64,000 bases of DNA from Candidatus Culexmicrobium cathedralense (GTDB lineage: Archaea; Thermoproteota; Methanomethylicia; Culexarchaeales; Culexmicrobiaceae). Shown piece after piece: positions 1 to 64,000 of this stretch; position 1 is the stretch's first letter; the number at the start of each line of letters is the position of its first letter. The stretch spans positions 96,001 through 160,000 of the forward strand of contig JANZKC010000004.1 in assembly GCA_025061115.1 (NCBI GenBank). Reading direction: 5' to 3'. Under the pieces are notes generated by a model. The model did no database searches. It saw only the letters and a program-made list of their open reading frames with translations, and was not told the origin of the DNA. The translations under genes were made by a program, and so were the position numbers.

Positions 1-649
1 GCCTAGAAATGTACTCTGCATGCTTAACCACTATGTTCGCTGAGAGAACTGCCAGTGACGCAGCGTAATCTCCGTAGTACTCTCCCCTAAGCTTATGGGC
101 TAGCCTCCAGTCTCTAACCGCCGTGAATTTAGCAATGATGTCGCCGCATCCGCTGGCGAGCAGCCTGTATGGCGCTTGAATTATGAGGTCCACGTCTGCT
201 ATGATGGCAACTGGAGGTTTTGCCGGCATAGAGGTGGGGCCGTTCAGCCCCCTTAGCGATGCACGTGGAGAAGCTATTCCATCATGGCTTGCTGCCGTTG
301 GCATGCTTATAAATGGAATGTTTTCCTTGAATGCGGAGAGCTTCGCGATGTCTATTGCCTTTCCTCCTCCAACTCCTATAACTGCTCTAGCTTTAACTTC
401 CCTAACCAGCTCTCTAACCTTATTGACTTCAGCTATTGACGACTCAGCCGAAACGTGGATTGTGGCATTTATCTTTGATTCTTCAAGGATTTCTTTCACC
501 CTATCGCCTGCAATTCTCCTAACTTTAGGTCCAGTTACGATTACTGCAGACTCGCCTATTCCAAGACGTTTACAGACTTGAGCAATTAAATTCAGCGTTC
601 CTGAGCCAACTACGATATCCTGGGGGAGCTTTATTTCGTGAATTCTCAT
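1..649 (-). CDS. egsA: NAD(P)-dependent glycerol-1-phosphate dehydrogenase (runs off window edge)
   Basis: Manual translation from ATG at 649: MRIHEIKLPQDIVVGSG...IGVGGGKAIDIAK...PTAASHDGIASP...LASGCGDIIAKFTAVRDW; not in ORF track because truncated. Confidence 0.93.
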   Translation of the reverse strand, partial: MRIHEIKLPQDIVVGSGTLNLIAQVCKRLGIGESAVIVTGPKVRRIAGDRVKEILEESKINATIHVSAESSIAEVNKVRELVREVKARAVIGVGGGKAIDIAKLSAFKENIPFISMPTAASHDGIASPRASLRGLNGPTSMPAKPPVAIIADVDLIIQAPYRLLASGCGDIIAKFTAVRDWRLAHKLRGEYYGDYAASLAVLSANIVVKHAEYISR

Positions 650-773
650 TTAATCACAGCCTTAAGGCTCTTCAAACTACTTACTAAAATTTAAAGTAAC
701 ACTTAAATAGTCGTCGCTATTCACTTTATGCGAAGCTTTTACGCGCAGCTACTTTTCGCTGGAGGAGCACTTC

Positions 774-1421
774 ATGATGCATCCTAATTTCACAGGAGGG
801 CAAGTTGATTCTTCGCTGAAGATTGCGGTTACTGGGACAACTACAGTTGGTGTAATTTGCCGTGATGGCGTGATCCTTGGAGCTGATCGAAGGGTCACCG
901 CAGGGCACTACATCGTTCACAAGAAAGTTAAGAAGATATTCAAGCTCGATGAGCATCTGGCTGCGACGATGGCCGGAGTGGTTGCGGATGCCCAGCAGAT
1001 AATGGAGGTGGCGAGCTCCAACATTAAGCTTTATAGGTACTCGACTGGAGTGCCAATTAAAGTTAAGTCAGCAGCAACTCTATTGTCCAACATCTTGGCC
1101 GGCGCGAGGCTGCTGCCCTACATAGTTCAAGTGCTAGTTGGAGGAGTGGATGTCACTGGGCCAAGGCTATTCTCATTGGATCCCTTCGGATCTCTAACTG
1201 AGGAGACTTTCATAGCGACTGGCTCCGGCTCGCCGGCTGCATTAGGGGTGTTGGAGGATGCCTATAAGCCTGAAATGAGCGTTGATGAAGCTCTAAAAGT
1301 GGTAGTTAGAGCGATTAAGGCTGCTATGAAGAGGGACCCCGCAAGTGGAGAGGGTTTCGACTTAGTTGTGATTACTCGTGAAGGCTGCCGAGAGCTGCCT
1401 TGCGAGCAGATTGAAGGGTAG
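774..1421 (+). CDS. psmB: Proteasome beta subunit
   Basis: Propeptide then TGTTTVG, GADRRVT, GSGS, RDPASG motifs; adjacent to aCPSF1 as is usual in archaea. Confidence 0.95.
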   Translation: MMHPNFTGGQVDSSLKIAVTGTTTVGVICRDGVILGADRRVTAGHYIVHKKVKKIFKLDEHLAATMAGVVADAQQIMEVASSNIKLYRYSTGVPIKVKSAATLLSNILAGARLLPYIVQVLVGGVDVTGPRLFSLDPFGSLTEETFIATGSGSPAALGVLEDAYKPEMSVDEALKVVVRAIKAAMKRDPASGEGFDLVVITREGCRELPCEQIEG

Positions 1422-1459
1422 TGCAATAATCGTAAAGGCGGTATAGGTGGAGGTTCAAC

Positions 1460-3373
1460 ATGGTGATTGAAGATACGTTAGTGATGATTAGAGAGGTTAT
1501 CTTGAAAACGGTTCCGCTTGATGCGCGCATCACTAGAATTGAATTTGAAGGCCCTGAAATAGCAATATACTCGGCGAACCCTAAAGTCCTAATTGAAGAC
1601 GAGTCCATAGTCCGCAAAATAGCTAAGGTAATTAAAAAGAGGATTATTGTTAGAAGCGACCCGAAGGTTAGAGCACCTCAAGATAGAGTTGTTGAAGTTG
1701 TAAAGGAGAAGATTCCACCTGAAATTCAAGTTGGAGAAATATACTTCGATGACTCTTTTGGCGAAGTGATCATAGAGGTCGACAAGCCAGGCCTAGTTAT
1801 AGTTAAGCACGGTGATGCTCTAAGGCAAATAGCCTTAGAAACCAATTGGCGGCCGAGAGTTATTAGAAAGCCTCCCATGAATTCGATAACCTTGGATTGG
1901 GTTAAAAGCCTCACTCTCCAGGAAAGTAATTACAGGAAGAAAATTTTGCGAAACGTCGGCTCCCGCATTCACCGCCCAATTGTGTTTAAGTCAGGCGACA
2001 TACGCATAACATGCCTGGGAGGCTTCAGGGAGGTTGGCCGCTCAGCAATACTCGTAGAGACACCTGAAAGCATGATTCTGCTGGACTGCGGCGTGAAAAC
2101 AGGAGTTTCATACTCCATAAACGAGTTTCCGCGGCTTGACGCGCCTGAATTTGACATTGAGCGGCTTGATGCAGTCGTAATTTCTCATGCCCACCTAGAT
2201 CACTGCGGCTTCCTTCCCTTCCTATTCAAGTACGGTTATGATGGGCCGGTTTACTGCACTAAGCCCACGAGGGATTTGATGGCCCTCCTCCAAGTAGATT
2301 ACCTGGAAGTAGCAGCGAGAGAGGGCGGATTGACGCCATATACCATGAGGGAAGTGCGTGAAGCACTGCTACATACTATCCCTCTGGACTTTGGAGAGGT
2401 AACGGATATAGCGCCTGATGTCAGATTAACCTTCCATAACTCAGGCCACATATTGGGCTCAGCCATGGTTCACCTGCATATAGGTGAAGGAGCACACAAC
2501 CTCGTGTACACCGGCGATTTCAAGTTTGGCAGAACGCGTCTGCTGGAGCCTGCCACCTACGTCTTTCCTAGAGTTGAGACGTTAATTATTGAGAGCACTT
2601 ACGGTGCTCCATCCGACGTTCTTCCACAGCGAATTGAAGCTGAGCATCAGCTAATAGAAATCGTCAGCCAAACAATAAGCCGAGGAGGGAAGGTGCTCAT
2701 TCCAGTATTATCTGTTGGAAGAGCTCAGGAGATAATGCTTGTGTTAAATGAAGCTTTCACTATGAAGTACCTGCCAAAGGTGCCAGTTTACGTTGAAGGG
2801 ATGGTTCAGGAAGCAACAGCCATTCACATGGCATATCCTGAAAACCTTTCAAAGTCATTGAGAGAGAAGATGCTTCACAAGAATGAGAACCCATTCATGG
2901 GAGAAGAATTTCACCTCGTCTCTCCAAGAACTAATAGGGAGGAGCTCGTGGAAGGTGACCCCTGCATAATAATTGCCACTTCAGGAATGCTCACAGGCGG
3001 CCCAGCACTAGAATACTTCAGACTCATGGCTTCGGACGAGAAGAACTCAATCGTATTCGTTTCATATCAAATTTCGGGGACACTTGGACGCAGAGTTCTA
3101 AGCGGAGTGAAGGAAATTCCAATAGTAACTCGAGGAGGTAAAAGCGAAATAATTCAAGTGAAACTTCGAGTGCATTCAATTCAAGGATTCTCAGGGCATA
3201 GCGATAGGCGGCAGCTACTTGGCTTCATGAAGAGAGTTACTCCAAGGCCGGAGAAAGTCATAGTGTGCCATGGAGAGGAGGCTAAAGCTGTAAATCTAGC
3301 AGAAACATTTCAGCAAATATTTAAGGTAAATGCTTACGCTCCACACAACTTGGAAACCATTCGCCTAAAGTAG
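1460..3373 (+). CDS. fttA: KH-domain beta-CASP ribonuclease aCPSF1 / transcription termination factor
   Basis: N-terminal KH region, LGGFREVGRS, HAHLDH, GHILGS, FSGHSDR motifs; 637 aa. Confidence 0.95.
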   Translation: MVIEDTLVMIREVILKTVPLDARITRIEFEGPEIAIYSANPKVLIEDESIVRKIAKVIKKRIIVRSDPKVRAPQDRVVEVVKEKIPPEIQVGEIYFDDSFGEVIIEVDKPGLVIVKHGDALRQIALETNWRPRVIRKPPMNSITLDWVKSLTLQESNYRKKILRNVGSRIHRPIVFKSGDIRITCLGGFREVGRSAILVETPESMILLDCGVKTGVSYSINEFPRLDAPEFDIERLDAVVISHAHLDHCGFLPFLFKYGYDGPVYCTKPTRDLMALLQVDYLEVAAREGGLTPYTMREVREALLHTIPLDFGEVTDIAPDVRLTFHNSGHILGSAMVHLHIGEGAHNLVYTGDFKFGRTRLLEPATYVFPRVETLIIESTYGAPSDVLPQRIEAEHQLIEIVSQTISRGGKVLIPVLSVGRAQEIMLVLNEAFTMKYLPKVPVYVEGMVQEATAIHMAYPENLSKSLREKMLHKNENPFMGEEFHLVSPRTNREELVEGDPCIIIATSGMLTGGPALEYFRLMASDEKNSIVFVSYQISGTLGRRVLSGVKEIPIVTRGGKSEIIQVKLRVHSIQGFSGHSDRRQLLGFMKRVTPRPEKVIVCHGEEAKAVNLAETFQQIFKVNAYAPHNLETIRLK

Positions 3374-3381
3374 TAGGGGTC

Positions 3382-3933
3382 TCACCTATACACTTCACGA
3401 AGTAGCCTCCACAGCCTATCGCCGACATAGTGCAGGTTTTTGACGACCTTGCCCTTCTTGATGTTCTTCAATTCGGCTGAAGATGTGAGCGCAATGCCGA
3501 TTGCTATAACTTTTTGATACATTTCATCGACGATAGCCACTGGATCTCCAGTTTCAAATGCTCCTTCAGTTCGAACCACTCCAGGAGCCATCACGTCAGC
3601 TCCATTAGCAATATGGGGGATTGCTCCTCGATCAACGACTATTTTGGGGAGGTCCTCGGAGCAAACATGCATTGCAGTTATTGTAGGTATAAGCGTGTTC
3701 TCATTGAGCTTGATTAGCACCGGGCGCCCATCTATGGAGTAGATTTCATGTCCCTTATTCGTAACCATGTACTCGACATTAACTCTTTTGGAGCTAATCG
3801 CCAATGAAGCATAGAGCTTCGGGTACAGCTTGCTCAACATGTGCAAAATACTTTTTGTTTCTCTCCCCCTTAAAGGGTGTCTGTGCTTCACTTTCAACGC
3901 TGCCCCTCCCGAAACCTGATTAACAGCTAGCAA
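3382..3933 (-). CDS. PUA-domain RNA-binding protein (DUF1947/PUA, MCT-1-like)
   Basis: VVDRGAIPHIANGADVMAPGV...LHYVGD. Confidence 0.9.
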   Translation of the reverse strand: MLAVNQVSGGAALKVKHRHPLRGRETKSILHMLSKLYPKLYASLAISSKRVNVEYMVTNKGHEIYSIDGRPVLIKLNENTLIPTITAMHVCSEDLPKIVVDRGAIPHIANGADVMAPGVVRTEGAFETGDPVAIVDEMYQKVIAIGIALTSSAELKNIKKGKVVKNLHYVGDRLWRLLREVYR

Positions 3934-3982
3934 CCGTTATTTTTAAATTGTAGCGATTATTTTACCATGACAGCAGACACTG

Positions 3983-4222
3983 GTGATGTCAATGGCAGAG
4001 TCTACGACTATTGAAGTCCTATCCAAGGCTCTTGGAGGCCTTGTTCTAGTTAAGCTTAAGGGCGGTAGAGCTCTTAGAGGAATTTTAAAGAGCTTTGATC
4101 AACACTTAAACCTCGTGTTGGAGGACGCTGAGGAAATAGTTGAAAGTGGAGAGCCGAAGAAGCTTGGAACACTTATTATTAGAGGCGACAACGTCGTTTT
4201 AATATCGCCCTCCGAAACGTGA
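3983..4222 (+). CDS. Sm-like (LSm) protein
   Basis: [19 protein letters not shown]...[11 protein letters not shown]; immediately upstream of rpl37e. Confidence 0.95.
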
Positions 4223-4236
4223 TGGGGGAATAGTAA

Positions 4237-4425
4237 ATGACTAAAGGAACACCGTCATTTGGCAAGAGAGGTAGGCGTAAAACGCACATACGCTGCAGGC
4301 GATGTGGAAGGCACTCTTATCACATTAGGAAGAAGTACTGTGCAGCATGCGGATTTGGAAGATCCAGTCGCATAAGAAGATATTCTTGGGCTAACAAGAA
4401 GGTCAATAGAGTTCGAGTGAGGTAA
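4237..4425 (+). CDS. rpl37e: 50S ribosomal protein L37e
   Basis: [10 protein letters not shown]...CRRCG...CAACGFG. Confidence 0.97.
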
Positions 4426-4569
4426 ATAACTTAAATTGGATTCTACAACTTAAGCATTTGAGCCGACAATTTAATGGGCGGAAAGCCTATTCAATTATGT
4501 GCGCTAAGTGCTCATGAGAACTTTCAGCTTTCACTAAAAGCCGTAGCTGAAGCAGCTAAAAGTAGTTGT

Positions 4570-4646
4570 TGGTGGACCGGGCGGGATTTGAACCCGCGCC
4601 CTCCCGCATGCCAAGCGGGCGCTCTTCCAGTCTGAGCTACCGGCCC
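4570..4646 (-). tRNA. tRNA-Ala(GGC), CCA encoded
   Basis: Reverse complement GGGCCGGTAGCTCAG...CCCGC-TTGGCAT-GCGGG...GTTCAAATCC...TCCACCA. Confidence 0.95.
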
Positions 4647-4749
4647 ACTAAAAATCGTGGATGGTTAAGATTTAAACTTTGCCTATATTGCCTTGCAGCT
4701 ATTCAGCACTCCGCAAGTGCACTTCTTTGCCAGTCCCTTATCACCTAAG

Positions 4750-5121
4750 TCAACTTAAAATTTCATTTAGGGCTTCCTCAACAGTCACTTCTCGCTTTAC
4801 CTTAAATATCAATATGCCGTGCTGCTCCAGTATGGATGTAACGGTCGGCCCAATTTCCCGGGCAATTACAGCATTTATCCCCGAGTCTATGAGCATCTTA
4901 GCTACTATTGGCCCAACGCCATGGGAGTAGGAAAGCACGGGGTTCCTAAGCACTTTAACTTCCTTCACTTCTCCCTCCTTAACTTCGACTATGGTGAATG
5001 ATGGAGCTCTTCCGAAGACATTTGAAACCTTATCCTCCAATCCGCCCTCCCCAAATGATGGGATTGCAACAACCATTTTCCTACTCTTATCCAATCTGAG
5101 CACCATTTTGTGCAATTGCAC
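4750..5121 (-). CDS. NifB/NifX-family dinitrogenase FeMo-cofactor-binding-like protein
   Basis: VSNVFGRAPSFTIVE...HGVGP...IGP; true start probably near MVVAIPS. Confidence 0.85.
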   Translation of the reverse strand: MQLHKMVLRLDKSRKMVVAIPSFGEGGLEDKVSNVFGRAPSFTIVEVKEGEVKEVKVLRNPVLSYSHGVGPIVAKMLIDSGINAVIAREIGPTVTSILEQHGILIFKVKREVTVEEALNEILS

Positions 5122-5375
5122 TTAATTATTTAAGAATTTATCGCTAATTTGGAAATTGCTGTTGGAGCTCCCTGCCCAGATCTAAATGTCTTTTTAATTT
5201 TTTCATAAAAATCTTAAGATTATTTGTATAGTGGCCAGAATTTAGGGAGAAACGAGCTAACCCTTCTCTTCTTTTGAGTAACCGATTTCTACGAATCCGG
5301 TAACAATAGATATTATTGCTTCTAAAGAATGAATTCAGCTGTAGCAGTTCTATAGAGGAAACTTAAGATAATTTT

Positions 5376-5462
5376 TGGAGCCCCGGGCGGGATTTGAACC
5401 CGCGACCAACGGCTTTCCTGCATTGTTACAAGGCCGCCGCTCTACCGCTGAGCTACCGGGGC
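5376..5462 (-). tRNA. tRNA-Thr(UGU) with 12-nt intron at 37/38 (5415-5426)
   Basis: Cloverleaf with GCGGC-CTTGTA[ACAATGCAGGAA]A-GCCGT; 75 nt after intron removal; CCA encoded. Confidence 0.92.
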
Positions 5463-5479
5463 TCCTCCAGCAATATAGG

Positions 5480-6076
5480 TTAATTGGAGTGGAATTTATT
5501 TTTTAAGGTGAAGTACGCGGGGGAAAGCCCCTTAGCTATGATGTTTGCAATTCTTAGAGGCTCCGGAGTTCTCCCCCAAACTGTGATTTTCCGCAAAAAT
5601 TCCTCTGCCTCACTCAGCGTCGTGCCGATAACTTCCACGTATAGGGGGTTTTCTTCAGGTTTAACTTGCACCATATGTATTCCCTTGGAAGCTTCAATTA
5701 CTCTCTCTATAATTCTCCACCTCACCCTCCAGTCGCTGAAGTGTTTTTGAAGGGCGCTTAGAACCTCCCTATTATTAGGCTTGTCCTTGCTTACGATCAC
5801 CAATGGGACTTTGAACTTCCTCCACAGCTTTACGGCATCTATTAGGTTGAATCCTGCGAATGATATTCCTCCGAGAAGTACGTAATCTATTGGAGCAGCC
5901 TTATCTAAGATTAGTGCGGCCTTTTCTGTGGCGTCGAGTCCATCCACTTCAATGCTCTCACTTACAATTTTCACTATTCTCATACCGCTCAACTTAACTC
6001 CTACGAGTAGAGTCTTCCCTCCTCTTTTCGGGCGCTTACTTGGAAGTTTTCCATCTTCAATTCCAAGAATTCTCAT
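5480..6076 (-). CDS. DUF99 family (endonuclease V-like) protein
   Basis: ILGIEDG...VDGLDATE...GISFAGFNLID...PEPLRIA. Confidence 0.88.
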   Translation of the reverse strand: MRILGIEDGKLPSKRPKRGGKTLLVGVKLSGMRIVKIVSESIEVDGLDATEKAALILDKAAPIDYVLLGGISFAGFNLIDAVKLWRKFKVPLVIVSKDKPNNREVLSALQKHFSDWRVRWRIIERVIEASKGIHMVQVKPEENPLYVEVIGTTLSEAEEFLRKITVWGRTPEPLRIANIIAKGLSPAYFTLKNKFHSN

Positions 6077-7284
6077 TTCATCCCTGCCTGTCCAACGGCT
6101 TTAGCTAGAAATTCATCGCTTAGCAGTCCTTCCCTTAAGCTCTTCTCGCTTATGCTTAGCCTAATAACTTTAGTTCTTCCATATCTCCCTTTACTAACGA
6201 CCTTGGCATTCACTATTCCAAGCATGTCCAGCTCATTGATTAGATCGGTCACTCTTCTTTGAGTCAGCTCGTCTAAACTTAGTTGCTTGCACATTTCCCT
6301 ATAGGCATTGTACAGCTCTCCAGTAGTTGCCTCCTTCTTGCCTGAAGTGCTTAGTAAGTGTAAGGCCAGCACCACTATCTTTGAGTGGAGAGGCAGGGTT
6401 CTAAGCACTTCAACAACTCTATCCCTTTCAATTTCTCTATGTGCTTTGCGCACGTGCTCAACTCTAACTTTATCGCAGCCTTCTCGCTCAGCTATTTCGC
6501 CGGCAATTCTCAGTAGGTCAAGAGCCCTCCTTGCGTCTCCATGTTCCTTAGCGGCTAAGGCGGCGCAGAGCTCAATCACTCCCTCCTCAATCACCCCGGG
6601 CTTAAAGGCATCTCGTGCCCTCATCCTTAAGATATCTTCAAGCTCTGGAGCAGTATATGGCGGGAAGACGAGCTCTTCCTCGCCTAGGCTGCTTAGAACT
6701 CTAGCGCTTAGGTAGTCGGTGAACTTCAGGTCATTTGTTATTCCTATAATGCATACTTTAGACCTGCGTAGCTCGGTGTGAACTCTAGTTAGCTTGTATA
6801 GCAGGTCATCTCCACTTTTCTTTACTAGGGCGTCGACTTCGTCTAAAACTACAATTAATATTCCTCCACGCCTATCTATTCCTCCAATGAACCTCTTAAA
6901 GACCTCAGCTGTTGACAGCCCTGTGAAAGGCACTTGAACGCCAACTGCCTCGCATAACTTTGCAAGCACTCTGTAGTTGGTGTCTTCATGTCTGCAGTTG
7001 ACGTACACCGTAGATAGCTCTGTTTCAGCTCTCCTCCTCTTCTCCAAAGCCTTAAGCACGTGCTTTGTAACGGCAGTCTTTCCAGTTCCAGTTAACCCGT
7101 AAAGGAAGACGTTTGAAGGTCTCTCGCCTTGAAGGGCTGGAGCAAGTATCTTAGCTAGAGCTACAATTTGATTCTCCCTATGCGGAAGCTCATCTGGAAT
7201 GTAGTCTGGCCTCAAAAGCTCCCTATTCTTGAAGATCTTGGAGTATAGCACCCTCGAAAACAGCTCATCAAGTATCTTCGACAA
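6073..7284 (-). CDS. cdc6: Orc1/Cdc6 replication initiator
   Basis: PDELPHRE, Walker A GLTGTGKT, Walker B LDEVD, HGDARRALDLLR, C-terminal wHTH SKGRYGRT. Confidence 0.96.
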   Translation of the reverse strand: MSKILDELFSRVLYSKIFKNRELLRPDYIPDELPHRENQIVALAKILAPALQGERPSNVFLYGLTGTGKTAVTKHVLKALEKRRRAETELSTVYVNCRHEDTNYRVLAKLCEAVGVQVPFTGLSTAEVFKRFIGGIDRRGGILIVVLDEVDALVKKSGDDLLYKLTRVHTELRRSKVCIIGITNDLKFTDYLSARVLSSLGEEELVFPPYTAPELEDILRMRARDAFKPGVIEEGVIELCAALAAKEHGDARRALDLLRIAGEIAEREGCDKVRVEHVRKAHREIERDRVVEVLRTLPLHSKIVVLALHLLSTSGKKEATTGELYNAYREMCKQLSLDELTQRRVTDLINELDMLGIVNAKVVSKGRYGRTKVIRLSISEKSLREGLLSDEFLAKAVGQAGMK

Positions 7285-7302
7285 ACTTTCACCAGCAGGT
7301 TA

Positions 7303-7320
7303 TTCCATTTGAAATATGGG
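7303..7320 (+). promoter_or_regulatory. Possible single ORB-like (Cdc6-binding) element upstream of cdc6
   Basis: TTCCATTTGAAATATGGG resembles the ORB core TTCCAxTxGAAA followed by a G-string. Confidence 0.35.
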
Positions 7321-7402
7321 TATATAACCTTTCATGCAATTAAAATGCTTGCTCAGCCAAGCGAATATATACCTTCAATCAACGTATTATCATGGTGACG
7401 CC

Positions 7403-7744
7403 ATGGCTTTTAGAAGAGGATACAAAGCCGAAATCGAGCTAGTTGCAATGCTCAAATCCAATGGGTTCTATGCTGTTAGGCTTCCAATAAGTGGAGGGAG
7501 AAGTTTCCCATGCGACGTCTTAGCAGCTAAGGGAGACGATAGAAGAGCATACCAAGTTAAAGAAACGAAAGCTGACAGGGTTTACTTAAGCAAAGATGAG
7601 GTCGCGTTGCTCCTCAACTTCAGCAAAGCCTTCAACTTCAAAGCCTACGTGGCCGTAAAGTGGAAGGGGCGGAGAAAGAAGAAGTGGACCTTCATAGAAG
7701 TGAAAAGCGCTGAGCCGCTGAAAATAAAGTACGAAGAAACTTAA
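7403..7744 (+). CDS. hjc: Holliday junction resolvase Hjc
   Basis: From ATG 7403: RGYKAEIELVAML..GFYAVRLPISG...PCDVLA...QVK. Confidence 0.85.
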   Translation: MAFRRGYKAEIELVAMLKSNGFYAVRLPISGGRSFPCDVLAAKGDDRRAYQVKETKADRVYLSKDEVALLLNFSKAFNFKAYVAVKWKGRRKKKWTFIEVKSAEPLKIKYEET

Positions 7745-7929
7745 ACCTCACCAATCGCCTTAGAAATCTCCTCAATAATTCCAGATATCTTCTCTTTAAG
7801 AGACCTATCATCAGTAACTTTCTCATAAAGCCTCAAGGCCATAATAACAACTTCAACATCACCCTTTCTGAGAGGAATGAAAACTTTTGCCTCGGTCAAC
7901 GCAAATCCCACCATACGGGCAGTGAACAC
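7741..7929 (-). CDS. Small hypothetical protein
   Basis: 62-aa ORF with plausible composition, convergent with hjc. Confidence 0.45.
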   Translation of the reverse strand: MFTARMVGFALTEAKVFIPLRKGDVEVVIMALRLYEKVTDDRSLKEKISGIIEEISKAIGEV

Positions 7930-8152
7930 TTAATTAATGATATATGCCCCTACCACTCTGAGTTCAAAGTGCTCCTACTAATATTTATAATTTTACAAAC
8001 GAAATCCTAAACCACCAACATAAACGCTTGAAAACCCAAGCAGAATACTCTAAAAATATTGAGTAAAAGTGAGTAGAAACCCTCTTACGTTGCCGTTATA
8101 CGTTCTTGGCTAGCATATCATCAAGCAGGGCGCTCAAGCTTAAGGTGCATTG

Positions 8153-8308
8153 TGGTGCGGGGGGTGGGATTCGAACCCACGCAGGCTTGCGCTGCCACCG
8201 GCATGATGCCAACCGGCAGCATCTACGCCACGGGATGGCTTATCTGGCCCCCGTGGTTGGGACTCGATCTTAAGTCCCGCGCCTTTGTCCTGACTCGGCC
8301 ACCCCCGC
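8153..8308 (-). tRNA. tRNA-Leu(UAA) with two introns (8237-8268 at 37/38; 8187-8222 in variable arm)
   Basis: Removing both gives an 88-nt type II tRNA (..CGGGA-CTTAAGA-TCCCG TGGCGTAGGCCT GCGTGGGTTCGAATCCC..ACCA); both junctions fold as bulge-helix-bulge. Confidence 0.9.
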
Positions 8309-8641
8309 GCTGTGCTATTTTAGTGTTATTTGTGGGTATTAATTTTTCTTTAATTTTGTTGTGTGGTGGAAGTGGGTGATTGCTACTTGCGGGTTTGGTG
8401 GGCTTTGTGCTTGTGGTATTTTGGATAGGTGATGGAAAGTTATGGGGTTGTTCTTAAGGGTTAGGCGCTTTAAAATGTGGACGGGCATCGGCTTTAGGGG
8501 AGTGTTATGCCTCTTGATGCTGAGCAATTATGTGAAGTGTTATGACGTAAATATGGTAATTGATACTAAGTCGGTTAAGTATTTATAATTATCATGTAAA
8601 GATTCCGTAATAGTAAAGCTGACTTAATTGAGAGGCGTAAT

Positions 8642-9279
8642 ATGAGTAATCTACATGGTTCCTCAGATTTTAGTGTTTCTGGGAAGGATGCGCTTATTGA
8701 AGGTCTTACGCTTCTTAAGGATGCTGCCCTATTGATGATTGTGTCGTCTCTTGCTGCGGGTTTAAGTGCGCTGACTGCTCTCTTTGGTTGGTGGGCTATG
8801 GTTCCCCATTTGCGCTTGATGCCGCTTATGCCGCTTGCAGGCTTTGGATGGGTCGTGATTATGGCTGTCGTTGCAGTAGTTGGAGCGATTATAGGTCTTT
8901 ATGCGTTGTTTGGTAAGCTCGTGCCTTCAACGGCGAAGCTTGCCGAGTATGATCCTGAATTCTCAATTAGTGCTACTCTTATCAAGGTGGGCTATGTGGG
9001 TGGCTTTATCCTTCTAGTATTGGGGTTCATCACTCTTATTCTGCTTATAGGGTTTTTCGTACTGATAGTGGCTGCAATATTTTTACTAATTGGAAGTATA
9101 GGGTTGCTCTACTATCCATTAAAATGCATAGCAAATTTGACTCAACAGTATTCTTAGTGGCGGGTATACTCTTCATTATAGGTATATTCATACCAGTAGT
9201 AAAGTTCATAGCGTGGATACTGGTGTATGCGGAATCAGGTACGTTAATAGGAAAACTACTTCATGGAAGCATTACTTAG
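8642..9279 (+). pseudogene. DUF973-like membrane protein, frameshifted near 9105
   Basis: Hydrophobic ORF 8642-9157; another frame continues LLSIKMHSKFDSTVFLVAGILFIIGIFIP..FIAWILVY to TAG 9279. Confidence 0.6.
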
Positions 9280-9431
9280 AGTTAATCAGCTACTTCCTCA
9301 TAAACGCTTGGCTAGTGACTTTATTACGTTATTCTCCATGTTGTTAACCGGCGAACCTATGCCTTTAACAGATTCGCCTTGCTGGTAATTTGTTAGTTTT
9401 AGCCGATCTAGTGCAGGTGTAGTACGTGGTA

Positions 9432-9508
9432 TGGCGGGCCCGGTGGGATTCGAACCCACGACCTCTGGCTCCGAAGGCCAGCGCTCTATCCAGCTAAGCT
9501 ACGGGCCC
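9432..9508 (-). tRNA. tRNA-Arg(UCG)
   Basis: Anticodon arm CTGGC-CTTCGGA-GCCAG; T-loop GTTCGAATCC; CCA encoded. Confidence 0.95.
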
Positions 9509-9560
9509 TACTTTTCACTGTTTGAGTGGATTGCTGGAGTTTAAAGTTTTCTTGTGGTTT

Positions 9561-10784
9561 TTAGATTTCTCCGACTGCTTCGTCTTCGTCTAGTATTAGT
9601 CTCATGGTGTCTGGGTCTGGGGGCATTAGGTCTAGGAATTGTTCTGCTGCTCTTCTTGGGTCTCTGCTTCTAATTATGTATCGCCCTACTACTATTATGT
9701 CTGCTCCTCCTTCTAGAGCTTTCTTGGCCGTTTTAGGCGTTATTCCCCCTGCTACTCCTACGAGGCATTTGAATTTCTCCTTTATCTCCCTGATGTTGCC
9801 CCACTCTGTTTCCCATGGTTTTCCTGCTTCTGCAGCTGCTCTTTCTGCATCTACGTTTCTGTGGAGTAGGACTATGTCGGGCTTGTAGTATAGGGTTTCT
9901 AGCCTTGCTATTGGGTCTGGGACTTCCATCATGTCTAGAATGGAGTATATTCCCTGCTTTTGGGCTTCCAGTATTGCTTTTTCTATTGTTGCTTTTGATG
10001 ATACTCCTAGAATGCATACTGCGTCTGCAGTTGAGTCCGCGGCTTTCTTAACTTCTATCCTCCCCACGTCCATCGTTTTCAAGTCTGCAATTATGAATGC
10101 TTCCGGCCTAACTTCCCTTATCTTCTCGATAACCTTTGTTCCATGAGCTTTTATCAGTGGAGTTCCAGCTTCTAGTATTAGTCTCTCCCTATTGGGGAGC
10201 TGCTCTACTATTTTTATTAGGTAGTCGAGCTTGTCTAGGTCTAGTGCCACTTGCAGGTAGGGCGGATTCCACAGTCTTTGAACTCTAAATCCCATTATTG
10301 GGTGGACGCCCCTATCCTTTTCCCTCAAAACTTTATCTACGCTTGGATAGCCTTTCAAGGCTCTTCTTATGGCTAGCTTGGTTGCTCCATAGTTGAACTG
10401 GTAAATTTTCCTGTAGTTTTTGGCGTTTGGGTGGACGAAGACTGATGCTATGATAACCCAGTCCTCGCACTTTTCCTTGGGAATTATTCCTTCAGCGACG
10501 GCGTCGGCTACCGCTCTGGCAACTGCGGTTTGAGCCGGCCCGAAAATCTTGTTTGCATCTTCAAGACTTCTTATGGTTACCTTCGGAATGACGATCGTGC
10601 TAGGCTTAACAGCTAAGTTTGGGCGAATAACCGCTAATAGGGGAGTGTGACCAGCAGATAATTGTGAGAGTGCATTTGCGAAGGCTATTCCAGCAGGCCC
10701 ATTCTTGCTGCCTATAATTAGATCTACGTGGGCAACCTCATCTCCAGAGCCGATTAGTGCTTCGCCAACATAAAATTCATCCAA
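9561..10784 (-). CDS. fae-hps: Bifunctional formaldehyde-activating enzyme / 3-hexulose-6-phosphate synthase
   Basis: N-terminal [32 protein letters not shown]-like Fae; C-terminal [31 protein letters not shown] Hps. Confidence 0.95.
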
Positions 10785-10864
10785 ACTTTTAAACCCCCAA
10801 CATCATTTAAGGAAAAACATGTTAAATACTGTTTGCTAGTGCTTGAGAAGAGGATTATGGTGGG

Positions 10865-10998
10865 TGGTCCCGCCGGCCGGATTTGAACCGGCGACCCCCC
10901 GGTTTCTACAGCTGACGCGCGTTCACGCAGGGCATTCATGCCCAGTCACGCGCGCGCAAGTGCTACAGCCGGGTGCTCTACCACTGAGCTACGGCGGG
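10865..10998 (-). tRNA. tRNA-Tyr(GUA) with 59-nt intron (10904-10962)
   Basis: CCCGG-CTGTAG[intron]A-CCGGG; 75 nt after splicing; CCA encoded. Confidence 0.92.
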
Positions 10999-11091
10999 CA
11001 GCTTTCCTCCTTTAAATTTGCTCTCAAGGGTTTAAATTTTTCTCAATAACCTAATGTATATTAGCTTAATAGTATTTAGGTCGGTGAACCT

Positions 11092-12477
11092 ATGGGTAGT
11101 CGGCTAGATGCGTTCTTCTACGCTGAAAGCGTAGCGGTTATTGGAGCTTCTAGGGAGCCTGGAAAAATAGGTCATGAAATTTTGAGAAGCCTAATTGAAA
11201 GCGGATTTAAGGGGAAAGTGTACCCTGTAAATCCAAAGTACGATGAAGTTTTGGGTTTGAAGTGCTATGGAAGTGTGCTTGAAATTCCAGATAAAGTGGA
11301 TTTGGCCGTTTTCGCAATACCTGCCCGGCTTGTCCCTAGAGTTGCTGATGAGTGCGGCCGAAAGGGAGTGAAGGCAATGGTAGTTGTTTCTGGAGGATTT
11401 AGGGAAGCTGGAGATAAGGGGGAGAAGCTTCAGGAACAACTCGTATCTACGGCGGAGAAGTATGGAATGAGAGTTATAGGGCCAAACTGCATTGGAATCT
11501 ACAATCCATATACTGGAATAGACACGTTCTTCCAATCTCACGAGAGAATGATTAGGCCTCCGCCAGGAAGCATAGCCTTCCTAACTCAAAGCGGAACTTA
11601 TGGCTGCACGGTTTTAGAGTGGCTTGCTCAGGAGGGTATAGGTGTTAGTAAATTTGTAAGCTATGGCAACATGGCGGATGTGGATGAAGCTGAGCTCATA
11701 AGCTACCTTGCTGAGGATCCCAAGACAAGCCTAATAGCATTCTACATGGAAAGCATTAAGAGCGGAAGGAGATTCATAGAGGCTGCAGCCAAGGCATCTG
11801 CTAAAAAGCCAATCGTGGTTTTGAAGTCGGGGAGAACTCGCGCAGGAATTAAAGCAGCATTATTCCATACGGGCAGAATGGCTGGGCGCTACGAGATTGT
11901 TAAGGCAGCGCTAAGAAAAGCCAAGGTCATCCAGGTGGAGACCATAGAGGAGCTCTACGACGCAATGAAGATTCTGGCCATGGCTCCACCTCCGAGAGGT
12001 GAGGGAATGGCGATGATAACTAATGGGGCAGGCCCATGCGTTATGGCGGCGGACGCAGCGGAGCAATATGGCGTCAAGCTGGCAACATATGCTGAAGAGA
12101 CCATTGAGAAGTTGAGGAGTAGGCTGCCGCCATACGCGCTAATAGGGAATCCAGTAGACTTGACGGGGAGCGCAACCACCAAAGACTACCTGAATGCAGG
12201 TGAAGCTCTTCTGGAGGATCCAAACGTGAACATACTGGCGCTGTTCTTCGTATTTCAAGACACTCCGCTTGAAGACGAAGTGGTTTATGAGGTCGCCAAG
12301 CTCAGGAAGTATGGGAAGCCCATAGTGGCCATGGCGGCTGGAGGGCCGTACACGCACCGGCAAATTAAAAAGCTGCAGGAAAACGGCATTCCAACATTTC
12401 CGACACCGGAAAGACTTGTAAAAGCAGTAAAGCACTTCACAACTTATCACTTAAAAATAAAACAAATAACAAGGTAA
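11092..12477 (+). CDS. acdA: Acetate/acyl-CoA ligase (ADP-forming), alpha subunit
   Basis: SVAVIGAS, GPNCIG, SGT, SYGNMAD, KSGRT..HTG, TNGAG, NPVDLTG. Confidence 0.9.
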   Translation: MGSRLDAFFYAESVAVIGASREPGKIGHEILRSLIESGFKGKVYPVNPKYDEVLGLKCYGSVLEIPDKVDLAVFAIPARLVPRVADECGRKGVKAMVVVSGGFREAGDKGEKLQEQLVSTAEKYGMRVIGPNCIGIYNPYTGIDTFFQSHERMIRPPPGSIAFLTQSGTYGCTVLEWLAQEGIGVSKFVSYGNMADVDEAELISYLAEDPKTSLIAFYMESIKSGRRFIEAAAKASAKKPIVVLKSGRTRAGIKAALFHTGRMAGRYEIVKAALRKAKVIQVETIEELYDAMKILAMAPPPRGEGMAMITNGAGPCVMAADAAEQYGVKLATYAEETIEKLRSRLPPYALIGNPVDLTGSATTKDYLNAGEALLEDPNVNILALFFVFQDTPLEDEVVYEVAKLRKYGKPIVAMAAGGPYTHRQIKKLQENGIPTFPTPERLVKAVKHFTTYHLKIKQITR

Positions 12478-12512
12478 AAATAAGAATTAAAGCATAAGTG
12501 AAGTGAGAAACC

Positions 12513-12707
12513 ATGACCGCGCAGGAAAAGGAAGCTCACTATAAGTTGAGCATAATTCTACTCTTATTTGGAGGATTCATACTTCTTTCATCAAAAATAC
12601 TTGAGTGGAAGACATGGTTTCACTTCACGCTCGCTTTAGGCCTGACATGCTTAATAGCGGGGCTAATAATTGGGATATCAAGCACCTACCCTGCGAAGGA
12701 GAGGTAG
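12513..12707 (+). CDS. Small two-TM membrane protein
   Basis: 64 aa, two hydrophobic helices. Confidence 0.55.
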   Translation: MTAQEKEAHYKLSIILLLFGGFILLSSKILEWKTWFHFTLALGLTCLIAGLIIGISSTYPAKER

Positions 12708-12803
12708 CTGCAACTTAGCAAGCAAACCTCAATTGGTAGCAATCCTAAAATTACTGCTTAAAGGCGCGTTTAGCAGGCATTCACTTAAATTTAATTGATT
12801 TGT

Positions 12804-12880
<77 letters not shown>

Positions 12881-12991
12881 GCACCCTAAAACCATAAGTC
12901 GCTTGACACTTATATTTTTCACTTATCCATCGCTTATAATGTAGTTCCTCGATTTTGATTCCGATACTTACTTGTAATTCTAGCATTACGC

Positions 12992-13306
12992 GCCGCTTCG
13001 CTCGAAAGGTATCATGGACATCCAATTGCTAAGGGCATTGCTAGGAAAGCTCAGGAAATGTCCCTTAATCTTCTCGATGTTGATGGCTTCAAAGCATTGC
13101 TCGGCAGGGGAATTCGGGGCGTCATTGGCGGTAGAGAGGTGAAGGTTGTAGGTCCAGGGTACTTGAGAGAGCTCAAATTGAAAGTGGAGCTGGAAGAGGT
13201 TAGGAGAATTTTGGAGGAAGGTAAAACCATAGTCTTCCTATTGGTGTATGATGAGTTGGCTGCGCTTTTAGTCATGGATGCAAGGCTTGGCATTCAAGGT
13301 TCTTAG
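12992..13306 (+). pseudogene. Remnant of heavy-metal (Cu) P1B-type ATPase nucleotide-binding domain
   Basis: In-frame AASLERYHGHPIAKGI...FKALLGRGIRG...EEGKTIVF; no TM or DKTGT parts. Confidence 0.75.
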
Positions 13307-13311
13307 CGAAT

Positions 13312-13821
13312 TTGATAATTATCCCTGCATGCCTACTTCTGGAGTTCCATTTCTTGTGGCAGCTTGTAAATTGGGCTTTAAATTTGACCTTGAAGCCGAG
13401 GGATTTGCTCGTGCCGGCATTCGTTTTGATCGGCGGATTGACGACGATGGTGAGCATGACGGTAATTTCCTGGATCTCCACCGGGGAACCTCCTTGGCGC
13501 AGCGGGGCATATAGTAGGTTTAAAGGAGCTTTGATTGCGCTTTCAATATCATTGATCATGTTTGGCGCAGCTTTGTTTACGGCTTTTGTTTGCCTCCGCT
13601 ATGAACTTTATTTGGCTGATAGGCAAGACTTCCAGGAGCTATATGTTGAGGATCCATTTGGAGCGGATGAGATTAAGAAGAGAGCTCTCCTCTACGTTTC
13701 GGCTCCTCTAACTTTATTGAGCAGTACGACTATGGTTGTGCTTGCAATTGCATTCCAGCTATTATATTTCTCACCTAAAATTTTGGATGCCATATGGAGA
13801 TCATTGAACTTTCGAATTTAA
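13312..13821 (+). CDS. Hypothetical membrane protein
   Basis: 169 aa, several hydrophobic segments. Confidence 0.5.
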   Translation: MIIIPACLLLEFHFLWQLVNWALNLTLKPRDLLVPAFVLIGGLTTMVSMTVISWISTGEPPWRSGAYSRFKGALIALSISLIMFGAALFTAFVCLRYELYLADRQDFQELYVEDPFGADEIKKRALLYVSAPLTLLSSTTMVVLAIAFQLLYFSPKILDAIWRSLNFRI

Positions 13822-13884
13822 ATGCGGTTCAGCGCTTCAAATCCACTAGGTTTAAGAATTTCAGTATGAGTATTTCATGAGACC

Positions 13885-14166
13885 ATGAAGATTAGAAATG
13901 GGCATATCGCTTTACTGGGAATAGCTTCTCAGTTAATTGTAGGGTTTTTGCTGCTTATTGGAGGAAGAGAATTAGGCGGTTGGGGAGGCTTCGCACTTAT
14001 TCTTGAAGGCAGCGTCTTAAGGGTTGCATCGCTCATGGGGGTTTTACCGGCAGTTCTCCTATACTATGAGAGGACGAGGATGTTGGGCGCAATAATAAGT
14101 ATTGTACTTGGCATTTTAGGTATGGCGTTTAGCGTGGGTTCATTGTTGGAATATTCATGGTTGTAG
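13885..14166 (+). CDS. Small membrane protein, probably frameshifted near its 3' end
   Basis: Hydrophobic; another frame continues FIVGIFMVVAGIL. Confidence 0.5.
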   Translation: MKIRNGHIALLGIASQLIVGFLLLIGGRELGGWGGFALILEGSVLRVASLMGVLPAVLLYYERTRMLGAIISIVLGILGMAFSVGSLLEYSWL

Positions 14167-14227
14167 CTGGAATACTGAACCTATCAATGGGGATGTAGCA
14201 ATTAAGTCATGGCAATTAACTTTATTA

Positions 14228-15406
14228 TTGCATTTGAGTGATAGTTTTAGCGTGTCGATTGAGAGGTTTGCTAGGAAGGAGCTTCTCGCTATTCCGAGTA
14301 GAGCTAGGGTTCCATTAACTTCTGAAGTTATTAACTTGGGGGCAGGTGACCCGGACTTCAATCAGCCTAAATTTATAGCTGACGCCGTGGCTAAGGCGAT
14401 TTTGGAGGGCTACACTCACTACGTCTTTGGCGGTGATCCTGAATTTAAATGCGCGATAGCCAACTACTATGCAAAGTACGGCGTTGAGGTGGATCCTCAA
14501 AGGCAAATTCTGTTGACTTCTGGAGCTTCCCAAGCTATTTTCCGAGTTTTAGCTGCAATAATAAATCCTGGAGATCAAGTTGTGCTTCTGAATCCGACGT
14601 TTATGGGATACCTCAATCGAGTAAAGTACTTTGGCGGGGAAGTGGTTAGAGCTCCAATGAGGAAGACTGAAGATGGCTACTTCAGGCCGAGCATAGAGAG
14701 CATTGAAGAGGCGATTACAAGTAGAACTAAGCTTCTAATAATATGCAATCCAGATAATCCAACTGGCTGCGTATACTCTAGGGAGGAGCTTGAGGAGATT
14801 GCTAAGCTGGCAGTTGAGCATGACCTCCTTGTAATGTCAGATGAAATATATACTGAATTTATTTGGTGCGATAGAAGCCACACCACAATAATGTCAATTC
14901 CAGGCATGGAGGAGCGCTCAATCGTGGTGATGAGCTTCTCAAAAATGTTCGCGTGGACTGGCTTAAGAGTTGGCTTCATAATTTCAAGCCCGGAGCTGAT
15001 AAGCTTAATCAAGCGGGTGCCCATAGGCATATGCTCAATACCCGTGCCATTTCAGAGGGCAGGGATAGTGGCGCTAAAGGAGGGCTGGGGCTTCGTGGAC
15101 ATGATGAGAAGTGAATACTTGAAGCGAATAGATTATTGCGTAAAAAGGCTGAATGAAATGCCTGGGGCACAGTGCGTAAAGCCGGAAGCAACATTCTACC
15201 TATTCCCCGACATTTCAGCTACAGGATTGAGCTCCAAGGAGTACTGTGAAAAGCTGCTTAGGGAGGAGAAGGTCCTAGTAACTCCTGGCTCAAATTATGG
15301 GGAAATGGGGGAAGGACATGTAAGAATAGCGCTCGTCAAGCCAATGAGCATCCTTGAAGATGCAATGAACAGAATTGAGAGATTTACGCGCAAATACTGC
15401 AGTTGA
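14228..15406 (+). CDS. PLP-dependent aminotransferase class I/II
   Basis: INLGAGDPDF, CNPDNPTG, SDEIY, SFSKMFAWTGLRVG. Confidence 0.93.
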   Translation: MHLSDSFSVSIERFARKELLAIPSRARVPLTSEVINLGAGDPDFNQPKFIADAVAKAILEGYTHYVFGGDPEFKCAIANYYAKYGVEVDPQRQILLTSGASQAIFRVLAAIINPGDQVVLLNPTFMGYLNRVKYFGGEVVRAPMRKTEDGYFRPSIESIEEAITSRTKLLIICNPDNPTGCVYSREELEEIAKLAVEHDLLVMSDEIYTEFIWCDRSHTTIMSIPGMEERSIVVMSFSKMFAWTGLRVGFIISSPELISLIKRVPIGICSIPVPFQRAGIVALKEGWGFVDMMRSEYLKRIDYCVKRLNEMPGAQCVKPEATFYLFPDISATGLSSKEYCEKLLREEKVLVTPGSNYGEMGEGHVRIALVKPMSILEDAMNRIERFTRKYCS

Positions 15407-15575
15407 AGCCATTGCTATAGGTGGTAAAAGTTCCTAGCGAGCTCAGCTTAGGTTAAGGCACATGTTTTTAGGCCTCAATGCTCAATTATTCAGCCTCAAT
15501 ATTATGGACTTGAAGCCTCCTTTCATCTAACTCTCATGTTGGGAAACTTTATTTTACAACAAGATCCAATGTAGT

Positions 15576-17240
15576 TTGAGGTCCTTTGCGGAGGCATTTT
15601 ACTTGGGTGCTCATGAATCCAAGAAAAATTTGTCGCGTTGGATTAAAACGTCAGTACTGCTTTTAATAGTATTCTCCATTGGAATTGCCTTGGGATTATG
15701 CTTCTCCACCCAAATCCCCCAGATATTTAAGCCAGCCGCCGCCAAGGAGCCCATTATTGGGATAATCAGTATTTACGGATACATGATTACTGATGCTGAA
15801 AGAGATCTATACGTGAATTCCATTCTCTACGCCTATAGAAATGAGTCCGTAGCTGGAATTGTTCTTAGAGTCGATTCGCCTGGAGGATATGCCTCAATCG
15901 TCGAGGACATCTATAATGCACTTAGACTTCTCGACGCTAAAAAGCCTGTCATTGCAATAGTTGAAGGCATTGCAGCTTCAGGCGGATATTACGTTTGCCT
16001 TGGAGCTAGGGAAATCTACTCTCTTCCAACAGCTTTTATCGGTAATATTGGAGTTATAATGAGGCAGCCCTACCTGGTGATTCCATCCGAGGATGTCATT
16101 GAAACTGGCCCCTACAAGTATACTGGCCTATCCTTAAAGGAGACGCCTTTCATTGTGAAAAGAGCGCTGGACAATTTTATGGGAGCCGTGGTTGAAGGTA
16201 GGGGCGACAGGTTAAATGCAACCCTTGGGGAATTGTCTTTAGGTAAGCTCTATTTGGGCGATGACGCAACTAAACTTGGGCTGATCGATGGGTATGGATC
16301 TCTCCTGGATGTTATCAATAGGGTTTCGAGCTTAGCTAATGTTACCAAGTACAGAACTGTTGACTTAACTGCCCTTCTAAGGGCTAACGTATCTTCACTT
16401 TTAGGCCGGACGCTATGGGGGGAGGGAAAGCTAATTTCCATCGAATTAATGGGTAAATTGCAGCCTGAACCATTGGGCGTCTATTACATCTCGCCATACT
16501 ACGTTAAGGCGTACGGCTTCATTGGTGAAGAGCTGGGCTACATGTCATCCAGAGTTTTCACCTCAAGCTTGCAAGCTAATTTCAGCTTTGTTGAGGGGAA
16601 TTTTGCTTTAGTGGACGTGTCGCATGGAAATCTATTCACATATGAAATTTTAGGAACGCTTTGGGGTAAACTGGTTTCAAATGGCCTGAAAATACTGTTT
16701 GCCGATATAATATCGCTGGGGGAGATGATGGCTCAGCAAATTCCCAAGGCGCTAATAGTGATCTGTCCAAGTACGAGCTATGACTCGTATGAAATCAGCA
16801 TTGTCAGGAATTACGTTGACCTTGGAGGTAAGCTAATATTGATTTACGACCCTTCGATGGTGTCGTCAATGTTTATTAACAGTTTAGCTCAAGAGTTCGG
16901 CATCTACTTTTCAGACGGCTACCTATATGATCTCAAGAACAATTATGGAGTTTACAGAAACATCGTATTGAGAAGATTCGCGGAGCACAGCTTAGTTTCA
17001 AACGTAAATGAATTGACGCTTTTCACTGCGGCTCACATATATGGAGGAAAATTGAAGATCGCGACAACATCCAATGATTCATACTTATCCCTAACTGAAA
17101 TGGCGGGCAGCTACTCCCCAATAGTTGCAGCTGATAATGTAATAGCAATTGGAGATTTAACTTTCCTACTAGACCCATTCCACGATATTAGCGATAACGA
17201 CATGTTCCTTGATAACTTGGTGAAATTCATTAAGGCGTAA
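15576..17240 (+). CDS. sppA: S49 (SppA-like) peptidase with N-terminal TM and C-terminal GldG/DUF4350-like domain
   Basis: LRVDSPGG, AASGGYY, GNIGV, LGLIDGYG; C-terminal VDVSHGN...YVDLGGKLILIYDP...INSLAQEFGI. Confidence 0.8.
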   Translation: MRSFAEAFYLGAHESKKNLSRWIKTSVLLLIVFSIGIALGLCFSTQIPQIFKPAAAKEPIIGIISIYGYMITDAERDLYVNSILYAYRNESVAGIVLRVDSPGGYASIVEDIYNALRLLDAKKPVIAIVEGIAASGGYYVCLGAREIYSLPTAFIGNIGVIMRQPYLVIPSEDVIETGPYKYTGLSLKETPFIVKRALDNFMGAVVEGRGDRLNATLGELSLGKLYLGDDATKLGLIDGYGSLLDVINRVSSLANVTKYRTVDLTALLRANVSSLLGRTLWGEGKLISIELMGKLQPEPLGVYYISPYYVKAYGFIGEELGYMSSRVFTSSLQANFSFVEGNFALVDVSHGNLFTYEILGTLWGKLVSNGLKILFADIISLGEMMAQQIPKALIVICPSTSYDSYEISIVRNYVDLGGKLILIYDPSMVSSMFINSLAQEFGIYFSDGYLYDLKNNYGVYRNIVLRRFAEHSLVSNVNELTLFTAAHIYGGKLKIATTSNDSYLSLTEMAGSYSPIVAADNVIAIGDLTFLLDPFHDISDNDMFLDNLVKFIKA

Positions 17241-17448
17241 TTTCAATTTATTTTCATGCTTTAATATGCTGCTTTGCCTATCGAATGCTATGAAGTGCAG
17301 TGGATAGGAGATTGCTTAACTGAAATATGGATTGTGACGTGATGAATTGCATGTGGCATAATGTAGAATTGCCCATTTGAACTGCACTACGCCCCTCACT
17401 GAAAAATATATTAAATCTGGAATGACAGAATTCACTTGGTGTATATAA

Positions 17449-18165
17449 ATGAGTTTTCTAAGGAAGAATCTTAAAGAAGCATTAAAAAACCTATATGAAA
17501 TACCTATTTCAAAAGGTGAAGTAGCGCTTCTATACTTAAAATATTCTGGAGTTATTGTGAGAACTGAAAGTAGCGTATTTGCATTTGATCCAGCAGACCT
17601 GCTGGGTAAAGATGAGGTAGATTTGCTGCTCAAACTTGATGCATTAATTTACACTCATGGACACACCGACCACTACAATAAAATTGTTGCAAAGCTAATT
17701 CACTCAAAAACTGGAGCTCACGTAATTGCAGAGCCACTGGTCGCCAGGGATTTAATGGATGTAATTCCAAGTGGAAAGTTGATTTTGGCATCCCCGGGAA
17801 ATGTTTACGATTTAGGCAAGTTCAAGGTAACCCCGATTAAGGGACTGCATAGGGGACCCATAAACCTATACTTGATCGAGGGTGAAGACTTAACAATATT
17901 TCATGGAGGAGATTCAGCCTACGTTCCACTTGAAAGTTATAGGGCTGACCTAGCCATGGTCCCAACTGGAACTCCATCTCCAACGGCTTCTCCTCAAGAC
18001 GCTTTCAAAATGGTATCAGCATTAAAGCCAAAAGCTGCGGCGGCATTCCACGGATCCAAACATGAACACCAGGAATTCATAGATCTGGTCAAGAGAAATC
18101 TACCTCAAGTCAAAGCTATTGCACTAGAAGAGAAGAAGCTCATGAAATTACAGGTAGGGCAGTGA
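17449..18165 (+). CDS. Metallo-beta-lactamase-fold hydrolase (UlaG-like)
   Basis: THGHTDH, FHGGDS, AFHG. Confidence 0.85.
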   Translation: MSFLRKNLKEALKNLYEIPISKGEVALLYLKYSGVIVRTESSVFAFDPADLLGKDEVDLLLKLDALIYTHGHTDHYNKIVAKLIHSKTGAHVIAEPLVARDLMDVIPSGKLILASPGNVYDLGKFKVTPIKGLHRGPINLYLIEGEDLTIFHGGDSAYVPLESYRADLAMVPTGTPSPTASPQDAFKMVSALKPKAAAAFHGSKHEHQEFIDLVKRNLPQVKAIALEEKKLMKLQVGQ

Positions 18166-18288
18166 GGGCTAAGTAACTGATCAAAGTGAATAATCAATTA
18201 AGCGGCTATTGAAAGCGTTAACTAGAGCGTCATCGAAAAGTCAATCAGAATATATTAACTACAGCAAAGCATATGGAGATGGTGGAAA

Positions 18289-18756
18289 TTGATAATAATT
18301 AAGTATGGAGAGGAAAGATTCAGCCCTCTACACGTGGCACTAATTTTAGCGCTCAAAAGAGGCCCCATGAAAACCTCTCAACTACTCAAATTCATGAGGA
18401 GCTTAGGATTTCACGCTAGAAGCTCATTCTACGCGGCATTATCAGAGCTCGAAAGAAGAGGGTATATATCTAGGGAGAGGATGCCAGGAGCCACCGTAAG
18501 TTGCACTTTAACTCGGAAGGGTGCAATAGCAGCTGCCGAGCTTCCCAGAATTTTGAAGGATAGGATTGAGCCCATGTTGAGGTACATTTCACTAATAGCG
18601 CAGGTTTGTGAGCCGATGCTGGACTTTAAGGGGATGTCCATTGCGGAGGAACTTGAAGATTTGGATGACATGTTAAGCTATAGGGAGTTTTTAGTGAGGG
18701 AGCTCAATATTATTGAGAGGAAACTGAAAAGATGGAAGAAAATTGAGATTGAATAA
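18289..18756 (+). CDS. PadR-like winged-helix regulator
   Basis: LILALKRGPM...SFYAALSELERRGYI...TLTRKG. Confidence 0.75.
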   Translation: MIIIKYGEERFSPLHVALILALKRGPMKTSQLLKFMRSLGFHARSSFYAALSELERRGYISRERMPGATVSCTLTRKGAIAAAELPRILKDRIEPMLRYISLIAQVCEPMLDFKGMSIAEELEDLDDMLSYREFLVRELNIIERKLKRWKKIEIE

Positions 18757-18774
18757 ATAATTGCTATTCATTAG

Positions 18775-18813
18775 TTGGATGTCCAATAGTAAACTTTTTA
18801 TACATTTTTGGAC
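18775..18813. promoter_or_regulatory. Palindromic operator candidate around the hsp20 TATA box
   Basis: TTGGA-TG-TCCAA palindrome (18775-86); GTCCAA/TTGGAC inverted pair flanks TTTTTATA. Confidence 0.45.
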
Positions 18814-18832
18814 TAATTGTACATGATGAGAC

Positions 18833-19237
18833 ATGGCGGTTGAGCGCTTCATGAAAGTTGTAAGGCTTCCGGGCTTGAAGTTTGTGTGCATGCCGGGAAT
18901 GTGCGTAGTAAAGGTGGACAGTGAATTTAGGGATGTTGAATTGACGAAGAGCACATGGAGCAGATTCCATATAGAAGAAAAGTTAGATGAATACATCATA
19001 ACGGTGGAGCTTCCTGGAGTAGAGAAGAAGAATATTCAATTGTACGTTTCAGAGAGAAGCATGTTTGTTAAGGCAAAACCCACAGTAAAATTGCCTTGGA
19101 CTCCCGAAGTATTCAAAGTTAAATTGCCTTTGAAAAGTGACGTTGAGGTCAGTGGTGTGAGAGCGAAGTATGAAAATGGAGTACTAACAATCACCTTGCC
19201 GAAGAAGGTGGCGCCCAAGAAAATTGAAGTAGAGTAG
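18833..19237 (+). CDS. hsp20: Small heat shock protein (Hsp20/alpha-crystallin)
   Basis: VELPGVEKKNI...AKYENGVLTITLPK...KKIEVE. Confidence 0.9.
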   Translation: MAVERFMKVVRLPGLKFVCMPGMCVVKVDSEFRDVELTKSTWSRFHIEEKLDEYIITVELPGVEKKNIQLYVSERSMFVKAKPTVKLPWTPEVFKVKLPLKSDVEVSGVRAKYENGVLTITLPKKVAPKKIEVE

Positions 19238-19329
19238 ATCACAAGCAAGCATCAGCACTACCACCGCAATTAGGGGATCAGATAGGCTAAGTAAATTTCA
19301 CTTCAATATTTTAGCAAAATTTCAGTTGT

Positions 19330-20505
19330 TCAATCCTCTCTAACTAACCCTACAATTATTGCTATTCCAGCTAGTAGTGAGGCTACACTCAACGCTACTA
19401 CACCTTGAAATAATGCATACTTGTAGAGTGGATATGCTGCTAATGGTGCTGATGCATAGCCTAAAAACCTTATGAAGCCATACATTGATGCTGCAATTCC
19501 CCTGTGCTGAGGATCCACCTCCACTATCAACGTGTTTATGGGCGTGAGGCTCATTGTCGATGCGAAGCCCAGCATTAACATGAGTATTGGCATGTGCTCG
19601 TGCCATGTTGGCATTAGGAACGCGCTGAGCACCATAATGTAGAGCGCAAATCCAATAATGCTCGTTCTTCTCCTTCCAACTTTATCTGCTAAAAATCCCG
19701 TTATGAACCCTGAAATTATTCCCCCTATTCCTGAAAGCGATAAGTATGCTCCTATAATTTCGCTTTTCAGGCTGTGCGGAGGCAATGTTAAGTAGTCCGA
19801 TAGATAGGTGAGGAATGATATTCTTGAGAAGAATAGTATGAAGCCCAGAGAACATAACATCATCACTTTTGCATTTAATGCGATTGCCTTGATTCGCCAA
19901 AGCATCTCCATCGCATTTCCTCCGCCTTTGCTCCTTGCTTTTGGCATTAATATATGGATGAGTGGGGCACATGCTCCAGATAATGTTGCTAGCAGAAGGT
20001 ATCCTAGCCTCCAATTTGTTGATGCAAAGTAGCCTCCAGCTAATGGGCCCAAGGACCCTCCAAGAGTTACTGAAACTGCCATTAAACCCATAATTCGACC
20101 TCGAACTTCTCTTGGATAAAGATCTCCTACCGTGGCCATTACCATTGGAGTTACCAGTGCATTTCCAACTCCCTGAATTAACCTTGAAGCTATGAAAGTC
20201 CATATGTTTCTTGAAGATGCTATTAAAAATGATCCTATGCAGTAGGTTGCCGTTCCAATCGTAATCGTCTTCTTCCTTCCCAATAGCAGGTCGCTGATGA
20301 AGCCAGCGAAAAGCTGGAATATGCTGAATGGAATCATGTAAAGCGTTATTGATAGGCTGAGAAGGAATATTTCAACTTGGAAGTCGCTTTTCAAGGCTTT
20401 AAACATTGGCATTATCATGTTTCCGCTAAATGGACCCATAAATTGGATCGTTAGCAGAATTGCTAGTACCGCTAATTCCCTTAGCTTCACAGTTAACCCC
20501 CTCAC
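19330..20505 (-). CDS. MFS transporter
   Basis: About 12 TM; GFISDLLLGRKK and GFLADKVGRRR motif A. Confidence 0.9.
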   Translation of the reverse strand: MRGLTVKLRELAVLAILLTIQFMGPFSGNMIMPMFKALKSDFQVEIFLLSLSITLYMIPFSIFQLFAGFISDLLLGRKKTITIGTATYCIGSFLIASSRNIWTFIASRLIQGVGNALVTPMVMATVGDLYPREVRGRIMGLMAVSVTLGGSLGPLAGGYFASTNWRLGYLLLATLSGACAPLIHILMPKARSKGGGNAMEMLWRIKAIALNAKVMMLCSLGFILFFSRISFLTYLSDYLTLPPHSLKSEIIGAYLSLSGIGGIISGFITGFLADKVGRRRTSIIGFALYIMVLSAFLMPTWHEHMPILMLMLGFASTMSLTPINTLIVEVDPQHRGIAASMYGFIRFLGYASAPLAAYPLYKYALFQGVVALSVASLLAGIAIIVGLVRED

Positions 20506-20837
20506 CCACTTACAATGAAATAGCCGTTAGTGACTGGCGTGCAACGGCAATCTTAGTGAGGCGCTTCATTGCTTAATTTCTTTTCATTCAAGTTTATAAT
20601 GACAACTCTTTGCAATTTGGCTTTGATTGTGTAGTTCAACTTAAACTTTGAGGGGACTGAAGCTGCTAAGCTGGGGCGTTATGCTTCGAATTCTTTTATT
20701 GGCAATGCCTCCAATGGTAGTCAAAGCATGATGTTAAATTAATTTTATATGTAAAGAAAAATTTATATATGTCCTGCCAAAGACTTTTCGCAGGCAGCAT
20801 TCATGGAACTGTGATGAGAGGCTCTAGGTGACATGAT

Positions 20838-22667
20838 GTGATGAGTGAAGTTAAGTCTAAAATTGGGAGTTTGGGAAGTAGTGGGGGAGGATTAAAGGTT
20901 AGGGCAATAATTTTAGGCGCCCTTTTTGCGACGTTGTTTAGTGCTATTAATGGTTATTTGAACATTAATTTTGGAATGAGCTTTGGCTATGGCCCGCTGG
21001 CAGTGATTATCGCGTACGCCTTATTTCACAAGTTGGGTGGGGGCTCCAGTAAGAAGGAGCTTTCCTTCGTGCTTATTGCAAGCTCATCCTCCTATACCGT
21101 TTACTATGCTTTGGGTTTCGTGCTGTACTTGTTGGAGACTGAAGGCAATGTTCAATTGCCCTCCTGGCTTGCTCCGCCTAAGGAGATTGCTTCGATGAAG
21201 AGCTTGGATTTACAGTACTGGATAACTCCAATCCTATTCATAATTTTCACTTACGTGTTGAGCATTGCAGTGGGCTTCATATACACCTTGGTTTTGAAGA
21301 GCGAGTTCATTAGAAGTAGGAGGATGGTTTGGCCATACGCTGCTGCTTCTGCTTCACTGGTTGACACGTGCTTCGGCGGTGAAGGTAAGGCTAGGCTTGT
21401 CGGATTATCAGCAATTATTGGTTTAGTAGTAACGTTCCTCCAGTTCCTCCCATCGTTTTGGGGCTATGATTTGACGATGATCAATTTAACGCCCTACCTT
21501 CCTGAGGGAATTGTATTCGCAGTATCGCTAAGCATTGCATTTGCATCTATAGGGTACCTGATAAGCGTGAATACCTCGCTCAGCCTAATGGTTACAGGTT
21601 TAATACTGTACTTCATAATTTCACCGGTACTGGTTCAGATGGGCGTGGTTGAGTACTCCACCGATCCAATGACGTTCTATAATAGTCTTGCATTCAACTT
21701 CTCGATTTCACCCGCCCTCGGCATTCTCCTCCTAGGCGGAGTGATAATCTCAATCATGGTTTTCCTAAAGAGCTTGTTTAAGAAGTCTCCAGGCAAATTG
21801 CAACAAAGCAGTGAGGAGGCTAATTTAGGGTACCTCCACCTGTACAAGGTGTTGATGAGAGGTCTGCTTTCAAATAAATTGTACCTTTCGGTGGTTGCAT
21901 TCTCTGCAGTTGCCATATTGAGTCTTGCTTGGATATTGAATCCGTTCAGCCCCCTCCCCCCAATAGTCTCCGTTCTCTTTGCTGCATACATCTTCTTTAT
22001 TGGAAGCTTCATAGAGTTCGTGCTCCTTACGAAGATGTCTGGGGAAACGGGGATGTCCATGGGGGTTATGTCCATATTCCTCTATGACCTGCCGATATTC
22101 AGTCTTGGCTATAGGGGGTATGCTGGCTACTGGGCTTACCAGTACTTCAGACCTAGCCCATGGATTGGAAATGGCGTTTTGCCATACATTAAGTATAAGG
22201 ATCAATTCGACGTTTCGCTTAAGGACGTGATTAAAGCCAAGATTGTCGGCTGGATTCCATCGCTGCTCTTCAGCATATTCTTCACGATATTTCTTTGGAA
22301 GTACATAGGCTTCGGGACATCCATAATGCCTGCAATAAGCTTTCTTCAAAGCAAACTGTACTTGAAAATGCTAGCTACGGGTAATATTGCTGGCACCATT
22401 AATCCATGGCTATTCGTTTCAGCAGGTATTGTTGGCGCTCTTCTCGAATTCTTGACTCCCGTATCCATGATTGGAATGGCGCTAGGACTATTCCTGCCAC
22501 CACAGTACATCATTCCATTTGGAATTGGAGGGCTGATAAGGTGGTATACGGACAGGAAGTATGGCAAGAACTTCTACAATGAGAAGGGGAGATTGATAGT
22601 CACAGGGCTTATGGCAAGCTCACTAATAGTTCAAGTAATAATGACGACAGTTACGAGGCTATTATGA
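20838..22667 (+). CDS. OPT/YSL-family oligopeptide transporter-like protein
   Basis: RAIILGALF..INGYLNINFG, MVWPYAAA, GMALGLFLP..PFGIGG, GLMAS. Confidence 0.75.
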   Translation: MMSEVKSKIGSLGSSGGGLKVRAIILGALFATLFSAINGYLNINFGMSFGYGPLAVIIAYALFHKLGGGSSKKELSFVLIASSSSYTVYYALGFVLYLLETEGNVQLPSWLAPPKEIASMKSLDLQYWITPILFIIFTYVLSIAVGFIYTLVLKSEFIRSRRMVWPYAAASASLVDTCFGGEGKARLVGLSAIIGLVVTFLQFLPSFWGYDLTMINLTPYLPEGIVFAVSLSIAFASIGYLISVNTSLSLMVTGLILYFIISPVLVQMGVVEYSTDPMTFYNSLAFNFSISPALGILLLGGVIISIMVFLKSLFKKSPGKLQQSSEEANLGYLHLYKVLMRGLLSNKLYLSVVAFSAVAILSLAWILNPFSPLPPIVSVLFAAYIFFIGSFIEFVLLTKMSGETGMSMGVMSIFLYDLPIFSLGYRGYAGYWAYQYFRPSPWIGNGVLPYIKYKDQFDVSLKDVIKAKIVGWIPSLLFSIFFTIFLWKYIGFGTSIMPAISFLQSKLYLKMLATGNIAGTINPWLFVSAGIVGALLEFLTPVSMIGMALGLFLPPQYIIPFGIGGLIRWYTDRKYGKNFYNEKGRLIVTGLMASSLIVQVIMTTVTRLL

Positions 22668-22751
22668 ATAAAGCAAAAACTACGCGTTTTGATTGATTTG
22701 CAAACGAATTTAGTTGCTAAAGCTATTTTTATTAAATCAACTATAGTTTAA

Positions 22752-23405
22752 GTGGCGATGAGCATGGTTGAAGTTAAATTAAAGTATTTAGGTCATGCAA
22801 GTTTCCAGGTCGAATTTGACGGTAAAATCATATACATAGACCCTTATGCTGGGGAGTACGTGGAGAAGGCTGACTTGATCCTAATAACTCACTCCCACAG
22901 GGATCACTGCGACCCTGAAAAGATCGAAGCTGTCACGAAGGAGGGCACTCTAATTTACGGCCCAAGCGCATGCGAAGCCATAGTTAGAAACTTAAGGGTC
23001 ATCAGGTCGGGCGATAAATTCGACTTCAATAATGCGGTTATTGAAGCCGTGCCTGCATATAATGTCAGGAGATTTAGGTCGCCTGGATTGCCATTCCACC
23101 CCAAGGAGTTTGGAGTCGGCTACCTAATCACCATCGGGGATAGAACCCTATATCACGCTGGGGACACGGACTTCATTCCGGAAATGAGGCAGCTTCAAAA
23201 CATCCATGCAGCTATGCTGCCTATTGGAGGCACTTACACCATGGATGTTGAAGAGGCAGTTCAAGCTGCAATTGCAATAAAGCCAAAAATTGCGATTCCA
23301 ATGCACATTAGAGATGAGAATCCACTGGAGTTCAAGGAGAAGGTTGAAGCGAAATCCAATGTTGAAGTTGTGGTTTTAAAGCCTGGAAGCGAATTGAAGT
23401 TGTAG
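22752..23405 (+). CDS. MBL-fold metal-dependent hydrolase
   Basis: LGHASF, IDPY, THSHRDH, YHAGDT, PIGGTYTM, IPMH. Confidence 0.92.
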   Translation: MAMSMVEVKLKYLGHASFQVEFDGKIIYIDPYAGEYVEKADLILITHSHRDHCDPEKIEAVTKEGTLIYGPSACEAIVRNLRVIRSGDKFDFNNAVIEAVPAYNVRRFRSPGLPFHPKEFGVGYLITIGDRTLYHAGDTDFIPEMRQLQNIHAAMLPIGGTYTMDVEEAVQAAIAIKPKIAIPMHIRDENPLEFKEKVEAKSNVEVVVLKPGSELKL

Positions 23406-23407
23406 CG

Positions 23408-24057
23408 CTAGCAACTGCAAGTCTTACATGGATGTAGAATTCCTCCACATTCTTTCATTAGCTTAAAATCAGCTTTTCCGCACCAGCTAATTACTGTCTT
23501 CCTCCTTGGATAGTCTGGATCTGGCAGGAATTCTCCTATCGCCAGCAATTCATCATCTGTCAAGACGCGCTTTATTTCAATTAATGCCTTCACTTTATCT
23601 GGGAGCTCCCCCATTACTGCAATCGTGAAAGTCCTGTCGAAAGCATTGCTTGGGAAGGGTAGGTTGTGAATTGAGGCAACTCTGGGGTCCACATTGCTTA
23701 TTCCCTTTCTTTTAAGATTGTCATTAAGCTTCAAGATTGCCGTGGGCTCGATATCTACGGCTAAAAGTCTGCTGCTCAGTCTGGTCCTTCCTGCAGCTTC
23801 AATGGTAACGTTCCTGGGCCGCAACCCACCTCTAAAATGCACATGCCACTTCTGATGTCCATCCAATCGATCACTTTTGATGGCGGTTGTAATTTCCTCC
23901 TCAATGGATTATCGATGAAGCGGGCGATTGGTGCAGGTATGGGAAAGTGGATGTATCTGCGCATAATTCTAACTACTACCTCCACAAGTAGAAACCATCC
24001 AATAAAAATGATGAGCGACCAGTAAATTAGTGCGAAATAGTGGATTCGGTTAGCATG
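23408..24057 (-). pseudogene. Class I SAM-dependent methyltransferase, frameshifted
   Basis: ILEVGCGPGT in ORF 23776-23985 continues as TIEAA..LAVDI..LPFPSNAFD in ORF 23408-23866; frame break near 23808. Confidence 0.8.
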
Positions 24058-24320
24058 ATATTACACCAATTATAGTAAATTACGCTTTAATACGTATAAT
24101 TTGTGGGTTCGCATTCTAGGTTGGCGGCGCACATTACTCTTAAGCTAGCTGAAGATATTGTGTATATTGCATTGGCTTGGGCTTTGCACCCGTAGCTAAT
24201 TAAGTTTAACTTAATTTTCGCTGTCCCGCCCATCATGCATTATTTGGGTCAATAGGTTGGGCATGGCCAGTTTTCTCTGATGCCAAGTCACGTAAATATT
24301 CAAGTTGTCCATACAGTTAA

Positions 24321-25043
24321 GTGCAGGAAAATTCGGGTGGAAGAATGTTAAGCGCAATTTCATTTGACTTTGGGGGTACGTTAGCTCGAGAATTGAAGGA
24401 GGAGCATCAAGTATTCCATGAGATTCTGATGGATTTAGGTTATTCGGTTGAAGTTGAATTAGTTAAGGAGGCGCTTTCAGCTGCATGGGATTGGTGGCTT
24501 CAAGAAAAAGCTAGAACTGGGAGGGTGTGGAGTGAGGAAGCTCTTAAAGATGTGATAAAGCTTATTTTGAGGCGAGTTGGAGCGCTGGACATTGAAAAGC
24601 TTGTGTTGAAGGCGGTGGAGCTTTATCCATACAAGTTGGAATTTGAAGTTTATCCCGACGTAGAGCCTGCTCTCAAGAAGCTTGAGCAGCTGAGATATAG
24701 GCTCACTGTGATTTCCAATGCATCTTCCCAGAGGAATGTGGAAATCTACCTTGAAAAGCTGGGATTGAAACGCTACTTCGACTTAGTAGTTGTTTCTGGA
24801 ACCATTGGCTATGAAAAGCCAAATCCCAAAATATTTCATGCAGCAGCTGAAATGCTTGGCGTTGAGCCTAGGGAAATACTGCACGTGGGGAATGATTATG
24901 AGGCGGACTACTTGGGTGCGAAGATGGCAGGGCTTAAAAGCATATTAATCGACAGGGATGGAGTTCATGGAAATAAGCAGTGCAATAGGATATCGAATCT
25001 CACCGAGTTGCTTGGAATTCTGGGGAAGCTGGAGCAAATTTAA
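24321..25043 (+). CDS. HAD-superfamily hydrolase
   Basis: FDFGGTL, VISNA, EKPNPKIF, HVGND..ADY.GA. Confidence 0.9.
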   Translation: MQENSGGRMLSAISFDFGGTLARELKEEHQVFHEILMDLGYSVEVELVKEALSAAWDWWLQEKARTGRVWSEEALKDVIKLILRRVGALDIEKLVLKAVELYPYKLEFEVYPDVEPALKKLEQLRYRLTVISNASSQRNVEIYLEKLGLKRYFDLVVVSGTIGYEKPNPKIFHAAAEMLGVEPREILHVGNDYEADYLGAKMAGLKSILIDRDGVHGNKQCNRISNLTELLGILGKLEQI

Positions 25044-25491
25044 TTGTAAACTCCATTCACTCCTCTACTCAGCAACTTTAACTGTGGATTCACAGACGTC
25101 ATTTATGCCGCGTCCCTCAGCTTTAACTCTGATGGAGTATGTTCCAATCTCCTTTGGAATGTCCTGAAGGATCACCTTCCATCTCCCTTGGAATTTGAGG
25201 TTTCAACAGTGACTTCGCCCCAAGCAGTTGACACCTTCACATTGACTCCGGCTGCCCACTCCAGTCAAAAATTTTGCCGCCGACGGTGATGGGCGCTGGA
25301 GATCTATGCAATCTAATTCTATTAGGAAAAGCTGCGCAAGTAATAGTCACAAAAACACCAAAGTTCATTCACAACACGCGTATTAAAACGTTCCCGCAGA
25401 ACCTTGGTGAGGAAACGAAACTATGTTTAATGCCTGGAACTTTGAAGCTGGACTAATATGAGCGTATTCAACAGTAGGTGCGAGGCAACTG

Positions 25492-26100
25492 TTATCCAAA
25501 TGGATTTCCCAGCAGAAAGAAAAGCGATAGAAGCATGCCATTTAGGGCAGTTGCAATGAATCTCAGAAATCTTCCTGTTGAAATGTAGTGGATTGCCCCG
25601 AAAAGGATGCTCGAAATAGTTGTGGCTGCGAATGCATTAAGTGAAGTGCACAGATGGGATATGAGGAATCCCCTAAACACTGTTTCCTCGGGCAATGCTA
25701 TGTAGTAGAGCTGATCTCCAGCCTTCCATGAATGTCTTTGAGGTTGCGGAGGCGTATTTCCAAGCAAGTTAAATTTTTACCATTCAATTTTGCCTCAGCT
25801 ATCTTCTCGATGAGAATGACTACTTCAGAAGCTATCCATGAAGTGACTGTGAGCATCAAAATTTTGTGGCTCTGGAATGCATATCCACCAGTTAATTCCA
25901 GATATGAGTAGCGAGTAGAGAACGGGCACTACAGTCCAAGTTAGGAATACGGGGTGCTTAGCTAAACCTAAATTTCTTCTCCTTTTATGCTGGTCGCTTA
26001 GTTTCAACGAGTACTGTACGAACAATGGTATTGCCAATGAAGTTGCAATCGCATATATGGTGGCGAGATGGGAAGCGAGGCTGCTCTCCTCAATAATCAA
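25492..26100 (-). pseudogene. CPBP/Abi (CAAX) intramembrane protease, fragmented
   Basis: PEETVFRGFL...SSILFGAIH in 25492-25767; upstream hydrophobic fragment 25825-26100. Confidence 0.65.
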
Positions 26101-26207
26101 GTAGATTTGCCTCCAATATCATTAAATGATTTAGCACTCAAATTAATGATTGGCTTCTCACTGCTATGTGCAAGTTACTGGAATTAATGTTGGCTGAAAA
26201 GCATCAG

Positions 26208-26897
26208 TTAATTCTTCAGGATGCCGCTTCTCTTGAGGAAGTCCATAAATTTCCTCCAAACCTTGGGGTGGCAGTATATCTCTGATGTGTTGTTGTCGTA
26301 GGAGACCTCCACGTTCAAGTTGGGCTCTTCGCTCAGCACAAAGTCGGTTACGTGCTTCTCAACAAGCTTGAGTTCATCGTAGCTTGGAAGGAAGAATGCT
26401 ATAACCCTCTCATAATTACCCTTATTCCTCTTGAAGAAGGAGTCGATAACAAGCTTCAACTTTGAATAGACCTTTTCAGCCACCTTGAAATCCCACTTGT
26501 AGCCGAACCTCTCTATCCATGGAAAGAATGGGCAGTCATAAATTAAGTTGTAGCCTCTCCACTGAAAACTCCAAAACTCCTCGGGCTCTAAGGCTAATGG
26601 CACTGAGACGGTGATGAACTTCGAATCAACCAGCCTCCCCCTCAACTCGTTTATTCTCCTATAGAATTCATCGTGGGGCGGATGGTAGGGCTTGTAGAAT
26701 GAGCATGGAATTAAAATTAAATTTCTAACTCTTCCCAATTCGTACTCGCTTGCCATGAAATTCAGCCAATCCCTTATTGGGCTTTGATCAAGCTTCTCCA
26801 GAACTTGCCTTGGATCTGGGAGGAAGAGCTCTGGATTAATTTTCGGATTAAGCTTCAAAGCATGTTCAAGAGTTATTTTCCCAAGGCTCATCAACAT
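26208..26897 (-). CDS. DUF5591 / archaeosine synthase (ArcS) core-like protein
   Basis: LILIPCSFYKPY, SVPLALEP.E, YD.P motifs match the ArcS PCSxxKPY domain; no TGT or PUA domain. Confidence 0.7.
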   Translation of the reverse strand: MLMSLGKITLEHALKLNPKINPELFLPDPRQVLEKLDQSPIRDWLNFMASEYELGRVRNLILIPCSFYKPYHPPHDEFYRRINELRGRLVDSKFITVSVPLALEPEEFWSFQWRGYNLIYDCPFFPWIERFGYKWDFKVAEKVYSKLKLVIDSFFKRNKGNYERVIAFFLPSYDELKLVEKHVTDFVLSEEPNLNVEVSYDNNTSEIYCHPKVWRKFMDFLKRSGILKN

Positions 26898-27397
26898 TCA
26901 CCCACGTACTTCAGCAGGGCATCCATTCTGCCTTCAAGAACCTTAACTAGGCAGTAACCAAGCATGTTTATGGCTATTATGGACCCGATTAATATTCCTA
27001 GAAATCCAATCTCGATGGGGACATCAAATAGTATTGCCAAGTAGGATCCAACTATGCCGGAGATGATCAATGTTTCGGCTAGCAGTGCTATTAGTAGGGA
27101 GCCCCTAAATTTCCTTTTAGCTATGATGAAGCCAATTGAGGCGGCCAATAGATTCGCTAAACTTCCTCCAACCACATCGATGATTCCATACCCGCAATAA
27201 ACGTTTGCTATGATGCATCCTAACGTTGTTCCCAAGATTACCGGCAAGCCCATGATGGTGGATAGTGCGAGCAGGGCGTCGGCAACTCTAACTTGATAAA
27301 TGTGGAAGGATATTGGAGCTAAAGCTACAACTCCAGCCGCATAAACTGCTGCGAACATTGCTATTGAAGCCAGCAGCCTAACCCTTTTCTCAACCAT
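26891..27397 (-). CDS. queT: QueT-family (7-deazaguanine precursor) transporter
   Basis: AAVYAA..LAPISF..YQVRVADAL...GTTLGCIIAN..GIIDVVGGSLANL. Confidence 0.85.
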   Translation of the reverse strand: MVEKRVRLLASIAMFAAVYAAGVVALAPISFHIYQVRVADALLALSTIMGLPVILGTTLGCIIANVYCGYGIIDVVGGSLANLLAASIGFIIAKRKFRGSLLIALLAETLIISGIVGSYLAILFDVPIEIGFLGILIGSIIAINMLGYCLVKVLEGRMDALLKYVGEC

Positions 27398-27657
27398 TCA
27401 CTTCCCTCCTCGAAGTGCGTCAGCTTTAGGGGCAATCGGGTTTTGTTGGGAACTGCAATTCTGCTGCTGTATTTGTCCATACTTTTCCGTAAAAATATTA
27501 CTTTATACGTATAAATAATTTCCTTCTTCCAACCCAATTCCCTAATGCATGTTTATTCATTTTGAGTTGCTTCGCTTGGATTTACTTGACTTTGGATTTG
27601 ATTTTAATGCTCCTTTTCCTCGATGCTTTACTATTTTATATTGTCTTCATGGATTAA

Positions 27658-28827
27658 TTGTTGGGATGGAAATTGATGAGAAACTTATCGGTGCTGCTTG
27701 CTGTAAGCTTGATTGCAGGCATCTACTGGAGCTTGATTAACCCAATTTATCAGCCATTCGCATTGAGCTTGGGGGTTTCCATGACTCTGCTTGGCTTGCT
27801 CGAAGCAGTTAGGGGTAGGCTGGGCTTGATTACGACTTTGACTCAGCTTTTCGGTGGGTTGCTGGCCGACAAGTATGGTAGGAAAATTATGATGTTGGCT
27901 TCAAGCATGCTAACTATGCTTTGCTTAGCGTTGCACTTGTTGGCTGCAAGCTTCAATAGCATTCCAATATTCATTGCAGGTTCAATTATGATGGGGTTGT
28001 CTTGGCTTGGCCTGCCTGCATGGAATGCATTGACGATGGAGTCGGCTGGCAAGGATAGGAGGGGCTTAGCTCTAAGCTTGACGATGTTCATGAACATTGT
28101 TCCAGGAATAATATTTTCGCCGATTGGTGGTTGGCTCTCCGAGCATTATGGCTACTGGTCCATATTCGCCATAGGCGTTGTGATGGAGGCTTCTTGCTTC
28201 ACGATAATGCTTCTATTCCTATCCGAAACGATTGGAAGGAGGATTGCTGAAATTAATTTTAAGGATTTTATTGGAAGTTTGCTTCCTAAGGGCGATAAGC
28301 TGAGGAACCTCTACTTGGTGATGACTGTCGATTCGTTTGCTTGGGGTTTGGGCTCGACGCTCCTATATGGATTTCTAGTGGAGTGCTATAATTTTACCAA
28401 TGTTGAGCTGGGGCTTCTTTCAAGCATATTCACTGCTTCATGGGCATTAGCGCAGATACCTGCTGGAAAGATTACTGATAAGTATGGGGCTAAGGCGACT
28501 CTGATCCTTTCGGAGCTATTTGGAGTACTAACTTTAACATTATGGCTTGTAGCGGGGGACTTCACGTCATTCGCAGTTTCACATGTAATTTTTGGCGTTT
28601 CACCTGCACTTTGGATTCCTGCTTTAAACACGTACGTTGCGGATAGGGCGCCTGAAGGTAAGGTTGCAAGCACAATTGGTGGATTAATGGCTTTTAGGGG
28701 GTTAATTGCCTTTCCAGCTCCATTCATTGGAGGATTGCTTTACGATTTAACTGGCTATCACTTGCCCATTGCATTGAATTTCATTGGGACGTTGACTGCT
28801 TTGATAGCCATAATTTTCCTCCTATAG
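27658..28827 (+). CDS. MFS transporter
   Basis: GGLLADKYGRK and GKITDKYGAK repeats; about 12 TM. Confidence 0.9.
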   Translation: MLGWKLMRNLSVLLAVSLIAGIYWSLINPIYQPFALSLGVSMTLLGLLEAVRGRLGLITTLTQLFGGLLADKYGRKIMMLASSMLTMLCLALHLLAASFNSIPIFIAGSIMMGLSWLGLPAWNALTMESAGKDRRGLALSLTMFMNIVPGIIFSPIGGWLSEHYGYWSIFAIGVVMEASCFTIMLLFLSETIGRRIAEINFKDFIGSLLPKGDKLRNLYLVMTVDSFAWGLGSTLLYGFLVECYNFTNVELGLLSSIFTASWALAQIPAGKITDKYGAKATLILSELFGVLTLTLWLVAGDFTSFAVSHVIFGVSPALWIPALNTYVADRAPEGKVASTIGGLMAFRGLIAFPAPFIGGLLYDLTGYHLPIALNFIGTLTALIAIIFLL

Positions 28828-28894
28828 CATTAGTTTTGCTTGCAGAATTTGGATGTAAAAGGTTAATTAAGCATGTTTCATTTTAAATTATATC

Positions 28895-31378
28895 ATGAGC
28901 GGTCCTGCCATTCCATCTCCAGAGGAGTTTCTGGGGTTTAAAGTCGGTGAGGATAGGAAGCTGGCTGATTGGAGTCAAATAGTCGAGTACTTCAAGAGGG
29001 TTGGAGAGCTTTCAGATAGGGTTAAGGTTGAGGTTTTGGGTTTAACGACTGAGGGCAATGAGTTTATACTGGCAGTAATTTCCTCTCCAGATACTTTAAG
29101 GGATTTGGAGAAGTATCGGCAGATTCAAATGAGGCTTCATAATCCGGAGGGGCTCAGCGATGAGGAGGAGAGGAGGCTAATTGAGGAGGGCAAAACGATT
29201 GTTCTCGTAACCTGCAGCATCCACTCCACTGAAATTGCTGCAAGTCAAATGTCGATGGAACTGCTGTATAGGCTTGCAACCGAGGAGTCTGAGGAAGTGC
29301 TGGAGATATTGAACAACGTCATTTTGCTCTTGGTTCCATCGCTAAATCCAGATGGAATAGTTAGGGTTGTTGATTGGTATAAGAGGACTTTGGGAACGAA
29401 GTATGAGGGCGTGTATCCTCCCTACATGTACCACAAGTACGTTGGCCATGACAATAATAGGGATTGGTTCATGTTCACTCAGGTTGAAACCAGATTGGCT
29501 GTGGAGAAGATCCATAATGTTTGGCATCCTCAGATAGTGTACGATTTGCATCAAATGGGATCCTATGGAGTTAGGTTTTGGCTTCCGCCATACATTGACC
29601 CCATAGATCCAAATGTGGATCCAATATTGCAGCAGGAGATAGTTTTCCTGGCTTCGTCCATGGCGAATGAGCTCATTGGCAGGGGCAAGAAGGGGGTGGC
29701 TTGCTACGCCATCTATGACGCGTATACTCCAGCTAGAGCTTATCAGCACTATCACGGTGGTGTTAGGATATTATCCGAGGCTGCGAGCGTTAAGATTGCA
29801 ACTCCAATTGAAATTAAGGAGGAGGAATTGAAGGTTAGAGGAGGCTTAGACCCTAAGGCTCAGAGGTGGAATAACCCCAATCCATGGCTGGGAGGCAAGT
29901 GGACTCTCAGAGACATAATAGACTATGAATTAATTGCAGTTATGGCTTGCCTCAGAAATGCAGCTAAATATAGGAGGATATGGCTTAAAAACACCCTACA
30001 GATATTTAAGAGGGCTTTGAAGCCCGAGTCCGGGCCATATGCCTTCCTAATACCTCCAAATCAAAGGGATCCATACAACATGTATTGGCTCCTAGAAATA
30101 TTGAGGACGGGCCAAGTTAGAATTCATCGAGCTAAAAGGGACTTTGAGGCTGAGGGGGCGGTTTACCCTGCAGGAACATACGTAATATATTACGCTCAGC
30201 CCTACGGCTGCTTCGCGAAGACGCTGCTTGAAGTGCAGAAGTACCCTGAGTTGAAGAGTGCGCCGGGAGAGCCCGTGAAAAAGCCCTACGACCTAACTGC
30301 TTGGACGCTTCCACTGCTCATGGATGTGAAGGTGGTCACCGTAAACAGGAAGTTTGAGGTTGAAGTTGAGGAGGTTCATGAAGTTAAGGCTCCGAGTGGG
30401 CGGATTATAGGCGGCGAGAAGGCTGAGTGCTACGTATTCACTCCCGAGTCAAATGCTTCGTACAAGTTGGCTGTAGCACTACTTAAAGAGGGATTCAAGG
30501 TTAGGAGGGCTGCCGAGCCCATAAGGGTGGGCGAAGATGGAGAGCTTCCTCCAGGGGCATTCATTGTTTTAGATCGGGATGGAGTTAAGCGTAAAATATC
30601 GCAATTGCTAGGGGAGTTACCATTAAAAGTGTATGGCTTAACTGAAATTCCCTCCGTAAAGGCGTTTGACGTTAAGCTTCCCAGAATAGCAATCTATCAG
30701 AGCTGGTTCCCAATAGCAGATGAAGGTTGGACGAGATTCATACTTGAAAAATTCGGCTACCCATATGAAACAGTTCACGACAAGGACATCAGAAGAGGGG
30801 GATTAAATGAGAGGTTCGACGTCATAATAATTCCAAGTCAAAAGCTCGAGGACATAATTAATGGTAGAAGCGAAAAGAATTATCCGCCGGAATACTGCGG
30901 AGGAATAGGTGAGGTAGGAGTAGAAAACCTGAACGAATTCGTAATTAATGGAGGAGTACTGGTAACCCTCAATCGAAGCTGCATGCTCCCAATAAAGAGG
31001 ATGTGGATACCGGTGAGCAATGCGCTGGAGGGATTAAGTGAGGAGGAATTCTACATTCCAGGAGCAATTCTGAGGGTAACCGTCAACACTAATCATCCAG
31101 TAGGGTATGGCATGCCCATCGATGCATCAGTGCTATTCGTCAATAGCCCGGCCTTCAAATGCCAGGAAAAGTACGTGGTGGCCAAGTATCCGCCGACAAA
31201 TCCACTCTTAAGCGGATATATCCTAGGCGAGCAGCACCTCCACAATTTAGCTGCAATAGCCGATGTTCCAAAGGGGAAGGGGAGAATAATATTGTTTGGG
31301 GCTCCAGTACAGTTCAGATGCCAAACGCCTGGAACATTCAAAATGCTATTCAACGCACTACTCTACCCTCAAACTTAG
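28895..31378 (+). CDS. M14 zinc carboxypeptidase family protein with C-terminal GATase-like domain
   Basis: SIHSTE, LNPDG, DNNRDW, DLHQMG; C-terminal DEGWTRF..FDVIIIPS..FVINGG. Confidence 0.88.
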   Translation: MSGPAIPSPEEFLGFKVGEDRKLADWSQIVEYFKRVGELSDRVKVEVLGLTTEGNEFILAVISSPDTLRDLEKYRQIQMRLHNPEGLSDEEERRLIEEGKTIVLVTCSIHSTEIAASQMSMELLYRLATEESEEVLEILNNVILLLVPSLNPDGIVRVVDWYKRTLGTKYEGVYPPYMYHKYVGHDNNRDWFMFTQVETRLAVEKIHNVWHPQIVYDLHQMGSYGVRFWLPPYIDPIDPNVDPILQQEIVFLASSMANELIGRGKKGVACYAIYDAYTPARAYQHYHGGVRILSEAASVKIATPIEIKEEELKVRGGLDPKAQRWNNPNPWLGGKWTLRDIIDYELIAVMACLRNAAKYRRIWLKNTLQIFKRALKPESGPYAFLIPPNQRDPYNMYWLLEILRTGQVRIHRAKRDFEAEGAVYPAGTYVIYYAQPYGCFAKTLLEVQKYPELKSAPGEPVKKPYDLTAWTLPLLMDVKVVTVNRKFEVEVEEVHEVKAPSGRIIGGEKAECYVFTPESNASYKLAVALLKEGFKVRRAAEPIRVGEDGELPPGAFIVLDRDGVKRKISQLLGELPLKVYGLTEIPSVKAFDVKLPRIAIYQSWFPIADEGWTRFILEKFGYPYETVHDKDIRRGGLNERFDVIIIPSQKLEDIINGRSEKNYPPEYCGGIGEVGVENLNEFVINGGVLVTLNRSCMLPIKRMWIPVSNALEGLSEEEFYIPGAILRVTVNTNHPVGYGMPIDASVLFVNSPAFKCQEKYVVAKYPPTNPLLSGYILGEQHLHNLAAIADVPKGKGRIILFGAPVQFRCQTPGTFKMLFNALLYPQT

Positions 31379-31599
31379 CGTCACCCTCGCTTGAGAGAGC
31401 TACCTATTTGCCTTCAACCCATTTATATTGTTACTTGTACTATGTGAGCAGCCAACTTCCTGAGAGTAGCTGCGACATTAAATTGGAGAGCAGCTGGCTA
31501 TCAGAATGTAATCAGCTGGGTTAAGGGTTGAATCGGCGATGAATTTGCACCTATTAAGCCTGATGCAAACAGCCATTGCCTCATCGCCGACTTTGGTTG

Positions 31600-31681
31600 A
31601 GGCTCGAGGTTTTGGAGCAAGCGTAAGTGACTCGCGGATGATCGGCCAGACAATTTCAATGTCCAAGTGACGTTTCAGCAC
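31600..31681 (-). pseudogene. Possible HepT/DUF86 (HEPN) C-terminal remnant
   Basis: RHLDIEIVWPIIRESL resembles the DUF86 'D.EIVW.II...L' tail. Confidence 0.35.
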
Positions 31682-31698
31682 AACTTCATTTGAAGATC

Positions 31699-32496
31699 CT
31701 ACTGTGAAGGTACGCTTCTAACTTTTCTCTTGACAATTATGTCATACCCCTGAATTAGAGCGCCTAAAGCTAGTAGGATTTGGTGAGCGTGCCATTGATC
31801 CCTCAATACCTTCAGTAGGGGGTTTACTATTGGGACCTCATATTGGGTGTAGTTTTCAAAGTAGTTTATGGTGAGCTTCTCACCTTCAACTTTCAGCTCC
31901 CAGATCGTAATGGGCCTGGAGCCAAATTCAAACTCCTTACTGCGAGCATGAATATCGACCAATTCAGTTTCAATCTTGTATTCATACATAACTTTGCCGG
32001 CGAGGCGGTATGGCGGAGTGACGTTTAATTCCAACTCTAGACTTTTGAGGTTGATATCAACTTCCGAGCCGATTTCATGTAGATTTTTAGACCACTTATA
32101 CGTGAGGGCGCCTTCACTTTCCTCGTATAGGATTAATGCGCAGTAAATCAGCTCAGCATCATAAACCTTCACTTCCCTCCTCATTTGCAGGGGTTCAATA
32201 ATTTCGCAGACACTCAAATGGCACGTGACGTTGATGTCCCTACTTGAAATTGGAATTGTGAGATTCAGCAATTCGTCTTCTCTAATCTCCACCTGCTTTC
32301 CATAGATGTTTCCTCCGATGAAGATTTTATCTGCTAAGAAGCCATTAAGGACGAATCCATGCCCCTCAATGCGGAGCTCTGGATCGTATATTAGTGCGGC
32401 TGTCACGTAGTAGGGGAGGAAGCTGTTTGGAATTACTGATAATATTAGCCCTGCTAAAATTAAGATGTAGCCCTTGAAGGTGAAGTTACTTATCAC
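31699..32496 (-). CDS. Hypothetical membrane-anchored surface protein
   Basis: N- and C-terminal hydrophobic segments around a beta-rich middle. Confidence 0.6.
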   Translation of the reverse strand: MISNFTFKGYILILAGLILSVIPNSFLPYYVTAALIYDPELRIEGHGFVLNGFLADKIFIGGNIYGKQVEIREDELLNLTIPISSRDINVTCHLSVCEIIEPLQMRREVKVYDAELIYCALILYEESEGALTYKWSKNLHEIGSEVDINLKSLELELNVTPPYRLAGKVMYEYKIETELVDIHARSKEFEFGSRPITIWELKVEGEKLTINYFENYTQYEVPIVNPLLKVLRDQWHAHQILLALGALIQGYDIIVKRKVRSVPSQ

Positions 32497-32628
32497 GATA
32501 CGTTTTATACTTAAATTTAATATTTATAGTTTGCCGTAATGTGGTAAAATAGTTAAATAAATTAATATCTTTAAAATTTAATATTTTGCATTTAATATTG
32601 ATTTTTACCTCATTCCGATTTTTATATA

Positions 32629-33567
32629 TTGGGTGCCGTTATGGTTGCTCATTGCACTTTAAGCTCAAGAGTTGGAGTTACGTCAGCTCTAAGCCTTGTT
32701 GGAGGCGCAGTTGTTCTCTTATCTTCAGTCTTCGGCGTTGTTTCTGCTCTTTCATTCATGGGTTTTTCCATATTTGGGGAGATTCATCTTTCAAGTGAAT
32801 TGAAGGTTTTCATTCCACTTTATGTGACTTTGGCTTCAGCTTCATTTGCCCTTGCATTGGCATCGTACTTCCTTTTGAGGAGGGGTTATCCTAGAACTTC
32901 AAGTAAATTTTTGCTTTTATCAGCATTTTTCGGCTTTCTCTCTACCTTCATCTCCATCATTAAAGGTTTGCCTGTTGGAGGTCTAGTCCATGCATTTTCG
33001 CTTTTAGGTTCAATTATGTTGGCTGTCTCCGGCGGCCTTGCTTTTCGCCTTCCTCAGGAGCAAGCTGTTCAGTATATGACTCCCCTCGAAATTTCATTGA
33101 CTGCGGTTTTCTCCGCCTTAACGGCGGTGGTTACTGGCGCTGTTGGTTCGGCTTTTCCATCTCCAACTGGAGGCTACACTCACGTTGGTGACGCCGTGAT
33201 TTTCTTGACTGCCCTACTTTTTGGTCCTAAAGTTGGCCTTTTAACTGGTGCGATTGGGCCGACCATTGCTGACTTGGCGGTGGGCTATCCAAGGTGGTTT
33301 GTCACGGTGCTGGCTCATGGGGTTGAGGGATTGGTGGTGGGGTTTGGGAGGAGGCGGCCCATAGCGGTTCAAGCTCTGCTTTGCGCGGCTGGAGGCTTCA
33401 TCATGGCAGTAACCTACTTCTACATCAACATTTTCATTAAGGGCTACCCAATAGCGGTAATTTCATTTTACAGAGACCTCTTCGGGCAGGCTGGCTTATC
33501 GCTAATAATAAGCTTAATTCTAATCAAGCCATTGGAGAAGGCTGTTGAGAAGCTTGGATTTGCTTAG
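32629..33567 (+). CDS. ECF transporter S component with N-terminal 4-TM extension
   Basis: AVFSALT..PSPTGGYTHVGDAVI..LFGP.VG...ADL..GYP.W..T..AHGVEG. Confidence 0.85.
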   Translation: MGAVMVAHCTLSSRVGVTSALSLVGGAVVLLSSVFGVVSALSFMGFSIFGEIHLSSELKVFIPLYVTLASASFALALASYFLLRRGYPRTSSKFLLLSAFFGFLSTFISIIKGLPVGGLVHAFSLLGSIMLAVSGGLAFRLPQEQAVQYMTPLEISLTAVFSALTAVVTGAVGSAFPSPTGGYTHVGDAVIFLTALLFGPKVGLLTGAIGPTIADLAVGYPRWFVTVLAHGVEGLVVGFGRRRPIAVQALLCAAGGFIMAVTYFYINIFIKGYPIAVISFYRDLFGQAGLSLIISLILIKPLEKAVEKLGFA

Positions 33568-33588
33568 GGGCTGCAGAGATTTTCGCGG

Positions 33589-34801
33589 CTATTTTTGCTC
33601 GCTGCCTTCAGGCGTCTTAGCGTAGGCCATCATGGACGCTGCCATTGCCGTGAAGCCTAGAATGTATGTTGCCCTCGGCGACCAGCAGTCACTTAAAATT
33701 CCCATGCCAGCCATTCCAAGGGCGCTGAAGGGTAGAATGAGAGTTCTTCTGAGACTAATTACTGTTGCTCTCTCCGCGCTTGGAATGTGCATGTTCATCC
33801 AAGCGCTCAGTGGGGGTTAATCATGCCGGCTCCAACTTTGAAGGGGAGGGCTGCAGCGATGAAGGTGTATGGGTCGAACATGCTTGTTAGTGATAGGAAG
33901 GATGCCGCCATTAAGGCCAGCGATAGGAGTACGGCTCTCCTATAGCCTAATCGTTCCGCCAGCCTTCCGCCCATGTAGCTGCCAACTCCCATTGAAGCCA
34001 TGAAAACTGCGCTTGCCAAGCCGAGAAGCCGCTCATTGGCACCCATGCTCTCCATGTGCGGAGCCCACGTCAAGGTGAAGCTTGGCATGCCTAGGGATCC
34101 TAGAATGGAGCCTACTGTCATTAGAATTAAAGGCTTGCTTTTAATGAGTATGCGTGCGCCCCGACTCAAATACTCCCAATATCCTCCCCCTCTAAATTCT
34201 TCAACTCCTCCTCTGCCGCGAGTCCAGAGAAGTGCAATAAAGCTGCAGCAAAGCTTGAAATTGCTCCAACCGCGAAGGGGAGCTCCAAACTATGCTCAGC
34301 AATAAATCCTCCAGCCACACTAACAGACAGGGAAAGAATCCTGGCACTACCCAGTATTGAAGCCAGCTCCTCACCTCTACCTTCAGCCTTCAAGGAGTCA
34401 ACCAGCCAAGCCATGAAAGCTCCACTATAAAGTGCAGCTCCAACAGCAGCCAAAAACTCCGAACATAGGAACATCCACAAATTCCTTGAAGAACTGTAGC
34501 TCAACAATCCTAGTCCAAAGAAGAGGCAGCCTAAAGCGGCTATTCGGCCCCTTCCATACTTATCAGCCAACCCGCCAGTAGGATAGTCAAGCAATGCGCT
34601 GGAAACCATGTAAAAACCATCTACAAGTGCAACGCCCTTATAGTCCAAACCCCTCCTAATGAGAAATAAAACGTAAACTGGAGCTATGAAGGAGGTAGAA
34701 GCTGCAAATAGAACCTCAACTGCATAATAAACGTGCTCAGGCTTTAAAGGCCGCCTAACCCGAAAATCAAATTCACTCCCAGCACAATGACACCTCGCCA
34801 C
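33589..34801 (-). pseudogene. MFS transporter split into three frames
   Basis: DYPTGGLADKYGR (34166-34801), GGRLAERLGYRR (33807-34169), RATVIS..GILSD (33589-33798). Confidence 0.75.
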
Positions 34802-35056
34802 AACTTACCCAGTCACATGCACATATATCCTTAACGCCTTCAAGTAAGCGCCAAAGCAAATTAACTTCAAAGCTCAGCAGGCCAAAGCAAGGCTTCACAA
34901 TTTCGATTTGCCAGAATCCTCCTCAAAGAAAGTGCAGCTCTAAATGAACTGATAAAATTGAACCGAGGAGATCAAATTAAATTGTTTAGCACCTCCTTGA
35001 CCGCCCGTTAATTCTATAATGGAGTTGGCTGCAGCCGCCATGATGCGGTGCAGCTT

Positions 35057-36247
35057 TCAACCAGATCGATGGCTCTCAAATTTTCGATTGACTATGATTG
35101 CAGTTAATCCGGTGGTAGCTGTGTTTATGGCTGCATTGCTGAATGTAGCTGCTCCAGCGAAGAACGTGAAGGCTAAGGATGTAAATGCACTTACGTCATG
35201 GGGACTTAAAAGCTCAATTATCACCGGCAAGCAGGCCATCATGGTTCCGCCATGAATTCCAGGAGATCCAATTCCAATAAGTGGAATTAGCAGGCTTAAA
35301 ATTAGGAAGGCGCCGATCGGCGCCCTCAAATTCATAATGTGCATGGCAATTAACGTTGAAATCACTAATCCAGCAATGCTCCCACACCTATTAAGCATAG
35401 CTCCAAGAGTAACAATTAAATCCCCAACCTCAGGCTTAACTCCAAGCTCTTCACGAACAATCCTAACGTGAATTGGAAGTATCAAGTAGGATGAGCCTAT
35501 AAACAAGCCCAAAAACAAAGCTCTAGCCAAATACTTCAAAACCAATTTAAGCCCAACGCCGGCCACTCTGAGGGCAATGAAGGTAAGTGGAAGCAAAAGG
35601 AATGGAAGGCAAACGGCTAAAACCAGAATTACAGCAATTAAGCAGAAAGCCACGGATGAGGTTAATCCAAGCCTAAAGTAAAGCCTAAAAGCCAAACTGT
35701 AAATGATGAGGGGCATCAAGTAGGTGAGCGCTCTAAACAAAGCTCCAACTCCAACAGAAATACGCTCAACAATCAAATCCACAACTGGAAGCCTAAAATG
35801 ACGATTAAATAGGTACGATAAAAACAGTGCAATGAAAACCGACAGAAGAATGGGATTCAAAAGAATTCTAACCTGAGGAACATGTAAGCCAACAGCACCA
35901 TCAGACAGCCTACAAAACAGAAAAGGAATAAGCAAAGAAGTGCAAATGGAAGATACAAACATCAAAGCAACAAAAATCAAAACAGCCTCAAAAACCAATC
36001 TAAAAGCACCAACCCTAACATTCAAAATCCTATAAGCAGAAGAAAAAACAACCACAAAAACAATAACAGGAGCAAAAGTCAACAGAAAACCCAAGAAAAC
36101 CTCAGAAATGATTGAGAGCAATCTAACATCAACACCAACAATCCAGCCGGAAATCAAACCCAAAATAAACGAAGCAAAAATCAAATACTCAAACGAAAGC
36201 CGAAACCTCACAACCATCCAAATCCCAGCCCAATAAACATAAAACAA
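35057..36247 (-). CDS. Dicarboxylate/amino acid:cation symporter (DAACS/GltPh-like)
   Basis: IGSS..ILP, LGAMLNRCG (NMDG-like), GIGSPGIHGG, AAINTA. Confidence 0.75.
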   Translation of the reverse strand: MFYVYWAGIWMVVRFRLSFEYLIFASFILGLISGWIVGVDVRLLSIISEVFLGFLLTFAPVIVFVVVFSSAYRILNVRVGAFRLVFEAVLIFVALMFVSSICTSLLIPFLFCRLSDGAVGLHVPQVRILLNPILLSVFIALFLSYLFNRHFRLPVVDLIVERISVGVGALFRALTYLMPLIIYSLAFRLYFRLGLTSSVAFCLIAVILVLAVCLPFLLLPLTFIALRVAGVGLKLVLKYLARALFLGLFIGSSYLILPIHVRIVREELGVKPEVGDLIVTLGAMLNRCGSIAGLVISTLIAMHIMNLRAPIGAFLILSLLIPLIGIGSPGIHGGTMMACLPVIIELLSPHDVSAFTSLAFTFFAGAATFSNAAINTATTGLTAIIVNRKFESHRSG

Positions 36248-36331
36248 AAACTAAATTAACTTTAACAAAACCATGACTAAGCCAAACCCAAAATTCAATT
36301 CAAGAAAGCATGTAATGAAGTTAATGAGCAA

Positions 36332-37303
36332 TCACAGCTTTGACGCTAAAACAACTTCTCGACCCAAAATATCGTGCGGATAATCCCTCATGAATTCAAG
36401 GTACACTCCTCTCTCCACAAGTAAACGCAGCCTATTAAATTCAAGTCTCCTTGCCATCCCAAATATGGCGTCCATCACTGCCGGCACCTTCCTCCTATCG
36501 CCAATCCACAGTGATAGCTTAGCTTTATCCCTTTCAAGCCACAAGCTCTCAATAACGTAGGCTGCCTGCAATTCAGGAATAAACCCCTAATCACCAACTA
36601 TCCTCCCAACTTCAACAGCATACCTCCACCTACTCTTAAGCCACACAGCATAGGAAGATTCAATTCTAGGAGTTATGAACTCCAAACCTTTAACGACATC
36701 ATAATTACTTGGAAATACATTAACCACGTACGCCTCCCCCTCCCTAAGCTTAACGCCCCCTAAATCCACCTCCAAATCAACTACGTCATAAGCAACTTCA
36801 CTCAACCCACACTTACCATAAAATCCTACAGCTCCCTTCGCAGGCCAAACACTAATCGTATCACAATCATTCTCCCTCGCCAATTCAATCGCCCCACCCA
36901 CCAACGCCCTCCTAACACCCATACGCCTAAAATCCCTATGAACCTCCAAAACATCAATAAAAGCAGTCTTCCCCAAACAACCACGCTCCTCACCAACAAC
37001 CCTACCATCCAAAACAGCCACCAACGGATACTGATCACTAGTCAACAGGAAGTTCAAGTGCACAGCACAAGTCTCAACACCCATCCACGAACCACCATGA
37101 GACCACCTATCCACAACACCCAAATCCCCATAATCAGCCTCAACCCTCCCACCACCAAACCACCTAAACCACCTATCAACGCCAGAACAATAAACATCAA
37201 CAATGCCCCTAACATCATCCAAAGAAGCAACCCTAACTTCAACAGCCATCCCAAACATACCCAACCCACATAAAGACAAACACTTGAAAAACAAATACAG
37301 CAT
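36332..37303 (-). pseudogene. GNAT acetyltransferase with in-frame TAG at 36587-36589
   Basis: LEVHRDFRRMGV..AVGFYGKCG; ORF 36332-36571 is in the same frame after the stop. Confidence 0.7.
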
Positions 37304-37580
37304 AACTAATGTCGATCAACCGCCTCTTAAAGTTAAGCTAAAAATAGAATTCTCTTAAGACAAGACATTCAACCGAACGCCTCATCAGAGATTAAATGGC
37401 GAAATATTTGTACTGGCCATCTATGATTAATCTTTAATGTAGCCATATGAGGCAAAGCCTAAATCAACACTCACATAATCTCCGCTTTATCATTAAGTAA
37501 TAATAGGAAAATTACACTTAAAATATTTGGAAAAGATTTGATTGAAAATATTATCAGGAAGCTTGTTGGAGGATTAAACC

Positions 37581-37808
37581 TTGAAGAGCATGGATGTTTT
37601 TGAAGAGGGAATAAATTTCGTTAGACAGAACTATGACCAGTTGACTAAAGAATATGATGGGAAGTTCATAGCAGTTTTAAAAGATAAAGTAGTCGCTGAT
37701 GACAAGAAAATAAAGAAACTTATAGAAAAATTACACAAGAAAGGAATAAACCCCAAAGAGACTTTCATAGAATACATTACTAAAAGAAAAGTAGCAATGA
37801 TAGTTTAA
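37581..37808 (+). CDS. DUF5678-family small protein
   Basis: NY.QL.KEY.GKFIAV....VVA.D....L. Confidence 0.7.
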   Translation: MKSMDVFEEGINFVRQNYDQLTKEYDGKFIAVLKDKVVADDKKIKKLIEKLHKKGINPKETFIEYITKRKVAMIV

Positions 37809-38075
37809 CCTTCCCTCACAGCGAGAGAAGGTTAAAAGAGGAAAACTCTAGGATTAGAGGATGAGATTATTAATAACATTACTAACTTCTCATTTCCTCA
37901 TAAAGATTGAAGCCTCAATATTCTGCATAAAACAAATGCGCGTCTAAACAGTGATGTTGACTTTCTCTACGCATCCCAGTTAGCCAACTGAGCTTAAGGG
38001 GTGGTAAATTAACACATTAATAAAATCGAGTTAATGTAATATTATTTGGTAATGCTCGTTAGGTGACTAAGCGTT

Positions 38076-39182
38076 ATGAAGTATATCGTCAATTTCTACG
38101 AGGCAGCGAAAACTTACCTGCAGTCTAGGGGAATTGCATGGTTCGACTTGGAGGCAGTAAATAGAGTCATAAAGTTCCTCGGTGAAGTAGGCGACTTCAC
38201 GACTTCAACCCAATTAGATGAGGCGGGAATATTGTCAGGAATGAAGTTTCCAACCGGCAGGGAGGCAGGATACATCCTAAAATTCCTATGGTACCTAGGC
38301 CTGGTTAAAGCGAAGTACCATCGAGGGCGCTTCTACTACTCCCTAAACAGGAAGGGCGCTCAGTACTTAAGACTACTAAAACGCGGAGGAGAAGTGGCAG
38401 TGACACCCATGCTTTACAGCGCCGCTGTCAAGTGGAGTCCAATAAAAGTAATGCTAACCTACCTGCACCTAAAGGGAGAAGCAAAAATTCAGGACATTGT
38501 CAGCGACCTAGGCAGCGACATGCTATACTGGACAAAAATTATGAGTGACTTCGGCTTCAAAATTCGGCGCAAAGTAGTGAAAAAGCCATTCAACGATTTC
38601 GTTGTAAGGGAGTGCTTAAAGCCGCTGGCTGAGCAACTATGCCTAGTCGAGTCAAGCAATGGAAAAATGAAATTAACCGAAATGGGAAGACAAGTAATTC
38701 TCAAAACTTCAACGGCAGAGTGGGAGATCATTAGAAGCAGGCCCAGAGAGCCACTAATATACGCAGCAACAGTGAGCACAATCCTAGATACTAGTCAAGC
38801 AACAATGGTTTCACCATGGATAGACGTAAAAACCGCAAAAACCCTCACAAGCGGCTTAAAGAAGCACAGCTCAATCCAACAGCTCAGAATCATAGTTAGA
38901 AAGCCAAATCCAGAAACAAGAAAAGCAATCAAAATAATAAGTGAGGAAATAAGTCAACTAGGAGCATCAGTCCAAGTAAGAGCTACGCCAGTTAGAGGGC
39001 CACTAACACTCCACGCCAAAACAACAGTAACCGCAAACCAAGCAACAATAACATCAGCAAACCTCCAATACACAAGCCTATGGAAAAACTTCGAGCTAGG
39101 CGTATACTACAAGCAAACCCCCGAAGAACTATCAAACCTAATAGAAGACCTATGGGAAACAGCCCAACCAATACAACTATAA
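38076..39182 (+). CDS. Tandem winged-helix + PLD (HKD) nuclease
   Basis: Two wHTH ends (YYSLNRKG; MKLTEMG); C-terminal VSPWI, LHAK..TSANL..NFELG. Confidence 0.75.
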   Translation: MKYIVNFYEAAKTYLQSRGIAWFDLEAVNRVIKFLGEVGDFTTSTQLDEAGILSGMKFPTGREAGYILKFLWYLGLVKAKYHRGRFYYSLNRKGAQYLRLLKRGGEVAVTPMLYSAAVKWSPIKVMLTYLHLKGEAKIQDIVSDLGSDMLYWTKIMSDFGFKIRRKVVKKPFNDFVVRECLKPLAEQLCLVESSNGKMKLTEMGRQVILKTSTAEWEIIRSRPREPLIYAATVSTILDTSQATMVSPWIDVKTAKTLTSGLKKHSSIQQLRIIVRKPNPETRKAIKIISEEISQLGASVQVRATPVRGPLTLHAKTTVTANQATITSANLQYTSLWKNFELGVYYKQTPEELSNLIEDLWETAQPIQL

Positions 39183-39338
39183 TTATAGAAGCCGGAAATC
39201 GAAGCATAAACTCAGCCAAACTGCCAAGCCCTCCATCAATTAACGAACACTCGCGCAGTCAATAAATATTCATGATGGCCGAGTGCAAATGAATACAACA
39301 AGAACTTGACACTTCGTCTAAGCGCAGCGTCTTCAGAT

Positions 39339-39887
39339 TTACAGATCCATTTTATCCAAAACTTCTCTAAACCTAACTATTAGCGTGGGGGAGATCCAAA
39401 ATCCATCTTCAACCATTTTATTCAGCAACTTCCAAGCCTCCTCCCCTCCCAACAACCCCTCCCTAACGCCCCTCAACAACAAATATAAAACTCCCCTCGG
39501 CGTCAAGCCAAAAAGCTTAGCTACGCGGTAAGCCAACTCATCATTCGTAAGTAAAATCTCCGCACTCAGATCCAGTGCAAGCGCTATAGCCTCCCTCTCA
39601 CCAGCCCCAAGCCTAATCTTCAACCTTTCCTCAACACCCCTCACCCTCTCAATAGAACCCTCAGAAGCATCCCTCACCTCAATCCAGCCATCAGCAACAG
39701 CTCCACCAATAACCCTAGAATCCGGAAATCCCTTCAATGAACCTCTCTCAACAGCCTCAACATAAACCGACCTAGGAATACATATCACGCCATAGAGAGC
39801 TCTAAGAATATCCAGCCTACCGTACCTCGCCAACCAAATCAACGGCCCAGTATCAGAGACAACCCCCAACACCCAAAAACTCCCCAA
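39339..39887 (-). CDS. PIN-domain toxin (DUF3368 type)
   Basis: VSDTGPLI.L...LGAGEREAIALA...LLTNDE.A...GFWIS. Confidence 0.88.
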   Translation of the reverse strand: MGSFWVLGVVSDTGPLIWLARYGRLDILRALYGVICIPRSVYVEAVERGSLKGFPDSRVIGGAVADGWIEVRDASEGSIERVRGVEERLKIRLGAGEREAIALALDLSAEILLTNDELAYRVAKLFGLTPRGVLYLLLRGVREGLLGGEEAWKLLNKMVEDGFWISPTLIVRFREVLDKMDL

Positions 39888-40179
39888 CCTCCTCTAAAAA
39901 CCTCTCATCACCATACCTCAAAACAACACCCCTACGCTTAAGCTCACCAAAAAACTCCCAATAACTCAAACCAGAAACCTCAACAGCCCTACCAATCGAA
40001 ATCAAACCCCTAGAATACAAATCCAAAGCCAACCTCACCCTAAGCTCCCTAACACCAAACCTAATAGCATCACGCAAAACATCAGAACGATCCCTACCCA
40101 AAGCCCCAGCCAAAAAATCCAACTCCTCAAGCAACTCCACAGGCAAACGAACAGTAGTCACCTTAAACAAAACAAACAC
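39853..40179 (-). CDS. RHH + UPF0175 antitoxin
   Basis: TTVRLP..L.ELD...DRSDVLRDAI; LY..G.ISIGRAVEVSGLSYWEF. Confidence 0.85.
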   Translation of the reverse strand: MFVLFKVTTVRLPVELLEELDFLAGALGRDRSDVLRDAIRFGVRELRVRLALDLYSRGLISIGRAVEVSGLSYWEFFGELKRRGVVLRYGDERFLEEVGEFLGVGGCL

Positions 40180-40180
40180 C

Positions 40181-40197
40181 GTATTCTAATAGAATAC
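40181..40197. promoter_or_regulatory. Perfect inverted repeat upstream of the antitoxin gene (operator candidate)
   Basis: GTATTCTA-A-TAGAATAC. Confidence 0.55.
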
Positions 40198-40509
40198 AAA
40201 AACCTTAAAAACATAATGCCAATACGCCTTAAATAAACCCTAAACACGAGCTGAAACTCAAATCACGAAAAAAGAAGATACGTAGCTACAATATGCCTAA
40301 AAGTCATACAAAAACCTACCTAAACTGAAAATGCTAATAAATCACAATATTCCAAAAGCTGCAACTTTCAAAAAGAAACTAACACAAATAACAAACAGGA
40401 TAATAAGGCAATTCAATTCTGCAAATCTTAAAGGATATTATTGAAACCACTATTAACTAGAAACCTCGCAAATTCAACACAACTCTTCCTTGAACAATTT
40501 ATTTCTCAA

Positions 40510-41262
40510 TTAAATCGTTGAACTTCCAATTCCAAACCACTTAACTTCCTCCCTTAACCTGCGATACTTAAAATCAAATTTTCTCACTAGAAACACCATA
40601 AAAAGTCCTCCAAAGAGCATATTAAAGTCCTGGATAACTATGGACGCAATTAAACTAGCACCCCAAATTCTAATCATCAGTAGAATCGTTACCCTAAAGT
40701 ATTTCTTTTTAGCCGTTTCATACTCCTTAATCAATTCTCTTGGAGGCTTCTTATCACCTAAAACTGCACCTGCTATGGAGGCTGAATACATACAGGCGTT
40801 AAACAATATTTCCTCGGCATTTCGCCCAGGCTTAATGCTCTTAATCACACTTTTAACATAATGAGGTGAACATTTTGCCGAATCAATGCCCTTTCTTATT
40901 GCCTTCATTTCAACTTCCAAAAGCGCTAGATCTTCTTCCCCCTTTTCATGAGATAAACCCAAAACACCCTTAGCTACGCACCTATCCTGAACATAATGAA
41001 GCGCCCTACCCAAATTTTTCAAAGCCTCACGAAAATCCCCCCTCAAATAAGCCAATCTAGCACTCCAAATATATTTCATAATAACACTAAAAGGAGGCCT
41101 ATGATGAGGTACGTGTCTAGTATAGGATCTCCCACTACCAAATTTATCCGGATATCTATCAGGCTCAACAGAACCCTGACATAAATACTTCTCCCATGCT
41201 TTAGGCAAATTAAGCTCCCTACATATTGCCCTAGAAATAGCCACATGAGTTTTCCACTTCAT
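40510..41262 (-). CDS. Zinc-dependent phospholipase C / S1-P1-like protein with C-terminal TM helices
   Basis: Likely start MKWKTH (41262); GSVEPD, PHH, LGRALHYVQD, HE Zn ligands; hydrophobic C-terminus. Confidence 0.75.
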   Translation of the reverse strand: MKWKTHVAISRAICRELNLPKAWEKYLCQGSVEPDRYPDKFGSGRSYTRHVPHHRPPFSVIMKYIWSARLAYLRGDFREALKNLGRALHYVQDRCVAKGVLGLSHEKGEEDLALLEVEMKAIRKGIDSAKCSPHYVKSVIKSIKPGRNAEEILFNACMYSASIAGAVLGDKKPPRELIKEYETAKKKYFRVTILLMIRIWGASLIASIVIQDFNMLFGGLFMVFLVRKFDFKYRRLREEVKWFGIGSSTI

Positions 41263-41664
41263 CAAATTAAATAATTCAATTTTCAAATAATAATTTTTTA
41301 ATGAATAATCGGCATGATTTCGCAATTTCATTAAGCCCTTCCTGCTGAACCTATCTACGTAAGGCGTAGCATAAGCAGGATTTACATAATAAATTAAGCA
41401 AGCCAGTAGCAAGACTAGAAACACGATTAACATCACTCGATTTGTCAGAGCTCCCTAACTGCTTCACACAAGCTAGGGATGTTTTCCTAGGACAAAAAAG
41501 CAATAGCGAGAAATAAAATCAAAGTTGCAAATGCAGGCAAAGTCGCCTGATACGTCGTCAAGCAAATTCATGTGCCAATGGATAAGCTAACTAGAAAAGA
41601 GGCAAAACTAGGCTTATGACTTTAACCTTTCATTTTCCAACATCTTTTTCTTATATGATTATGC

Positions 41665-42573
41665 TTATATTCTCTTTCCTCGCACGCCATCAATTACTAA
41701 AGTTTTGTGCTGATCCTTCTTAGTGTATCTACAACCGAATTTGAATATTGGCAAGTAAACTAGTTTTAATTGTAGAATTCTAAGATTTTTCTCAGCAATT
41801 TTCAAAAATGCTTTGGGCTCTATAACCATTTTCCTTTGGAATATGTGTACAATAACATCTTTATTAGTCATGGGCTTTACTGGATCATGCACTTTAAAAT
41901 CATTTTTTACGATTTTACATGTAATGCTCTTTATTTGACTAAGAGAGTCAACTGAAATTAAATGATCTTTATACTTTTCAAACAATTCCTTAAATTCATC
42001 TTCTTCCTTACCTGAACTATCTAAGTAAAGCTTACAAGATCTGGTTATGTGCGCATACTCTATTACATCTGTTAACTCAAAATACCTTTCACTTGAGGGT
42101 GTCAACAATTCTTCAAGTATTCTAAATGGATTTAATGCGCCTTTTTCAGAAATTAATCCTCTAACTCTACCTTCAACCATTACAGCTAAAACATCTCTTT
42201 TAACGTGAACTTTGTATGAGGCCTTACGGAAGTAAAAACACTGGTATGTTCCAAAAACATACCAGTACGGCTTAAATTCAATTTCTTTAAAAGTAACTTC
42301 AACTTCTTCAGGTTTGGGATGGAAAATCCTGCCAAAAAGCTTCGTTTTCTGCTTTTCGCAAATTGATAACGCAATTTTATGATTCATTGGTTTAAACATA
42401 GCAAGTTCTAACGAAACTTCCTCAGGATTCCAGCCATTACCAGTTTTTTGTTCTCTTGTAACCCTTAACAAAGCCCTAAACTGTTCTTCACTAGCAGGTA
42501 AATGAATAACATGTGATTTATCTTCAATATAGTAACTTGAACTTACCACAAAAATATATTTGTAGCAAAACAT
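41665..42573 (-). CDS. Hypothetical protein
   Basis: 302-aa ORF, no motif recognised. Confidence 0.65.
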   Translation of the reverse strand: MFCYKYIFVVSSSYYIEDKSHVIHLPASEEQFRALLRVTREQKTGNGWNPEEVSLELAMFKPMNHKIALSICEKQKTKLFGRIFHPKPEEVEVTFKEIEFKPYWYVFGTYQCFYFRKASYKVHVKRDVLAVMVEGRVRGLISEKGALNPFRILEELLTPSSERYFELTDVIEYAHITRSCKLYLDSSGKEEDEFKELFEKYKDHLISVDSLSQIKSITCKIVKNDFKVHDPVKPMTNKDVIVHIFQRKMVIEPKAFLKIAEKNLRILQLKLVYLPIFKFGCRYTKKDQHKTLVIDGVRGKRI

Positions 42574-42594
42574 ATATAAAATTTTGAGCTAACA

Positions 42595-43374
42595 ATGATG
42601 AACATACTTGAGCAAATGGGCTTAATAGATAAGTTAGCAAAATTAGCAGAAAAAGCACGTGATTTTCATAAGAACAAAAGAAACTTTGATAAAGGAGGTA
42701 TTTTATCTCAAGAAGGCACCTTGACCTTAAATAGGATAATTAGTGAAGCACACAAATATGAACTTCTAAAAGACACACCAATAATATTAGTGGACTTCAT
42801 AGAACGATATAAAGCAGACTTCATACTAAAAATCTTGCAAGAAGAAATAGAAGATAAAATAAACTCAATACACAATGAAATAGCAAAAAGCTTCCTTAAA
42901 AGTCCAGTGCAAATAGCAAAAACCATACCGCCAGATAAAAGGGGAAGAATTCTGGAAATAATTGGAAGAGACTGGCTAATAAACGTAGTAAATGAGCAAT
43001 GGGGTGAGGCCAAATACAAGCAGATAAAAGGGACAGACATAGATGCAATAGCAATAATAAAAGAGAATGAATCATATAAAATCTACATTGCAGAAATAAA
43101 ATCAAAACTTGATAAAAGAAAAGCAATTAAAGAATTCATAAATCTAAACAATAAATGCCAAAAACTAAGAAACATATATCCAAACTCTCAGATATGTGAA
43201 AAAATAATGATAATCTTCTCCAAAGTAGATGAAGACATAAAACAAACAGCAAAAACAAAATTCGGAATTGTCATATGGGACATAGAAGTATTCAAAGAGA
43301 TATCTATCAAACAGGGCAAAAAAGGAGGAAAATTCTACTTAGATGCAGTAATGGCACTTAACGCAAAAGCTTGA
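42595..43374 (+). CDS. PD-(D/E)xK restriction-endonuclease-like protein (Mrr-cat-like C-terminus)
   Basis: GRILE...DIDAIA...IAEIKS...AKTKFGIVIWD. Confidence 0.7.
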   Translation: MMNILEQMGLIDKLAKLAEKARDFHKNKRNFDKGGILSQEGTLTLNRIISEAHKYELLKDTPIILVDFIERYKADFILKILQEEIEDKINSIHNEIAKSFLKSPVQIAKTIPPDKRGRILEIIGRDWLINVVNEQWGEAKYKQIKGTDIDAIAIIKENESYKIYIAEIKSKLDKRKAIKEFINLNNKCQKLRNIYPNSQICEKIMIIFSKVDEDIKQTAKTKFGIVIWDIEVFKEISIKQGKKGGKFYLDAVMALNAKA

Positions 43375-43604
43375 TATTACTGGTGATTACCATGGTTGTT
43401 GCCTTCGATATCGAAACTACCGGTCTAAATCCCCTCAAAAACGTTGTAATTCTAATTGGTGTAAAGAAAGGAAAGCAACTAATTCAATGGAAAATTTGGG
43501 AGTACGGAAGTGAAGATAAAATAATTCTCGAATTTATGAAATATATTGAAAGCGTCGATCCTTATGACGCGGTTATTATAGGTTACAATGCTTTAAAATT
43601 TTAA
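43371..43604 (+). pseudogene. Truncated DEDD/RNase H-like 3'-5' exonuclease (YprB/PolB-exo-like)
   Basis: AFDIETTGL (ExoI), E..I..EF, IGYNALKF then stop exactly where the ExoII Asp should be. Confidence 0.7.
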
Positions 43605-43667
43605 ATAATTTTTTCTTATTCTATCTAAATTTAGCTGAAACTTTCATTATAACTTTTGGAGCGTCTA

Positions 43668-44561
43668 TTATCTATATTTCATGAGAACTCTTGCATTGTA
43701 AATTGAAAGCCAGTATTTCATCTTGCTAAAGTCTTTTGCTGAAAGGATTTCATTGATTGCCCTTTCAAGTATTGGATCTCCTAAAGATATCTTAAGTAAT
43801 TTATGATATCCAAGCTTACTAATCTTGCATCTCCTAATGTTGTCTTTGGTGAGATAATATATTTCTCTTAAATATGCGGCACGTATATGACTACTTGTGT
43901 CTAAGCTATCCACTATGTTTTTTAAGTAGTTTAACATAGATGGGCTTAAGACTCCAAGTAGATGCAATTTGGTCTTGCGTCCAATTTCATGTCTAATCGA
44001 TTTGACTATTTTCTTAATTTGGTTTAATTTTCCTTCTTTAATGAGAGGTACAAGTGAACCTATGGCTATATAGTTGGAACCCATTTCTGCAAGTTTTCGC
44101 GCTGAATAAGTATAGCTTTCTACATTCCATCCGTGAGCTACGGTAATTACTTCAACTCCGAGCTTATCAGCGAGCTTTAGATAGACTTCTGCTAGATCTA
44201 AATTTCTTTGCAAAATTTTTTGCTTAGCTTCCTGAGAAAGCTGTTTATTGACTAATGGGTGATCTTTCTGGATGATATAATCTGCACCTAGCCCGACTTG
44301 AATGTTAAATATGACGTTGATAGGTATAGCTTTATTTTCATGGCTCCAAAGAGAAGAAATTAATGAATCGACAATTAATTTACCTCGATAATTAAAGCAT
44401 GTTTTAAATCCTTTACTGATCAGATGATCCATATGGCGCTTAGAGTTCATTATATTGCCTAAACTAATTAGAATTCCATCAACTTCCATGTACTTCCAAT
44501 ATGGCGGGTCTTGAGGGTTTAATCTCCATGTTAGGTAGATTTTCAAGCGATTTCTCCTCAC
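43668..44561 (-). CDS. TGT-fold transglycosylase paralog lacking the Zn site
   Basis: LIVDS, KDHP, AHGW, AIGSLVP, LHLLGV, DSLDTSS motifs in TGT order; no CxCxxC. Confidence 0.8.
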   Translation of the reverse strand: MRRNRLKIYLTWRLNPQDPPYWKYMEVDGILISLGNIMNSKRHMDHLISKGFKTCFNYRGKLIVDSLISSLWSHENKAIPINVIFNIQVGLGADYIIQKDHPLVNKQLSQEAKQKILQRNLDLAEVYLKLADKLGVEVITVAHGWNVESYTYSARKLAEMGSNYIAIGSLVPLIKEGKLNQIKKIVKSIRHEIGRKTKLHLLGVLSPSMLNYLKNIVDSLDTSSHIRAAYLREIYYLTKDNIRRCKISKLGYHKLLKISLGDPILERAINEILSAKDFSKMKYWLSIYNARVLMKYR

Positions 44562-45490
44562 GCATAGAGGGATATTGCCTTTATAGCTTCTTCTGGATCT
44601 ATTTTTCCATTTCTGAGATAGATTTCATCATAGATTATTGCTGTTAACCTTAGAATTTCACCGGGATTACCATTAGTATAATCATATAATCTATCAACGA
44701 CACTTTCTGGAAGGAAGCTTGCAACCTCGGGTAGATATATTCTAAGGAATTCGAGGACTTCATTTTTTGTTAAATTTCTTAAGTATATTAGCATCGCTGA
44801 AAGGCGTCTAGACAAGGCCATGTTTATCGAGACAATTTCATCCCAGCCAGCTGGTGTAGAGGCAACTAGCATGAATAGATTATAAGAAGCGTCATCAATT
44901 AATCTTCTAAGAGCATTCATGTATGATAACCGCTTGTACTTTTTCAGCTCCAATATTGTTTCAAATTCATCGAGCAAAATCAAAATCAACTTATCACCTT
45001 CAAGAATTAATTGAGTTAGCATCTCCAAGGATGTCCAAACATCTAAATTCCTTGTTAAACCAAGCTTTCTACGAATCTTAGCATCAAGCTTCTCTCCCAA
45101 TAACCATAAGTAATAGAAGTATTCGTAGGTTTCAGAGGAATCAGCGGGTGTAATGGCTATCTTGTCATTGATTACTCTTAATGCTATCTCCTTATACATT
45201 CGATTTTTAAGTAACTTTCTCATCACCGCATTGTAGAGGTCTAGGAAGCTTCTACCAGGAGATGAAACGTAAATTGGAAGGACCTTTTTTGATGATGAAT
45301 ATACGTGCTCTAAATGCTTAAGAAAATGCGTTTTACCAAAGCCATAGCTTCCAATTATAGCTCCTGCGCCGGAAAACCTTCTTCGCTGAGATTTTTCAAT
45401 ATAGCTTCTTATGCGCTCAACATTTCCATCGGGATCAAACATTTTATCAAAGAAGCGAGGAATTGCAAGACGATTAAGCATAATCACCAC
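44558..45490 (-). CDS. P-loop ATPase, BrxD/DUF2791-like
   Basis: GSYGFGKTHFL, WLLGE, ILLDEFE, LRRLID, ALSRRL, TNGNPGE. Confidence 0.75.
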   Translation of the reverse strand: MVIMLNRLAIPRFFDKMFDPDGNVERIRSYIEKSQRRRFSGAGAIIGSYGFGKTHFLKHLEHVYSSSKKVLPIYVSSPGRSFLDLYNAVMRKLLKNRMYKEIALRVINDKIAITPADSSETYEYFYYLWLLGEKLDAKIRRKLGLTRNLDVWTSLEMLTQLILEGDKLILILLDEFETILELKKYKRLSYMNALRRLIDDASYNLFMLVASTPAGWDEIVSINMALSRRLSAMLIYLRNLTKNEVLEFLRIYLPEVASFLPESVVDRLYDYTNGNPGEILRLTAIIYDEIYLRNGKIDPEEAIKAISLYA

Positions 45491-46137
45491 TTCCCACTTT
45501 TGATGAAGATATACACGTATTTGCGACCCCTAACGCTAACTGCTCTACTAGAATTTTTGTCAAAGAGAGGTGCGGGAGCTAGGATCACGTTCTCTCGATT
45601 TTCATCAACAAATTTAGCAAGAAGCTCCTCGAAAACTTTTGAGCTCAAATTAAGCTCCTTAATAATGCACTTTCTTACCTCTACAATAGGCACGTACTTA
45701 GACCGCATATTTCTTGAAATCTTCCTGTAAGTCTCAATTATTTTGTCCATAAAAAGCGAGTAAATTTCTCTTTGCTTAGCTGGTGAAAGATAAAGTACTT
45801 CATTCAGCAGCCTAAGCGAAATATCCACAACTAACGCATTAAGACCCGTCTCTTCAGCTATACTTTTAATAGTCGTAAATCCACCAAAGTATGCATTTGC
45901 AACTCTCTCATACTCCGGCAGCCTCAAGAGATACTTATGTAAAATGTCTCCCCGCTTCTCACTATATGCTTCCAAAAAGATCTTGCCATCCTCAGTTATG
46001 GAGTAGCTTTCTCCATTATACGTTGCAAGCTCCATTTTTAACAAGGTATGAATCGCTTCAGAAGATCCACTATAGGCTTTACCAGCAGCAATATTGCTTA
46101 ATGTCCTTATCAAGGACTTAATGGTAACTGGTCTCAA
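45484..46137 (-). CDS. Winged-helix DNA-binding protein
   Basis: LLKMELA..SYSITEDGK wing; C-terminal YVPI.EVR..I..EL.LS..FEELL; overlaps the ATPase start. Confidence 0.6.
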   Translation of the reverse strand: MRPVTIKSLIRTLSNIAAGKAYSGSSEAIHTLLKMELATYNGESYSITEDGKIFLEAYSEKRGDILHKYLLRLPEYERVANAYFGGFTTIKSIAEETGLNALVVDISLRLLNEVLYLSPAKQREIYSLFMDKIIETYRKISRNMRSKYVPIVEVRKCIIKELNLSSKVFEELLAKFVDENRENVILAPAPLFDKNSSRAVSVRGRKYVYIFIKSGKW

Positions 46138-46219
46138 TGTCCTATCACCAGGATTTCCAGTACATTTGGCATTATGCTAATATATTGCTCTAAATCTAAA
46201 AGTTTTACGGGTACTCCAA

Positions 46220-46384
46220 ATGTTTAGTGAAGAAGAGGAGATAAAAATACTAGGTACTTCAAAAATTACGAGACGTTTCCAGGTGACAATAATTAAGGAA
46301 GTTAGAGAGCTCCTCAAAATAAAAATCGGAGATATCCTCGTATTTGAAAAGCATGGAGATAAAGTGATAATCAGAAGAGGTTGA
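46220..46384 (+). CDS. AbrB/MazE/SpoVT-family regulator (54 aa, below ORF-track cutoff)
   Basis: Manual translation MFSEEEEIKILGTSKITRRFQVTIIKEVRELLKIKIGDILVFEKHGDKVIIRRG. Confidence 0.85.
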   Translation: MFSEEEEIKILGTSKITRRFQVTIIKEVRELLKIKIGDILVFEKHGDKVIIRRG

Positions 46385-46390
46385 CCACAA

Positions 46391-48274
46391 TTATTGTGTG
46401 GACTTTTTAAAGCCGATCCAATTGAGTAAAGTTGGATTTTTAGCTTTGAAATGTAAATTAAGCATATCAAAGATGTGCTTAATGAGTAAAGTTTGATTTC
46501 TAACGCCCTTCACGGGGAACACTGTTGCCCTTATGTCGTGGTTATGATATGCCTTAGTAATTGGCGCTACTATCACAGCTCGATCATCCATAAGCAACTT
46601 ATTAACAGCTTCCTCAGCAGCCAGCAAATAGGCTTTGCTTAGATTAACGATGATTAAATCATAGTCGTCTTTAACGTAACTGAGAATTTTTTCCTCCACA
46701 TTGTGCTTTGAAGCCCATTTTCTAATCCAATCACTAGACTTTCCGCTGAATGTTGCATCATACGGTATAATGCGATCTTGCCCATGAATAACGCCATATC
46801 GAGCTGATATAAAAACTACATCAACTTTCACACCTTTGCTCCTAAGCTTATTAACACCTCTCTTAACAACTCTAAAATTGCCAGCATACATATCTTCAGC
46901 CTTCAAAATAAATTCGCTAAGCAATTTTCTGTAAAGACCTTCGTTCTCAATATCAAATTTAGGCTTACTTAGACCATAACTTCTCAATTTTTCGTCAATT
47001 TTTCTCCACTCAACATTTTTCTGAGCCGTGCAATTGGTTATCACAAGAATGTTCTTCAGCTTTGTTGGAATCCAAGGATTCAAGTCTAACAATTTTGTCA
47101 AATCTAGCTTTAAGTGCCTGCTTTTAGCTATTCTAAAGTTGACAAGTTTTTTCTCCTTCAAAAAATTACTAAACACCCACACATTATGGAAGCCTCTTCT
47201 CCTATTTCGATCATTACCTCTAAATATTACCACGTCAATTCCGATTTCACGACAAATTTTGCACTTGCACTTTTTCCAAGGCCTATTAATTAATAATTCA
47301 TAGTAGTATGGCAGGTAGTCTACTCCCCCATTAAGATAGACGTACTCTTCGACGAGCCGCCACAACTCCCTAAAATTCATCGCGCCTTCGTCATACCTAT
47401 GAAGCGCATCGAGCAACTCCTTTTCAAGTTTACTTTCTTTCCACACACGAATCGCAGTATAGGCTTTGCCATCCAAAGTAATGTAATTGCTAAAATGTCT
47501 AAGCCAAGCAATTCGAAGAACAGTCGAACTGTCAAATGACACCGTCTCAGCTATGCTGCCCTCCAATTCTTGAAACAGCGGAATAAGCTTAAGTCGAGCA
47601 ACTCCTAGAAAATGAAGTCTCCTAAGCTTAACACCATGCAACTCTCCACGGAGCTTTTTTATAAGTTTCTTAATGAAAACCGAACTGCGCCTAGCTAAAC
47701 CTCCAAGAGCAAAACTGTCAAATCCTTTACTGTAAAGTGCCTTGACAAACTTCACATAATCATTTGAATTAATGCCCTGCACTGCTGCCAACAACAAAAA
47801 CTTTTCCTTGAAATTCCTCCTCCACTCATCAAGCATCTTCAAAGCATTCTCATAAGTAATACGCATCCTCCACAACTGATCCTCAGCACTCGTGCCAAGA
47901 ATAGCTATATGATCAACAGTAACACCAAGATCAACACCAATTCTTGAATAAAACGTCAACATCTCAACGGGATCATATGGCGGGGTTATTTGACGGACAT
48001 ACTGCCAAGCACCGCAATCGCCCATAACCTCAGCATGCCCAGGTAATCTTAAAAAACTCTTAACGCCAAGCTCTTCAACACGCCTAACAATATGCTTAAG
48101 CTCCAAAACACTACGAGAGACCAGCACGCCCTCAAAGGGAATTTCGCCAAGAATGTGCCAAAGCCTAGCACCAAACCTAAATTTATCCTCTATAAAGCCA
48201 TCAGAGTGACGTTCTTCCTTAAAATCAAAACCACCATCAACGATATCATGCCAATCGGGGAGTAGATATTTCAT
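46391..48274 (-). CDS. dpdA: DNA 7-deazaguanine transglycosylase DpdA fused to a YaaA/DpdC/DUF6884-like domain
   Basis: MKY.LPD..D.VD..FDF, GVLVSR, GDCGAW, TVDHI, AVQG, ALGGL, LHFLG, SFDSS, YTAIRV, RPWKKCKCKIC..IFRG..RNRRRGFHN; C-terminal ITNCTAQK, AEDMYAG, ISARYGVI..IPYDATF. Confidence 0.88.
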   Translation of the reverse strand: MKYLLPDWHDIVDGGFDFKEERHSDGFIEDKFRFGARLWHILGEIPFEGVLVSRSVLELKHIVRRVEELGVKSFLRLPGHAEVMGDCGAWQYVRQITPPYDPVEMLTFYSRIGVDLGVTVDHIAILGTSAEDQLWRMRITYENALKMLDEWRRNFKEKFLLLAAVQGINSNDYVKFVKALYSKGFDSFALGGLARRSSVFIKKLIKKLRGELHGVKLRRLHFLGVARLKLIPLFQELEGSIAETVSFDSSTVLRIAWLRHFSNYITLDGKAYTAIRVWKESKLEKELLDALHRYDEGAMNFRELWRLVEEYVYLNGGVDYLPYYYELLINRPWKKCKCKICREIGIDVVIFRGNDRNRRRGFHNVWVFSNFLKEKKLVNFRIAKSRHLKLDLTKLLDLNPWIPTKLKNILVITNCTAQKNVEWRKIDEKLRSYGLSKPKFDIENEGLYRKLLSEFILKAEDMYAGNFRVVKRGVNKLRSKGVKVDVVFISARYGVIHGQDRIIPYDATFSGKSSDWIRKWASKHNVEEKILSYVKDDYDLIIVNLSKAYLLAAEEAVNKLLMDDRAVIVAPITKAYHNHDIRATVFPVKGVRNQTLLIKHIFDMLNLHFKAKNPTLLNWIGFKKSTQ

Positions 48275-48692
48275 GGATTCTTCCCTTAAAATTACACGAC
48301 CTGTTATGCCTTATTTTTGTTGTGATTAAGCAAGACTATTTCATTTTTCTTTTATAATAATTTAAAAAAATAATTTATTTAACTTAGTATCATTAATTAA
48401 AAATTTCATAAAAATGTAAAATTAATAATAGATATTGAGAAATAGTGTGATAGATATGATAACAATAATTAAAGCTATTTATATTAACAATTTATATTAA
48501 AAATCAAGTACCTTGAAAACATTAATGTTAGAACATGTTCATATTAAAGTTTTGTTGATAAGTTCTGACGCATTTTTTCTTCGGAAATTATATACGACAT
48601 TCATAATGCGCCTCAAATTAAAATTTGCTCAGTTTTCTATCCAAAATTATACTAAAACTTTTAAGTTTTTGCGAGAAATTTATTTATGAACC
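48275..48692. promoter_or_regulatory. Very AT-rich divergent promoter region between dpdA and the ATPase-helicase-nuclease operon
   Basis: About 420 bp non-coding, long A/T runs, TATA-like boxes (e.g. TTTTTATAA, CTTTTAAG). Confidence 0.6.
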
Positions 48693-51600
48693 ATGAAACT
48701 CATCTTGAGTTTCAATGAAATATCCAGACTGGGAAAACATTCATGGAAAAATTTGACTGATGAGCATAAAAAATTAAGTGAAGATTTAATAATCAGCATA
48801 AAGGACTATCTTGAAAATAAAAAGAAAAGACATTATGCTCATGTTATTGTTGCACCCTATGGATCAGGAAAATCAACATTATTAGACTACTTGGCATATT
48901 ACACTTGGAAAGAGCTTAAACGGCCTGCAATAATAGCTAATATGAACAGGATCTTAGAGTACATAAATAATAAGTATAAAAAGGAAACTAAAGGTAAGCT
49001 ACCCGAAGATAAGCTACCTGATATATTGGAGGAATTTTTCAAAGATTCATTGATTATGCTAAAAAATATAATACTTCATGAAAACAATGTGCCGTTACCA
49101 TTACGCTCAATTATTCCATTAAATGACATAATTTCAATAATTGATACTTTTCTTCAGAAAAATATAAGAGGATTACTATTAATAGATGAAGTTGAAGAGG
49201 CATTAAAGCAATTAAAAAATACAATAAATTACGTCACAAGCCCCTTTAGAGGATTATTTGATGCAATATACAATACTACATCAAAAATTTATGTAGTGAT
49301 CGCTTTTGGACCTCAAAGCGTATTAATGGAAGACATTCTAGGCTTATCCTCTGGATGGCGTAATGTAGTTAAAAGCATACCTTTATCCTCTCCTAGTATG
49401 ATTTTTAATGAACTTCAAAGGCTTCTTCCCAACGAAGAAAAGAAAATCTTAAGACTTCTTTCAAATACTTTATGGTGGATAAGTAAAGGAGGACGGCCCG
49501 GATGGGTTTATAACTTTATAGAACAAAGTTTTCCAAGAAAGGTTATTCATTGTTTAAAAAATTTTAATGAAAAAAAGGAGCTAATTTACGATGATGAGTT
49601 ACTAAAAGCTCTCAAGAAAGAAGTTGTTAAGGGTATACCCTGCTTTTCAGAATACGACTATATGAATATACTTAACTTCTTGCCAAGCGATAGCTATATA
49701 GAAAGAAATCTCTTTAAAGTACTACTCGTCTTGATAGGTCCCCTGAGTGAAAATGATATTAGGAGTTTAGGAATAAATTACGACCGCTGCATTAAATTAA
49801 ACCCCAAGATATTTGTCGTAGGAGATAAATTGATTCCTTATGATGCTTTCATCACGGCGGTTAGAAGAGATCTAGAGAAAGTTGCTAAAAGTCGAAAAGC
49901 ACTCGATTATAGAGATGGCAAAATTATTGAAAGAGCCATAAACCTTCTTGCCTTAGTTTTTAGTGCTTGGTCAGCCTTTGTCAATAAAATCCCCATGATA
50001 TTAGATGAGAGAGATGCGTGGCAAGAACTTAAAGACATAGCAGCTGACTTAAGTCGAGAAATGTATGATACAGAAACAGCCCGCCTAATAGAAAATTTTG
50101 AAATTCGTTGGCTTAAAATACCAAAAGAAGCCTATACTCCCGATGGTATAGTCTATGTAGCAATGCATCCAAGAATTATTGAAAATATTTACCCTCCAAT
50201 ATTTTCTATCCCTCTAATAGGTAAAGCGCGTCTAGATGGAATAGATGAAGTATACCCGTTTCTACGAGATCAAGATTTAGAATATCTATCTGAATTAGCA
50301 CAACAGCTTTTTGGCATTTTAGCTCACATCTTAAGCAATCAGAAAAATCAAGTTAAAGATGTTGCTGAAAAATATCTACTGGTGCCAATTATAGACGGAA
50401 GTAATTTGAATAAAATAAAAGAGTACATATTTAACAGTAAACTTAATGGAAAACATCCAATTTTAATTCCACTAAGTCCATCAGGTGAAAAACTGAAAAA
50501 AACAATAGACCTACTTAAGAAGGAACTTAAAAGTTTTGATGAATTGCAAATAACTACAATATTAGAAAGAATTAGTCCTCGTATGTCCATTTTTGTATTA
50601 GGCATTCTTTATGATATTGCTCATCAGGGCAAAAATGAAATATTATATACAGAGAGTGAAGAGGGATTAGCGAGAATAGAAAGAAGAATATTAGAGTCAT
50701 ATTCACGACAACTACTATTAATACTTTATGAAGCCATAATGGAAACAAAACGTGCCATAAGTTTGCAAGAACTATTACCTGATTATGTTTTAGAGCTTTG
50801 TAAGAAACTTGATGAGCAGGCTCATAGTAAGTTAGGATCAAAAAGAGCAGAAGACCTTTGGTGCGTTCTTGCATCTCAAAAGACTATTGAAATATACGAA
50901 AAAATAATTGAATGTTTGAATGAAATTAATCATTTGACATCGGACCTTGTTGAGATTATTTATCCCGATGAAAGAGAGATCATTAAGGGCTTGCTAGTTA
51001 AAAAAGGCGCCTTAGATTATGTGAGGGATGCAAAAAGTTTATTTGAAAAATTATCTAAATGCTTAAGAGATAATAACACATTTAATATGCTAAAATTAAT
51101 ATTAGAAGATGTTTTGAATCAAGAAAAATACATAGATTCTTTATTTAACAGAATTCAACATTCACTAAAAGAAATCTTTAAAGAAATTGAATATAAGAGT
51201 GTTTGGTACGCATTAACGTCATATTTGACTCATATGCTGGCAGATCAATGCTCAAATCCTTATATTAAAGGATTAAATGGAAAAGACTTGCAATTTGAAA
51301 AATCCAAGCTTAAAATTAAGTTAGGTAAATTGAAAGATAAACTTAATATTAATAAGCTTAAAGAACTTGCTAACTTAATGGAAAATTACCATTTGCCACA
51401 ATTCATAGAAATGTTAAGAGAAAGACTTGAAAAATTTGAGAAAGTGTTAAACAAACTAAAATCTTTAATAGAAGATCTTAAACCAACAAATATCTATGAA
51501 AAATGGACTTATACTGTTGCTTTTATTAAAAAAGAAGCTGAAAGAAGTTTTATGGAGAACATAACAACTATACTTGAAAACCTTGATAGTAAACTTTTGG

Positions 51601-51890
51601 GTAGCTATGCTAGTTATTTAACTCAAATTAGCGATATCTTTACGAAGACAATCCCAGATTTAAAAAGTAGAATCTATAATATTAGCGAAAGTGGAGAACC
51701 GGTTCTCAATGAAGATTTGAAAACAATACTCAAAAGAAATTCAAATCTTAAGAGTTTGCGTGATCAACTTCAAAATTATATAACTCAATTACAAGGCGCG
51801 CTAAATGACCTAGGCAGGTACCCCATTAAACATGACTTCAAGAAACTGCTCACTCTCCTTGATGAGATAAACGAGATGATGATGGTATGA
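48693..51890 (+). CDS. Large P-loop ATPase with helical C-terminus (DpdH-like by size and position)
   Basis: APYGSGKST, LLLIDEVEE, SKGGRPGW; 1065 aa. Confidence 0.7.
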   Translation: MKLILSFNEISRLGKHSWKNLTDEHKKLSEDLIISIKDYLENKKKRHYAHVIVAPYGSGKSTLLDYLAYYTWKELKRPAIIANMNRILEYINNKYKKETKGKLPEDKLPDILEEFFKDSLIMLKNIILHENNVPLPLRSIIPLNDIISIIDTFLQKNIRGLLLIDEVEEALKQLKNTINYVTSPFRGLFDAIYNTTSKIYVVIAFGPQSVLMEDILGLSSGWRNVVKSIPLSSPSMIFNELQRLLPNEEKKILRLLSNTLWWISKGGRPGWVYNFIEQSFPRKVIHCLKNFNEKKELIYDDELLKALKKEVVKGIPCFSEYDYMNILNFLPSDSYIERNLFKVLLVLIGPLSENDIRSLGINYDRCIKLNPKIFVVGDKLIPYDAFITAVRRDLEKVAKSRKALDYRDGKIIERAINLLALVFSAWSAFVNKIPMILDERDAWQELKDIAADLSREMYDTETARLIENFEIRWLKIPKEAYTPDGIVYVAMHPRIIENIYPPIFSIPLIGKARLDGIDEVYPFLRDQDLEYLSELAQQLFGILAHILSNQKNQVKDVAEKYLLVPIIDGSNLNKIKEYIFNSKLNGKHPILIPLSPSGEKLKKTIDLLKKELKSFDELQITTILERISPRMSIFVLGILYDIAHQGKNEILYTESEEGLARIERRILESYSRQLLLILYEAIMETKRAISLQELLPDYVLELCKKLDEQAHSKLGSKRAEDLWCVLASQKTIEIYEKIIECLNEINHLTSDLVEIIYPDEREIIKGLLVKKGALDYVRDAKSLFEKLSKCLRDNNTFNMLKLILEDVLNQEKYIDSLFNRIQHSLKEIFKEIEYKSVWYALTSYLTHMLADQCSNPYIKGLNGKDLQFEKSKLKIKLGKLKDKLNINKLKELANLMENYHLPQFIEMLRERLEKFEKVLNKLKSLIEDLKPTNIYEKWTYTVAFIKKEAERSFMENITTILENLDSKLLGSYASYLTQISDIFTKTIPDLKSRIYNISESGEPVLNEDLKTILKRNSNLKSLRDQLQNYITQLQGALNDLGRYPIKHDFKKLLTLLDEINEMMMV

Positions 51891-53131
51891 TAAAAGGAAA
51901 AGCAATTGATTTCCTTAAAAAAATAAGTAATGAAAGACGTGAAATTGAACAACACTTAAAAGAGTCATTAGAATATGCAGAAAAAATTAAAGAAATTATA
52001 GAAAATTATCCTGATTTTTGCAACCATATCCGAAGACCATCTAAGCCGAAAGGGTTATGTCTAGATGAAATAAAGCAATGTAAGAATGAACTACAAGAAA
52101 TTTATATTGAGCTAATTGCTACAGCTGTCTTGAATAGTTTAAATATGGATTTTATTACTAAATCATCACTTATAGGCATAGTCCAACCTATAGCTGAAGA
52201 AATCCATGAAGGAGTCTTGTCTTTTAAAAACCTAATAATGCCAAAAGAATTTGGTATAGCTTTGTCAGAAGCTATATCGAGCTACGATCCTAATGTTGTA
52301 CGTTCTGTTATCAAAAGCCTTTATACCGAGGATTTAGAAAATATTATGAAAATTAATGATGTAATTTCTAAGGTGAAGAAGAATGCAATTACATTTTACG
52401 GTAAAGATCATGCGAAAGAAATAGAAGAATTGTTGCTTAACTTGTTAAAACATTATGTGAGAAAGATTTTTGATAAAGAGGTAACTGTAAAAATAATGCT
52501 CGATGAAATAAAAGAACTTCAAGAACTAATACATGAAGCATATGTTATGACAACAAATTGTAATGCTATTTCTATACCTCGAACTAATGTATTAAAGAAT
52601 TATATGATTAGGGCCTTCGCAACAACAATATGTGATTATCTGAATAAACTTATTAAGACGTGTCATCAGTTACAAGAATTGCCTAAACAAAGTAAATGTA
52701 CTAAATGGAAAGAAAATATTGAAAAAACATTAAAAAATATTAAGCTTCTTATTAGTGAAATTGAAGATGAAAAATATTCTAAATTATTTAAAATACAAAA
52801 AATAATAAATAAATTAGATATATCTAATAACATTAAAAATAATATCGCTTCCTTAATACAAAAAATGTTACAAAAAAATGGGCATTTAAATGAAAAACTT
52901 TGGTTAGAACTTGATGAAAAGTTAAACAATATTTTTAGAGGAACGATAAATGACGAACAACAAATATTACTTAATGTAATTTTTTCAATGTTAACTGATG
53001 AAAAACGTGAGATGACTATTATAGAAATAATTGAACATGCCACGAAGAAAGTGGCTAATAAGGATAAGATGCTTAAAGCGTTGTATGAGCTTTGTGAAAA
53101 AGGCTTGGTAGAGTGTTTTGTAAGGGTGTAG
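51887..53131 (+). CDS. Coiled-coil protein with C-terminal wHTH (DpdI-like by position)
   Basis: ATGA overlap with the ATPase; helical; ends LKALYELCEKGLVECFVRV. Confidence 0.55.
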   Translation: MIKGKAIDFLKKISNERREIEQHLKESLEYAEKIKEIIENYPDFCNHIRRPSKPKGLCLDEIKQCKNELQEIYIELIATAVLNSLNMDFITKSSLIGIVQPIAEEIHEGVLSFKNLIMPKEFGIALSEAISSYDPNVVRSVIKSLYTEDLENIMKINDVISKVKKNAITFYGKDHAKEIEELLLNLLKHYVRKIFDKEVTVKIMLDEIKELQELIHEAYVMTTNCNAISIPRTNVLKNYMIRAFATTICDYLNKLIKTCHQLQELPKQSKCTKWKENIEKTLKNIKLLISEIEDEKYSKLFKIQKIINKLDISNNIKNNIASLIQKMLQKNGHLNEKLWLELDEKLNNIFRGTINDEQQILLNVIFSMLTDEKREMTIIEIIEHATKKVANKDKMLKALYELCEKGLVECFVRV

Positions 53132-53135
53132 ATTC

Positions 53136-55763
53136 ATGCCTCTTCCCGTTCCCCCTAAAAATATTGTAGAAATATTTACCACTAATGGTCGTAGTGAGGA
53201 TTTTGCTAAAAGATACGTTGCTAATGCTATTTTATCATTAATTGAAGAAAAAGAACAGCAACATATACAAAACCTGGATTATGATGCTTGGGTAAAACTT
53301 TCTTATAAAGATATATGCGAGAAGATTATAGAATATGTGAACCATTTTGCTCGTGCAATTAATTCAAGGGGTTTGTCGTATGATGATGTAAACCATTCTG
53401 AACTATCTGAATATATAGCATGTGTTCTTTACACATTTGCGTCAGAAGGTATTTATGAGGCGCATCATAGCCGCTACATAATAATAAGGGGTGAATATGA
53501 TGTTAATGCAATTAAGGATAAATTGACGAATAGCTTTCTAGAGGTCAGAAGTAGGTTTATTGAAATCGCACGTAACCTTGTGAAAGTAAAACAAAGATTT
53601 TGGAATACATCGATATATGAGGCAAAACCATTGATAGATAGAGTTTTTGCATACGTTGAACCAAGGTTTTTACCTATTGATGTTGTTGATATATATCAAA
53701 TTTTGGATGCCCTGGCTGAGAGAGTTAAAGTATTATATGAGGTTTTTTGTGGGAAGTTACGTAAAGAAGAGAATTCTCAAACAAAGGATTTCCTTGGGGA
53801 AGTTGTAAAAAATTTTCTTCAAAAAGTTATAAAATTTAGGCTTTACGAATATCAGGTGCGAGGATTAATACAAATTTTAAATAACGTTAAAGATTGCATC
53901 GATAAATGCGTGGAAAGAGCAGTAGTATTACAAGCACCAACAGGTTCCGGAAAAACTGAAGCTTTCGTTTTGTCGATTATTCTTGCTTCTCTTGCGTATA
54001 AAGCCGCTTTAGATTGGGATAATAAATCACCTGCTGCGCTCATTATTTACCCGCGTAGAGCTTTAGCAACAGATCAACTGAAACGACTAATTACTTATTT
54101 ATTCCATATCAATAATGTACTTAAAGATGTTGGTAATAGGAGAAAACAAAAGTATGCCAAGTTAAGGCTTTCAATTAATTATACTGAAATAAGACCTATG
54201 AGAGAATATGAGGCTTTAGCAAAAAAGGTTCAACAAGAGAAGCCTAGAGAGTGGAAAGAATATAAAATGAATTACATAAAGGTATTGTCGAAATATAGCA
54301 ATGAAGGTGAAGTTTTAGTAAAATTGCCATTTCTGTGGCTACCTGAAAGTGATGAAAATCCCTGTATTGTAGTCTCATCAGACAGTTACATATGGTATAA
54401 CCAGGACATGGATTTTGTTACAGTAACTAAAGAAGATGTTTATGAAAAACCAGGCGACATTCATGTAACCCTATTTGAGACCTTGAGAAATAACTTAAGA
54501 AATAAAAGAGCACATCCTATTTTTGGTTTTCCTTATGAGTATGGTCCCTTTATAATTGTATTAGATGAAGTGCATACTTATATAGGCATAACAGGCGCAA
54601 GATACGCGTATCTTCTCGATAGATTATTAATGGTTATTAAATGCCGTACCAATCGCCATACAAGAGGTGTTTTGTTTGTATGTGTAAGTGCTACTGTACC
54701 TAATCCTGAAAACTTTATAAAAAAATTATTAGCTGTAAAAGAATTTGCCATAGTGTCTCCGAGAGAAGCAGAGACTATCCCCCTTGGGAACGAATATTTC
54801 TACGTAATAATTCCTACGACCAAATATCTTGTAAACCACTTAGCAGTTTCTATACAAGCTGCTATGGTTCTGCATTTCAATATACCTGCATTAATTGAAG
54901 AAAAAGGAAAGAAAAAGAAGAGTTTTATCTTTTCGGACAACCTTGACGTCATCGAAAGATTTCGAAGAGACTTTGGAGATGCCATTAATAGAAAATTGCA
55001 AGATCTCAGAAATCCCCTAGATCCTGCTTTTTACGATAAGACGATTAAGGAGTTTGGTGATGGACTATGTTGGAAAGAAGCACTTGATAAACCGTGGTTA
55101 CTAGAATACCTTAAGTCGTGGAAAGAGGGTGAATATTGGTGGCCGTATGCATTGGAGAAAAAAGAGGGATTAACATTTGACAAATTATCAAAATATACGG
55201 GACCTGAAAAAGGAGATGTAAAAGAGAGTGATATTGTCGTTGCAGATTCTGCGCTGGAGTTAGGGGTGGATTATAGGGATGTTGTCGTAATATATCAACA
55301 CGGCATTCCATTAAGTATTGCTTCATTAATACAAAGAGCCGGACGTTCAGGTAGAATTGTGCGAGACAACCCCCTTGTAAGGGTGGCTGTAGCAGTAATG
55401 TTATCTCCATACATCCCTTCACAGGCAGCTCTATTCCAACTTCTTATTAGAAGCGAATCATTAAGGAATGTTCTTGAATATGAAAGTTTGAATATACCTG
55501 TTGGCAATAAGAAATTAATAGCTCAAACTATAGTGGAAAGTATTTTAGATTATATGTCGTTAAAACCCCAACACTTAATGAGGTTTGAAGATATCGAAAA
55601 AAGATTACTTACATTCTTAAATAAAGAGGGGCGCTCCATTGTTCAATATATTAAAGATATGTTGAGGAGGCGTGCGGTTATGCTAAAACTCGAGATAGAT
55701 GATGTGATAAAAAGCACATTAGATACATTAATCGAAGAACTGAAAGATGCTTGGGAGGCTTAA
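53136..55763 (+). CDS. dpdJ: SF2 DEAH-box helicase, DpdJ/DrmA/YprA-like
   Basis: YEYQ, APTGSGKTEAF, IYPRRALATDQ, LDEVHTY.G..GA, VSATVPNP, FSDNLDV, LELGVD, QRAGRSGR. Confidence 0.8.
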   Translation: MPLPVPPKNIVEIFTTNGRSEDFAKRYVANAILSLIEEKEQQHIQNLDYDAWVKLSYKDICEKIIEYVNHFARAINSRGLSYDDVNHSELSEYIACVLYTFASEGIYEAHHSRYIIIRGEYDVNAIKDKLTNSFLEVRSRFIEIARNLVKVKQRFWNTSIYEAKPLIDRVFAYVEPRFLPIDVVDIYQILDALAERVKVLYEVFCGKLRKEENSQTKDFLGEVVKNFLQKVIKFRLYEYQVRGLIQILNNVKDCIDKCVERAVVLQAPTGSGKTEAFVLSIILASLAYKAALDWDNKSPAALIIYPRRALATDQLKRLITYLFHINNVLKDVGNRRKQKYAKLRLSINYTEIRPMREYEALAKKVQQEKPREWKEYKMNYIKVLSKYSNEGEVLVKLPFLWLPESDENPCIVVSSDSYIWYNQDMDFVTVTKEDVYEKPGDIHVTLFETLRNNLRNKRAHPIFGFPYEYGPFIIVLDEVHTYIGITGARYAYLLDRLLMVIKCRTNRHTRGVLFVCVSATVPNPENFIKKLLAVKEFAIVSPREAETIPLGNEYFYVIIPTTKYLVNHLAVSIQAAMVLHFNIPALIEEKGKKKKSFIFSDNLDVIERFRRDFGDAINRKLQDLRNPLDPAFYDKTIKEFGDGLCWKEALDKPWLLEYLKSWKEGEYWWPYALEKKEGLTFDKLSKYTGPEKGDVKESDIVVADSALELGVDYRDVVVIYQHGIPLSIASLIQRAGRSGRIVRDNPLVRVAVAVMLSPYIPSQAALFQLLIRSESLRNVLEYESLNIPVGNKKLIAQTIVESILDYMSLKPQHLMRFEDIEKRLLTFLNKEGRSIVQYIKDMLRRRAVMLKLEIDDVIKSTLDTLIEELKDAWEA

Positions 55764-58081
55764 AATTGTTCAAATTAAGTCATACAAAGGTCTTATGCAG
55801 ATATCTCCCTCCTACTCTATTTATGGAAACAAATCTACCTGCCGTTAAAATTAAAATGGGGAAAAAGAACGTGAGGAGTGAAGATATTGAACTATCTTTA
55901 TCAACATATTTACCAGGAAAAGTAAGCTTTAGATGCGTTCCTGGTCTCATAGTACCTATTTATAAATCTCGTAAACGCAGGAAAAATAAACTTGTAATTA
56001 TCACCGATAAGGTATATGAGCTTAGAAGCCCACTGTTAAGCTCTCATGAAAAAGAAAAAATTAGAGAAGAATTGCCATTTTCTTTTAAGGTTTATCTAAA
56101 TACGTTTGGGCTTCCATGGAAAGTAGACTTTTATAGGCTTGGCGGTGTTAATGCTCAGCCTTTTCTTTGGAATAACGGCTATCACTGGATGTTGTGGTTG
56201 ACGAAAGAGCATATGATGTCAATAGTTTTTGAAAAGAAAGATATTGAGAACATTCTCAAAAGATATAGAATCAAAAACATATACTTTCTAACAGAAAGAT
56301 CAACTGTTTATCCGCTATTTAATTTGACAGTACTTAAATCTCTTGAAAAAACAGCTAATACTTTGCAATCTATCGCTAAAAGGCTGGGTTTCAATTTTAT
56401 TGAAAGTGACGTGAGTTATTACTCAGCTGATATATTTAAGTATCTTTACGCTTTAAATTTAGAACTTGAAGTTCGCGCTGTCAGATCCTCTCAATATAAT
56501 AACTCTTGTTCTCTACCCCAGCTTAGAAAAGTTACAAGGTTTAAACGAAAAATCATAGGTACAAGGATACTTGCTAGGGATGAAGATATGTTGTCTCCTA
56601 TATTGTTAGGATTTAAAATTGAAGATACCCCTTTATTGAAGTTAACTCCCGATGTTGAAGAGTTTATAGAGTATTTTTTAAAGAAAGGCTCGCAATTAAT
56701 AATTCAAGATTCTTTATCGGGTTATACGAAATATGCTATAATAATGGACTTGACTATAAATCAACTTTTAGGAGATATAGGTTGCCATAAATTGCTTACC
56801 AATTTAAATCATGTTTTTTCGTATTTTGATATTTTCTGCAACGAACCAATACTTGATATTATTGAAAATGGAGATAATCTGTTTCACTACCTTCTGTGGT
56901 TTGACGAAAAACTAAGTGAAACAAGTAAATGCCCTGCAGATCTTTTGATATTTAAAGAGATAATTGGCGAACGTTTATCGTCTTGTAACTTTTTATCAAA
57001 GATAAAAAAGATAAATCAAAGTATTAAAGAGAAAATCGAGAACAGACTAAAGGAAATTTCAAGTCAAGTTAAAGAAGCTAAATTTAATATACTAATGTCA
57101 ATTCTTAATCATACTTTTAGTCACCATTTTCTTAAGGCTATAACTTTTAGAAGTAGTGTCAACAGCAGATACCTCGGAGAAATTTATCATTCATACTTTA
57201 CCCATCCCAATTCTGGGAAATATAAATCGTTTTATATATATGAAATATCATCAGGAGGCGTTGGAGCCCTTGAATCTGTTGTAAATACTTGGCAAACAGA
57301 TAAACAGAGTTTCATTATTGATGTCTTATTGCAAGCAGGGTCGTGTATTATAGGTATGCCTGAAGATTTGGTCTATAATATGCTACTTAAGAATTATAAG
57401 CCGCCTTCATCGATTGATGAGGCGAGATGTTATGTTATACAGGGACTCAAAGACGTAGATCTTCTAATAACGCCTGAGGAGTGTGAAGAAGCTGCGAGAT
57501 TATCGTTTAGTATAACCAAGGAATTTGATATGAGAGGTTGGGACATTGCTAAAGAGGTTGCTTACTGTAGAAGGGCGCTTGAAGATAAAATTAAAAGAAC
57601 TGCCTTATCTCATGAAATATGCATTAATGTTCTTAAGAACCTTAGCTCTTGTAAGAATTGCAAAGAAGTGCTTGAAGAAATCATTCAAAGGACAAGTGAA
57701 GCACAGGGTTGGAATGTTGACGTAGAAATTCTAGATGAAATAAGAGAGGCTCTTTTCAATGTAGAAAACAAATTAGTCGAAAAAATAAGGAAAGGTGATA
57801 AAAGCATGAGAAAAATTGTAAGAGAAATTGGAAGGATACTAGAGGCGGCTTTACTGAGATTTGTTCTTACATCATGTCCAACAGCTTGCGGTTGGTGCTA
57901 TATTAACTCTAGTGGATGTAGTGAAAGCTCAGCACCATGGCTTCAAGCATTGACTCTAAATAGGAGATTGTTAAAACACTATGCTACATGGACATTAAAG
58001 AGGGTTAGAGATAAGAGAAATGAAGGTCTAACCTTAGCTTCAGTAAAAATTGGAGGAGACGTAATAAAAGTAATAGGGTAG
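55751..58081 (+). CDS. DUF1998/MrfA Zn-binding domain protein (DpdJ C-terminal half / DrmB-like)
   Basis: HTFSHHFL, IYE..SGGVG, SC...CPTACGWC...C, LNR.LL; overlaps the helicase stop. Confidence 0.72.
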   Translation: MGGLKLFKLSHTKVLCRYLPPTLFMETNLPAVKIKMGKKNVRSEDIELSLSTYLPGKVSFRCVPGLIVPIYKSRKRRKNKLVIITDKVYELRSPLLSSHEKEKIREELPFSFKVYLNTFGLPWKVDFYRLGGVNAQPFLWNNGYHWMLWLTKEHMMSIVFEKKDIENILKRYRIKNIYFLTERSTVYPLFNLTVLKSLEKTANTLQSIAKRLGFNFIESDVSYYSADIFKYLYALNLELEVRAVRSSQYNNSCSLPQLRKVTRFKRKIIGTRILARDEDMLSPILLGFKIEDTPLLKLTPDVEEFIEYFLKKGSQLIIQDSLSGYTKYAIIMDLTINQLLGDIGCHKLLTNLNHVFSYFDIFCNEPILDIIENGDNLFHYLLWFDEKLSETSKCPADLLIFKEIIGERLSSCNFLSKIKKINQSIKEKIENRLKEISSQVKEAKFNILMSILNHTFSHHFLKAITFRSSVNSRYLGEIYHSYFTHPNSGKYKSFYIYEISSGGVGALESVVNTWQTDKQSFIIDVLLQAGSCIIGMPEDLVYNMLLKNYKPPSSIDEARCYVIQGLKDVDLLITPEECEEAARLSFSITKEFDMRGWDIAKEVAYCRRALEDKIKRTALSHEICINVLKNLSSCKNCKEVLEEIIQRTSEAQGWNVDVEILDEIREALFNVENKLVEKIRKGDKSMRKIVREIGRILEAALLRFVLTSCPTACGWCYINSSGCSESSAPWLQALTLNRRLLKHYATWTLKRVRDKRNEGLTLASVKIGGDVIKVIG

Positions 58082-58085
58082 TTGG

Positions 58086-58862
58086 ATGATCATGTTCTTC
58101 ATTTACAGAACCATTGGATCAAGTAAGATAGAACAAGCGTTTCTTGACCTTTTTTACGAGGAGTTTTTAACTGAGGAACATGATGATATCTATATAATCT
58201 CACCATGGATAACACCATTTAGTTTCTCTAAAAAAATTGTAGTATACCCATACATAGTTGCTGATAACATTGTAGATGTATTGTTAGGGCTAGTAAAGAT
58301 AGGCGTTAAAGTTAAGATTCTAACGCGTTGTATTGATGATCTGTTACCTCTTGATAAACTGTATTTAGTGGATCTTATATTACAGTCCGCAGGTGACGAA
58401 GTTAATTACAAAGTGCTACGTGAAATTTATGATTATTTGATAAATGATATTAAATGGGCAATAAATCGTATGAAAGCGATAATTCTGCTTTCTAAAAGTG
58501 GAATAGAAATAAGGTACGATGTAGGTGAAGATCTTTATTCAAATAGACTTCACTCAAAAATGTATGTGGGAAGTAAAAAAGCTATTATTGGCTCTGCAAA
58601 TCTGACACAGAGCGGTATTGTTGATAATAGAGGAAATAAAGAATTCATATTAGTAGTTGATAGAGAAGAGCCTTTATACGAGAAAATACGAGAAGCTGCC
58701 ATAAAGTATTTCGAACAAGGATATAACTTTGAAAGATGTGAGAAAAGAATTATTAGAACAATAAATCGCATACTTACTGAGAAGTTCATAAGCCTCAACG
58801 ATTTTATGAAATACATGGAAAGAGTTCTAATATCTATCAGTCCAAAAACCAAATACCGTTAA
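58086..58862 (+). CDS. dpdK: PLD-family nuclease (DpdK/DrmC-like)
   Basis: IISPWI, LHSKMYV...GSANLTQSG...NKE. Confidence 0.75.
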   Translation: MIMFFIYRTIGSSKIEQAFLDLFYEEFLTEEHDDIYIISPWITPFSFSKKIVVYPYIVADNIVDVLLGLVKIGVKVKILTRCIDDLLPLDKLYLVDLILQSAGDEVNYKVLREIYDYLINDIKWAINRMKAIILLSKSGIEIRYDVGEDLYSNRLHSKMYVGSKKAIIGSANLTQSGIVDNRGNKEFILVVDREEPLYEKIREAAIKYFEQGYNFERCEKRIIRTINRILTEKFISLNDFMKYMERVLISISPKTKYR

Positions 58863-59051
58863 TATAGCTAATATAGCTTATACAAAGCACAGCTCATAGT
58901 TAACCTGCGTACACTTATGCAGCTAAGACGATGTTTGCTAATTAATCAGACTTAAACATAAACTACTTCACTATTTTTGAATACAAAAATTGTTTATTTT
59001 TAGCTACATCTTAAAAATACAAAATGCTCATGAGGAAAATGTGGTGGCAGC

Positions 59052-59342
59052 ATGGTAGACTTAATCATACCCCTATTCTATAAGCCGGCCTGGGAGATTG
59101 AGCTGGAAGGAAGAGAGCTAGACGTTAGATTCGCAGATGAGCTGAGAAACCTCGGCGACGAATTGAGAGATAGACTATACCGAGCAGCAGAACTACATGA
59201 AAAACTTCTAGAAAACGGATGGAAAGCAATAGGAGGACAATACGAAATAACCTACCACAAAGACCTAACAATAGAAGAAGCACAACAAGAAATCCAAAAA
59301 CTACAAATAGAAAAATACCTAAGCAGCCTCACCAAAACCTAA
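59052..59342 (+). CDS. Hypothetical protein
   Basis: 96-aa ORF with upstream GTGG RBS-like element. Confidence 0.6.
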   Translation: MVDLIIPLFYKPAWEIELEGRELDVRFADELRNLGDELRDRLYRAAELHEKLLENGWKAIGGQYEITYHKDLTIEEAQQEIQKLQIEKYLSSLTKT

Positions 59343-59508
59343 CAAACAACAAGAAACAAAATCAGCGATCACCGTCACTAACAGCTTCGAAGCCAACGCA
59401 GAAGGCAAATCAACTTCCCACCCCGAATTCTAAAAGCACTCCCTCAAACCCTCGCAATGAAGATTAAAACCCTAACTCTTAAACTAGATAGGCAATTCAC
59501 ATGAATTT

Positions 59509-59535
59509 TGGGCATTTTTATATATTTGTGGGCAT
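59509..59535. promoter_or_regulatory. Direct repeats flanking the TATA box of the vapBC pair
   Basis: TGGGCAT at 59509 and 59529 around TTTTATATA. Confidence 0.45.
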
Positions 59536-59557
59536 ATTTTAAGGGTGAGGGACAAAT

Positions 59558-59806
59558 TTGGCGGTTGTGAATATTGACAGTAGAGGCAGGCTCACCATAC
59601 CTAGAAAGATGAAGGTGAAAAGCACGAGAGCCATAATAATTCCAGCCGGAAGCTTCTTCATAATAATTCCCATCCCCCCAAAGCCCATCAACTACGCTAA
59701 AAGCTGGTTGAAAACAAGCAAAACCCGACGCGAATTAAAGAAAATGGCAGAAGAACTAGCCAAGAAAGATGCAGTCAAGAGAGCCGAGAGGAGGAAGCAG
59801 CAATGA
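59558..59806 (+). CDS. AbrB-family antitoxin (VapB)
   Basis: VNIDSRGRLTIPRK; overlaps the PIN gene. Confidence 0.85.
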   Translation: MAVVNIDSRGRLTIPRKMKVKSTRAIIIPAGSFFIIIPIPPKPINYAKSWLKTSKTRRELKKMAEELAKKDAVKRAERRKQQ

Positions 59807-60225
59807 TGATCGAAACAGACATCCTCTACGCCTACATTAAACCCAAGGACCGGCTAAAACCCACCGCAGAAAAATTAATCGAAAAAATAGAGCAAGGCGA
59901 ACTCGGAGTAATTTACGCTTCAAGAGAAGTACTACACGAACTATATTACATATCCATGCAGGAAGGAATCTCCCTAAGCGAATTCATAGCAAGAATCTCA
60001 GCCATAACGGCCATAAACAACCTAGAATTCATAGAAACAGACCACATAATAGACCTACTAGCCTTCACCCTAATGCAACAATACAAACTAACATCCCTAT
60101 TTGACGCCTACTACGCAGCAACAGCACTAAACAAAACCAACGACCACACAATAATCTCAACAGACAACACATTCGACAAAATACCAGGCCTAAAAAGAAT
60201 AGACCCAAGAGAACTAGTCAAATAA
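59803..60225 (+). CDS. vapC: VapC PIN-domain toxin
   Basis: IETDILYA...E..HE...SLFDAYYAATA..IISTD..FD.IPGL.RIDP. Confidence 0.9.
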   Translation: MMIETDILYAYIKPKDRLKPTAEKLIEKIEQGELGVIYASREVLHELYYISMQEGISLSEFIARISAITAINNLEFIETDHIIDLLAFTLMQQYKLTSLFDAYYAATALNKTNDHTIISTDNTFDKIPGLKRIDPRELVK

Positions 60226-60352
60226 CCCCCCAACAAACTCACCCATAAAAACTACAGACACCACAAACTCAACACCAAACTAAAACTCCCAATTAATCAA
60301 ACCAATCTCTACTACCATTCAAGTGTAAGAAACTTAACTGCAACGCCAAGCA

Positions 60353-60619
60353 TCATCTAATCAACTTTATGAAAGCTTTACTCTTAATCTCTTTAGGAGG
60401 CAATTCATCAGCTATGATGTGGAAGCTTAATCTCACCAAACCACTTTTTCCAATAACCTTAACCCACAAAATTTTTATTTCTTCATCTTTAAATCCTTTA
60501 TTTCTGAAATATTCAAAAAATTCATCTTTGTATACTTCATCTCTGCCATAATGTTTAAACAATTCTCTAACAAGTTTTCTCAATTCCTTTAAGCTCATCG
60601 ACTTGATTCTTTCACTCAC
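60353..60619 (-). CDS. Hypothetical small protein
   Basis: 88 aa, co-oriented downstream of the LAGLIDADG-like gene. Confidence 0.55.
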   Translation of the reverse strand: MSERIKSMSLKELRKLVRELFKHYGRDEVYKDEFFEYFRNKGFKDEEIKILWVKVIGKSGLVRLSFHIIADELPPKEIKSKAFIKLIR

Positions 60620-60648
60620 AAAGCTCCCCTACCCTTAATATTAAATTA

Positions 60649-62022
60649 CTATTTAATATCTTCAGCAATTCTTCCAAATATTTCTTCAAATTTTCTTACT
60701 CTCCATTCTTTAGGCATTCTACTGGGTATTGAGTTGATTTGTTTCTTAATTTCTATTATTTCCTTTTCACGTAACTTTCTTCCTCTATACTTTAGAAATA
60801 TTTCATATTGTCTTCTAAGTCTCTCATCTTTCCATGTGCCTGGCAGTGCACCGTACTCCCTAACTATTATGTCTATTGCCTTAGGCTTATCCATGTATGC
60901 GCGCCATAACACGGTGAATCTGCCTTCTTTACTTAGTTGCATTCTCTCTGGATATGCTTCAACAAATCTTGGTTCAACTTGTTTTTTATACAACTGGTTT
61001 AGGAGGGCAACTTCTTCATTTATTAATTTTGGTTTATTTCTTTCAATGACTTCTAAGATGTCGCTCGACATTTTTTCATCTTCGATTTTATCCATTAATT
61101 TTCCTAAAGCTATTCTTCCTACAGGTCCAATAATTTCTTTCAGCTTTTCTTTTTGCTCTTCTGTGAGTTTATCGGTTATGTCTATTCCTCTAGCCCATGA
61201 AATTCTCATTGCAACTCTTCTTCCCTTGACTCTTACGATGCTTGTACCCTCTTCAGTTAGTGTGGCTTGGAAGTGGTATCGCTGCAATTCTGGGTCGACG
61301 TAAACTTTGGGGTCCAGCGAGGGATTAGTAACGGTCTTCGCTCCAATGGGTATGCCTGCCCTATGCAGTATCCTAGCAGTCGCCGAGTCGAGGTATGTTA
61401 CGTAAGCGTTTTTGTCTTCCCGATATTTGGGCGGCTTCAACCGTGGGGCTCCAAGCTGTCTAAGTAAGTCCATGACGTACTTGTGGAGAGCGGGGTCCTT
61501 ATTGATGTACTTAGCTTTTGGCTGCCTTCGGTTAGTTCTAAGCGAAATTGATCCTTCATTTAAAATGTGGGTTTTCAGCTTAATCAATGCTCGGCTCCTC
61601 AAGTTCACTGGAAACTTCCTCGTGAATACGGCTCGCTCCTCAAGCAGATTCGGATCCAACCCAAATCTCTTGCAGAGCTCCAGCAGCTCCCCAACTTTAA
61701 TTTTAACGGTTTTTCTGCCTTCCGGAATTATTGCTCTCCAGCTCAAGTTGAATTCTTCGAGTAGCTGCTTAAACTTCTCAGCATTCAACTCAACATATGC
61801 GCTCGGCGGCTCATCATACCAGTGGTAGAGGATTTTGCTGAGCTCCTCCCTTATGATGCTGAGGCTCCTCTCAAGCTCCTCGCCGAGCTTCCTCCTCAAA
61901 GAGGCTGAATCCAGAATTTCGCCTGTCTCAGCAAATATTCTGTCAAGTAGCTTTTGCTCCCTAAGCCTTCTAGCCCTAGCCCTTAGGGACAGCTTATACT
62001 GACCCAAAGCTTTCACCGACAA
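60649..62022 (-). CDS. Basic protein with two LAGLIDADG-like motifs
   Basis: LKTHILNEGSI...YINKDPAL and HFQATLTEEGTS; very K/R-rich. Confidence 0.5.
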   Translation of the reverse strand: MSVKALGQYKLSLRARARRLREQKLLDRIFAETGEILDSASLRRKLGEELERSLSIIREELSKILYHWYDEPPSAYVELNAEKFKQLLEEFNLSWRAIIPEGRKTVKIKVGELLELCKRFGLDPNLLEERAVFTRKFPVNLRSRALIKLKTHILNEGSISLRTNRRQPKAKYINKDPALHKYVMDLLRQLGAPRLKPPKYREDKNAYVTYLDSATARILHRAGIPIGAKTVTNPSLDPKVYVDPELQRYHFQATLTEEGTSIVRVKGRRVAMRISWARGIDITDKLTEEQKEKLKEIIGPVGRIALGKLMDKIEDEKMSSDILEVIERNKPKLINEEVALLNQLYKKQVEPRFVEAYPERMQLSKEGRFTVLWRAYMDKPKAIDIIVREYGALPGTWKDERLRRQYEIFLKYRGRKLREKEIIEIKKQINSIPSRMPKEWRVRKFEEIFGRIAEDIK

Positions 62023-63805
62023 GCTTCAAGCTTCCATCACGGTCAACCAGTATGGCTTTGAACAAGTCTTCCATTTTCACCGTGCCTATCAAGTGCTCGG
62101 GAGGTATTTGCCAACATCCAGTCAAGGCGATTCCACACTCGTAATCTATGAGTGCCCTATGCACGTGGCCCATGATGAGCCAGTCAACGTGGCTGGACGC
62201 CTTATACTCAAGCATTGCACTCTTAACTACGTCAAGCTTCTCCTTAGGATTCAAAACAACCTTGTGGCCGTAGAGAGCCAGCGCAACTCTGCCGTCGGGA
62301 AGCCTAATCAGCAACTCCTCCTTAGCCCGCCTGTAAAGCCTGTAGAAGTCGAGCAGCACATTTGCGGTGCGGTTAGCTTCAAGCTGAGCTTCACCGGCGA
62401 AAATCAGCGATGAATGTGTCTGACCATAAGCTAATTCGTCCAAAGCCTTCAGGAAGCCACTTAAATCGCCGTCGCAGCACCCTCCAACAACGTGAACCGT
62501 GCACTTAACCCTCCTAACTGCGTCGAACAATAATGCTAGCTGGCTAATTGAGGGGCTGCCAAACCTAAAGTCGAAAACGTCGCCGAGCAAAATCAAGTGG
62601 CGAGGCGAAACCTTCAAGATGAAGCGGGCGAACTCCTCAAGCCTAGACTCAGCAGTCCACCCATGAACGTCAGAAGCAATAAGCGCAACCTCACCCCAAT
62701 CAATAACCAAATCGTAAAGGCTGCATTCATGCATGAATCCGCGCTCACCCATAGACTTCAACTGATTAAAATTGTGAAGAGCCCTAACATGCACGTCCTC
62801 AGCAAGCCTATGAGAGCCAAACCTAACGCAGCTCGGGCAGCTGCAAGCCAAATACTTGCATGAAGCATCAACCGCATCATCATCCACATACAATTTATGG
62901 CGAACAGCATCGAGATAATAGCTGTAGCCAGCCACGCTCAGCTTCTCAATACACCTAAAAACTTCGCGAACAAACCTCAAAGATGAAGGGCGAAGACCAC
63001 CAACAACAAGCAAACTCTCAACCCTACCAGCCAGCTCGTCGGCAAACCTGTAAAGAACATTCCTAGCATAAGCGTCAAACCTCAGCCGACCCAAATACTC
63101 AGAAGCATGAACACAGAAATTCCTAAAGCCAAACCTAAGCAGCATATCAACGCTAAACCTAATTTGATTCGAAGTATTCCCCTTAACCATAGCGATAACC
63201 GGCAAGTCAAGGTAAGAAAGCCTATAGGTAAGCTCCAGGCCCTTAACCAAGTTAACCCAAGACCAGTAAAGAGGCATGTCAACATAAACAGGCGCATCCC
63301 AACCAACAACCGCATCAAAACCACAAGCAACAGCAACCCAACAAAAAAGCCGAAAAACATCATCCCGAATAAGAAGCTCATCAGGCATAATCGAAGACAA
63401 AACAACAATCCCATCAAACCCCAAAAAACCATGAACACCCCTCTCAACAACCAAGCGAAAAACACCCAAATCCAAAAGATCAGTAAAAGGAACAATAACA
63501 GCATCAACACCCAAATCCCTCAAAAACCCACGCAAACCACCACTCCTCAACGAAACAATCGGAACCAACTCAGGCAACACAATAGACTTAACATCCCGCC
63601 TCTCCGCAGCCTTCACCCAATCAACCAAAGAATCAACCTCACTCCCAGACAAATCCCAAAAACAAAACCTAAACCCACACAACAAACACTCATCAACACC
63701 CCTCAACGCAGACCCAGAAACCCTACAACCAAACCTGCCAGAATAAGAACAAACACCAACAAAAGGACAACCAACACAACCACCATCACACCGCAAACGC
63801 AACAA
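61994..63805 (-). CDS. Cys-rich + TGT/DUF4417-like barrel + calcineurin-like metallophosphoesterase fusion
   Basis: FDAVVGWDAPVYVDMP..SWVNL, MVKG, CSCPSC...LHN; then ASDVHG, LLGDVFD, YGH, MGHVH. Confidence 0.65.
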   Translation of the reverse strand: MLRLRCDGGCVGCPFVGVCSYSGRFGCRVSGSALRGVDECLLCGFRFCFWDLSGSEVDSLVDWVKAAERRDVKSIVLPELVPIVSLRSGGLRGFLRDLGVDAVIVPFTDLLDLGVFRLVVERGVHGFLGFDGIVVLSSIMPDELLIRDDVFRLFCWVAVACGFDAVVGWDAPVYVDMPLYWSWVNLVKGLELTYRLSYLDLPVIAMVKGNTSNQIRFSVDMLLRFGFRNFCVHASEYLGRLRFDAYARNVLYRFADELAGRVESLLVVGGLRPSSLRFVREVFRCIEKLSVAGYSYYLDAVRHKLYVDDDAVDASCKYLACSCPSCVRFGSHRLAEDVHVRALHNFNQLKSMGERGFMHECSLYDLVIDWGEVALIASDVHGWTAESRLEEFARFILKVSPRHLILLGDVFDFRFGSPSISQLALLFDAVRRVKCTVHVVGGCCDGDLSGFLKALDELAYGQTHSSLIFAGEAQLEANRTANVLLDFYRLYRRAKEELLIRLPDGRVALALYGHKVVLNPKEKLDVVKSAMLEYKASSHVDWLIMGHVHRALIDYECGIALTGCWQIPPEHLIGTVKMEDLFKAILVDRDGSLKLVGESFGSV

Positions 63806-64000
63806 ACACCCAACCCCAAAATAAAATCAACAAAAACACTTTAAAAAATAATCACCAAAAACACAAAAATAAAACAACAATAAATCACAAAAAACTTATA
63901 TAGCCCAAGAAAAATTTCTAAAAGACGAAGCGCCCACACAAGACCAAAAGCAAGCATTTAAAAAATTAAACAAAAAATCAAAAAACATTAAAAAAGCCCG

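Follow-up and report, generated by a model that had tools for sequence, protein, structure and literature searches.

Bacterial Dpd systems, as found in Salmonella Montevideo, combine the modification genes dpdA, dpdB and dpdC with the restriction genes dpdD to dpdK. Loci of halophilic archaea that fit the description of BRIGADE (Bell et al., bioRxiv 10.1101/2025.09.15.676423) contain a minimal TGT, a DpdA-DpdC protein, a Druantia/ARMADA-like YprA helicase, a PLD protein, a Csa3-like regulator and preQ0 genes, together with homologues of the winged-helix protein and the ATPase described below. The preprint reports BRIGADE from halophilic archaea only, and its main text does not use the terms TGT, DpdA or transglycosylase. 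Small stand-alone DNA transglycosylases (DpdA1-4) are furthermore encoded by phages and viruses; a flexible substrate range has been described for these enzymes (PMC10516641), and in the DpdA of phage 9g two of the four zinc ligands are missing (PMC5699537).

The stretch of archaeal DNA that has been analysed here (64,000 nucleotides in its full length, referred to as the window) shares with bacterial Dpd a DpdA scoring above the family cut-off and a DpdC/DUF6884 domain; its helicase and its PLD nuclease resemble DpdJ and DpdK, and, as in bacterial Dpd, the genes form two divergently oriented sets on an island acquired by horizontal transfer. It differs in the fusion of DpdA with DpdC, in a helicase that is apparently split into two genes, and in that no match to PADLOC DpdD-I has been obtained among the island ORFs scanned and DpdB has not been found, its position being taken by a wHTH protein, an Orc1/Cdc6-like ATPase and a minimal TGT. 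The ORF coordinates confirm the group of three overlapping minus-strand genes that had been proposed directly downstream (3′) of dpdA. The first gene of this trio encodes a probable winged-helix DNA-binding protein of 217 aa (wHTH, 45484–46137), followed by an AAA+ ATPase of 310 aa and of the Orc1/Cdc6/TnsC type (44558–45490) and a short, Zn-less, DpdA-like transglycosylase (sTGT, 43668–44561) with a longest frame of 297 aa; the longest frames are close-packed with overlaps of 4 and 7 nt. Trio, DpdA-DpdC fusion and the facing DpdJ-like helicase/PLD operon reside on a low-GC island. The trio is a conserved component of an archaeal defence system by which self DNA is probably labelled with a 7-deazaguanine base. 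More specifically, we favor with moderate confidence that ATPase and wHTH protein replace DpdB as an ATP-driven DNA-targeting unit, and that sTGT is a second active DNA-guanine transglycosylase which depends on both of them.

Neither of two PADLOC models has detected a DpdB anywhere in the window's genome, and the Dpd modification genes of the window comprise dpdA and dpdC, present as one fused gene. One of the models has likewise given no DpdB in the archaeal carriers G161, G404 and G405; in the bacterial controls Ferrimonas and Shewanella the same model has returned 3.4e-153 and 1.4e-155. An iterated search over 63 loci has recovered DpdB from 11 bacterial loci only, and it has been absent from all archaeal, cyanobacterial and Chloroflexi loci examined. 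By gene position, the ATPase-wHTH pair does occupy the place where dpdB was expected. The gene upstream of the trio, originally called dpdA, reads as a DpdA-DpdC fusion of 627 aa (46391–48274, minus strand), in which a DpdA barrel with the motif CKCKIC..HN (NCBIfam DpdA equivalog, 269.9 bits, above the 200-bit cut-off; PADLOC DpdA, 7.1e-75) precedes a DUF6884/DpdC domain at approximately residues 407–565 (PADLOC DpdC, 5e-10 on residues 407–528; DUF6884, 7.8e-6). The alignment has shown the catalytic Asp residues and the Zn ligands to be present. The fusion would insert preQ0 and subsequently convert it to the amide ADG. Fusion and trio would be the two halves of a putative DNA-marking module in an archaeal modification-restriction system of the Dpd type.

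The ATPase is matched by PF01637 (2.4e-11) and by PF10923 BrxC_BrxD (1.8e-9; 37.5 bits against a cut-off of 22.2 bits, residues 129–231 only), and PADLOC BrxD gives 5.4e-11, while the NCBIfam BrxD equivalog reaches 40.7 bits against a cut-off of 350 bits and covers residues 128–223 only. The original prediction of a BrxD-like ATPase accordingly stands as a loose likeness, not as a full-length or above-cut-off BrxD, and the structure is of the Orc1/Cdc6/TnsC type. A BREX context has not been seen either, as none of the 19 ORFs run against PADLOC matches PglZ or PglX, and weak matches to BrxHI/BrxHII have been restricted to the helicase. The AF2 model (pLDDT 89.5) finds its best Foldseek matches in A. 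pernix ORC2, P. aerophilum Cdc6 and TnsC, and a profile search against the PDB leads to TnsC as well (2.1e-6). These best structural and sequence matches belong to the TnsC and Orc1-Cdc6 initiator-clade AAA+ proteins, which are ATP-dependent platforms on DNA that bring another enzyme to a chosen site; the TM-scores are just 0.5–0.6 and the identities 12–18%. The ATPase is probably active, because its Walker A (GxYGxGKxH) and Walker B (DE) motifs are invariant in 13 orthologous sequences and its nearest structures are DNA-bound initiator or matchmaker AAA+ proteins.

The model of the ATPase extends no further than the lid helices of the AAA+ module and lacks a winged-helix domain, whose function may therefore be provided by the separate wHTH protein. 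The sole Pfam match of the latter is a weak one to HTH_45 (E 0.0019, below cut-off), and the matches in the PDB, MarR and Sso10a, are weak too (E about 0.2). Homologues that align end-to-end are encoded upstream of the ATPase in 11 other loci and share 15 invariant columns, and a profile built from the window's wHTH and three relatives reaches a haloarchaeal protein at 1.3e-10. We infer that the pair acts as a loader, which would bind DNA and, at the expense of ATP, prepare target sites or mark them, a job done for bacterial DpdA by the unrelated ParB/DndB-like ATPase DpdB. Against this stands that phage DpdAs are described as functional without any ATPase (PMC10516641), and a loader is therefore not strictly required by DpdA-type enzymes. 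ATPase and wHTH protein could equally belong to the sensing/restriction side. The BRIGADE preprint (bioRxiv 10.1101/2025.09.15.676423) names 'DpdG, DpdHI/BrxC' among shared factors; PADLOC, however, has matched neither of the two proteins to DpdG, DpdH or DpdI.

For sTGT, the fold of a TGT (beta/alpha)8 barrel has been predicted confidently (AF2 model with pLDDT 92.4 and pTM 0.90), and Foldseek has returned the arcTGT 1iq8 (TMq 0.80, E 4.9e-14), the DpdA 7ui4 (E 5.5e-13) and bTGTs (TMq 0.72–0.78). The Pfam TGT family (PF01702) is passed with 30.8 bits against a cut-off of 26.3 bits (2.1e-7), whereas the NCBIfam DpdA equivalog (NF041059) remains with 79.2 bits below its 200-bit cut-off and matches residues 87–241 only. 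The translation contains VDS, KDH, VAHGW, LHLLG, VDSLDTSS and YN, and thereby every motif on which the original prediction had drawn (VDS, KDH, DSLDTSS, LHLLG, and YN for HN). D65, D100, H143 and D221 align with Asp95, Asp130, His181 and Asp256 of DpdA; the aspartates of TGT active sites have been described to serve as general acid/base, in base recognition and as nucleophile, and His181 of DpdA to bind the base (PMC10164549). No variation at D65, D100, H200 and D221 has been seen across 19 relatives, which are 25–53% identical to the window protein. The HGW motif, which had been taken for a departure from QG, is no such departure, since Salmonella DpdA (7ui4) reads VAHGWNKKSY and sTGT VAHGWNVESY at this position, so that the His181 position is kept; most other members of the sTGT family show QGW. 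Model, Foldseek and alignments hence agree with the claim that sTGT is a TGT-family protein with intact acidic catalytic positions. That it is a housekeeping tRNA enzyme placed in the island by chance is hardly credible: the fold and a weak arcTGT match (TgtA, 41.7 bits) would be in keeping with such a role, but a full-length arcTGT is encoded elsewhere in the genome (278 bits), sTGT has none of the tRNA-binding C-terminal domains, and it occurs, as traced by its operon partner, in 2 of the 401 sampled genomes of the phylum and always within the same defence-type gene set on a low-GC island.

The proposed lack of the CxCxxC zinc site has been borne out by the alignment, where no CxCxxC...H site is found in sTGT, the aligned region is free of Cys and YN replaces HN; its only cysteines are C55 and C245. 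The site is kept in five relatives, in the haloarchaeal TGT, in a Chloroflexi TGT and in the DpdA-DpdC fusion of the window. A Zn-less TGT-family defence protein that keeps an Asp/His pair is also known from type IV CBASS, namely Cap10, for which binding to a deazaguanylated protein N-terminus has been described (bioRxiv 10.1101/2025.04.06.647259). With H200 and D221 retained, sTGT might act similarly and bind or transfer protein-attached 7-deazaguanine instead of acting on DNA. We regard this as very improbable, as Cap10 pairs with the QueC-like conjugating enzyme Cap9 and a CD-NTase, neither of which occurs among the scanned island ORFs, as the score of sTGT on PADLOC DpdA (2.9e-22) is far better than that on the 'TGT' model of PADLOC (3e-4), and as the haloarchaeal counterpart has retained its Zn site. 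We rather infer DNA to be the substrate: sTGT would be a bare TGT barrel, devoid of tRNA-binding domains and zinc subdomain and hence reliant on its two partners to reach DNA, where it would put a 7-deazaguanine base (probably preQ0) in place of guanine.

The placement of sTGT had been left to phylogeny by the original prediction. In a quick ML tree of 67 rows, built without bTGT and phage DpdA rows, the sTGT family forms a clade of its own (23 rows, SH-aLRT 99), and the canonical DpdA clade (34 rows, support 99) contains the window's fusion together with bacterial DpdA. On this tree, sTGT is outside the DpdA clade and represents a separate lineage. The Zn-less forms constitute a subclade nested in the sTGT family (18 rows, support 98), and the five rows of the family beyond it retain CxCxxC..HN. 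Differing from the phage DpdAs, sTGT is part of a cellular operon with an ATPase. Among 50,697 phage records a single, partial match to sTGT has been obtained (E 1e-7; 26.8% identity over 54% of the query), IMG/VR has yielded no relative with the patterns used, and sTGT has no match to DUF6610 (DpdA4).

The module is conserved beyond the window. A complete genome of the same phylum (G161) holds all nine genes of the system; the order wHTH, ATPase, sTGT recurs in G161 and in the loci L005, L015 and L016, and in the window, as in G161, L015, L016 and L017, the locus also includes a DpdA-DpdC gene. Neither of the two findings named beforehand as refuting the original prediction, a trio independent of dpdA or a canonical dpdB elsewhere in the genome, has thus been obtained, apart from the case of L005 treated below. 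Caldivirga and Vulcanisaeta MAGs also carry the system's modification genes, along with the helicase gene and those that follow it. In Halobacteria, ATPase orthologues (E<=1e-83) are present in 52 of 401 sampled genomes (∼1 in 8), with the order minimal TGT, wHTH, ATPase in all 30 loci inspected. Of 30 loci viewed over wider stretches, 29 have the trio complete and 28 have DpdA-DpdC, and some also have QueC-like and radical-SAM genes. The original prediction had not recognised the trio from any described system; a homologous wHTH-ATPase pair with a minimal TGT and DpdA-DpdC is in fact common in Halobacteria, in BRIGADE-type loci, to which the window proteins align end-to-end (ATPase 8e-21; wHTH by the above profile). 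The window differs from these loci in its phylum, in a helicase that scores best on DpdJ, and in its minimal TGT, which is DpdA-like and Zn-less, whereas that of the haloarchaea has the Zn site and is arcTGT-like (TgtA 141 bits versus DpdA 38). The homologous wHTH-ATPase pair therefore partners a catalytic-core-only TGT of different ancestry. The combination of one such pair with TGTs of two ancestries fits a division in which DNA binding and catalysis would be split between proteins.

The regular company of two TGT paralogues, found together in 4 crenarchaeal loci and 28 of 30 haloarchaeal stretches and echoed by a ∼300-aa TGT beside DpdA in Chloroflexi loci, allows for a further explanation, in which sTGT is a non-catalytic or regulatory subunit of the fusion's DpdA domain and ATPase and wHTH load the heterodimer. 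The zinc subdomain is located at the TGT dimer interface, and its loss could mirror a changed partner. Eukaryotic TGT provides the precedent of a heterodimer (PMC10164549), consisting of QTRT1 and the non-catalytic QTRT2 (bioRxiv 10.1101/2025.04.06.647259), two paralogues encoded together and perhaps paired, as in the window. However, sTGT differs from QTRT2 in keeping every catalytic residue and having lost the zinc site instead, and the invariance of all catalytic residues in the short family is unexpected for a purely structural subunit. Moreover, the tight gene coupling is with ATPase and wHTH rather than with the fusion, which is located 3–7 kb off in some haloarchaeal loci and is transcribed in the opposite direction in G161, L015 and L016, where the trio is therefore a separate transcription unit. 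We consider the subunit role unlikely. In L005, the trio adjoins the NTPase/helicase genes and no DpdA-DpdC is seen within the 20.9 kb read; here the trio may not need a fusion, unless one is located beyond the 20.9 kb.

The divergent plus-strand operon is presumed to be the restriction side. It opens with a P-loop NTPase of 1065 aa (48693–51890) with weak nSTAND3 and ResIII matches and none in PADLOC, which has orthologues in L005 (1.4e-54) and G161 (1e-45), followed by a protein of 414 aa (51887–53131) that matches no family above any cut-off. In L005 and G161, the NTPase gene is likewise followed by a gene of similar size (391 and 423 aa, respectively), and a single-sequence search with the 414-aa protein has retrieved neither product. 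The DpdJ-like (YprA-family) DEAD/DEAH helicase (53136–55763, 875 aa; Pfam DEAD and Helicase_C) reaches 1.4e-58 on PADLOC DpdJ, 1.6e-23 on DrmA and 190 bits against a cut-off of 800 bits on NCBIfam DpdJ. The subsequent protein of 776 aa (55751–58081), with orthologues in L015, L016 and G161, weakly matches the C-terminal part of the DpdJ models (PADLOC 3.2e-5; NCBIfam 5.5e-4, model positions 1118–1216), and is possibly the detached C-terminal part of the helicase. The last gene encodes a DpdK/DrmC-like PLD-family nuclease (58086–58862, 258 aa; PLDc_2 2e-11; PADLOC DpdK 6e-9; NCBIfam DpdK 31 bits against a cut-off of 100 bits). NTPase, helicase and nuclease would together attack unmarked DNA.

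Since the trio adjoins this operon in the window as in L005, it might itself be a sensing or restriction arm, in which the AAA+ and wHTH proteins scan DNA and the TGT flips and tests, or excises, guanines at unmarked sites. TGT chemistry has been described to begin with the removal of guanine via a covalent intermediate (PMC10164549), restriction glycosylases are a known class (PMC10273834), and no QueC, QueD or YhhQ is recognisable in the window's genome, so that without QueC/QueD the exchange may be starved of incoming base. In the haloarchaeal stretches, however, the trio accompanies DpdA-DpdC in 28–29 of 30 cases, often with preQ0 biosynthesis genes, and some of these stretches have no large helicase gene within 10 kb, an association that places the trio on the side of modification. 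As unregulated excision of guanine would also poison the host, we judge such an arm to be quite unlikely.

For the favored replacement of DpdB with a second active transglycosylase, one difficulty is that there is no obvious need for the latter if the fusion alone inserts and converts preQ0. As candidate roles of the second TGT, the original prediction had put forward insertion of a different base, a second target motif, or action as a reader or glycosylase of modified G. A more far-reaching and, in our estimation, rather doubtful idea is that TGT, Orc1/Cdc6/TnsC-like AAA+ and winged-helix protein might form a self-sufficient, ATP-driven and sequence-targeted base-exchange machine, mechanistically unrelated to DpdA/DpdB and built twice, from a DpdA-like TGT in Thermoproteota and an arcTGT-like one in Halobacteria, which writes a second mark beside that of DpdA-DpdC (at another motif, on the opposite strand or with another base); in the window's organism, where no preQ0 pathway is recognisable, the base would have to be salvaged and is maybe not preQ0. 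With the favored reading, the trio offers a concrete and testable answer to how DpdB-less Dpd systems place 7-deazaguanine in DNA, and, if true, it would extend the Dpd/BRIGADE-type system to hyperthermophile-related archaea. In addition, sTGT would be the second natural TGT fold, after Cap10, without a zinc subdomain in a defence setting, and, should the ATPase-wHTH pair determine which sequence is targeted, a programmable tool for DNA base exchange could be developed from the trio. Genetic tools exist for haloarchaea, and knock-outs combined with nucleoside mass spectrometry should therefore be feasible.

Regarding the gene starts, the true start of sTGT is likely the TTG at 44546, which gives a protein of 292 aa, the length of P0001, with the N-terminus MKIYLTW as in homologues, and which is preceded by GAGGAG overlapping the stop codon of the ATPase. 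Between the stop of the dpdA-dpdC gene and the trio lies a minus-strand spacer of 253 nt (46138–46390). Ahead of the wHTH start it contains the A/T-rich sequence TTTAGA...ATATAT, and it may include a separate promoter for the trio.

The genes of interest lie in a low-GC island at ~40-60 kb of the window, where the GC content is 30-38% against ~45% in the surroundings. A 627-aa protein on the minus strand (46391-48274) has been identified as a fusion of DpdA and DpdC, with 269.9 bits on the NCBI DpdA equivalog model (cut-off 200), matches to both PADLOC DpdC and Pfam DUF6884 at residues ~407-565, and an intact zinc motif CKCKIC...HN. Separated from it by a 253-nt spacer, the same strand continues with a wHTH protein of 217 aa (45484-46137), an AAA+ ATPase of 310 aa (44558-45490) and a short TGT (sTGT) whose longest frame of 297 aa covers 43668-44561. 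The longest frames of this trio overlap by 7 nt (wHTH/ATPase) and 4 nt (ATPase/sTGT). The TTG at 44546 is the likelier sTGT start, as it would give a 292-aa protein with the MKIYLTW N-terminus seen in relatives, and it is preceded by GAGGAG, which overlaps the ATPase stop codon. A divergent operon on the plus strand encodes, in order, a P-loop protein of 1065 aa, a 414-aa protein, a DpdJ-like helicase of 875 aa (PADLOC, 1.4e-58), a 776-aa protein with faint similarity to the C-terminal part of DpdJ, and a DpdK-like PLD nuclease of 258 aa (6e-9).

The island contains or adjoins several further genes. At its edge, a 368-aa protein (38076-39182, plus strand) carries a C-terminal, DrmC-like PLD nuclease domain (5.3e-8) and a weak AAA_assoc_C/winged-helix-like stretch, and the wHTH protein of a metagenome contig (L005) touches that Pfam family too, again weakly. 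The island is bordered by small genes at 39339-40179 (minus strand) and 59803-60225 (plus strand), comprising a PIN-domain protein (140 aa, 6.7e-9) and an overlapping 182-aa/108-aa pair that looks like a toxin-antitoxin pair. Within the island, a 308-aa protein with hydrophobic ends (40510-41436, minus strand) matches zinc-dependent phospholipase C at 25.1 bits (cut-off 26.8).

As far as sequence comparison can tell, the reading with most support would make the trio and DpdA-DpdC joint parts of a marking module in a modification-restriction system of the Dpd type; the conserved catalytic residues, the tight operon and the recurrence with two unrelated small TGTs speak for it. The sTGT exceeds the Pfam TGT threshold (30.8 bits), matches PADLOC DpdA at 2.9e-22, and reaches 79 bits on the NCBI DpdA model, under the required 200. 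An AlphaFold2 model built from 19 relatives (pLDDT 92.4, pTM 0.90) has found its best solved counterparts in archaeosine TGT (1iq8, TMq 0.80), the DNA preQ0 insertase DpdA (7ui4) and bacterial TGTs, in agreement with a profile-to-PDB search (1iq8 1.6e-16, 7ui4 8.6e-15). The residues D65, D100, H143 and D221 align with Asp95, Asp130, His181 and Asp256 of DpdA, to which the available text of the structural study assigns the roles of acid/base (Asp95), base recognition (Asp130 and His181) and nucleophile (Asp256) (PMC10164549). D65, D100, H200 and D221 are invariant in the 19 relatives, which are 25-53% identical to the window protein. The original prediction noted HGW in place of QG; H143 aligns with DpdA His181, and HGW is thus a DpdA signature rather than an anomaly. 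Its other observation, that the zinc site is absent, has been borne out, as the aligned region holds no cysteine and YN replaces HN; CxCxxC...HN is kept in five short relatives, in the small TGTs of haloarchaea and Chloroflexi, and in the window's own fusion. The sTGT is a bare barrel with none of the C-terminal tRNA-binding domains of arcTGT. A barrel of this kind, encoded beside a canonical DpdA, could instead be a QTRT2-like structural partner of DpdA, although its conserved catalytic residues speak against a purely structural role. The missing zinc site also brings to mind a Cap10-like, protein-directed role, a less likely alternative; Cap10 is, to go by the available part of the preprint, the only TGT without zinc so far described from a defence system (bioRxiv 10.1101/2025.04.06.647259).

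The ATPase matches PF01637 (archaeal ATPase_2) and, over part of its length, PF10923 (BrxC/BrxD), and scores 40.7 bits on the NCBI BrxD model, for which 350 are required. Both Walker motifs (A and B) are invariant across 13 orthologues. Its model (pLDDT 89.5) is similar in structure to Orc1/Cdc6 of archaea and to TnsC, the transposition matchmaker (TMq about 0.6), and TnsC is the best solved relative by sequence profile (2.1e-6). AAA+ proteins of the Orc1/Cdc6/TnsC kind sit ATP-bound on double-stranded DNA and recruit another enzyme. The winged-helix matches of the wHTH protein are all sub-threshold, and end-to-end homologues of it are present wherever the ATPase occurs. In a marking module, the ATPase and its winged-helix partner would take on the ATP-dependent DNA work that falls to DpdB in bacteria, and the sTGT, as an active transglycosylase, would rely on both to reach DNA. 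The trio might alternatively belong to the sensing or restriction side of the system, guanine excision included; its company of DpdA-DpdC in nearly all haloarchaeal stretches examined favours the marking side. A complex prediction of the wHTH protein and ATPase with the sTGT as partner scored 0.00 in two runs, which gives no verdict and speaks neither for nor against binding; a three-chain job is also unlike the tool's calibration.

The proposal that the ATPase-wHTH pair replaces DpdB turned in part on whether a canonical dpdB is encoded elsewhere in the genome (99.99% complete, 25 contigs), and two PADLOC DpdB models have found none. With one of these models, which recovers the bacterial controls from Ferrimonas and Shewanella at 3.4e-153 and 1.4e-155, DpdB is likewise not detected in G161, a complete genome of the same phylum, or in the Vulcanisaeta and Halobacteriales MAGs. 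An iterated search of 63 loci with two bacterial DpdBs has recovered the protein in 11, all bacterial (7 Pseudomonadota, 3 Actinomycetota, 1 Bacteroidota), and in none of the cyanobacterial, Chloroflexi or archaeal loci. Regarding the supply of 7-deazaguanine, the window's genome holds no true QueC (best score 31 bits against a cut-off of 150), the matches being ThiI and an NAD-synthase-like PP-loop protein, and neither QueD/PTPS nor a YhhQ-type transporter has been recognised in it. A genome of the same family (G003) also comes without QueC, and QueC-class genes are present in G161 and the three MAGs. The window's genome does encode a full-length arcTGT (C4:80712-81686, 278 bits, on the window's own contig); its third Pfam TGT match, on C3, is a carboxylase subunit (PYC_OADA/HMGL) and not a TGT.

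Among 5.8 billion protein clusters, a word-based search has returned only the sTGT itself and two relatives (52% and 49% identity), and an exhaustive profile search has yielded 410 proteins at E<=1e-3, of which 14 reach E<=1e-30, with about twenty full-length relatives of ~290-315 aa among the 410. Scanning the genome collection for sTGT loci recovered relatives with a 7-sequence alignment and none with a 3-sequence alignment. A viral origin has been set aside, since a tblastn search of 50,697 phage records turned up a single partial match (54% of the query, 26.8% identity) and a pattern scan of IMG/VR none. All nine genes are present in G161. The L005 contig holds wHTH, ATPase and sTGT with a divergent NTPase, a 391-aa gene and a DpdJ-like helicase; no DpdA-DpdC occurs in the 20.9 kb examined, and a further ~10 kb of the contig lies outside this stretch, at the end that carries the fusion gene in G161. 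In the Caldivirga and Vulcanisaeta MAGs (L015 and L016), whose stretches start at the helicase and leave the NTPase end outside, the DpdJ-like, 776-like and PLD genes are accompanied by DpdA-DpdC on the opposite strand, followed by wHTH, ATPase and sTGT, and a Desulfurococcaceae contig (L017) shows sTGT and then DpdA-DpdC. When 401 sampled genomes of the window's phylum were searched with the ATPase profile, 26 matched at E<=1e-10, the strong full-length matches being confined to the window's genome (1.4e-143) and G161 (5.3e-105), and the remaining 24 being partial, at <=66 bits, in ORFs of 377-1404 aa. At 2/401 strong full-length matches, the system counts as rare in this phylum, yet it is conserved as a unit. 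A 624-aa ORF in G003 with a weak sTGT match has been rejected as a DpdA-DpdC fusion, as it shows only PADLOC 'TGT' at 4e-4 and no trio nearby.

A counterpart has been found in haloarchaea. In a Halobacteriales MAG (L059) the order is TGT (341 aa), wHTH-like protein (287 aa), ATPase (396 aa), DpdA-DpdC (563 aa, DUF6884) and GTP cyclohydrolase I, with homology to the window at 8e-21 for the ATPase and 1.3e-10, by profile, for the wHTH protein. ATPase orthologues occur at E<=1e-83 in 52 of 401 sampled Halobacteria genomes, and the order minimal TGT, wHTH, ATPase holds in 30/30 loci listed. Within up to +-10 kb of these 30 loci the trio is complete in 29 and DpdA-DpdC present in 28; one of the other two has DpdA-DpdC ~18 kb off on the same contig, and the other lacks the TGT too. 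A genome-wide DpdA-DpdC count (6/401 passing 1e-25, borderline) is uninformative, its threshold being too strict for the scorer. Haloarchaeal DpdA-DpdC is either one fused gene of ~967 aa (L133, L134, L138, L139, L142, L144, L146, L149, L154, L159) or a pair of neighbouring genes, ~733 and ~234 aa long (L132, L135-L137, L140 and others), both forms being far longer than the crenarchaeal fusion (612-627 aa), with the extra part N-terminal. Several loci also contain QueC-like and radical-SAM genes along with two other conserved genes; in one locus a Druantia/DISARM/DpdJ-like helicase occurs together with a PLD protein, and a different locus has a Csa3-like protein.

The small TGT of haloarchaea resembles arcTGT, scoring 141 bits on TgtA and 38 on DpdA. 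In a TGT tree of 67 rows, built by quick search with SH-aLRT as the sole support measure and without bTGT or phage DpdA rows, it falls at the base of the ingroup, adjoining the arcTGT outgroup, while the window sTGT stands in a clade of its own (23 rows, support 99) within which the Zn-less forms are nested as a subclade (18 rows, support 98); the canonical DpdA clade (34 rows, 99) includes the window's fusion and the bacterial DpdAs. By these placements, the homologous wHTH-ATPase pair is seen to accompany a catalytic-core-only TGT of two different ancestries. The haloarchaeal loci match the BRIGADE systems, which the available preprint text describes from halophilic archaea only and without mention of TGT, DpdA or transglycosylase, although its supplements may show the genes (10.1101/2025.09.15.676423). 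The haloarchaeal form is covered at system level by that preprint, Dpd itself is well known, and no description of the four-gene module by name has been found in the literature searched. The window's form comes from another phylum and differs from the haloarchaeal one in its DpdJ-type, apparently split helicase and its Zn-less, DpdA-like small TGT.

Other DpdB-less and two-TGT arrangements have been observed. In Chloroflexota loci (L019, L022, L027, L029, L034) a second TGT of ~300-320 aa lies beside a DpdA of 406-451 aa in divergent orientation, no DpdB being present within the stretches examined, so Dpd loci with two TGTs occur outside archaea as well. These second TGTs keep the zinc site and QG where aligned (L019, L027) and, for the four included in the tree (L019, L022, L027, L034), group as a separate clade. 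Large DpdA proteins of 671-718 aa, with matches to the window's fusion between 1e-69 and 1e-78, have been found in Cyanobacteriota (L018, L020-L025, L031, L033, L036, L039, L040, L042, L043, L045, L047) and in an unclassified bacterial MAG (L028), and no DpdB homologue lies within ~10 kb on either side of any of them. Among the DpdA neighbours of Aenigmarchaeota and Roseiflexus loci, GmrSD, HerA, NurA and JAB have been seen and no ATPase or wHTH homologues. An Aenigmatarchaeota MAG (L035) represents another DpdB-less arrangement, in which a DpdA-DpdC fusion of 577 aa and a second canonical-clade DpdA of 387 aa are joined by GmrSD-, HerA- and NurA-like genes and a JAB protein. Elsewhere in the window, at 5376-5462 on the minus strand, ARAGORN predicts a tRNA with the four-base anticodon tgta and no assigned identity, perhaps an archaeal tRNA gene with an intron or of some other unusual kind.
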